Assembly (NCBI GenBank): GCA_039096225.1
Contig: JBBPEB010000020.1
Coordinates: 372,001-436,000, forward strand
Length of the DNA stretch: 64,000 bases
Direction of reading: 5' to 3'
DNA from: Blastocystis sp. Blastoise
Taxonomy: Eukaryota; Protista; Bigyra: Opalinata
How positions within the stretch are numbered: the stretch's first letter is position 1; each line of letters opens with the position of its first letter. A program made the position numbers and the translations under genes. The notes under the pieces were generated by a model. The model was not told the origin of the DNA and did not search any database. It was given only the letters and a program-made list of their open reading frames with translations. Shown here piece by piece: positions 1-64,000 of the stretch.

Positions 1-539
1 AGAAATAAATAGAATAAATAAATTAAATTCATAAAAGTATATATATATTAAAGAAACAACAAGATAGAAAAATAGGAGCTAATTCAATTATAAAAATAAT
101 AATACTAATGAAAACAAAATAAATATGTTATGAGAATGATAAGAATATACTAATAGCATAGAAATAAAATAGATATAGCAAAGAATAAACAAAATGAGAA
201 AATGTAAAATAATTATATACCTTAGATTCATTAGTATTGTTTACCAAGACCTTTAGAGTTGATTTGAAACCATATGAAGCTTGTTCTGAATATCTAAACA
301 ATATGTAACCAATTGATCAACTAATTACTATATAAAACAAAATATTTGAAGAGAGTAAACTATATAATATATAGATTTATGACTAGGAAACATACGTAGA
401 TTCATTTTATATGTCTATAATGACAATATATGAAATAAAACAGTATTTGAGTTTCAAGAAATAATCATTCTGAGGATGGAAACAGGGTTAAAACAGCCTA
501 AATAGCGGAAGCAACCTCTTTGATAAAAACTGTTTTGTG

Positions 540-1392
540 ATTCAGTGAACAAGTTTTAAAAATAATTTCTAGAGATTCAAAGTATGGGATAAAAAGTCTT
601 CTTTGATATGGTCCCTATTCTTAAAGTTTTTCAGAATTACTTCAATCCGTGAAAGTCTTATTCAGCATCAGCTTAAATGAACTGCTGAAAGAAGTATATT
701 TTTTAAATATTATTATATGGATTATTTGTTTATTTAGAAGGTTATTTTATACTTTATAATTATATTATATTTTATATGCATATTATTATAGATTAGGAAT
801 GAAATAAATCCAAATAATAAGCCAATTGGTGATTCATTCTTTCAGGTATATGTTTATTTGAATTAGTATTATATATATAGGTTTGGAAACATGATTTAGA
901 GAGCCTGATGACGTTCGCTATTTAATATTGGAAGAAACTATATTTGTCATAATTTCTTGATTGGCAATTTTGGTTTTAGTGTGATCTGGTAGTATATTGT
1001 TTTATATTTTGTTTCTATATTTAATTATTATATAGTGAAGAATTTGAAAGAAAAAATTAAATGAATTACATTTACTGAGAAGAATGTTACCTAGGTCTTT
1101 TTATTATTTTAATGACTTCTCTCATGATCTTACAAGTATATATTTTTATTATTATCAATATACCTCATATTATTATATAGAAATGGTGAATGATCAGTTG
1201 TTTGAAGTTTTATTATCTTTCAAATTCATAGTATCATTGAATTATTGAAGGTATATATATATATAATAATTATCATATCTTTTATAGGTATAACAGAAAC
1301 AAAACAATGATTATGTCAAGATTATTTTAATATATATTCAGTTAAAAGTATATATATTTATTAGAACTTAAACATCATCATCAATAGTTGAT

Positions 1393-1434
<42 letters not shown>

Positions 1435-3393
1435 TATTTATCATTTTTATTCCTTTTATTCATTATATATATATAATATTATTTATTATATATTATCATA
1501 TATAGACGTATTAATGATCACTTGGATAATCAACTCATTATATACATATAGTATATATATCTACATATATTCTTGTTTATATATGTATATATATATATAT
1601 TTATATTAATAACATATGTATATAGATTACATTATTTATTATAATATTTAAGTATTATCTTATTAGCAATCACACAATGTATATATAAATATATATTCCT
1701 ATTTATTAATTTATATTTTAATAATTTGTCTAGAATATTTTGTATATAATATAATATTATGTTATACATTTTCTTTTTCTTTTTATAATCTATTGTTTTT
1801 TATTCTTAAACTTATATATATATATATAGAATTATTACTGCCATTGAATGGTTTGCTTTCTATAATCGATATTACTACATAATACATATTCTTTTTATGT
1901 AAATATATATGTTATATTACTTTTCTATTATTCTTTATCTCTTATTAGTATTATGTTGTTTATTATCTTTTATTTTATTTTTAAACAATGATTATATATA
2001 TATTATATTTCTATTATTAGCTATATGTCATTTTTTATATAGTGAATAGTTATTGTTATATTCAAGATTATTTTTTAGTATATATATATATTATATTATA
2101 TATTATATTATATATTATATTCCATTTTGAGTTATATACTTCATTCTTCTTTCATTTTTAATCTATAAAGTATGAAGTTTATACAAATAGATACGTTTTA
2201 CTAATTATCATTATTTAGATTATTTATACTTTTTATTTCTTATTCATGTTATTATTATTATTATTATTATTAATATTTATTATATATTCATTCTATATGT
2301 ATAAATATATTTAATAACTATCACATTATATGTGTTTATTTATTTAGTTTTATTTAGTTTTATAAGTTATATATATATACTTAGAGATATATGTATATAA
2401 ATTATTATTATGTATTATTTATTTTTATTATATTATTACCATAATATGTCTATTTGCTTACATATGTATATATAGTTGTTTTATTTCATATTCAAACGTT
2501 GCTTTAGTGAACAAATATATATATTTATATATGATATTATAGAATTATTTTGTATTCATTATATATATATATATTATGCATTAATTTTTACATGTTTGTT
2601 ATACTTAATATATATATATATATGTAATTATTTTATATCTATATATATACATATATATATATAGATATCATTGATATTAATATTCAAAGTATATATATAT
2701 AAACATATATAGACTTATATATAGTATTTTATATGTATTCATATTATAATATATTATGTATAGTTAAATAGTTATATGTAAGTCATCCTTTCATGTTTCT
2801 TATGAATTTATATAAATATAGTTCTTTAATTCTGAATATGTATATATTATTATATATATCATCTTATTCTATATATATTATGTATTTTTTTATTAATATA
2901 AAAGATAATATTTTGTGTATTTAATATTTTATATCAATTATTCTTCTATTTAACTCTTTTATATCATTTATCTTTCTACAACTTTATTATTTATTATCTT
3001 TTTTAAATACCATTTACCATATAGTTTATTATACATACATATAGTAATAGTCATAGCGCTTCTTTATGTATGTTTTATTCAATTATGTTAGTATATGTAT
3101 TGTGGTATATATGTATATTAATTGTCTTTTATTTATATATCGTTTTGTATTTATTTTGAAATAAAGATTATATACATATAGTTATTATGTATATATATAT
3201 ATATATATAACATTATTGATGTGAGCAATTTATTTTTCGTAATATATATTAAGTCTACTTCTCTTATATATAAATATATCTAATAATTTACTATATGTTT
3301 TCCAACTTTATATATATATATATATGTATTTACTATTTTCTATTATTATTATATATATATTGCTAATGAAATTAAGATATTGTCCAGGTAAGA

Positions 3394-3424
<31 letters not shown>

Positions 3425-3836
3425 TTGTTTTTATTCTTATAAGTATTATGTTCTTATATTATATTTAGATATGTTTTTTTCTTTTTGTTTTTTTTTTTTA
3501 ATTATACTGTAAATATAAATACATAACTTTCTACTCTGCTTATTACTTCTTTTATAGTATATATCTATATTTCTTTCTATAAATATGTCATTCATCTATA
3601 TGCTATTATATATATTTTAGAATCCAAGCTCCTAATAGAAACTACTATAATTAATGATGATACAACCTTTTTGGTATATACATATTTATACTATTATTAG
3701 TTTTTTATAACTTATTATGTAATATTTTATTAATATTTTAACCAAATTTATTTATATATTATTATTCATTTTCTTTATTCTCTAACTATTTATAGAACAT
3801 ATCCTTAGCTTGTCTCCTATGTATATATGGCTTTAA

Positions 3837-3867
<31 letters not shown>

Positions 3868-3974
3868 TCTCTTTTTATATCTCTGATACATTATACTTAT
3901 CACATATTAATAGTTATCTTTTATTATAAGGTTTTTATTATATAGATTATTATTAATAGGTATAATGGAGTATT

Positions 3975-4000
<26 letters not shown>
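540..4000 (+). pseudogene. Heavily decayed multi-exon host gene fragment(s), product unrecognisable
   Basis: Exon-like blocks bounded by gtatat...atag introns (e.g. IRNEINPNNKPIGDSFFQ, VWKHDLESLMTFAI*YWKKLYLS*) with many in-frame TAA/TAG/TGA; becomes almost pure A/T after ~1400. Confidence 0.5.
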
Positions 4001-4006
<6 letters not shown>

Positions 4007-4081
4007 TATAATTATATAATTATATTTTGGGTTTTTGTCTGTTAAACATATATACATGGTTATATTCAAATAATTAATATT

Positions 4082-4149
4082 CCTTAGACTGAATATGGTT
4101 AGTAGCAATCATTAATAGATTGTTATCAGGTTCAATTCCTGATCTAGGG
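4082..4149 (+). ncRNA. tRNA-like cloverleaf, copy 1 (non-canonical)
   Basis: CCTTAGA/TCTAGGG 7-bp stem; CTGA-ATATGG-TTAG; TAGCAATC-ATTAATA-GATTGTTA; TCAGG-TTCAATT-CCTGA (B-box); T5 run ~14 nt downstream. Confidence 0.7.
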
Positions 4150-5670
4150 TCATATATTATACTTTTTATAAAAAAATTTAAATATTTTTCTCTATAGATA
4201 TTCTCATTCATTAGAACCAGTATGAAAGGGTATATTGAGTTTCATGTAATTAAATAAACTCTATACATTGCTAGTCGCTTTTCTATAATGTTTTTAGTTT
4301 ACTATATTCAACACACAACACATTCACAATTGCATTCACTTAGAATACCATATTCATTATTTTGATTTGCTATATATCCTATTGATCAATTCTACACACA
4401 AATAAAAAATAAATATTCATCAATAACATCTTGAAGTCTATAAACACGCAATGCATTATTAGTTTATACTCTTAAAAAGCATTTTAACTGTTTATATTAA
4501 CATGATTGACACTAAAAGTCATTTGTAACATTTATAAACCACTCTTGAGACTTTTAAAGAACCTTGACAAATCTACATTACCTAGAAAACTATTATAATT
4601 AACTTTAGTTTATATAGGTCATAATTAAATTTAAATTATTAACAGAATGTCAGAATAAATGCATTCTAACTCAACATATCACGGAGAAAAATTAATTCTG
4701 TTTGTAACTTCTCTAAAATTGAATTAATTAGTGAAATACGTATTCAAACTAATGTTGAATTTAAATTCAAACACACACAAACTCACCTTTTCTGACAGTT
4801 CTACACATTTAGGCAATCTAGTGACTATCACATAATCGACTAATTTTTGTTGTCTTCATCAAGTCTAACTATTTCCTCATGGCCGTAACCATTAATTTTA
4901 TTTTATTCAACACTCTATAAATAATTAATCAATTAACTAATTTTATTTACATAATTACATACTCCAACAACAACAACAAGACATCAGGAGTAATAATAAC
5001 GGTTTAAAGTATTTAAATTAAATAATAAATAATAAAAAGTAGAAATATTAAGATTTCAATAAAATTTAATAAGTTAATTTATAGTGAAGTTTCAATAATC
5101 ATATATAAAATATGATTTATTTCGTTTTTGTATGTTTTAAGTATATATTTATCTATATATAGGCCCTAGGAGTATAGTAGAGTACCTTCCAGTCTCCATT
5201 GGCAGATTGATCTGTTGTGCTATGTTCTCTTTCTCTATGGTGAGCTTGTCTGAGTGGTGTAAAGTGGTTGAGCTAGATGATCTGCTATTGTATTGTGGTT
5301 TAAATTGGATGATGTGACGTCACCATACAAAACTATTTCTTTAGGCTTTCTCACTGAGTAGCAATTGGTCGGTTATATTAACTGAGCGTGGCTTGATACT
5401 TTCAAAAAAAAAACTACTTAATTGGATAAACAGATTGGTCTTAAATTGCAGAGAAGCATGGATCTCTTCACTTAATCACTACCTATAACACTCAAATGCT
5501 TATAATTAGAGTTAGTTGGTATTAGTCATATTCAGATTCTAGATGTATATATTTTCTGCATTTATTTTCTTTATAATTATAATTATAATATTATATAGAT
5601 ATTTATATAGGTTATTATATAGTTATTAAGCCTAGTTCTTGTTCTTCTTGTCACTAACTTCTTGTTTTTT

Positions 5671-5707
<37 letters not shown>

Positions 5708-5832
5708 GACTTTTTTTATTTTGCTTATATATTATTATTTTCTTTATTATTAAGAATAAATTTTGTTCATATTTATTATTAGTTTTATTCAATATATTTA
5801 TTGACTTTGTTCTATTCTTCTCTTTTTTTATT

Positions 5833-5870
<38 letters not shown>

Positions 5871-5899
5871 CAAAACTTTTATATATTTGTTTTTCTTCA

Positions 5900-8100
5900 T
5901 TCTTATTTTCTCCTCTTGTCCTCTATTGGCCTTGTTCTCCTCTTCTCTCTTCCATTCATCTACTCTCTAGTTTCTACTCATTTTATATTCTTATACTCTT
6001 ATGTTATATAGAACAGTTATTGTTTTTCTTAATATTACTTTATAGTATGTTTTATTTCATGTTCTTCTATTCTATATTCTAGTTTTTCCTTCACTTTCTT
6101 CTTTCCTCCATTAATTATTACTGGTTCTTCTTCTCCTATCATTACCTACTCTCTTCATTTCCTTCTCTTTATCATGATCTTCTTCTTTTTCATTTCCTTC
6201 AACTCTTCCTTTTCCTATTCTTCTTCTCCATTTCCTTCTATATTATTACTTCTTTTTCTCCTCTTCTTCCAATTATACTTTCTTTATTTCTTATTCATTT
6301 TAATTATTCATCTACACATTGTTTCTATTTTCCTTCTTCTTCTATATATCCTTATTTTTTGTCTCCTTGTTCATTCCTTTCTCGTTCTTTTTCATCTATT
6401 TATCCTTCTTCTATTTATTTTAATTCTGAATCACCTTCTCTCTATCTCTTTCTGTTTCTTCTTCTTCTATTTAATCTTATTTTTCTTCTTCTCGTCTTCT
6501 TCTCTTTCTATACATTCTTCTCTGTATATATTTTTTTCTCTCTATCTCCTTCATCTGTATTTTCTCTTCTATTTATCCTTATTCTTATTCTACATTTTCT
6601 CCATATCATTCTCCTCCTATATCTTATGTATCTCCTTTATCTCTTTATTCTTCATCTATATCTTCTATTTATCATTCTTCTTCTATATATTCTTATTCAC
6701 TTTTTTTCTTCTATATATTCATATTCTCTTTATTCTTCTTTATCCTCGTCTATATTTCTTTCTTCAATATTATCGGCATCTTCTTCTTCTTCTATATCTT
6801 GTATATCTTCTATTTATCATTATTTTCCAACATATTCTTCTGTGGTACTTCTTCTTTTTTTGTATTTTTCCTTCTTTTTTTATATCTTCATTAATCTTTC
6901 TTCTTCGTCTTTATATTATTATTCTCCTTATTCTTCTTTATTTTCTTCTTCTTCTTCTACTTGTTTTTGTTATTCTTTATTCTTCTCTTTCTTCTTCTTC
7001 TTCTTCGATATATTCTTCTTTTCTTTCTTTTACTTATTCTCCTTTTCAGTTGTCTTCTCTTCATATATCCTTCTTCTTCTCTGTCTCTTTCTCTCTCTAT
7101 CTCATTCTACTTCTTTTTTCTATTCATCTTTCTTCTCCTCCTTTTCTTCATTTCATCCTTCTCCTTCTCCTTCTTCTATTCATCTTTCTCCTCCTTCTTC
7201 TTCTCCTCCTTCTTCTTCTATTTATCTTTCTTCTTCTTTAATTTATCTTTCTTCTTCTTCTAATTATCTTTCTTCTTCTTCTATTCATCTTTCTTCTTCT
7301 ATTCATCTTTCTCTCCTTATTCTATTAATCTTTCTTCTTCTTCTTCTTCTTCTTATCCTCCTTCTATTCATTTCTTCCTTCTCCTCCTCCTCCTCCTTCT
7401 TCTTCTTCTTCTATTTATCCTTCATCTCCTTCTTTCGCTTCTCTATCTCCTTCTTCTTCTTCTTCTTCTTATTCTACATATCATTTTTCCACTTTTTCTA
7501 TATCTTTCGCTTCTTCACTTTCTATATCTTCTGTATATCATTCCTCTCCTTCTTCTTCAACATCTTCTTTTTATATCTTATAATTCTTTCCTCTTTATAT
7601 TATTCTCATTTCATTCCATTTCATCTATTTTTCTATATCTCATTATTTTCAATATTTATTATACAGAATATCATTTATATTTAATGTTTTTCACTTTCAT
7701 TATCTTTTCCATATACATTATAGTCTTATTTGCTTTTCCTACATCTTCACTTGTTCTTCTTATGTGTATTCTCCTCATATTTTTATTTCTTTTCTAATAG
7801 ATTTTCCTTTATAGTTCTTCTAACTCTTCTCTACATTCTTTCTTCTTTATCTCTTATACTTGACTTTCTAGTCTCCATCTTTCTTTTTTTTTATCTTCTT
7901 ATCTTATTATCTATATGTACTTCCTCTTCCTCTAATTCTTCTTTATACATATAAATTCTTTTCGCTCTTTATCCTTCTAATCAATTCCTTCTTCTTCTCA
8001 TTTAATTAATATTTTTCTTCTTCTTTATTTATTTTCCCTTATTCTCCTTATTCTTGTCTTCAATTTTTTTCTATATTCAATTCTTATTTTTCATTATCTT
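5900..8100 (-). pseudogene. Decayed Glu/Lys/Arg-rich coiled-coil protein coding fragment
   Basis: Minus strand reads EEER*IEEER*LEEEER*IKEEER*IEEE around 7200-7310; stops fall where CGA/CAA are expected. The plus-strand F/S/L ORFs are its antisense. Confidence 0.65.
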
Positions 8101-8261
8101 TTATATCTATATATATATATATATATATACATACTTCTCTTCACATTTTAATTATTTCTATCTGTTATACTTATTAATATAATATTTTTTTTTATTAATA
8201 AAAAGATTTTCCCATTTTTATTTCTTATTTATATTTCTTATTTCATTAATTTATATACTAC

Positions 8262-8328
<67 letters not shown>

Positions 8329-8383
8329 TATATATATATTGGATATTATGTATTTTAATATTATTATCATTATTATTATTACT

Positions 8384-8449
8384 CTTATGCTCTATAAGGT
8401 GAGAGGCTATCATAATTAGATAGCAATCAGGTTCAACTCCTGACATAAG
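8384..8449 (+). ncRNA. tRNA-like cloverleaf, copy 2
   Basis: CTTATG/CATAAG; CTCT-ATAAGGTG-AGAG; GCTATC-ATAATTA-GATAGC; TCAGG-TTCAACT-CCTGA. Confidence 0.7.
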
Positions 8450-9676
8450 TCATTCCTTATATATATATATATATATATATTGATATTTTATTTAATAAAC
8501 ATTTTAATTATATGTTCTTTTTACACTTATGAATGCATTTATTAAATTATTTATAGCTCTTCATCCTTCAAAACTTCATAGTTTCTGAAATGAGTTGTAA
8601 TCTGCTTTATTCTCAACAGTGTATCTTATTCAAAATATGTTAGAATTGAGTTAAATGCAGTTTTAAAACTTAGATTCATTTTTTATTTTCAAAATATACT
8701 CAAATACAGAGTCTATTTAGCAATCATTAATACTTTAACAACTGTAGTTTATTATTTTAAACTGAATTCTGGTCAGTATGCTCAACATAAGCAACCAAAC
8801 ACAACACATACACATTCATGATTTTTAAACAACATTTTCCATTTCGACATTTACTTGATCCATTATAAAACTATCTGTCCTTTTGATATAGTATCGAGAA
8901 ACTAATATCATATACCAAACAAAACTTGTTAACTTGAATCTCGTCATCTATTAAATACTTTTCTTAATCAATTCACAGTTCATACTCTTAAAACAGTTAT
9001 TTGAGATTAATATTTATATGTTTGTCTTTAAACAATGTAACTATGACATTGTAATAGTATATATGAAAATATAAAGAATCAACAAATCTGTTAATTATCA
9101 AAAAATAAGTTCTATTTTCTAAAAACATCTTTATAATATTTATAAACTCATATACTATAAATACATAGATCTTATATAAAGTATTCATTGAGTAAATTAA
9201 TTTGTCAGTAAATTAAAAGTATGTTATATAACGTAATTCTATGTTATCTTTTTAATAAAGTTTATTTCATAGCTGTTTATGGCTTATTTGTCTATCAAAC
9301 TTATTTTTTAAAACAATTACAGACAATTATGTTATGATCCTTGTCTATATTGTTATTCTATTGAACTAATAGTATAAATACAAGTTATATAACAAAATAA
9401 ATGTATATATTGATTAAAATAAGGAATGAATATAAATAAATAAAAATAGATAAAATTGCCAAAAAGCAAATTCTTAGAATTATATAGTACAATAAACGAA
9501 CTTCTAATAGAAACTTAAAAATCGATTGATTGGATCAAATAGTCAAATCATAACGTCATAATATGAATTATTCTTTTAATTTTTTATTAATTTAAATTCT
9601 ATAAATACATCTAATAAACACGGTTATTATATAAATTAATACGATTGGACAATGAAATCAAAATGTTAACAGATAC

Positions 9677-9751
9677 TTTTGGGTATTTCTACCAAATCAT
9701 ACAAAAAATTGGGTATGTATACAAATCAATAGGGAAATCTGGGTATTTCTA
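9677..9751. mobile_element. Possible Mutator-like terminal repeat abutting a (TTA)n tract
   Basis: Minus strand starts GGAAAAATGTTAGAAATACCC with three ATACCCA sub-repeats, resembling MULE TIRs; no partner TIR found in the window. Confidence 0.3.
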
Positions 9752-10496
<745 letters not shown>

Positions 10497-11165
10497 TCAG
10501 GATCAAATCTAATGTTTTTCATTCATATGATAAAGCTGTCATAATAGCCGACTCAGCTTTTGGAAATGCACATACTATTTCTCAAATGAAGATTAATAAA
10601 ATAAACTTCGTATTTGCTCTTCCTTCTCATGCGTTCTCAATACATCAGAAAGTTTTACAGTTTAATCTACCTTGTAATTCAAATAGAATACTCATGAATC
10701 AAAATAGTAAAGATATTATTAGTTGTGAATCATTCATTAATGTAGAAAAAGGGGTTGTAGCAAACAAATGTGTATATTCAAATTTCTTCAAGCTCGGTTC
10801 GTGTGGTGTAAAGTGTCCAAAAGATATTATTGGTATGTATAAATTAGCAGATATAATATATATTTTCTTATTATTATAGAACAATATTCACCTATAATGC
10901 CAAATTATACCTATGATGAGCTTAAACCATTAAAGGTTGACGACTTGAAAGATATTTGCAGAACAAATGGACTATCTCGTATATATATATATATATATAT
11001 ATATAAACTTTCGTCGTAATTATTTCATTTATTAATATCTATATCAACATATTATAAAGAATTTGATATAATTATATATAAATGTTTCTATTGTATGTTC
11101 TTATTATATGTCATTTTTTATTTAAAATGTTATTTTTTTAAAATTATTATAGTTATTATTATTTA

Positions 11166-11194
11166 CTAGCGGGTGGCATCGGCTTCGCCGATGC
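11166..11194 (-). terminator. Helitron 3' hairpin + CTAG
   Basis: 8-bp GC-rich stem with GAA loop, 6 nt upstream of CTAG, followed by T. Confidence 0.92.
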
Positions 11195-11445
11195 TATGTA
11201 TCTATTAAGTCTATTTCAGTAAATTATTTCTTGTTCTTTGTTATTTATTTATTTATTTTTGATAATGATAAAGAATTATAAACTAAACAATATAAATTTT
11301 AAGAATTAATTATTAACAAATAAAAATAAACAAATATACAATTTAAAATTGAAAATTAACAAAAAGTATTCATAAACAATAAGAAAAATAAGAAAAATTA
11401 GAAAATCGAAAAAAACATATAACAAAATACAACAACAAAAATAAA

Positions 11446-14400
11446 TTATAATACTCCATTAAATACACAATTTTTAGTATACCATTCATTACTATTTCTG
11501 ATTAATTGACCTTGATTAATATTATCATTCTTTATAAACATTTTTATACCATGAAAAGAACGTACTCTACTTAAAGCAACATATAATTGACCATGACTAA
11601 ATACAGGTCTTTCTAAATAAATACCTACATTTTGAAATGTTTGACCTTGTGATTTATTAATAGTCATAGCAAAAGCTAATCTGACAGGAAATTGTTTTCT
11701 ACTTAACTTACATGGTAAATCACTATCGTCTACTATAAATTTAATTCTTGGAATCAATACTATATCTTGTCCTTCTAACATATTATCAGTTCTTACTAAT
11801 AATTGACTTCTTATTACATTTGGTTTTGTATCTAATACTACTAATCTCGTTCCATTACATAATCCTCTCTTTATATCTAGATTTCTTAATAACATAATAA
11901 CTGAACCTCTTTTCAATTCTAAATCATGAGGTGGACATCCTTGAGGAATTAAACTATTTAAATATTCTGTACTATAAGCATCTCTTTCATCTATATCTTC
12001 TACTTCTTCTGCTAATTCATCATGACTATAATAATGATGAGAACTTGATCTTATCATATTTTGAATTCTTTCATTAATTAAAAATGCTTGTTCATTTGTT
12101 GCACATAATATACAATTTGAAGCTAATTTCTGTCTATATATATCTGTATTTGAATCATTAATAAATTCATGAAATATCTCTTCACCTATATTCTCATCAC
12201 AAATACATTCTCTTGGAATATGTACTTTATCTTTTGATAATAATCTTAATTCATTATTACATCTATCACCATTTCCTATCTTCAATAAGAATTCTTTAAA
12301 TTCTATTTCATTTGCATTTGCTCTCATATTTTCTGTTAATTGAAATTGATTAAATTCATTCCAAATATCTAAATATTTAATACATAAAGGAACTATATCA
12401 GCTTCTTTTCCATGAGCTACTACTGGTAAACATTGTCTAAAATCTCCACCTAATACTATTGTTTTACCTGCAAATGGAATATCTATCTCATCATTATATA
12501 AGAATCTTAATAATCGATCAACTACTTTTAAAGCATATTTAGAAGCCATAGGAGCTTCATCCCATATTATTATTTTACATTTCTTAATTTGTTCTGCTCT
12601 TGGAGATCCTCTTGAAATAGAAGAAGAAGAAGATTCATTTAATTCAAAAGGTAATCCAAATTGTGAATGAGATGTTTTTCCTCCACATAATAAAGTAGCT
12701 GCAATACCTGTCCATGCAACTGCTATCACATCATCTATATTATTTCTTATTGATTTAATTATTGTATTATAAAGAAATGTTTTTCCAGTTCCTCCTGGTC
12801 CATCTATAAAAAACATATTATTTCTATGAGGTTCATTATTATTCACTGATTCCATTATTGATTCATATACTCTTCTTTGTCCTTCATTCAATAAACTTAT
12901 ATTTCTTTCTGCTATTCTATGATCTTCTTCAAAATTAATTCCTTCAGATTCATAATCTATCATATTAGTATTATTATCAAATTGTGGTAAATTAGTACTT
13001 TGATATCCTCCATTATGTTTATTTGTATCTATAACACTTCTTATATGATTTAATGCTCTAGGTATACAATATTCTTCTATTATTCTATTCACTTCATTAT
13101 CTTCTGAATCTAATACATATATATCTTGTCTATCTATACTTATATATTCATTTATATATTGATGAAAGAAATCATCTATCATATCATTCCTATAAGTATT
13201 CCAAATAGATAATGGATCAGTAATAGGATAATAAGAACAAAGTAAACCAAATAATTGTCTTAATTGCCAAGGAGTAGCATCTATTACTTCATTTGCAAGA
13301 ATATCATAATATTCTGTATCATCTACTAATAATCCTCTTGCTATACAGGATTCTCTATATGTATTATATATTTGACCTTCATAACATTTTAAATCATCAA
13401 AACTTAATGGACGACTCACATGTAATAAAAGAACTCTTAAACAAAATAAATTATCATTTGTAGGATCTATATAAGGAAGTCTTCCTATTACTTTATTATT
13501 TCTTCTTCTATGATTCCATTTCTTTAATTTTGAATCATATGTATAATATTTAGGAAATTCTATATAAGTTAAAATAGAGGGTTCATCCATTGTTCCTCTT
13601 GATTCTTCATTTATATATAAATCATTCATTTTAAAATATGCTGTTAACATTGTATCTTGATTCATTATTCTATCTAAAGCTCTTTCTTCATCTCCTTCCA
13701 CATAATATATAGTTCTATCATTCTCATCATGAATATCTAAAGTAATTACACTCACATTACAATATTTTATTGGAAATCCATATATTCTCCACATAGCTTC
13801 AGGAGCTGATAAATATCTTCCTTTTAAATAAGATTTCATTTCATTTGGTATTTCTATTTCATTTCTATTTGAATTATTTGGATTATTATTATTAGCATTA
13901 TTATTACTATTATCTTCTCTTTCTATTTCTGCATTAATAGAATCATGTCCTTTAAAAGCATATTTAAATATATATTTAGGACTTCTTACTGAAGAACATA
14001 CTTCTACATTAATATGACAACCTATTCTTAATGATAAATATGGATTATATGGAACTACCCATCTATTATCTAAAGTATTATTTACATTTGATTGCCTACC
14101 TATTACATATACTCTACCATTATCTCTTCTTCTATAATTTGGATATCCATCTTCATTTATTGTAGTTTCATTTCTATAATCTTTTGGAAATTTCTTTGAA
14201 CAATATTGTTGACCATTTATTTCTTTCATACATTGAGATGTTCTTGTATGAGGACCATGCATATTCATTGAAGTAATAATTTCATATAATCTTGGATTCT
14301 TTATAGGATCAGGAATTTCTGCACATATATAGGAATCTATATCTTCAGGAGTTCTTAATTTATATTCATTCTCTAAAGTAATTAAAATATGTGCATGAGG

Positions 14401-17400
14401 CATTCCTCTCTTCTGATATTCTATAGAATAACATATACATTTTACTTCTCCAAATACTTTAAAATTTGTTATCAAATGAGTTAAGATTTTCAATTTTATA
14501 TAAAATACTCTATCTACTATATCAGGTCTCATCCAAGGTTGTTGACCTTCTTCTAATGATTCTAAGATTTCTGGCCAATTTGGATTGCAAGTCATGGTTA
14601 TAAATAAATCTGGTTTACCATAAGCTCTTACAATAGCCATTGTTTCTAAATAGGAATTCTTCATATATCGAGGACCACCTACAAAACTTGATGGAATAAT
14701 AACTGCTTTTCCCATTCTACTTCTTATATATTCATCACTAAATCCATTTCGTATCATCTCATTCACTGTATCTCGAAATACAGAATATTTCTCAGATCTT
14801 AATTTTGTTTGATTATTTGCTATAAATAATAATCTTGAATATTCTATTTTTGTAGCTGCATCAACCATAAATTGTAATAATAATTTTTCAAATAATAGTA
14901 AATAATTCTTATGATTAGGATGCCTTGTATATAATAAATAAGAATAAAATTCTCTTAATGAAATAGTAGGTATAGTATAAAATTCATTTCCTAAAATATC
15001 TAATGGAAATCCTCTTTCTGATCTATTTCTAAAAATTGGAATAATTCTCATCGATTTTGAATCATCTCCATTACTATCATTATTCTCTGTATGATTACTA
15101 TTTATTCTATAATTATTTCTATTATTTAATTCATTTTCTACTTCTTCTATTATTTCATTCTCATTATTATTATTATTATTATTAGTTGTTGTTCTTGTAG
15201 AAATATTTCTATTATTATTATTATTATTTTGACGATTTAAATGTAATTCAGAATTACGTATAATATTAGAAGTAGATTCTAAACTCCATAATGGTAATCC
15301 ATAAGGAAACATTAATGGATATATTAATGGATCACAAAATGGATTATTATAACTAAGATTTGTTATTTGTTGTTCTGATATATTTTCATTATTATTTTCA
15401 TTTTCATTATTATTTTCATTATTATTTTCATTTCTTCTTCTTCTTCTTGGATAACATGAAAGATTAATATTTGGTAAACCTTCATCATTTTGTTTTGGTA
15501 TAATCATAGCTATTTCATTTGTTGTAGTAGGAGCATTAAATCTTCTTCTATCATCATAATTACTTATTTTAAATTGTAATTTTAAATTTACTTGTGAATA
15601 AGTAGTATTATTTATTCTTCTTGATTCTGTTACTTGTTCATGTAATGTTTTAAAAGATTCATATATTTTATTATTATTTCTTATCATAGAATCAATACTT
15701 AATAATAAATCAGAAGATAATTCTGAAAACATACTATTTCCATTTCGAATATGAAGAGCTTCTTCTTCATCATAAATATATATTTGATTAAAAGAAGGAG
15801 GAGAATTATCAGAAGGATATAAATCACTCATAGAATGATATACATTACCATGAACTCTATAAAAATATGGTCCTGGACCATTCATTCTTGTTACTACATT
15901 AGAACATGACATAGAAGCAAAAGCAAAAGCATTATTATATCTTCTTATCTCATTTCTAAATAATTTATTATTTGGTGTTTGACTCTTTAATTGATTTAAT
16001 AATTCATTTGGAAGATTTATAGGTGATTCTACTTTCACTTTCCCATTATTACAACACATTGTATAATTTGAATTTCTTGTAATGATATAATCATGATCTC
16101 CTTCATAAAAATAAAATGAATTTCGTGCTCTAGAAGACTCTGTATTATACTGTAAGTGTGAAACATATTTATTAAAATTATAGTTTGCTCTTTCTGCTTC
16201 AAAATGAATAGCTTCACAATGAATACAAACATGATTCATTTTACCTATATTATAATATTCATATTTATTATTTCTATGAATATCTCTTTCATTTTCTTCT
16301 ATTATTTGTTCTCCATTTCCTATACATAAATAATAATAGTTTTATTATCATAAAGAAAGAATTATAATGATGATATAACATTAAGCATACTTAATTTAAT
16401 ACATGCTTCACAATTTTCAAATCTTATAACAATTGGAATATTGTTATTATTTTCTTCATTATTATTTTCATTTTGATTATCTATATCTATATCGTTATTA
16501 TTTGTAGTATTTATTGGTTCTATTTGCAAAATAGGATTATTAGTAGTATTAGAAGGAATAATAGGTGTGAAATCACTATCTGCACTTGAATCATTATCTG
16601 AAGTAGAAGAATCAAAATTAATTCTTCTTCTATGATTATTTATATTTGTTGATAATAGATTATTATTATTAGGATTTTGAATAGGAGATATTTGATAATA
16701 ATTTAATATATCTAATATAGATGATCTTGGTAGAGGAGGAATAATAGAATGATTATTATTATTATGAGAAGAAGAAGAAGAATTAATAATTCTTGAATCA
16801 AGAGGAGATAATCTAGGAGGAGTTATAATGAGTGAAGTAGAAGGGGATACTATTTGATTATTTGTATTAGAATTTGGTGTATTATGTATACATGGAGTAT
16901 GATTATTATTGATCCTATTATTATTTGAATGTATATCATTATTGTGTTGATTATATAAAGGAGTTACAGGATTATTTAATATTATAGGTTGTGTATTATC
17001 ATTTGTTTCATTATTTTCAAAAATAAAAGTAGAATTAAAACTATCATCAATTATTGATTGAGATATACTTTCATTATTATTATTTATTTCAGATTCTATA
17101 AAATTTGTTTCATTAATTAAAGTTTCAGATATATTTTCGTTATTTAAACTTGTATTATTATTAGAATCTGGCTCTATTAAATTGATTTCATTAATTAATG
17201 TTTCGATTGTGTTATTATTATATGAATTTGTATTATTACTTTGAGTTGAAGTATTATCTGAAATAGGAGAAGAAGAAGATATAGTTGCTATATTGTTTAG
17301 TTGTATTGGGTGTTGTTCAGTTACTATTTCTTCATTATTTAAAGAATTATTTGTATTGAATAATGAATTGTCTTGATTAAAAGCATTTTGATTTTCATTT

Positions 17401-17497
17401 AATATTTGGTCATTAATCCTTTTAGATTTGTGGGTATTCAAAAAATTCCCAAATATATCTCTTCTCTTAAGAGAATTAAATCGCTTTCTTTTGTTTC
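11446..17497 (-). CDS. Helitron Rep/PIF1-type helicase (RepHel); exons 17497-16391 and 16319-11446, start exon upstream not resolved
   Basis: HUH Rep motifs GKPDLFITMTCNP, EYQKRGMPHAH, KYIFKYAFKG; SF1 helicase motifs GPGGTGKT, WDEAPM, GDFRQCLPV, NGTR, AMTINKSQGQT, HGQLYVALSRV; N-terminal CxxC. The Asn-rich ORF 16362-17441 splices in frame (phase 1). Confidence 0.97.
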
Positions 17498-17726
17498 CTA
17501 TAGTATTATATATTATTAGTATTATATATAAGATTTTATTAATTAAATAATATTAATATTTGTAAACATATATATATAAAATATTTTATTTTTTTAATAA
17601 TTTAAAAATAAAATATTTAACTAAACAAAATATAATATAAAAGAATAAATAATTAAAAAAGAAATAAAATAATACAAAACAACAAAATATTTATAAGCAA
17701 AAACAAAAAAAAATTTAAAAAACTCC

Positions 17727-18227
17727 TTAATAATATTCAGGAGAAGAAACAGGATAAACAGGAGAAGTAGGAGGTGAAACCCTTTCATCATAATAAGGAG
17801 GACTTGAGAGATCCTCGTCACTTTCATTCTCCTGATTATTATTTAAAGTAACTATCAAGTCATAATAGAATTTAAATAATAAAAATATTTACCTTGATTT
17901 GTTGGATTTGTTGAATATCTGTTTTTATTTGCAAAAAGAGTTGTGTTGTCTTTAAATATAAACTTATTTGTTATTTCTGAGTCTGTAGTACCTATATATA
18001 TTTTAGGTTGTTTTCATTATTAAAACATACCGTCACAATTAATAGTAAACAGATTACTATTAAAAAATATTTTTTCAAGGGTGTTTTTGTAGTTATTATT
18101 ATCTAAAGAAAAAACAATAAAAATATTTTTATTATTTTATTAGAAAATAATATACCTTTGTCTCCCTTGTTGTTAAGACAAAAGCAAGATGTATGAAATT
18201 CAAAAGTATTTTCAACTCTCTTACAAT
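17727..18227 (-). CDS. Helitron accessory exons (72, 72, 99 nt, plus terminal exon ending SPPTSPVYPVSSPEYY*)
   Basis: Phase-1 GT-AG bounded exons 18227-18156, 18102-18031, 17991-17893 and ~17851-17727, all open in one frame. Confidence 0.55.
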
Positions 18228-18707
18228 CTAAATATATATGATAATATATTTTTGTAAGTAAGTGAAAATATTTTAAAGATCAAACATATACAAAAACAAA
18301 AGTGTGTAACATTGATTTGCCATAACAAATAAGTTACAACACAGAACCAAAACAAACACATCAAAAAATATAAAACAACAATATTATATTTGATATCTTC
18401 TATCAAATTAATTAATATTAAATACTATTTAAGTTTATAAACTTTATACTATATAAAGAGACATCATGAACTTTAACAAAGCAGAGTCGGACATTTTATA
18501 TAGGTTAAACTAAAATAATAAATAATATAAATTCATTCAAATAGAAGAATAACAAAAACAATAAAAGCTGTTAAATATTTAATGATATAAGAAATAAAAA
18601 TAGAAAAAGAAGAAAAATTAAAAAATTACAAAAAAATATAAACTAATATAAAAAAGAATAAACAACAAAGCAAACAACAAAAACAAAAATACTTTTTAAA
18701 TTTATAC

Positions 18708-21700
18708 TAAATAGTGCAGAAACACTATTATTCTTATTTCTTTTGGATTTAGTTCCTTTATCATTTAAATCTAAAATAAATTAATAAATATTTATAATTT
18801 AACATACCTTTTAGTTTACTTTCATTATCATGTCTTTTAGACCTCTTTGAGAGAGTGCGGCGGTTTTCTATGTATATATATAAAAGTTATATAAAGTATA
18901 TAATTTATATATATAAAAGTGATATAAAGTGTATAATTACTTTTCATAACGGAATGTTTTGATCGCTTATAACTATCTATAAATATATAAAATTATTGAT
19001 AGATATATATAGATATATACCTAATAATGAAGAATTATTTAAGGAGGAATCTATAGAGAAGCATTCTATATATTTTATACCCAATATATAAAATTATATA
19101 ATATATATATACTTTTTGATAAAGAATAATTCAGCGATGAATCTATAGACATATAATTCATTATATAATATATAATATATATAATATATATATATATATA
19201 TATAAGTATACTAATAGAAGGAATAGGATTGTTAGAGGAATCTATATAAGACATAATATATTATATAATATATAATATATATATAAATGTATACAATTAG
19301 AAGGAATAGGATTGTTAGAGGAATCTATATAATATATAATATAATAAATAATTTAATATATATATATAAATGTATACTAATAGAAGGAATAGGATTGGTA
19401 GAGGAATCTATATAAGACATAATATATTATATAATATATAATATATATATAAATGTATACTAATAGAAGGAATAGGATTGGTAGAGGAATCTATATAAGA
19501 CATAATATATTATATAATATATAATATATATATAAATGTATACAATTAGAAGGAATAGGATTGTTAGAGGAATCTATATAAGACATAATATATTATATAA
19601 TATATAATATATATATAAATGTATACTAATAGAAGGAATAGGATTGGTAGAGGAATCTATATAAGACATAATATATTATATAATATATAATATATATATA
19701 AATGTATACTAATAGAAGGAATAGGATTGGTAGAGGAATCTATATAAGACATAATATATTATATAATATATAATATATATATAAATGTATACTAATAGAA
19801 GGAATAGGATTGTTAGAGGAATCTATATAATATATAATATAATAAATAATTTAATATATATATATAAATGTATACTAATAGAAGGAATAGGATTGGTAGA
19901 GGAATCTATATAAGACATAATATATTATATAATATATAATATATATATAAATGTATACAATTAGAAGGAATAGGATTGTTAGAGGAATCTGTATAATATA
20001 TAATATATTATATAATATATAATATATATATAAATGTATACTAATAGAAGGAATAGGATTGTTAGAGGAATCTATATAAGACATAATATATTATATAATA
20101 TATAATATATATATAAATGTATACAATTAGAAGGAATAGGATTGGTAGAGGAATCTATATAAGACATAATATATTATATAATAAATAATTTAATATATAT
20201 ATAAATGTATACTAATAGAAGGAATAGGATTGGTAGAGGAATCTATATAAGACATAATATATTATATAATATATAATATATATATAAATGTATACTAATA
20301 GAAGGAATAGGATTGGTAGAGGAATCTATATAAGACATAATATATTATATAATATATAATATATATATAAATGTATACAATTAGAAGGAATAGGATTGTT
20401 AGAGGAATCTATATAATATATAATATAATAAATAATTTAATATATATATATAAATGTATACAATTAGAAGGAATAGGATTGGTAGAGGAATCTATATAAG
20501 ACATAATATATTATATAATATATAATATATATATAAATGTATACAATTAGAAGGAATAGGATTGTTAGAGGAATCTATATAAGACATAATATATTATATA
20601 ATATATAATATATATATAAATGTATACTAATAGAAGGAATAGGATTGGTAGAGGAATCTATATAAGACATAATATATTATATAATATATAATATATATAT
20701 AAATGTATACTAATAGAAGGAATAGGATTGGTAGAGGAATCTATATAATATATAATATATTATATAATATATAATATATATATAAATGTATACTAATAGA
20801 AGGAATAGGATTGGTAGAGGAATCTATATAATATATAATATATTATATAATATATAATATATATATAAATGTATACTAATAGAAGGAATAGGATTGTTAG
20901 AGGAATCTATATAAGACATAATATATTATATAATATATAATATATATATAAATGTATACTAATAGAAGGAATAGGATTGTTAGAGGAATCTATATAAGAC
21001 ATAATATATTATATAATATATAATATATATATAAATGTATACAATTAGAAGGAATAGGATTGTTAGAGGAATCTGTATAATATATAATATATTATATAAT
21101 ATATAATATATATATAAATGTATACTAATAGAAGGAATAGGATTGTTAGAGGAATCTATATAAGACATAATATAATAAATAATATAATATATATATATAA
21201 ATGTATACAGCTTAGAGAAGCTGGCTTTAATGAAGAATCTATATAAGACATAATATATTATATAATATATAATATATGTATAAGTATACTAATAGAAGGA
21301 ATAGGATTGTTAGAGGAATCTATATAGATATAATTCATTATAAAGTGAATATATATATATATATACGGCTTAGAGAAGCTGGTTTTAATGAATAGTCTAT
21401 AGATATATGTATCATTATATACTATATTGTATATATATAAATATACTGCTTAAGGAAGCTGGTTTCAATGAGGAGTCTATAGAGAAATTCATTACTATTA
21501 AATATAAAAGATTATATGTATATACTATTTAAAGAAACTCGTTTCAATGAGGAAGCTACGGAAAATAGGTAATTATTATATATATATATACGTATACTGT
21601 TTAAGGAACCAGAAGCTATAAATATTATGATATAACTAATAATTAATAATGTAAAAATAAAAATAGGGTAATTCTGTAAAAGCATTATAAAATGCTATAA

Positions 21701-22234
21701 AAGAGTTGATAATAAATGAAAAAAAAGTATATACCTAGCTTATGTTTCAAAGAAGAATCAGAATTTGAAGAACAAACTATGTATATATAGAATTAAATTT
21801 GTATAAATATAAAAATAATACTATAATAAAAATATATAATAGATATACCTAGTCTTTTTTTTGAAGAAACAGAAGAAACGGAAAGAACGGAAGAAGGAAC
21901 TATACATAAATGATTAATTATGTAAGAATAGTCTATATAATTATAAAATAACATAATAATTATACTATTTATTTTATGCAAATAAATGAATAAATAATAT
22001 ATACCTATCTTATTTTTTGAAGAATCAGAAGATATGTTTCCAGGAACTATATATAAATAGTTAATAATAATGATATAATAATGATAAAATATATACCTTC
22101 ATCATCATACTGAGAAAGCAACGACAGCGACGGACATTCCATTTCATAATTTGAACCTAAATAAAAAGAATTAATAAAAATGTAATAAATAGCATGCCTT
22201 CTTTAGTAATAAGAGAACCTTTTGACTTGATCAT
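18708..22234 (-). CDS. Helitron-borne Ser/Asn/Pro-rich micro-exon gene (~40 exons, mostly 30 nt)
   Basis: ATG at 22234, then internal exons of 60, 42, 51, 42, 18, 30 (x~31), 36 and 60 nt. Each is a multiple of 3, phase 1 and stop-free, with GT (one GC) donors and AG acceptors. Confidence 0.75.
19210..21325. repeat. 83-bp minisatellite, 25 copies of the core (30-nt exon + 53-nt intron)
   Basis: agaaggaatagg recurs at 19216, 19299, 19382 ... 21130 and 21294. Confidence 0.97.
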
Positions 22235-25200
22235 GATATTTTTAGAAGAGTTACTATAGAATTGAAAATAAAATAAAAATGAAACCATTCCGGTTCTTAT
22301 ATTTGTTTTAAGAATCTTCAAAATTCTAAATCTTTGAGATTTTTGAGATTTTTTGAGATTTTATGGGACACAAAAAATGAACAACCAATTATTATTCTTT
22401 TCATATTTTGACTTTTTTATTTGTGTTTCTAAAGAAATAAAATTTATAAAAATTATAAATAATTCTATTGGTTGATAAAATAAGCCAATTGTTTTATTTC
22501 TTTGTATTTTCTATTATTAAAAAAATAATTAAAAACAGAAGTTTGTGTTTTGTTTATACTTTATATATTACCTTTCTATTTTTTATATAAACACAACAGT
22601 TTTTTTAATAAATATATAAATAAAATAAATATTCTTTTCTGACTATTAAATTTTTATTTAAAAGGATTCTGACAACAAATTGACAAAAATATTTTTAATA
22701 GACTTTTAATAATAGCTTAAAAACATATCAGTGGCCATTTCACTCAAGAAAACAGCAACTGTTTGAAAGATTGAACACAACAATGTAATTCACTCATTTT
22801 TTGATACTATTAATTTTTACTGTTTTAATAACTAATGCCTCTAAAAGACTTACCATTATTAGAAAAACACTTTAGTAACATGTTTGTAAAACATATTACA
22901 AAGAATGGGTCAGAATGTCAAACTATTTTTATTTTTTAATTGATTTGAATAGATATATTTAATATATATGTTGTTTTAAAAACATTTAGTAAAAAAAATT
23001 TATAACTATTACTTTACAATTCAACATTTAAAAAAAAAACATTTCAAGTTGACTCTTGAAAATAATTTTTAAAACTAACTATCAACAGTTTAACAAATTA
23101 TTTTGGTTTTGATTAGAATCGTTTAGTTAAGAAAGACTTTTGAGAGACTTTACCATTTTGAAATGTTTTGCATCAGAATGAAATCGTCTTCAATTTTGTC
23201 ATTCAGTAACTTGTGTCATACAGAGTTACAAATAACAAAAATTGACTTGAATCTCTACTATATAAAAATTAATTGTAAATGAATTCACTCTTTAAAACAA
23301 AATATTGAAAAATAGGTTTAATTTCTTTATTTGTATTTCCTTTGAAAACTATATTTTATCATTTTCAATGAATTTAAAAAACATAGAGTCAGAATGGAGA
23401 CATATCTTCAAAATACAAAACTATTTTAAAACTATTTTTTACTCATAAACATCTATATAACAGTATCCAACTCATTTTTACGCTTTACGTTTAAAATTAA
23501 TAGTGATAAGTCACAATTATACTGTTTTCAACTTTTCAATATAAATATAGCAAACATTTGTTTAAAGTCTTATATTATATATGTATCTAGTAATTGAATG
23601 TTAACCTGTAAAATAACTCATCAAAGTATGTTTACATCAGCCAATCTGTTTGTTAACTGTCTTTTAAAAAGCCAATATTTATATATTATATGTCCAAAGT
23701 CTTAATGTATTTGTAAATAGTACTTATATATTTTAAAATATTCTCATTCAACTCAAAATTAAATAAAAAAACAAAAAACAAAAACAAAAAACTCTAAAAA
23801 AGACATAATATTTATTCATTTAATAACTCTATCAATTTTTAATTAATTAAATTTTTTTTCATATACATTTAATAAGAATAGCATAACATATATAAATTCT
23901 ATTATATTTTAACTATATATTATAAATTGATGACCGAAATCGGCCTGAGTTAAAACAATAAAAACACAATTTTTGAAAAATTATGAAATTTGTTTCTCAT
24001 TTTTGACCCCGAGATTCAACGATATTTTATATTTTGATTTGATATATGTATACAATGATATATTATCTATTTATATAAGTTTAAAAAAGTGTGTTAGGAG
24101 GACTTTTTTTGGTGCAAAGCCGCAATTAACTTTTTTTGACCTTTTTTAAAAAGTCTTTAAAGACAAAAAAAATCATAGTGTAACATATATCGCATCCTTA
24201 CACCAAATATGAAGTCAAGAGTCGAAATTAAAGTGGTCGAAATCTGCCGATACACCAACTTTGTTGTTAAAAATATACGATAATGGCATATTTGTGTATA
24301 GTCCAGGTTACTATATTATATAATAAAGTCAGAATTTAATTTAGAAAAACTTGTCTGGATATATATCCAGTCATCTTTGCTTTAAAGTTATAAAAGTGTG
24401 TTGTATGAGTGGCGATTTTTGTCTAAACATAAAATATAAAGTCAGATAGTCTTTAGAAAGAGTTGAATGATTTCGATATGTTTTTGACCTCAATTATTTT
24501 GTAATCTGTTCATATATTTCAAGAGGTGTCATGTAGTCATACAAATAAATGAAGTCTAGAATTGAAATAAAAGAAAATTATTGGCAGAACACACAATTGA
24601 AGTTTTTTGTTACTTTTTCAACATGCTAAAAACTGGTTTTAATCACTTTTAGGATGTTTTCATGACTAATAATGATGACTGGAGTTGTTTCTATAAAATT
24701 TGAAAGGGGTCAAAAGAGAATGTGCTCGATATCTCAAAACTTTGTGGATGAAATTTTTTAAACTCTTTATACTTATTGGTTATACGACTCATTCTATGTA
24801 TATAGGTTGATTATACGTTGTTAAAGTCACTTTTAAAAATGATTATTTGTTTAATTGTCTTTTCAAAATCTAAAAGTAGTTTATTTGTTTAACCTGATAT
24901 TTAAAATATATAAAAATTATTTTATTAAAAATATATATGTTCTTATGTAAACAAACAAATAAAATAAAATAAATAAAAAAAATTAATAAAATTCATTAAA
25001 TGAAAAAATTTCTTTTGTAAAATTATTATAAAAAAAGAAATTTTCTATAGAATAAAATTTATAAGAAAAAGTAAATTTTTAGAAACAACTGATAATTCTA
25101 TAAAGAATGAAAGAATTCTATAAAGTGTACGACAGTTTTTATTGGATAAAAACTCAAATTTTGAATTTTATTGCATTTTAGTGGCCAAGTCGGTTAAGTC

Positions 25201-26606
25201 ACTTCTTTGTGAGACCGTTTTAGGCCCTTAGACGTGGAATTTCTGAAAATTTTAAAAGCGCGTCATAATACGTTTTTGATATAGATTCTGAATCTTTTGT
25301 AAGTGTAACACAGATGTGTAACACAAAAAAGTAATCGGTCCATTTATATCAGTACAATTTCGTGCTTACTTATCCCTTTTATATATAAGATATGTTTCTA
25401 TTATTTGTTCTTATTATATCTCATTTTTTATTTAAAATGTTAGTTTTTTTAAAATTATTATGGTTATTATTATTTATATTATAGAGTACGGGAAAAAGGA
25501 AGAATTGATTAAATCCATTCTCGATTATACAGAATTTGTTAAATCAGAAGCCAGAAATGTTCCATTGATGAATATTCTCAAAGGATTTGCAAATTATAAC
25601 ATAAATAACATAAATGATGTATATCGAAAGAATTTCAACTTAGTTGATTTGATGAATCGATACTATTTTCAGGTAAAACGACCGTTGTCTTCAAAAAATG
25701 TTTCAACTGCAATGGTAATTGCAATTTTAAATTTTGCTATATTGAATTCGTTTTCACTATATTCTGTCAACCATTCAGAATCTTTATGCTATTTTAAGCT
25801 TCAATTAGCAAAAGAGTTGATACGCGAGCTAAATTAAAATATATATTTTGAAAATAAGTTTCAAACATTATTATTTTTTATATCTCTATGTATTATATTG
25901 TATTCATAACCTTAATGATTAAAAATCAAATTGTTTCTCAGGTGATTATCACTTAATCAGTTAATCATGTTAATTGTTTTGTTTTGTTTCTATTTTGATT
26001 GATTAATACTATTATAAGATATGCTTTTGCTGTCATAATAAAATAGAGAAAACCTGTATTTAGTTAAAAATTTATAAAAATAAAAAACCTTAAAATAACC
26101 AAAAACGAGTCATAATTTTGAAAAAAACGAGTTAATTGTAGAGTTTCTTGATTAGTGTGTTACTATAAACACTATTAATTAACTGAAAAAAAATTATTCT
26201 ATAATTATAAGAATTATATATATTTATTTATAATAGTGAAAATTAATATTAGTCAAACTACTATTTATTTTTAGTATATATTATATATAAGTATGACATA
26301 TATTTTCTTTTTTTAAAATTTATTTAAAAAAAAACGATAATATTTTTTATATATTTTTTTTGTTCTTTTCAAAAGTAGTTTTAAATATATATAAACATAG
26401 AAAAATTTAATGACTTAATTTATAAATTTTTAAAATGTAAAAAAAAATAATTTTATTTCCATTACTTTTAGACATCTTTATTATGAAATGGATTCTTTAT
26501 GAATATTAAAAATGAATTTATCTATTATTAAAAAAGAAAATATGAATACAAATTTTTATTCATAAACTATAATGTATTTTTATTATATATAGATAAGTAG
26601 ATATTA

Positions 26607-26760
26607 GTGATATGAAATAGTAGTAGTTAAACTTTTGAATTTTTAAAATTTTAATTCTTTTTTTTTTCCTATAAAAACCAACGCGTTGTTTTTTATAGGA
26701 AAAAAAAAAGAATTAAAATTTTAAAAATTCAAAAGTTTAACTACTACTATTTCATATCAC
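26607..26760. repeat. 154-bp spacerless palindrome
   Basis: 77-bp arms centred on ACG|CGT (26683/26684), one mismatch. Confidence 0.97.
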
Positions 26761-27205
26761 GAAACAGATATTTATATTAAAAAACAAAATAGAATAAATG
26801 AGATCTATTTAGATAGAATATATGCAGGATACAATAAAATCATATATGATAAATCAAATAAAAATTATATATAAGCATTATGATTTAGTCACTAATACAT
26901 AAAATTATAAAATTATTTCTTTTATATAAAACTAATAAAAAAATATATATTAATAAATAAACATTCCAGAAAGAATAATTTAAGCAAAATAACTTGAAAT
27001 AATAAATAAAATTATTGTTTATTTTCGTATCATAATATCTTTCTTAGATGAATGTAATTTATATTAGAGAAACTATTATGAGATGTTTCATTAATGAAAC
27101 TATTATAAACTATAAACTACTTCAAAAAGCATTTTTATGTATCTATATGATACAATATATTTAAAAATATTTTTGTATAAATTATAAAACTCTAAAGGAT
27201 ACGAA

Positions 27206-27233
27206 GCATCGGCGAAGCCGATGCCACCCGCTA

Positions 27234-27234
<1 letters not shown>
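27206..27234 (+). mobile_element. 3' end of a non-autonomous Helitron of the same family as 11166 (candidate 5' TC at 25883)
   Basis: GCATCGGCGAAGCCGATGCCACCCGCTAG^T is identical to the 11166 terminus; no RepHel ORF upstream. Confidence 0.85.
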
Positions 27235-27316
<82 letters not shown>

Positions 27317-27319
27317 TTG

Positions 27320-27370
<51 letters not shown>
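27235..27370. repeat. (TAA)n microsatellite
   Basis: Trinucleotide array between the Helitron CTAG and the truncated hAT end. Confidence 0.95.
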
Positions 27371-27371
<1 letters not shown>

Positions 27372-27375
27372 GTTG

Positions 27376-29458
<2,083 letters not shown>

Positions 29459-30425
29459 TGCTATAATTTTTGAATCTTCTAAAAAATTGTTTTAAAATCT
29501 TATTATAATATATCCTAACCACTCTCTGACTATCTCTATTGTATACTTAAACAATTAATATTGAAATTAGTTATAAATCAATAATAAATAGTATAAATAA
29601 GTAAGGTGTAACTTAAAGGTGTTCTATGAAATTACCGTAAATATTAAACTATTTTCCTCTTATAAATCATTATTTCACTATATTATTCACATTTTTTAAA
29701 TTATCTCCTTAATAATACTTATATATATATATTTTATGGTTTTTACATATACTTGAGAGTTTTTAATTTAATAAAAAATGTTTAATTTAATCTGATTCTT
29801 TATAGTAAACTCAAAACAACTCAAAATATACTTTCTGCTATTGATTTTTGACTTATATTTTCCTACTAAAATATTCAAATAATCATAAATTGAACGAATA
29901 AATTGTGGGAAAAATAATCGTTATTTTTCTGGTTTAAAAATATAGCCAGAACCGACAAAATGAATTAGCAGAATATTTGCTGCCCAACTTGAATGGGTAA
30001 AGTCTATTTAAAAGTTACTATTTTGAGTTATTTATGATTAAAATCATTATTTGAGACGAATATAAAAATACTAACTTTTTAAATAATGTTTTAGCTGTCA
30101 AAGTGACAATGAATGTTGATTTTGTTATACTTAAAACTTCAAAATTCTTTTAAAAAGTATTAAAATAAGTTTAAATTATTATATTATGCTTATTAAAATG
30201 AATTTTATGAATTAAAAATACTTGAGAGTTCTTCACATTGGTACTCATTTCTAAAGTTGTTTACTTTAAAAACTCAAAAAATGCTTAAAACAGTTGTTTA
30301 ATTATTAATAAATACAAAATATATTTTTAAAATAATAAATAATATATAATAATACAAATTTCGTTTTTAGTATCTAAGAAATTCTTTTAGTTTTTTAAAT
30401 ATTATTAAAAAGAATCTAAAAGATA

Positions 30426-30491
30426 CTTATATCAGGAATTGAACCTGATTACAATCATTTACTGATTATAACTCTCCATATAGAGTATAAG
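30426..30491 (-). ncRNA. tRNA-like cloverleaf, copy 3
   Basis: CTTATA/TATAAG; CTCT-ATATGG-AGAG; TTATAATC-AGTAAAT-GATTGTAA; TCAGG-TTCAATT-CCTGA; T5 run ~14 nt downstream. Confidence 0.7.
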
Positions 30492-30676
30492 AAATGTAAT
30501 AAATAATAGATAATAAATAATAATATACAGTAAATTAAAAATAATAGATAATAGATAATAAATAATAATAGATAATAGATAATAAATAATAATATAAAAT
30601 AAATGATAAATAATAAATAACAATAGATAATAAATGATAAAAGATACAAAAAGCCAAATATATATGATTTTATGCA

Positions 30677-30723
30677 GCCGCGGTCCGGGGCCGTTAGGCA
30701 CTGGACCTGCGGCGTGACCCTAG
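30677..30723 (+). mobile_element. Helitron-type 3' end, second family (candidate 5' TC at 29533)
   Basis: GC hairpin GCCGC-GGTCC...GCC-GTTA-GGC...GGACC-T-GCGGC, then 6 nt and CTAG^T. Confidence 0.75.
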
Positions 30724-30959
30724 TATAAACAATTCACTTTGAGTATAATTAAAGAACAAAAGTAAAAAATATTACATAATATTTATGCAAAATTTTAATA
30801 CAACAAAAAACATGCTTTGCTACATAATATATTTTGTATTTGTTATGTAAATAAAAAAAAATAATATTTTGTAATATTTTTCTATTATATTCAAAAACTA
30901 AAAAATAATTAATGATATAACAAAAATTTCTGGCAGTAGTGCCTATTGTATCAAATATA

Positions 30960-31760
30960 GAACAGGATATATATATAAGAAAATGAGATATGATAAAAGT
31001 ACTATAACAATCCTTCTGTAGTTACAGTTCAATGAAAACAATCATGTGAAAGGGCTGTTCTTAATTCCAAGACGATAAAGGAACTTTTGATTGTATTATT
31101 AGCCCAAGGATCTGATTCATTAAAGGAACTCCTATTTATTGATATACCAAAAGAAATATTCAATTCTTCACATATTGTTGAATCACTTGATGATAGCAAC
31201 TTGTTATCTATATAAAAAAAATAATTTAGATAAAATATATATATATTTTTATTCAAAGATTTTAATAAATGTTACTGTTGTTTTTTCTACATCCAATGTT
31301 GACGATGGAGTTAAACGAATAGATAATTCGTATCTTCTTTCATATGACTCATTAGAAACTCCTTTTCTGTCCAAGGCACTGTACTATATACAAATAAACG
31401 ATGAACTGTTCTTACGAGTCTGTGATTATGGAAGCGCGATGAGATCAACAACAGGAGTCTACTTCTTTTTTAAGGGTTTCGAATCAGTTCAAAAGTTTTA
31501 AAGCATAGCCAAATTCTTAGTCTCAAATATTATTGTTGCAGATATTCATGTTAGCAAACTTCATGACGAAACTTGGACTAGTAAGGTACTTATACATATA
31601 TTGCTTATATCTAACATATACTAATATATTATATACGAATTTGTATCTATAGAATAAATGAAAACGAAAAAGAAAAGAAAAAGATATATATTTCTTGCAA
31701 TGATGTGTGCCCATACACTGTTTTTGCTCCTGTTGGTAACTTGAAAAATCATGTTTTTTT
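30960..31760 (+). pseudogene. C-terminal remnant of a CACTA-like transposase
   Basis: VDDGVKRIDNSYLL...KALYYIQI...STTGVYF aligns with IDEGVEKLDNSYLM...KALEYIQI (48287 ORF) and IDEGVMRIDNSYLL...KALWYIQI (60639 ORF); contains stops/frameshifts. Confidence 0.85.
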
Positions 31761-32753
31761 CCCTCAAGCTTGAAATAGAGAACTGAATACAAAACATTTT
31801 AAAAATATATAAAAAAATATTATATAGATATAGATACGGCTGTAGTAAAGACGTTGCTAGGACTGATTATCATATTTGAATTAAAAATAGTTTTGTTTTG
31901 AGTGCTGTATAATGTGAATCAGTTCGTATTCAAGGAGTTTTTTCATATATTTGTATAGCTAAAAGCGAAGTATTTTTTTTGACGATATTCAAATTTTTGA
32001 GCAAACATCTTATGTATTTATATAATAAGGAGGTATTTAAAAAATGTTCATCAGAAGAATCTTCTGTTTTTAATTGACGAAAGTAATTATTTTTGATTAT
32101 TTTCTGTTTTTAACTACAAGAATAATATTTTTTGGTGTTTTTATAAAAATTTGGTAATTTTCAGGTTATTTTTGTATTTCAGTTGTATTTCCCGTAGGGA
32201 AATCAAGTGAAATCAAAAATACCTGAAGAATCAAAACAAATTGATCAATCATTTGTAGTTTTATTGAATAAAGCGCGATTATAGTTATCACTTGTCTTAA
32301 AAATTTAAAAGTTCAATAATTGGAGAGAAGCCTGGTTACCTGATCAATCACAATAACGGATGACATTCTCAATAATAAATATCGATATTTTTTGAGATAC
32401 TCTATTGTGTTTGATTGCTTTTTTTATATTTGATTTCACAAACAAAAATCAATAACGATTGATATAATTTTTTACAAAAAAAGGTATTTACATAGCAAGT
32501 GATATTATCAAAACATATATATTCTATCATTATTATATTACACTTATAATTGCTATTAAATATTTTTATGGAAATATATAAAATGATCCTATATTATATG
32601 ATTGATATATCTAATTTTTTATATGAAAAAAAATATCAAATTGGCCAAATATGGACATCATTAGCAATATACCATTCAATACTTTCACCACAAATGAATA
32701 TTTTAATTACAATAGTTTTACATAAATAATTATTTTGTAATAGTAGTTTAATA

Positions 32754-33918
32754 ATGGATGAAAATCCTGCTCCTATACTAGAGTTTAACTACTTTAGTCA
32801 TGACTTTGAAGCCGAATTACAAGCAGAGGTTACACTTTATGAACTTGATAATACTATTGTCAACGTTGATGAAGATGAAAAAGCATTATATCCAACTTTA
32901 TTACATGCAAAATTGTCGGATACAAGCTGTGAATCGTTGGTAGGTTTTTCTCAATCCGTAGTTGAAGAAATAATTCAATCAGGTATATAATTTATTTATT
33001 TAACTAAACTAAATAGTTATGCTACACTTTAAAGGAGAAAGATCAAAGTCATTTCCACCAAACGAATCAATATTTCTAGGTTTAGTTTACTTGAAGAGAG
33101 CAATACCTATAAATACTATTGCTTCGCAGCTGAAAGAGAAAGGATCAAAGGTAAGAACAGCTATTATTAAAGGTGTGGATGCTGTTTCAAAATGCTTTGT
33201 TCCGTTTGATGCAACTCTTGGATGTCCAAGACTCACTACGAAGTTGCTTCCTGTTGAGAAAGAAAGACTAACTGAACCTACTAGAAACTCAAGATTCATC
33301 ATTGATGGCAGAAACCAGCGTCTATCATCTATTAGCTGCTCATTCGAACAGAGAAAGAAGTATTTCTCTCACAAATTAAAAGGTATTGGTTTATCATCAC
33401 AATATATAGTTAATCATGAAGGTTTTTGTCTTTATGTAAGCCCTTCTATGCCCTGCTCAAATGCAGATATTTCTATGTATAGGCTCTTTAAACCACAAAT
33501 CATGGCAGGTATCAATGAGCTGATGACAAACATTGGAGACTCTACTAGCTACGTCTACATAATGGGTGATAAAGGCTATCGTTGTGAGGACTGTCCAGAG
33601 TTAATTACTCTTGCTACCGGCTGTAATGATATTACCTATAATAGATATAGAATACTAATAGAAAACTTTTTTGGCAGGATGATTAAAGTCTTTCGTGCTG
33701 CTAAAGAACTGTTCATGCTTTCCGAAGAAAGATTTGATGCCTTTAACCTTGCCCTAGCATATCTAACTAATATGCATATAAAGTTATCACCCTTACGCCA
33801 AGAAGAATACAAGTTACTCGTTGTGTGTTATGATAAGATCGAACAGCTCCACCGTCAAAAGGCAACAAAACACAAAGAATCACAACAAAAGTATTTACGT
33901 TCAATCAATAACAATTAG
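32754..33918 (+). CDS. ISL2EU/PIF-Harbinger-type DDE transposase (HTH + DDE_Tnp_4-like); exons 32754-32982 and 33017-33918
   Basis: FIIDG, YFSHK, SNAD, MGDKGY, RILIENFFGRM motifs; HTH-like ESIFLGLVYLK; 34-nt in-frame intron. Confidence 0.88.
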
Positions 33919-34928
33919 ATCAGTATGTTTAGTTAGTTTCTATATTTATTCCTATATATTATAATTATATAGAGTTCTACATAGTTGTAGTAATAATAAA
34001 ATGATGATAGATAGTAAAAATATATACAAAAGTTATTCAGTTAACCGTTTGTTATGTAGGCCAGTACCATATAAATTAAACTATTATTACTTGTTTTGTT
34101 TATTTTTAACGTATGTGTGGTTACTACGACGAGAAATAGTGATACTAAACTAAATATATATGATATCAACCTACACAAATGATATAGTATTATATAAATA
34201 AAATATTAAAATAACTGTAAGTATATCGTTCATCATAATCCTTTTGTAGAGTTATATTAATATCCTTAATTTAATTCTACAAAAGTACGGTGTCTCACAC
34301 ACTTTTTGTGTTATTGACTTTGTTATTAACTTTTATAAAATAAAAATAATATCATAAAATCCGGAACACAATTCTGAAAATGACTGTTAAAGAAATTTTT
34401 CGAAAACTCTAAATTTCTGGCTAAAAAACGCAAAAAACCATTTTCGCACAAAATTTTAACCAAAATTATTGGATTATTTTTATTTTATCCATATTATTCA
34501 TTTTTATGAAAACACTTATTTTTCTATTTTCTTTTTTTTCTTATTTTTATTATATCTACCCGCATTTTTTGTATTTATTTTTATAAAATTAACTTTTATT
34601 GACAGGTTGGTCTTATAAATAGTTTTGACGGGTAAATTTGTTTATATTTAGAACTTGACAACATATCAATACACACATCACTAACTATAAACTCTAAAAT
34701 GGTTTCAGTTGTTATGATACTGACCTCAACTACTCTGAAACCACAATAATTCCTTTAAATAACAACAAAAGTCAAACTGATATCCGACACATTCCTTTTA
34801 AATAAACTTATTTGAGCTTTAATGTATTTATTTAACTCTATATCCGTCATAAATATGTTTTATATTTTAATAATATGTTTTAAAAGAGAAATATTTGTTT
34901 ATAAAAATTTTTCATCTTTGATACCCAA

Positions 34929-35230
34929 TTTTGTTATCATCAGATCTCAGTCAATATTCAACATATAATACAAGTAAAAACATATTTAGATATTAGACAA
35001 CCTAAATGTCATCCATTTTTTATATTTTTATTTAATATCTAATATTGACCGAGATATGTTAATTTTAATTAAAAACATAAAAATTAAAATTTTCGGAAAA
35101 GGGTATATTTTGTTATCATCAGATCTCAGTCAATATTTTATAAAATAAAAAGGTTAAAGCTTATTTAGATATAGCACGACGTAAATGTCATCCATTTTTG
35201 CCATTTTTTCAAAATATTAAAAAATGAAGT
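34929..35230. repeat. ~180-bp imperfect tandem duplication inside a non-coding transposon
   Basis: ttttgttatcatcagatctcagtcaatatt...tatttagatat...taaatgtcatccattttt at ~34929 and ~35108; a third copy is split between 35861-35888 and 53689 onward. Confidence 0.9.
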
Positions 35231-37881
35231 CACAGGAGACAAGAGTTGAACTCAATAAAAAAATGATGTTCGAAATTTTTGTTAAAAATTTTTTCATTTG
35301 TTTGTTGTCAATGATTTCATTTATAATTAATATATTTGATATTTGACTTCATATTTAATAACAACGTACAACAATAAACATATTTTACAATTTTCTTTTG
35401 TTTTTAAAAGACTTCGACAGCAGATCACCAGACAATGTTAACTTAATAAACTCTTAAAACGTTTTAATATGTGTTTAGAACCACTCATGGATACTATATA
35501 TCACTTATTTGAAAAAGTTAAGACAACATGTTGAACTGATACTGACAATGTTTGTCTTAAAAAGTTAGTTATGAGTCTTTATGAGTTGTATATGTCATAA
35601 ATAAGCTTAAAATAAATAAATTTGTTTTTAATTGTCTTTAATTAGTGAAATAAGTCGTTTAAAAAGAAGAAAGCATTTTGGATACTATAGTTTATTTTGA
35701 CAATTTCTCCATCAATATTTATTTTTAAAAAATAAATAAAACTTATATAGAAACTAGATAACATATAGTTTATATATTTATAAAAATATTATCAAAATAT
35801 AAAATAACTTTTGAGATAAAAAATTATATATGAAAAACATAAAAATTATTATTTTTCAAAAAAAGGGTATACTTTATAACATTAATTTCACTGTCAGGCA
35901 CTTTTGAGTTTTTGAAGGTTTTTGATTGGCTAATTTTCGTTCAGAACTTATTCAGCCAATAAAATTTGAATAAAAAAAAGACTTAGGCAAAAAAATGAAA
36001 ATTTTCACAAAAATTTTAAGACGACTTTTTATTAGACTTTAAAAACCCTATTAGACATATTTTAATAAAGAATTGACAATATTTTCTTGTTTTATAAGGT
36101 CACACAATATCAAAAACGTTTTTCTTTATTTTAAAGTCGCAATTCTGGCAAATAATGGGGTCAATATTTTAAAACCTTTTGTTGCTCTGTTTAAAGTTTA
36201 GATCCTCTTAGAGTCACAAGAATGTGTAAAAGTGAATAAAAAGACCTCTATGGGTCAAAACCAAAATTCAGCCAAAAAGTCAAAATTTTGTATTTTTTCT
36301 ACACTGAAAAAATGAGACGAGCCTTTTTATCTGGCAGACAGTTAGACCAGATTTTTTGAATTGTATTTTATTTACGGGAAAAATTTTGTTGTTCAAATCT
36401 GAGTGTATTTATATTTGAGAGCATATCACAGGAGACATGACTTCTAGGATTGTTTTTTTAGTTTATTTTATTATGGTAAAAAGGAATCCAACAGAAAAGT
36501 TTGTTTGAATTTTAAAATAGACCATCCTTTTCCAGAATCAAATAAGACTCCTTCAAATCAAACTATTTAGACATTATTTTACAACCAAGCAGTTGTATTA
36601 GTCATAAACAATAGTCTTTTAAAAGTTTTGCATACTGATTAAGAATATAGAGAAAATTAACTTTTTATTTTTATGCTACAACTCTTGGGATACAATAATA
36701 AAGCATCAAACAAATAATTTAAAACTACTTACTCATAAAAATAATTTACAAATCGAAAATTAAATGAAAAATAAAATTTACGAAGAAAAGTCTTCGTTTC
36801 CGAAAATTCTTCGTGTTAAAGCGAAGAATTAAATATTATTCAAAAATATGTCTTTATATTTTATTTGTCATAAAGATTTTCCTCTAGAATATATTGTGCT
36901 TTAGGCATGTATGTTTAAAATAGATATGCTATATATAATTCTCTTTGATGTTTATAATTAACATATTTCTATATAGATTCTTCAATTATCTGACAGAACT
37001 TATCGTTTTGATTATTTTCTTAGGTCCTAAGATACTGTGAATGTATTGAATGGATTTGTTGTTTATTATTATCACAAGGTAATTAGCATTTATTTATATT
37101 TTATTTTATAATAGGTTTTTTGCTTCTTCTCTATGTGGATTACTCTAAGAGATGCCTTGGAATCGTTGTTATTTGTATATATCTAAATTATTTGAATTTT
37201 ATGCATTAGCACATTTTCTTTTTAGTTCATATTAATATTTATCATTTGATTTTGTCACTTTGTTTCATTTATAAAATGAAATTCTAACGTATTTATTTAT
37301 ATATAGAATTTTTGCCAAGGTGATTACCATTCATAATGTCCGTAGTTTCTTCTACAATCATTTAATATGAATTATCAACACGCTTTATATTGTTTTGTAT
37401 ATTATTATTATATTTATTATTATATTTATTATTATGTTTATTATTATATTTATTATTATATTTATTATTATGTTTATTATTATGTTTATTATTATATTTA
37501 TTATTATGTTTATTATTATGTTTATTATTATATAGTTACAAGTGTATTCTAATACAGAATTATTAGTAGAATTATCATGTACATATATATTTTATAATAT
37601 TTTAACAAATGTTACTCTAGGTAAATATTGTAATATCAAACATTCTACAACGAATAATACTACTATATCTTCACCTACTAATGAATCTATGATTAACAAA
37701 GCAAAATTACTATTCAAACAAGAAAACACGGTAAATCATGAAGAACCTACTGCAAAAACACATATTTCCACGGCTATTCATGAGTTAGATCAAGATCCAG
37801 TATTACCTACTGATTTATATATAATATCACTTCCTACATACCCTTGTGATCTTAATGTTGACAAACTACAAAAGATGTATA

Positions 37882-37935
<54 letters not shown>

Positions 37936-37936
37936 G

Positions 37937-40615
<2,679 letters not shown>

Positions 40616-40961
40616 CTCCTTCTCATGCTTATTTATTACCTCGTATTCCTTTTATTCTTCCTTCTTATTCATTCCTTAATATATATACACATAAATATAA
40701 ATATACACATCAAACATTAGAATTATTTTTAAATATAAAGGAATATATAGCTCTATAGTCATGTACTTACATATGTATGCTATATATATTATTATTATAT
40801 TTATTATTATTACGTTTATATTTATTTATTTATTATCATTATATATAGAATAATTATATATAGAATAATAAAGATGATAATTATAACTGAATATATGAAA
40901 TGTTATCTGAAATAGCATTATCTCCTTCACAAAATGAATCTATAGTTTAATATATAAATAG

Positions 40962-41119
40962 AATTAAGTTAGATAATTAGTGGAAAAATGAATATATGTC
41001 AACATTTGCATATTTATTAATGATTAATTGAATTACTGGAAGATCTTTCTTTGATATCTCACAATATTCTGTATTCCCGTGGTTATACCAACAATATGAA
41101 GGAGATAAGATTGATTTAA
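40962..41119 (+). pseudogene. Single captured exon of a BEACH-domain gene
   Basis: *WKNEYMSTFAYLLMIN*ITGRSFFDISQYSVFPW matches the BEACH start W....ISNFEYLM.LN..AGR++NDL.QYPVFPW; stops at 40978 and 41029. Confidence 0.85.
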
Positions 41120-41334
41120 TGTGTATATATATATATATATATTATTATATATATATAATAATATATATATATTATTATATATATATATTATTATATATAT
41201 ATATATATATTATATATATATATATGTTTTTATTATTATATATATGCTTATTATCACTATTATTACTACTGTTATTAATATACATATTAATATTATTATA
41301 CTCTATATTTAAATAATATATTATTTTCTTCTAG

Positions 41335-42423
41335 ATGTTAATAATATGAGTATTGAGCAATATATCAATAAATCAATATTATTTCCTTTATTAACTCTTG
41401 TACCTCCTATATTAAATGCCGATCATACTCCTCCTCCTCTTATACCTTCATCTACTTATACTATTCCTTCATTTCCATTCCCACGATTAAGAAACTGTGA
41501 TCTCCCCATGGGAATACATAATTTAGGAAATACTTGCTATATGAATAGTTTTATTCAATTACTAAGTAATAGTGGTTATATAGATGGTTTATTACATATA
41601 CCTACAGAAGGTATAGTAATAAAGAGAAATGATAAAGATATATATACAGATATTCATGTTTGTGTGAAGAACAACCCATTTACTACAGAAAGAAATAATT
41701 TAAGAATTACTTCAATTCCCCACGGGGGACAGCCTATTGTTAGTCAAGATAAAACTCCTGTTTGTTGTGTATCTCTACATGTTAATGATGCTCTCTCTGT
41801 TACTAATAGTATAGGTACTAATATATATAATCCAGATACTATTAATGCTGTTCCTCATTCTAAAAGTAGTTCGGCTTCTATTCCTGTTTCTGTATTCCCA
41901 CAGCCTCCTAAACTTATTGTTCCAGAACCTCTATTAGCTCCTCTTGGCATGTGCGCATCCCCCTCTATCTCACGTGTTCCTTCAATAGATATACCTATTA
42001 TGCCTTCTATGACTTCAAATGACCATTCTTTAGTTTTACCGCCACCAAAATTATCGCCAACTCCATCATCATTAAGAGCTATACAATAACTTATCTGTGA
42101 TTTAGGTTATGGTAGTTATCATTGTGGGGATCCTTCGAAATTGATTGATACTTTAACTGATTTTGAAGGAAATAAAAAGGATAAAAACACAATTTGATTT
42201 AAGTGAATTTTGTAATGTTTTATTTGATAAGATTGAGAAAGAAGGAGGAAATAAATGGATTGAAAACATGTTTTACGGGAATATGTGTAGTTGTACCAGT
42301 AGTTTAAAATGTTCCCATGTTTCTCTTCGTAATGAAACTTTTACTATATTAACTGTTAATATTAATAAAGTTAATGTATATATATATTTTATTTGGTTTT
42401 ATTATTATTATTATTATTATTTG

Positions 42424-42493
<70 letters not shown>

Positions 42494-43450
42494 GTCTGTT
42501 GAATAAACATTACAGCAAACAGTTGCTATAAATGAATTAGTTGGAGATAACCAATGGAAATGCAGGAATGTTTTAAGAAAGTTAACGCCTATCGACGTAC
42601 AGTGATCGATTATACGAAACCATTACTTATGATTAGTATAAATCGTATTCAATTTGACTATAATACAATGACTAGAACTAAGGTATATTATTATTATTAT
42701 TATTATTATTATTTATATTATTATTATTATTATTATTATTATATAGATTAATTCTTATTGTTCATTCCCTATGATTTTAAATGTATTTCCATATACATAT
42801 ACTGGTCTGATTGGCAAGATATATAATACAGCTGGACAGTATATATATATATATATATATATAATTATTATTATTATTATTATTATATAGACTTGTACAT
42901 GATTCTCTTTGGGATGTTAAAGATAATGAAAATCCTCATATGTATATATATATATATATATATATGTTCTATTCTATAACTCTATATATATATAGAAATG
43001 AAGAAGATTGTTATTATGAATTAATTGGTATTCTTGTTCATAATGGTACTGCTGGTATATATATTATATAATATATATATCTTCTTTCTTAATAACTCTA
43101 TATATATATAGATAGTGGACATTACTATTATTTCGGTAAATCAGAGAATCCCATGAATAAGCAACGTTACGGTGACGAATCCGATGATTTTACAACGGAT
43201 AAAGATCAATGGTATTTATATAATGATAGTGAAGTACTAGAATTTAATCCTGAAAAAATTGAACAAGATTGTTTTGGAGGAAAAGAAAAGGTATATATAT
43301 ATATATATGTAATAATTATGATTATATTTTATTCTATTATATGCATTATATTATTACTCAAAATTCTTTATAATTTCTTAATTATATATATATATATAAG
43401 ATAATACAGAAAAGACTTATAGTGCTACTGTACTTCTTTATAGTCGTATT
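41335..43450 (+). pseudogene. Captured ubiquitin-specific protease (peptidase C19) catalytic region
   Basis: Cys box GIHNLGNTCYMNS, QFDLSEF, GDNQWKC, His box YELIGILVHNGTADSGHYY, WYLYND, DCFGG; stops at 42087 and 42504; frameshifts near 42190 and 42563. Confidence 0.9.
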
Positions 43451-43675
43451 CAGCATCATAAGGATATGACACCCATTCCTTCTTTTGCTAAACAATCAAA
43501 TGACTCTTATTCTACATCTATATCCCCGCGGTTATCAGGATCCTTCTCTTCTATGAATAATAATACTTCTGCTCCTCCTTGTAGTTCCTTATAAACTTAT
43601 ACATGTAATAATATTAAGAGAAGTGATACATTATTTGAACTCTATTCACCTTATATTGGTATATATATATATATA

Positions 43676-43749
<74 letters not shown>

Positions 43750-43764
43750 AGAATATTTATTTAG

Positions 43765-44240
43765 GTATAAATATAATACAAATGTTAAAATATCATAAAG
43801 AAAAAGGATTTGAAGATATTGAAAAATATCCAGATATGCTTAAAGTATATAATTATTATTATTATTATTAGTATTATTGAATATAATTTTGTTTATACTT
43901 TATCTTTTTATATATATTTATATGTACCTATTATATAGGTAGCTGTTCTATATTATATATATATTTTTTCATCTGCTTATGAACCAATTTCTATTTGGTC
44001 TCAAACTATAAAAATATGGTATATATATATATATTTACTTATTTATTATTATACTTATTATTATATTTATATAGTTTAATATGTTCACCAAGTGTGTCTC
44101 TTTGGTTCTTAACTATATATATAATCATACTTCTATTTATCCTCTTCTCTCTCCTCTTTGTCCTGATAGCTTCTAAAAAGCCACAACAGACTGTCTCTGT
44201 AATGCTATGAAAAGCATTACTCTTAAATATAAACAAGAGT
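43765..44240 (+). pseudogene. Short exons of an unidentified membrane-protein fragment
   Basis: Three small GT-AG exons with a hydrophobic segment (WFLTIYIIILLFILFSLLFVLIA) and an in-frame TGA. Confidence 0.4.
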
Positions 44241-44419
44241 ATATATATATTATATTATATATATATATCATTATAAGTATAATTTATATTTATTATTATC
44301 TTTTTAAATTATAAAATATTATTAATATTGAGCTATTCTTTATTGTTTTTATATTACATTATTATATATTATTATTATATATTATTATTATATATTTATT
44401 ATTATATTTCCCTTAATAG

Positions 44420-47400
44420 ATTTACATGTCCTTCTCCTCTTGTATTATGTCCTGATAATACATGTAAACCTTCATCTTTTTATTGTTTTCAAACACCTCT
44501 TTGTCGATCTCCTTATATAAATTGTCCTAATGGAGGATGTGCTTTATTCTATCAACAATGTAGACCTAGTATCTTATGTACTTTTGAAAAACCTATTCTT
44601 TGTGATAATGGTACTTGTGTTGAAAAGAATCAAGATTGTTATTCACAAATTCACTTTATTGAAAGAAATCAACAAGGAAGTATATATATATATATTATAT
44701 ATAAAATAATAATAATATATTTTTTAGAAACAACTACAACTACAAATATAACTATTCCTTCTCCTTCAATATTATTAACATCTCATTGTCCTTCTGCTTA
44801 TCCATATTATTGTTCTTCTAGTAAAACATGTGTACGAAATAGTTTATTATGTTCAAGTCCTGTTATTTGTCCTACTACGAGTCCTATATTATGTGATACT
44901 GGTTATTGTGTATCTTCTTATTCATTATGTACTGATGAATCTAATTATCATTGTCCATTAGGATTCTATATGTGTGATTATCAAAAAATATGTGTAGAAC
45001 ATTCTTATTTATGTCCTACTATATCTGTATGTAGAGATAATGAAATGAGATGTGAAGATGGAGGTTGTTATATGATTGAAGATAGTACTTATGGTGTTAC
45101 CAATATATTCCCTTATATCTATAATTCTTTACAAGAATATAATGAAGAATATTTAGATATAACAGAATATCATGAAAAATCAGATTTAAATATAAAACAT
45201 ACTATAGAACAATGTGTTAGTAAATATTTAGAAATGTATATTGATGTATGTAATATATATAATAATAAAGAAGATATAAATAATTGTATTGATAAAATAA
45301 AAGATCGATATCAACATTTATGTTCACGTAATTATCAATTTTATCCTTGTAGAAGATATAATATACATTATAGTGATGATAGTTATTATATATATAGTAT
45401 ATCTCCCTATTTTATACCTACAGGAGATCCTATTGCTTCTATAGAAGGATCTTTAACTTCTATAAATAAATATTATTGGGATCCATTATCTACAGATACA
45501 TCTTTTCAATCGAATATCTTATCGAATTCTATTCCTTCTCCTCTTTGTCCTAAAGGTAGTAAACGATGTATAGATGGTAGTTGTATATCTCAAAGTGAAC
45601 AATGTCCTTCTTATCGTATATGTCCAAGAAATAAACCTATTTTATGTAGTGATGGATTATGTCATTATCATCAGAATCAATGTCTTAATACTATTCATTG
45701 TCCTATTAATTATAAATTATGTAATGATGGTAGTTGTATATTTATAACAAAGAAATGTCCATTATTATATTGTCCAACTACAAATCCTATATTATGTTGG
45801 GATCAATCATGTCATGTTTCTGAAGATGATTGTCCACCTATACCTCCTTATGTACCTTCTAATTGTCTTAATGGAAAATGTATTACTACAGGAGCAAGAC
45901 AAGTTACTAAATTTACTAGTTTCTGTAGTATTCATGGAGAATATGTTAAAGATCGAAGTGATTGTATTAATGGATATGAAGGTTATTATAGTATGTGTTT
46001 ATTGTTATTTTATTTTATTTTTTTTTTATTATTTGTATTTTTTTTTTATTTTATAATAAATATCTTTTTATAGATAAATATTCAATGGAAAGTGATCATT
46101 ATGTGACTGGTTTTTGTAGTTATGATAAATATTTATGTTCTGATGGTACATGTGTTCGTGATTCTTCTTTATGTTCTGAACCTTTATGTCCTATGTTTAA
46201 ACCTTATAAATGTATTTCAGGATTATGTGTATCTTCAAAAGAAGAATGTACATCGAATGATAATTGTAATAATGATCAATTTAGTGGATGGTGTCATAAT
46301 ATATTAATATGTTATACAAAAGATAGTTCAAAGAATAATATAGATATTTATCATTCTTCTTGTGATTGGACTTGTAATACTAATGGATATATTCGTTGTT
46401 TAGATGGTACATGTCGTCAATCTATAGAAGATTGTCCTCTTTCGAATGGTTGCTCTTCTTCTAAACCTAAATCATGTTATAATGGTGAATGTATTAAAGA
46501 AGATGAAGAATGTAGTCGTATGTTTGTTTATTTTTTTTTTTTTTATTTTATTATTTTATTATTTTATTTTTTATTTTATTTATAATAATAAATAACTATT
46601 ATCTAGCTTTATGTGTTGCTCCATATAAACAATGTGAGAATGGTTTGTGTATGATATCTACTTTTTATTGTCCTTATTCTTCTTATTCATTTATACCTGA
46701 AGATACATCTCCTTCTCCTTCTTTATTTGTTAATTCATTATTGAATACAGATATAAATAATAATAGTTATATAAATAAAATAATGAATAATATAAAATCT
46801 ATAATAAATACTCTATATAATACAATAATCGATTCTTTTATGAAATATATGGATAAATCTTTCTTTACAGAAAATAATCTTCAGAAATCTCCTTTATTAA
46901 ATGAATATGAACATACATTAATAAATAATAATAATAAACTATCCTTATTTTCTTCAGAACTCTTTGAATCTCCTTTAGTTTATTTTGTAGATCGTCAATA
47001 TTTATATTCTTATTTTTCTAGTCTTCCTTCATTATGTAGTGAAGATAAACCAATTCGATGTGCTATAGGTATATGTGTGAAATCGTATACAGATTGTCCT
47101 TTGATTATGCCTTGTAATACAAGTAATTATAATACAAATTATATTCGTTGTTCTGATGGTAGTTGTCGTGCTTCTTCTTCTTTATGTACTGATCGAACTA
47201 TATGTACATCTCCTTATAATTATATGTGTAAAACAGGATTATATAATGGATTATGTGTTGAAAAAGAAGAAGATTGTCTTAGTGATAATGGTAAGGTTTA
47301 TTATTATTATATTATATATTAATTAATAAATAATAAAATAATAATAATAATATATATAGGTTGTCCAGTATCATCTCCTTATAAATGTCCAACAGGTCGT

Positions 47401-47883
47401 TGTGTGAAATATTCTTATAATTGTACAACTGAATATACATATCATTCTTGTCCTCATGAAAGACCTTATAAATGTATTCGAGGAGAATGTGTAAGGAATG
47501 CTAATGAATGTACATTTATTAATGGTTGTTCTCCTCTTCATCCTATATTATGTTCTAATGGTACTTGTGTTTCTACAAGAAATGAATGTTCTTCTATTCT
47601 AAATTCTAATACATATTCTTGTCCTATTAATCAATCTTATATATGTCCAAATGGTCAATGTGTTTCTCATCCTTCACAATGTTTATTATTCAATAGATGT
47701 TCTATATATCATTCTCAAGCATGTGCTTCTGGAGATTGTATTCCTTTACATGGTCAACGATATTCACCTATTTTATTATCTTTAAATATTATAAATGAAG
47801 ATCAATCTGATAATTATTATAATTCTATAGAAAATTATATATTATTATATAAAAATAGTCTAAATGAATTTATAATACTCTGA
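44420..47883 (+). pseudogene. Captured internal portion of a Cys-rich repeat (CPxxxPxxCxDGxC) surface/secreted protein gene
   Basis: Dozens of CP...P..C.[DN]G.C repeats over five exons; no start, signal peptide or anchor visible. Confidence 0.75.
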
Positions 47884-48160
47884 TTCTTCGTATATTTTAT
47901 ATAACAATATGAAAACTTCCTTTTAATATTATGAATACATTATCTATGTATTCTTTATTAGTATATATAATATCTCCTTTATATTTTTTCCGTTAATGTT
48001 GTCAACTATTTCCGTATTTACAAATTAAAAATAAAATTATATATGATAATTAGAAACTTAAATGAAAGCACGTAAATTTATATATAAACCAAACAAAAGA
48101 TTATTATATATATTTGGATTTATATGTAATACATAATCAATATATGGATATGCTTTTGAG

Positions 48161-50694
48161 TTATATTATATCACGTGTATATGTTCGTGGAATAAATACT
48201 GTGGTGGTTGTAACTTCGTCGGCACTTGCTAAAGTATCTTGATGTTTTCTTTTAGTTTGGTGAACCTCATTCTATATATATATAAATTATATAAACATGA
48301 TGTACAGAATATAATAATAGTTACATATAGGTTCATATATGTTATATACACAGCAATAATCTTCGTCATTGTCTTCATTTGATTCCTTGAAGTTATGGAT
48401 ATCACATACTATAACATTTGTTGGAACTATTTTTTTGATATTAATATATGTCTCATCTAGATTATATGGATCTTTATATATTAAATTATTTGAATTATAT
48501 ATTTTAAAAAAAAGACCACTCTTTGATGATTTCGTATCAGGATAATGATGAGCCTTTACAATAAATAAGTCTTCTATTTGAATGTATTCTAGTGCCTTTA
48601 CTAAGCAAACATGGCTTGTTCCATTTATGTAATCATAATACATCAAATAGGAGTTATCTAATTTTTCTACTCCTTCGTCAATGTCTGTGCACGTAAAAGA
48701 TAATGAATCATTGATCAAAATCTCCGAATATCTAAAGATATTTAATTTCTTGGTGTTCTCCATTACATTATGAAAATTACTTGAATCTCTTAATAATTCT
48801 ATTCTGCTTTCTGTAGTTATATCACCAACATTTAGATTTGAAAATAATTTATTATTAATGTATACGCTATTCATTCTTATTATATGCTTCAAGAATAACT
48901 CCGTAAATAATTGAGTATTATTATTATTAATACTTTCTCTTATGCCCTTTACTGAATAAATCTTCTGATTTTGGTCAGTAACGTAGTAAACACACTCATA
49001 AGCATTAAATGTAACAACATGAGCTGCTATTGAACTACTCTCCGACTCTAATGAACTATTAATTATTGAAGATGCTATATCTATATCTATTATTTCTTTA
49101 AAAGCCATGCTAATTATTGAAGATTTATTGAAGAAGAATCTTCCATGTGTAAGACGTTTTATTGATGAATAAAACCTTTCAGATTCCCAGGTACTAGTAT
49201 ATTGAAGAGATCCGGCATTTTGAATTGATTTCGTTAAATGAGAGAAATAATGTATCTGACTATTGATAAATTCTTTTGGCAAAACTAGATCACATAAGAA
49301 GAGGAATATATAACACTTAGAGTTTATTATGCTTAAATCTTCTATTGTTAACATTTGATTCTTTAAAGTACATAACATAATTATATCAGCTTGAATTTCT
49401 ACTAAAGGAACTAATAACGAATCTGTCTGATTAAAGTCTGATATTATTAGTGGTAATATATATGAAGCAAAGAAGATTCTACTGTGTGATGTCATTTTAT
49501 AAAAACTGGTTTCTTCCAAAGCGAAGCGAAATTGATTTTCACTATCATAGAAAAAAGAATTTACATATTCTAATCTACTCTTCAGTATTTTAATATTATC
49601 TGATGATAATTGTAGTCTCTTTAGTATTTCATCAGGCTTATTGTATTTATGTTTATTTAAAATATCTGTATATTTCATTGTGTCAAATCCTAATAATAAT
49701 GACAGAAGAAGAACTATGGTGTTGTTAAACATGTGCATTGGATCAATATTATAGCTCGTTGCTGCATTAAAATATGGAAGTCTTTCGAATACACTTATTT
49801 TTGAATTAATACCGTTCATAGAAGTTCTTGATGAGGTTTCTTCTCTTGCTATCTCAATAGTTTCTTTTGTATTATCTTCACATATTATTGTAGAATATGC
49901 ATCAGATTGGGTTTCACTCTTGAAATACTTAGTATAATTTATGCATTTAATACCGTTGATAATACAATCTTCTTTAACTGTTATTAGACTAGTAGAAATA
50001 GGATAGAAGATGGTTGTAGTTGTAGATGAAGGAGAATAATCTATGAATGGCTTTATAATTGAATACGAAGTCTTTATACCCTTATGGAAGTTATCGTTAT
50101 CTTTTTGAATATGTAAATTACAGAATCTGCATGGATAATTTGAAGCTGGTCCCGTGAATTCACCTATTTTCTGAATTTCAGCAGTATCACCATACACTTC
50201 TAAGAGAATTCCAACTACTCTTTTTTCTTCAAGCAAACCATTATTACAAACAAGCATTGGTATTCCATCTTTCAAAAGTAGAAGTTCTTTTACTAATAGC
50301 TGTAAAGCAATGCTACGTTCGTCTGTAGAAGAAACTGTAAATACCCAAAACTTCCTTTTATCATATAATCTTATGGGCTTATAATTTAGTAGTTTGATGA
50401 GTACTGGTTGGGAGCTTTTATTCTTTTCTATTAATGGAGAATTATATACAGAAATTCCATCTGAAGTTACGGTGAAGAACAAAAATATATCACCGTTGTT
50501 ATGAACTGTTTTCATGTACTCCTTAAAATTATCTCCATTCATGTATAAAGGAAGACTTTTATTTGAAACATAATTATCATGTAATGCTGGTTCTATATCT
50601 TCTTTATTATATAATTCAATATCTTGAATTAATTTTTCGCTTTTGAGGAGTTGCTTAATACGAGATATCAGTGGTAAAACTGTGGTATATCTAA

Positions 50695-50725
<31 letters not shown>

Positions 50726-51571
50726 ACATAATATCATATAATTAATATAATATAATTTAATATAATATAATATAATGTATAGATTTTATACATAACGATA
50801 TTTATATATATTTATAACTATGTTCTATTAAATATGTATATATATATATTAATGTATATCATTGAATATTATATATAATATAATATATATTATATAATTA
50901 TATATAACATATATATATAGGTATATACGAGAGCCGTCACAATTTACAGAGTTGCAATTATTTCTAGAATTTGTAGAAATATTTCTACCTGTATTAAAGT
51001 CAACTAATATTTTACATTCTTCACACCAAAATATATTTATACTAAATGGCATATATTCATTTCTTGTGGATAATCTACGAATAAAATCTTGTCCTCTTTT
51101 TGGTATTTTTAACTCAGGCTGATTTGATACTGTTATTATAACATTATTTACAAGCTTTATTAGTTCAATTACAGATTCTTGGCTTATATTCAGTCTTTTC
51201 CAAGTGGTGAAAATCTGTTGATGTAATGAATCTTCTATCGATGTATTTATGTTGTTTCTTTTAAACTAAAGATATTAATTTTTATTATAATTCATTATAT
51301 GGTATTAATATTGTAATGGATATAAATAATTTACTTCATGATTTGAAATTTCCTTCATAATATTGCTTAGGATTTGTTCATCATCATTCGAAAGAATGTC
51401 ATTAATGTTTGATGATATATTTTCATTGTCGGGGCAACCTGTTTGGTGAATGTTATTTGAAATCTGCTGATCAGCACCTATAGCTTCTTGAATAAAAGAA
51501 TATATTTGAATTGAGTGTTTACCCTTAGGCTTTTTATACCAGTTGGATGGGAATAATCTTTGACCAACCAT
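48161..51571 (-). CDS. CACTA/EnSpm (CMC) transposase, ~1009 aa; exons 51571-51335, 51265-50929, 50694-48350, 48271-48161
   Basis: TSDGISVY, YGDTAE, YPCRFC, IDPMH, QIHYFSHL, AGSL...TWESERFY motifs of tnp2-type transposases; CxxC..CxxxxC Zn-binding exon; spliced frame has no stops. Confidence 0.9.
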
Positions 51572-51704
51572 TTGGAAATAGTGATATTATTTTATGGTTT
51601 TTCTTGAATTATTTCCATTTTGTATATATTTTTTCTATTTATATATAATTATATCTCCTTATAATAAATTCAGAATAGTATCATATTAATATTTTTACTG
51701 AAAA

Positions 51705-52466
51705 ATGAGTAATAATAATGATAAATGGAACGATTTTAGAAAACAAATGATGGGCTGTATTAATGAATTTATAGATTTACAGATTGGTACAAAAAAAATT
51801 GGTATTTTCTTCGTTATGCTTTACTATATTATTTATAGACGAAAAATTAGACTATCTAGATTCTAATATGGAATCTTTTTTGAGACATAGAGCTTTAGAA
51901 TGTGGAATACCAGTAAACTATACAAGATCTGCTACTATAACTATTAGTGTATGTATATATACTTAATATAATATTTTAATATAGAATGTTCTTCGTTATA
52001 TCCCGTTTGTATTATCTGTAGATGATAGAATGGATGTTTTTAATTTATTTAGAATTGAAGAAGGGTCTGTAAATTTTAGGTATGACTGTAATTTGTTTAA
52101 AAGAATGTGTGAATTATGTCTTAAATATTCAAATAAAGTTGGGCAGGTCATGGATTTAACATTGGATAATATCAAAACGATAGTTAGATCAATACTTGTT
52201 AATAAAAAGTTAAATGGAACACTATTTACTTATTTTGGATTCAAATTAAAAGATATTTCTATTGAAGAGTTCAGAAAACAATTCAAAGCTGATAAAAAAT
52301 ATCTATTTGTATGTAAATTATAATCTATATATTCTTTTATATTTATATATTTATTTAGAAAACTAAGTGGATATTAATAAAAGATTTTCATCATATGAGA
52401 CAAACAAGATATAATAAACACAGGAATATTCTAGAAGATTTAAAGATTATAAATGAAGAATTTTAG
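51705..52466 (+). CDS. CACTA companion protein of unknown function, ~207 aa, 4 exons
   Basis: Exons 51705-51786, 51839-51948, 51985-52308 and 52359-52466 splice in frame; homologous fragment at 55070. Confidence 0.7.
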
Positions 52467-52745
52467 TGGTTCTCGAATTGAGATTTCTTATAATTAGTAT
52501 ATAATTATTATTAAATATATTATCACTAAACATAATCTTTTATAGCCATTCATTCTTCATCTTTATTATTTTGGGATATTTTATTTTAGAATATTTACAT
52601 ATTTTTTTTATTTTCAAGGCAATAATGTATTTATTTATATATATACTTGTTTGTGTACAATTTATATATATGTATATTGTTTATAGGAGTTGATACTTTA
52701 GATAATCAACAATTTTATTGTGTATTGTATGTTTATTTGAAAAAT

Positions 52746-53150
52746 ATTTATAAGATTTTTAGGTTATTAGTTTTTGTATAAAGTGGTTGTTGTTGAGACT
52801 AGTATTCTGAATTGTAATTCTTGTATATATAAAATTTATTATTATCTTATTTATAAGATTTTTAGGTTATTAGTTTGTGTATAAAGTGGTTATTGTGGAG
52901 ACTAGTATTCTGAATTGCAATTCTTGTATATATAAAATTTATTATTATTTTATTTATAAGATTTTTAGGTTATTAGTTTGTGTATAAAGTGGTTATTGTG
53001 GAGACTAGTATTCTGAATTGTAATTCTGTATATATAAAATTTATTATTATTTTATTTATAAGATTTTTAGGTTATTAGTTTGTGCATAAAGTGGTTATTG
53101 TGGAGACTAGTATTCTGAATTGTAATTCTGTATATATTTAATTTATTATT
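52746..53150. repeat. ~103-bp tandem repeat, 4 copies
   Basis: atttataagatttttaggttattagttt...gagactagtattctgaattg at 52746, 52849, 52952 and 53054. Confidence 0.95.
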
Positions 53151-54985
53151 ATCTTTAAATTTATGTATTTTATAGTCATTAAAAATTTGTGATTTCAAAA
53201 AAGAAATACTTTAAATATAATATTTCTTGCTATTATAATTATTATTTACATATTTTTTATAGACACATATCTTGGGCTTTCATTTATAGCCTTTTATTAA
53301 ATTATAATTAATTAGCTTATATTTTATTTTAAAAGTGCATATTTTTTAAATTTTTACTTAATATAGTCATAAATAGTCGATTTTATATTATTTTTGTTAT
53401 GTTTATAAATTAATAACCTATGAAACTACTAATCAAAAGAAATGAAAAGCAAAATTTGTTTTTATATTCTTGAATAAATAAAAATAATAATCCAATCATA
53501 TAACTTATATGAAACCACATCGACAAAATAATTGGATATAAGCGCTATTATGTCCACTCAAATTGTATATATATATTTTAGTATCCATTAACATTGTTGT
53601 AAAAAACGAGCTGAAAAAATCTGAATCAGTCTGATCCGTTCAAAGCTTATGGATCAAACTTTTTGATTCACGGGAATGCCTGTCAGTGTTTCTCAGTCAA
53701 TATTTTATTATTTTATATAATTTTAACAAATAAATACATAGAATAAAACATATTAATAATATAATTTTTAATATTTAAAATTAATTAAGAAATGAGTTCA
53801 GTAGCGTCAATAGTATAACATGTTAAAAAACTGAAAATTGAAAAATCATTTTTCTCAAAATTTTCTGAAAGTTGACAAATCAAATTCATATTTGACAATT
53901 AATTTTTATATATTTGAAAACTACACCTTATATGTATTGCATTTCTCAAAAAAATTAATCAAAAATAAGTTAGACGAGTGTATGAGTATATGCACATGTT
54001 GGCTCAAAATTTGTAAAAAGTAGTTATATGTGTCCTAAATCACAAATTTGGACAATTGTATAAATATTATTACTTTATAATGAGTTTAAAGCGTAAAATA
54101 ATTTTGAATTGTCTGTTTGACTGTCTTAAGTGAAGAGATTCAATACACTTTTTGTAATAATGAGTATTAGAGTGTTTAATGTTTACAATAATAAAAGAAT
54201 TATTTGAAATAAAGGTGGTTGTGTGTTTGACCAAAATGTTAAAATGAGTCTATTTTTCCAAAATGGTTGTAATAAGTATGCATTGAGTGTTTTTTGAATG
54301 TTTTATATAAAAATCTAAAATAAATAAATAATTTAAGTTGTTCAAAAAATTATTTTTTTAGAATTACAATAGTTAAGTCAAGAGATTCAAGTCACTTTTT
54401 ATAATAATAATAAATAGACTTATTATAGAACATAAAATATTAAAAATTAGTTTAATTAAATGTAGTTGACTGTTTGATAGGAATGTTAAAATGGGTAAAA
54501 TGATTTTAATTGCTTCTAAAACCGTATAATACGTTTATTCTTGACTAAATACAAAACTATTATAGTTTTAGAATGTTTTTTGTCTTTCAAAACAACTCAT
54601 TTTTTGTAATTGCGACTTTAAACAAATGAAATTCAAGTTACTTTTTATAAATTAAAATAATAAATTAAATATATATGTATATTAATATAAAATTAGTTAA
54701 AATAAAAGTGGATGTGTTTGAAAAAAAGTTAAAAGTTTTTTAAAGTTTTTTAAAATAACTTATTTGTTTTATAAACGATATTTAATGTACAACAGCTAAG
54801 ATTTTTTATTGTTTAAATATATTTATGATATAGAATGTAATTCTACTTTTCCATTCTAGTTTTTAGTTTTATATAATGAAATTGTCATTAATGTTATTAT
54901 TAAATTTGAAATAAATTTGAATTCAGAATATAAAATAATGAAAAGATAACTTTTTTACAAACTTTTTCTTTTATTTTTATTTAGA

Positions 54986-55030
54986 TTCAAGCGTAGGCTG
55001 GCGTAGCCAGTCGTGAAACGCTTGAACTAA
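54986..55030 (+). mobile_element. Helitron-type 3' hairpin + CTAA
   Basis: TTCAAGCGT-A-GGCTGGC-GTA-GCCAGTC-GTGAA-ACGCTTGAA then CTAA^T (CTRR); same GGC-GNA-GCC apex as the 11166 terminus. Confidence 0.6.
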
Positions 55031-55069
55031 TAAAATTGTATACCATTTAATGTATTTTAAATATTTAGG

Positions 55070-55325
55070 ATGCTTTGAATTTAGTGCCATTTGTTTTATC
55101 TGTTGATGAAAGGAAAAATGCTTTTCAAATGTGGAAGCTCTTAAAGGGAAGATATGTTGTTGATATGGATAATATCCTCTTCAAGAAGATATGCTCGATT
55201 GAATGGAACGTAATTCAAAATCAGGACCAAAACACAATAGTTGATCCATTTCAGGTTCAGAATGTGATAGCTGCGTCGATTAGAAACAAAAGATATAAAA
55301 ATTCTATATTAAAATTCTTTATAAT
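55070..55325 (+). pseudogene. Exon fragment homologous to the CACTA companion gene
   Basis: LNLVPFVLSVDERKNAF...NILFKKIC vs LRYIPFVLSVDDRMDVF...CNLFKRMC, with the same upstream acceptor position. Confidence 0.75.
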
Positions 55326-56249
55326 CACTATGAGGTCAAAACAAATTTTTAAAGCTTTTTAATTGGTTAAATTTGGTTAAAAGTTGATTCCACCAATAGA
55401 AAAAGACTTACTTCAGCGACTTAGGCAAAAATCGTGAATTTTGACAAAATTTTGACACTTTTTTTAGTTGATTCTTTATTAGACTTTAAAAACCACACTA
55501 GACGTGTTATATAATAAAATTGACAATAATTTCTTGTTTTAGAATGTCACACAATGTGAAAAACGTTTTTTTAATTTTTAAAGTTGCAATTTTGATAATT
55601 AATGGGGTCAATATTTTAAAGAGTTTTGTTGTTGGGTTTGAAGAAAATGCTGTCAAAAGGTCATAGATATCAATAAAAATAATTAATACGACCTCTAAGG
55701 GTCAATATAAATATTCAGCCAAAAACTCAAATTTTGTTGTTTTTTACAGTGAAAAAAAATGAACGAGTCTATTTTGTCTGGCAGAGAGTCAAACCAGACT
55801 TTTGAATTCTGTCATATTTACGGGAATAATCTTATTGTTCAAAACTGAGTCTAGTTATATTTGACTTCATATCGAAGGGTATGAACAGTTCTAAAACACT
55901 TTTATTACTTAAATGTCATCAACAGTTAATTGCGTCATGAATAGAATTTACAAAAACCCAAAATAACAAAAACATTACCATTCACAAAAACAAATTGTTT
56001 ATTTTTCACAAACTTTTATTATTTTACTTATATAGAAACCTCACTTGACTCGTATCAATAAAGATCACCGCACTAGGGGCATATTTTGAAATTTTGACAA
56101 CATGATTATTTTTTTATTGATATTTTAAAAGTCATTTGAAAAGATAATACAACGTTTACAATAAAAGCGAGTATGTTTGGAAACATGAAGTCTAAAATAT
56201 GTGAAAAAAAACACAAGAATAACTATGGAAATCTACTTTTTTATCATAC

Positions 56250-56860
56250 AAAAATCGAAATTAATCATATTTTTCTTTGTTATTCTAAAACTATATTATC
56301 TCTATCTCCACGTTCATAATCTACATAAGGAATCATTTTACATGTATGATGTTTTTAAATCTAATCATATATTATTGTCTAATTATTATTTTAAATATGT
56401 ATTAACCATGCAATTATTTTATTGTTCTATTTATAGCATTATTTGATTATAAAAGAGTTTCTGAGAACATTTCCAGATTATTGGAATTCATATTTTGCCA
56501 AAATTAGTCAATGAGTATAATATTGTTACCGATTACATGAATAATTCTTTGAAGACATAGAAGGAAGTGGCTATCATGAATCAAACAAGATATTTAGCAT
56601 TTTAATGTTTCTTATTGTATATAAATATGTATATTATTTGTGGATTAAATGTCAAGTTCTTTAAAATATTTTATTATTATATGCATATCTAATTATTAGT
56701 TATTATAGAGTTTCTTGAATGATATTTACTGTTATTGACTTTTTAATTAATAATTAGTTAAGTTCTTATTAATATAGATGATATAAATCTCAAACTAATG
56801 ATGCTTTTCATGACAATTTATTCATGGTTATTATCAACGAATCATTATTTATTCAACTTA

Positions 56861-56900
<40 letters not shown>

Positions 56901-59900
56901 CTGATTTTTAGATAAAATTATTCGAATACAATTATAATAAACTTACTCCATAGAATATGTTTTAGTTTTAACGTTGATGTATAATACTTTTCCATTTATG
57001 ATTAGTATCGTAACTATTACTTTTATTTCATTATATATGGTACGTGTTGAATCGTTTGTATTTTTAGAACGCTTCTATAACTGTATTTTCTATTATGCAT
57101 GTTACCTTATTAGAAACATAAGAAAAAATTTTAATTATATATGTTGATGTTACTATTACTGAATTAATTGTAATCTTAAATAATTCCTTTCAACTATAGT
57201 TTTTTTCGTATTGATGATATTCTCTAATTGATAATATAATAATTTCTTTTCAACGTTTCCTCCTTCATATAATCCTCCTTCAAATTTAAAACAAAATTCC
57301 TTAAAATATATATAATAAATTAATATAATTAGAATTCTCCTATATATTTTTATTCTAAAGATATAACTTCTTAAAAATAATTGTATTGCATGTATTTGGT
57401 ATGATAATTTATAAAATGAGCATATTGTTAAATATATTCAATTTTAATATAATTGAAATAAACAAATGTCATAATAAAAAGATTTTCTGGTATTCTTACT
57501 AATGTTACAGCTATTATTAATTTTATTATTTCTACATCTTCTCAAATATCAACAATATTATAATCATAACGAAATATACTATTTTATATTAACATTATAT
57601 TATACTTCAAAAAACAGATGCTAATTGCTTATATTTATAATAATACTTCAAAGAATAATAATCACTTATAAGAATTATTTATTATTTAATAATATGTAAT
57701 ATTAATCAAAAGTCGATAAAATGATTTCAAATAGAATATTGTAACTGATTAATAACTCTTCTTAGCAAGCTATTAGTTCTTCCTATTATTATTTGTGATA
57801 ATCTTTGATTCATTTAGAGTTTTATTTTATTTCTAACACTGTTTGAAATATACCTATTAATCTATTTATAAAAAAATATTATATCAATAAAACCTATATG
57901 TTCTTATACTGGTACTTCGTTAAGAAAAATGGTATTATTATTCTAAAATGTGAAACACAAGCTAATGATACTATATTTCTCGAAGTATATTAAATTTCTT
58001 CTTTTCATTTCTTTTTTATCAGTCAAATAATATATACCCTAATAACAAATAGATCTATTTGCATTTAAAAACTATCTTGTACCATTTATTATTTCTTTAA
58101 ATATTGTAAATATTCTTATAAAATAAAGATAAAATCAAAATAATATTTTATTTTCATTATATTGGTAATAAAAATGATCATTATTTTACAATTCTTTATT
58201 CTATTAATACTAATCCTTCTTAACATATCTTCATTTTTATTACTTCTTCTATTATATAAATTATCTATTCATTTGTTATTATGGAAAAACAAATGTTTTT
58301 ATAATACTAATATATAATATTTAAAGTTTACATAATTAATAATTAGATACTATGTTACCATGGTGCTATTCTAAAAGAAAATATATTACTTCCCATACTT
58401 TTTAAAGATTACTTGAATTCTTGACAACTGTTTATATAAATAATTCTCTTATTAAAAGTATTCTATTGTTATTAGTACTTCTTTAAAGGTTATTTAAGAA
58501 CAATTACTTTCTAGTCGATATATTAATTGATTCTCTTCGTTTTTTTCACTTCATTCTCCTTTCACATATTAAGTTATTAGACACACAATGTGTTACTTAA
58601 TATTACAGTACTATTCATATGTTTTTATTATATACGCTTCTTATCCTCATTATATACAATCATGTTTCTACTATACCGTCACTATTTAGTATAACTATAT
58701 TAAAATATCTTATAAATAATATATTATGCTATTATTATGGTTTTACTTTTTATTAAGTTTAAAATAACAAATTATGTTACATGAAGCTTAACAATATTTA
58801 TTTAATTATGTTTATACTATTTTTCTTCTTCTTTGCTGAGAATAATATATATATATATTTTCTGATTAATAATATAAGAAATATATAATTATTGTTATAC
58901 TTATATAAATAGTATAACAAAGTATTAATTGATATTTTCAGAATTGATTCATGCTTTCATGTTTTATATATTTTGTAATTATTCTATCCAAAAGAAAAAC
59001 TAGCAATCATATTATATGCTTGCTGACTATTACATTTACAATTATTATTCATTATGAACGTATTCAAGATTGTCAATTATTAGAAAATATATTCTATTTT
59101 TCATATGTAAAAGCAGATCCTGAAAATATTTTATTACTCTTTCTTATCTTTATAAAGTAGTAAAATTTTCAGAATTCTTAGAATCTACTCTTAATATTGA
59201 TTATTTAAAATTAACTATAGAATGTATTTCAATAATAAAAGAGAATATTAAATATATTATGTTACCTTTATAAATTATGGAGTATTATGTTATCAAGAAA
59301 ATAAGTTAATACATATTAATAATTATAATATTATATGTATACTATATGAAATACATAACAAATAATAAAGTGTAGTTACTTCTTTAAACAATTCTATAAT
59401 AAAATACAAACATTATATAATGTTATTTCTCCTACGATGTCTTGCCATTCTCATAAGCTATAATTAGCTGATTTATTAATAGATGGAAAACTTTTCAGAT
59501 ATGTCTGAAAAAAATTTATATATTTAATTTTAAAAAATAATTATATATTCTATAATATATTTAGTAATATATTTATTATTGAACAATATAATGAGATATT
59601 AGTTATGCCAAATGATGCTTATATTTATAAGATTTCTATATTATGCAAAGTAATTAAAATGTTTTATGCTATAAATGATAAAAAAAACTTCTATATTTCT
59701 ACATCATGCATAATTAATATAAGAATCTATTTTCATGATAAAGAACGCTTTTTTCGTTTTTATTGGTTTTTTGTTATCTAAATTGCTCATCATTTATGTT
59801 TTAGAATATTTTCCAATAATTATTATATACCTATCTTGATTCTAAACATATATGTCTTTATTAGTATTATTATGTTTTCCAGAAATAGTTACAATAAATA

Positions 59901-60420
59901 TAATGGACTCTATCTCCTTTCTATAAATATTATATATTATAATTGAATATTTCTTTTTAGGCATAAGTTCAAAGAGTAACTACTCTATCATATCTTGAAT
60001 TCTTTTAGTAATTCCTATTCTGATTTTAAAATATATTATATTAATTTGATAATCAGTCTACTAAACAGAAATCTGCTCTTTCTTCATTCTTGTCAATATT
60101 CTTCTATCAGTGATTTTAATATTCTGTTTTACAGTTTCTTCTCACAATGTTTACTATTTATATGTTTTAAAATAGATATCGTCCTATATTATTTTATCAG
60201 AGTGGTACTAATAGAACCTATATAGAAAATTTATTTTATCGATTAAGTTTATTCATTTATGTAAAAGTGTTTACTATTGGTTCATGATAAATAAAAACTA
60301 AGCAACAGATTTATTATTTACTAAAAATTTATATGTTTACAATTACTGGAAAGTAGAAGTAATCTAACTAGTACTATATACAAATATCCTTTGAAAACAA
60401 ATCATGAAATATTAATTTAA
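56250..60420. pseudogene. Highly decayed gene-fragment cargo
   Basis: Residual exon/intron texture, very low G+C, no ORF with recognisable motifs. Confidence 0.4.
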
Positions 60421-60445
60421 TTATATAAATAGTAAGAGAATAATT

Positions 60446-60490
<45 letters not shown>

Positions 60491-63121
60491 CTAATAATAA
60501 TTTGTTGAAATATATCCATTATCCCTATAGTTCTCTTTTGGATTGAATACCGTGTATGTGGATACATCATTTACATCTACTATTTGATTGTCACAATTAA
60601 TATAGTGTTTTCCTTTCTTCTATATATATATACTTATGTTACCAATGATTTATATATACTTCTCGATAAATTGAATTATCAATATTCTGATCTACATGTA
60701 TATCTGCTACAAAAATATTTGAAGGAACTATACTATTAATCATTTGAAAACCTAGAAAAGCATGATCGTCCTTAAAGTTATAAAATAATCCTGTTGATGA
60801 TGTAGAAGCTATACCATAATCATACTTCCTAACTAACATAAATTCTTCTATTTGTATGTACCACAATGCCTTAATTAAATGAGGGTTATGAGTTCCATTA
60901 GTTTCGAAATATAATAAATATGAGTTATCAATTCTCATTACTCCTTCATCTATCAAACTTGTTGTAAATACAAATTTATTATTCATCATTATCTTTTCAA
61001 AGAAATTAATTTTAAAAGTAGAAAAGTTATGTTTCATTTTAATAAATGTATCATTATCTTGAATCGTGTATGATAAACCAGTTAAATTAGTATTAGGAAC
61101 GTAAATATCGAAAAAGAGCTTATTAATAAGATTAACATCACCTTCAGTAATTATTGTATTGAAAATACTCTTTTATTCATCATCAGATAATTTTTTTGGT
61201 GAAATTAAGTTTATACCTTTTACAGATATAATTGGAGGTCTTATTCTATATCGAAATGAATGATCTCTAAGAGAAAGAATTATGTTTCTGTTATTTTCTG
61301 AATGAATGTATGGTTGTTCGTTAATTATACTATTATTACTTATATTGGATTTCTGTATATTATTTATCATATCATTAGTTTGTTGTCTACTTAAAAGAAT
61401 TGATTCTTTAACTATTGATGTTAAACAACATGAAATATTGAATTCATTTCTGGAATGAGAACTATGCTTGATTTTTGAGTAATATGCTTCAGACTTCCAT
61501 GTTGATGATATAGATAAACTTCCAGCCTTTCGAATACATTCTGTGAGATGTTGAACTGAATGAATTTGTGATGTTATTAATGAATCTGTTAGTAGTAATT
61601 CACATAAGAATGTGAAAGTATAGCACTTAGTTTTAAGAATTTCTAGTTCTTTTTCGTCAATTGCTGTATAAACAGAACAGTCATGAATAATTGAAGCAAA
61701 TATTTCTATTAAAGGTACAATAAGGCTGTCTTCTCCACTGAAATCAAAGAGTATTAAAGGAAGTACCTTGGATATAAAAAAAATCTTGGTATGTGTACTA
61801 AGTTTATTAAATTTTATTTCTTCTGTAATATAACGAAATTGATATTCACAACTTCCATATATGCTATTAAAAGCTGATAATCTTGTTCTTAATATTTCTA
61901 AATTATCATCACTAAGTTTATATTTTGAATAAGAAACTATATTAATGACTTCATTCTCTATGGATATATCTTCTACTTGTTGTGTATTTCTTTTCATGAT
62001 ATTCTGTTTATATTTGGGTATATTTATTTGGTTAGAATTTGATGTAGCTTTTTGATTAACTTCTGATTGAGAATCATTTTCCTTATCTTTTAAGAATCCA
62101 AAGAGGAGAGATAGTAATGTATTGCATATATTACCAAATAAATGCATGACATCTAATGGAAAAGAAGATGATTGATCGAAATACTGTAGTTTATCAAGAG
62201 AAGATTTAGTTGTTTTTATTCCTTTTTCATCTTTAGTATCAGGATATTTGGCTCTTATTTGTTCGATTATTTCTTTACTATAGTGTGAATATCTTATATT
62301 TGTAAATGCTTTATAATTATTTTGGTTCTTTGATGGAATATAGTCATAACGTACGAATCTATCATTTTTAATTGGTAATAAGTCATGATGTATCCATTGA
62401 AGAGTAGTTTGTGAACATGGTATATATAAACATGAAGAAGTACTATCGTTAATAATATTATGCTCAATCTGGCTGAAGGAACAACTCATTCCATGATGAA
62501 ATGTATTTCGATATTTATCACATATCATGTCACAAAATCGACAAGGATATGTCGACGCTGGGCTTAAGAACTTTCCAACATGCGTAATTGCTGTTGTATC
62601 ACCAAAAAAATTAATTAATAATCCTACTACTCTCTTCTTCTGAATTGAACCATTAATTGAAACATCCATTATTATACCTTCATGAAGCAATTTTAACTCT
62701 TCAACTAGAATGTCTAAACATGTATCTAGTCTGTTTTCTTGAACACAAGAATACATGTAATACTTGCGAGTATCAATCTTTCTATGTCTCTTATAATTTA
62801 ACAACTCAATTAGAATTGGATTGGATGAACGATTTTGTATTGTTACAGGCTTATCGAATATTGATATACCATCTGTGGTAATATTAAAAGCTAAGAAAAT
62901 GTCTCCATTATTTAATGATTGTTGAAGATAGGTTCTATAATTTGTACCAAGCATATAAAGAGGTATATCGTTATTTATAGATGCATCATTTGAATTGTAT
63001 CCTGTATCAACCAATCCTGCAATTTCTTCTTTACTATAGTATTCAATTCCAGAAATTAGAATTGGTGAAGAGAGAAGTTGTATAATACGTGGTATAAGCG
63101 GAATTATGATTTGCTTTGTGC
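60491..63121 (-). pseudogene. CACTA transposase paralogue with one premature stop; 5' exons missing
   Basis: TTDGISIF, FGDTTA, YPCRFC, LDVMH, QIHSVQHL, AGSL...TWKSEAYY; ORFs 61173-63014 and 60639-61037 are in the same frame, separated by a single TAA at 61173-61175. Confidence 0.9.
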
Positions 63122-63229
63122 CTAGTTATATAATTATTATTATTTCGTTTTTGCATAGATAAATGGTTATAGTAATATGAAAAGAATTGTATATATATAT
63201 ATATATATCATTACTATATATATGAGAAT

Positions 63230-64000
63230 AGGCAAAAAAATTCCCATTGGTCAGTTTTTGGAAAAACCATTTGATTGGCTAATGTATACTATAGTTTGTC
63301 GCCGCAACTCCTCTAAACTTATGGGGAGTTAATGTTTGGTTGAAACACAGTTCAATAGGATATAACATGTAGTTGTGCACCGTATATTTGGTTAAGCGAT
63401 ATTATTTATAATTAAAAAGTTATTAATAAAAGAACAGAAAACATGATTTTTGAGTCGTTTTTGATTGGCTCTTTGGGATCATCCCGATAAAAATTGTTGA
63501 CCAGACAATTGAAAAATAAACATGGGGTAAACTTGATTTTTTATCAATCCCACAATATACGTTATCCGTGTTTATTCTTTATATTTATCTACTTTTTAAT
63601 ACTTTTTCATATTGAACACGTGAGGCCTTAACGGTCAAATTTTGATTCTTATTTTGACATCATATTCTGATTCAGGAGGTCCAAAAACCTAGGTGTACCA
63701 ATTTTCAGCTCCTGAGGACGATTTTTGAGTGATCGATATTTTCTTCGATCTTCTTATAGTGGACTAATATTACAGCATAGTAATCAATAGGTCCTCAAAC
63801 CACTATAGTTAAAACAGAGTCTTAAAATAACGAGTTTAAAAGTGACAATTTTGAAAAATGTGAATTAAGTGGTCTTAGAGTGAGAGATTCAATATAATGA
63901 CTTTTATTTAATAAACTAGAGGTAATACTCTATACTATGTCAAAAGGAGATTAAAAATTATGAAGGTCAAAGTGTATGACCAAATGACAAAATGTGTCTT
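63230..64000. mobile_element. Non-coding transposon-like sequence interrupting the transposase intron
   Basis: Composition shift after (TA)n; starts GGCAAAAAAATTCCC; ATTGG motifs like the other TE subterminal regions here. Confidence 0.35.

Follow-up and report, generated by a model that had tools for sequence, protein, structure and literature searches.

The locus considered here raises the question of what an 83-bp minisatellite is doing inside a Helitron transposon of the tortoise-gut Blastocystis sp. Blastoise and, if the repeat is coding as an earlier note had proposed, to which gene it belongs. The element that carries it (HLE1) occupies 11166..25390 of the window, by which we mean the whole stretch of 64,000 nucleotides analysed; it lies on the minus strand, as do all parts of the gene given below, and measures 14,225 bp. 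It is a canonical Helitron by every test applied, sharing with the elements described in PMC11417382 a 5′ TC start (25390), a 3′ hairpin followed by CTRR (CTAG, at 11166), insertion between A and T, a Rep domain of the HUH type with two Tyr, and a PIF1 helicase. The insertion point is given by an empty site on contig C1, whose flanks match those of the element at 100% on the left and 99% on the right and which reveals no target duplication, and the matching of many copies begins at 25390-25393. The RepHel exon (11446..16319) opens with a Cys/His finger-like region followed by the HUH motif, the two-Tyr motif and the PIF1 helicase, the open reading frame at 16239-11446 containing both Helitron_like_N and PIF1, and its closest relatives are proteins from Blastocystis sp. 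Blastoise itself. The Helitron carrying the array is young: in the 33.3 Mb (34 contigs) of the genome that were searched, RepHel identity among sixteen copies is 97-100%, and thirteen more copies form a second family at about 49%. For the tortoise Blastocystis isolate Rus-B, a genome of 33.3 Mb with 23% GC, longer introns and normal stop codons has been described (PMC10690189).

Several features surround the element. An imperfect direct repeat of ~90 bp stands on either side of it (25391-25482 and 11067-11165); this was rejected as a target duplication, as the empty site on C1 already has two tandem copies, between which the element sits. The same ~90-bp sequence adjoins one end of several other copies (C10, C7, C4 and C34), which hints at a preferred target or at carry-over of the 3′ flank. 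A second Helitron 3′ end with the same hairpin and CTAG, followed by a (TAA)n tract, is found at 27198-27371 on the plus strand, and a 154-bp spacerless palindrome lies at about 26607-26760. At 52750-53140 there are four tandem units of ~103 bp with AG/GT-like borders and bodies of 51-60 nt, with no open frame on the plus strand. At the start of contig C8, a 5′-truncated Helitron copy adjoins a short telomere-like repeat.

The minisatellite itself was delimited by TRF at 19178-21365, with a period of 83, 26.3 copies and 92% matches. The proposal that each repeat is an amplified exon plus intron is borne out by this and by the sequence of the 26 units, each of which has a 30-nt segment between YAG and GTATAC, 25 of the type SSxNPIPS and one, interspersed among them, of the type SSLKPASLS. 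The units correspond to predicted exons 10-35 (19212..21319), each a 30-nt exon with an intron of 51-58 nt, and would encode 259 aa with 31% Ser, 24% Asn and 20% Pro. The introns measure 53 nt save for one of 51 nt (21289-21239) and one of 58 nt (20212-20155), the latter accounting for the entire extra length of the single 88-bp unit, as had been claimed. Likewise, the TAG-to-CAG variant, which precedes 21072 and 19988, keeps the acceptor, and no variant hits the AG. The variable columns of the 83-nt unit are 10, 28 and 30 in the exon and 51-81 in the intron, and GT and AG are never touched. All three exon variants within the array change amino acids, and the variants inside arrays generally are mostly amino-acid changing, although they are too few, and not independent of one another, for an estimate of dN/dS. 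On balance, the minisatellite is probably the product of tandem amplification of one exon-intron unit within the 5′ coding arm of the Helitron.

The array is embedded in a curated chain of 44 predicted exons that runs from an ATG at 22234 to a stop at 17727 and is open for 573 aa. Symmetric phase-1 micro-exons, postulated earlier for the repeat and its surroundings, extend along the entire chain: all 43 introns are in phase 1, as are both RepHel acceptors, and the diverged flanking exons, of 18-99 nt, are without exception multiples of three and free of stops in phase 1. Exon 1 (22198..22234; 37 nt) contains the ATG and has a GC donor both here and in the C10 copy, with C-type copies having GT at that position. 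It is followed by exon 2 (22097..22156; 60 nt), which has a second in-frame Met near 22142 and a conserved short motif, CPxLSLLSQY, whose differences between subfamilies are mostly synonymous. Exons 3-9 (21367..22046) are diverged Ser-rich micro-exons of 42, 51, 42, 18, 30, 30 and 30 nt, and on the other side of the array exons 36-37 (19021..19142) are diverged 30-nt paralogues. Exons 38-40 (18693..18976; 36, 60 and 78 nt) confirm the previously predicted basic block, with 19 Lys/Arg in 62 aa, which is common to all subfamilies seen. A long intron or gap of 465 nt (18228..18692) contains a 68% T tract that may be an alternative 3′ end, and beyond it lie exons 41-43 (17893..18227; 72, 72 and 99 nt), which form a small module that lacks a start codon of its own and matches nothing in Pfam. 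Exon 44 (17727..17851), the terminal exon of the 573-aa form, is acidic and Ser/Pro-rich and ends in YY-stop in all subfamilies. Downstream, a symmetric phase-1 exon of 1,107 nt (16391..17497), rich in Asn and Ser, has no upstream start exon; its acceptor at 17497 is conserved in all copies.

Within the long gap, a 65-nt block (18450-18510) is about 92% conserved between A- and B-type copies, above its flanks; in it a TATA-like run precedes an ATG that lacks a conserved frame, and the block may be a regulatory element. A hydrophobic candidate exon at 18399-18292 is likely due to chance, its donor being lost and its frame shifted in B-type copies and no match existing in C-type copies. The C10 copy has an insertion of ~3 kb in this gap, at window position 18417, the end sequence of which recurs at about 54985-55025 of the window.

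Several kinds of sequence comparison lend good support to a protein-coding arm in which both the reading frame and the splice sites are under selection. A phase-free gene finder placed 42 of 42 arm exons in phase 1 and in multiples of three, against 4, 3 and 3 introns in phases 0, 1 and 2 for the host-type genes at 37.5-43.3 kb, a small control with the same splice signals. A frame-blind caller applied to 13 loci returned 222 of 228 exons with lengths divisible by three, compared to 9 of 33 on the opposite strand (lengths modulo 3 of 9/14/10). The 30 non-redundant exons all have lengths divisible by three, and none contains a stop in phase 1, whereas 22 and 17 of them do when read in the two alternative frames; in base shuffles, the chance of all 30 being stop-free in one frame was about 1e-12. 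Indels between copies preserve the frame in 11 of 11 exonic cases versus 2 of 22 outside exons (Fisher p 4e-7), and pN/pS in orthologous flanking exons is 0.33-0.39. These comparisons show selection also on short motifs at the two ends of the predicted arm, namely exon 2 on the one side and the basic exons 38-40 and exons 41-44 on the other, and free replacement of the spacer sequence between them.

The product of the arm would thus consist, in order, of a short conserved motif, about 280 aa of uncharged Ser/Asn/Pro spacer, the basic block, the small module, and either the acidic tail or RepHel. Its Ser/Asn/Pro-rich composition agrees with the Ser-rich protein that had been anticipated, and it has no hydrophobic segments, the maximal 15-residue hydropathy of the model being 0.93 overall and 0.03 in the first 40 aa, with neither a signal peptide nor a membrane segment. 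The basic block resembles a nuclear signal, and we infer that the 573-aa form, which has no catalytic domain, is probably nuclear and a candidate helper or repressor. A word search, a full HMMER search and an Atlas look-up of exons 38-44 revealed no relatives outside these Helitrons; Pfam gave no match for the arm, and AlphaFold modeling of the exon 38-44 module yielded a pLDDT of 42 and no usable fold. In public models, the second Helitron family has a Ser/Asn/Lys-rich leader of 600-900 aa with a short conserved core, and the similarity of this leader to exons 41-43 is suggestive by eye and not significant.

Where the gene ends is the point at which the earlier note has to be revised, since it had described a separate accessory gene with a basic C-terminus ending at 18708. 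Other copies lack the donor at 18707, which was rejected as the main one on account of this missing conservation, whereas the donor at 18692 is conserved. Four further phase-1 exons follow (18227-17727), and the chain, still in frame, most likely leads on into RepHel. The RepHel-side exons at 17497 and 16319 are both open in phase 1, the predicted splice of exon 43 to 17497 gives 2,525 aa with no stop, and both this route and that to exon 44 are predicted to be open in frame. The 230 nt preceding 17497 contain no stop-free ATG exon, the only start-exon candidates in the 465 nt that precede exon 41 have atypical or non-conserved donors, and before neither exon 41 nor the RepHel acceptor is there a stop-free ATG exon with a conserved GTA donor. 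As exons 41-44 and RepHel have no start of their own, the array more likely than not forms the 5′ arm of a single unit that would give rise to both the 573-aa protein and the 2,525-aa RepHel, a reading to which we assign a probability of roughly 0.6. The public models of sister copies (WA158_000549, WA158_008457, WA158_001879 and WA158_006929) have the same micro-exon boundaries, with a 27-nt unit amplified and the micro-exons joined to RepHel or to exon 44, so that the architecture is already present there, under the name of hypothetical protein; the models disagree at several junctions, look ab initio and are therefore not independent proof. The GC donor of the first intron and the cost to a transposase of having 45 introns spliced correctly would both count against a single unit.

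It is also possible, if not the probable case, that exons 1-40 constitute a separate accessory gene that ends in the T-rich tract at about 18690-18520 and encodes a Ser-rich basic protein of ~467 aa, with exons 41-44 and RepHel being expressed from other starts. The T content after exon 40 (68%) resembles that after two definite stops (63-65%) and is unlike that of ordinary introns (48-54%); the joins between exons 40 and 41 (465 nt) and between exon 43 and RepHel (395 nt) are long, the other introns measuring 37-119 nt; C-type copies also have a long gap after exon 40; and the break between diverged and near-identical sequence falls at this gap. However, the read-through tails that this would produce vary in length and sequence between subfamilies, the phase-1 donor at 18692 is conserved, exon 41 and RepHel have no conserved start, and a motif resembling S-x-L-F-x-I-N is common to exons 40-42 across the gap. 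The single unit and the product of exons 1-40 may both occur, as isoforms.

The sister copies show how such an arm changes. Only the C10 copy shares the 30-nt unit described above (A-type), likewise in 25 units; its array is flanked by sequence 99.8-100% identical to that around the present array, yet the two arrays agree in their variants at just 10 of 25 positions. This difference in variant order may reflect rapid gene conversion inside the array, or else an error introduced by polishing with short reads. B-type copies have instead amplified a 27-nt exon to between 17 and about 25 units, with introns of 36 to >130 nt and arrays that include higher-order blocks, and all 94 pattern matches to the 27-nt unit lie in or near Helitron copies. 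Nested insertions occur in B-type arms, one being a palindromic element of ~800 bp and others measuring 3 to >20 kb, and where seen they sit in TA-rich introns. C-type copies have about eleven diverged 27-30-nt exons that are paralogous to A-type exons (up to 23 of 30 positions identical, against a shuffle 99th percentile of 15), with the first unit present as four repeats in one copy versus one in the others; exons 39-44 of this type, like the second family, are known from coordinates or public proteins. Unit number thus differs between copies, in keeping with the length-tunable protein proposed earlier, and the presence of different units in three subfamilies implies that amplification took place at least three times, each time of a different unit. 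Free accumulation of frameshifts and splice-site losses in other copies, named earlier as an outcome that would speak against a gene, is seen only to a small degree: the frame is kept, and of the 105 B-type units 6 either lack one of their splice sites or contain a stop. This is a mild warning: single units are dispensable, in a symmetric design that tolerates their loss. Silent divergence (pS) climbs from about 0.03 in RepHel through 0.05-0.16 in the long Asn-rich exon to 0.5-0.75 in the arm exons, and the non-coding leader is 92-100% identical to that of a C-type copy; such divergent arms between near-identical flanks point to recombination between copies.

In the mechanism that we propose for the single unit, one pre-mRNA would be spliced either to exon 44, giving the 573-aa protein, or past it to RepHel, giving a 2,525-aa protein with a mostly disordered leader of ~900 aa. 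With all introns in phase 1, the 6-kb RepHel open reading frame stays in register whether a unit is gained by duplication, lost or skipped. Uniform phase would be expected where weakly defined tiny exons stand above a long essential frame, as the transposase would not survive the skipping or duplication of an asymmetric one. Different units would run away in each lineage through slippage or unequal exchange in the AT-rich introns, and recombination between copies would place arm haplotypes of old origin on RepHel cores that are almost the same. In the most economical view, selection would act on the frame, the splice sites and the motifs at the ends, leaving the spacer to drift in both sequence and length, and the array is more plausibly a tolerated, disordered spacer of variable length than a device that generates variants. 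A stronger version, in which the all-phase-1 cassette is an exchangeable, length-tunable transposase leader whose haplotypes are swapped and selected, for silencing escape or the tuning of a regulator, with skipping adding length variants, is rather unlikely in our estimate.

Other accounts of the arm fare less well. Retention for the sake of splicing and not of the peptide, whereby some 40 quickly spliced introns would mimic host mRNA and avert silencing or decay, would fit with splice sites and intron density being conserved between subfamilies and the array peptide not, but unit number varies twofold, units decay, and the same data are accounted for by plain drift with selection on the frame, which makes this quite improbable. 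More doubtful still is a device akin to the schistosome micro-exon genes (MEGs), with regulated exon skipping and diversifying selection from the host or from genome defence. The architecture to which the earlier note drew attention stands, most of the coding length of the arm lying, as in MEGs (PMC4350168), in very small symmetric exons (73% for exons 1-40, counting those of ≤36 nt; 57% for the 573-aa form; 13% for the RepHel form), and strongly differing arm haplotypes of old origin have persisted on a common RepHel core. MEG products, however, all have a signal peptide, are secreted or anchored, and combine high dN/dS with demonstrated skipping (PMC4350168), whereas the gene here lies inside a transposon, its modeled product has neither signal peptide nor membrane anchor, so that it is not a MEG, orthologous flanking exons have a pN/pS below 1, and, as the array units are nearly identical, skipping would alter length only and not sequence. 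Helitrons often carry repeats and captured fragments, and some B- and C-type units are dead, which would be consistent with a non-coding minisatellite or a captured and decaying host gene. This explanation is nonetheless extremely unlikely and already largely refuted, opposed as it is by the frame, stop, indel and pN/pS tests and by the failure to find a host source in the genome and protein collections, in which the arm matches only Helitron copies.

The single transcription unit with a micro-exon arm can also be compared to other known systems. Transposase genes are usually compact, and the predicted arm is an unusual gene layout. Other Helitrons may carry a recognisable extra domain such as RPA, OTU or EN (PMC11417382), in place of which a 44-exon, all-phase-1 micro-exon arm is predicted here, and no transposon gene of such layout was found in the literature searched, within the limits of that library. 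The aphid bicycle genes (bioRxiv 10.1101/2021.09.24.461719) similarly have many small internal exons of one phase and keep their structure as their sequence diverges, but they encode secreted host effectors and have no sequence relation to the Helitron arm. The pairing of a short non-catalytic protein with a full transposase from one transcript, as would be the case here, recalls the 66- and 87-kDa proteins of the P element, which differs in working by retention of one intron and in that its short form, which has a DNA-binding domain, is proven to be a repressor (PMC7776569), whereas the Helitron arm appears to use an alternative last exon and offers a candidate short regulator.

What the locus adds to the public models is a third, independently amplified unit and a measured divergence valley over the arm. 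It indicates that coding sequence can take the form of a minisatellite and be masked as low-complexity DNA, and that an active transposon keeps some 45 predicted introns of one phase and has amplified different exon-intron units by lineage. This provides a natural example, recent and replicated, in which tandem duplication has added introns and exons and in which exon symmetry is under selection ahead of a long, essential open reading frame. If the short and the long product both prove true, they would suggest how a Helitron regulates its own transposase.
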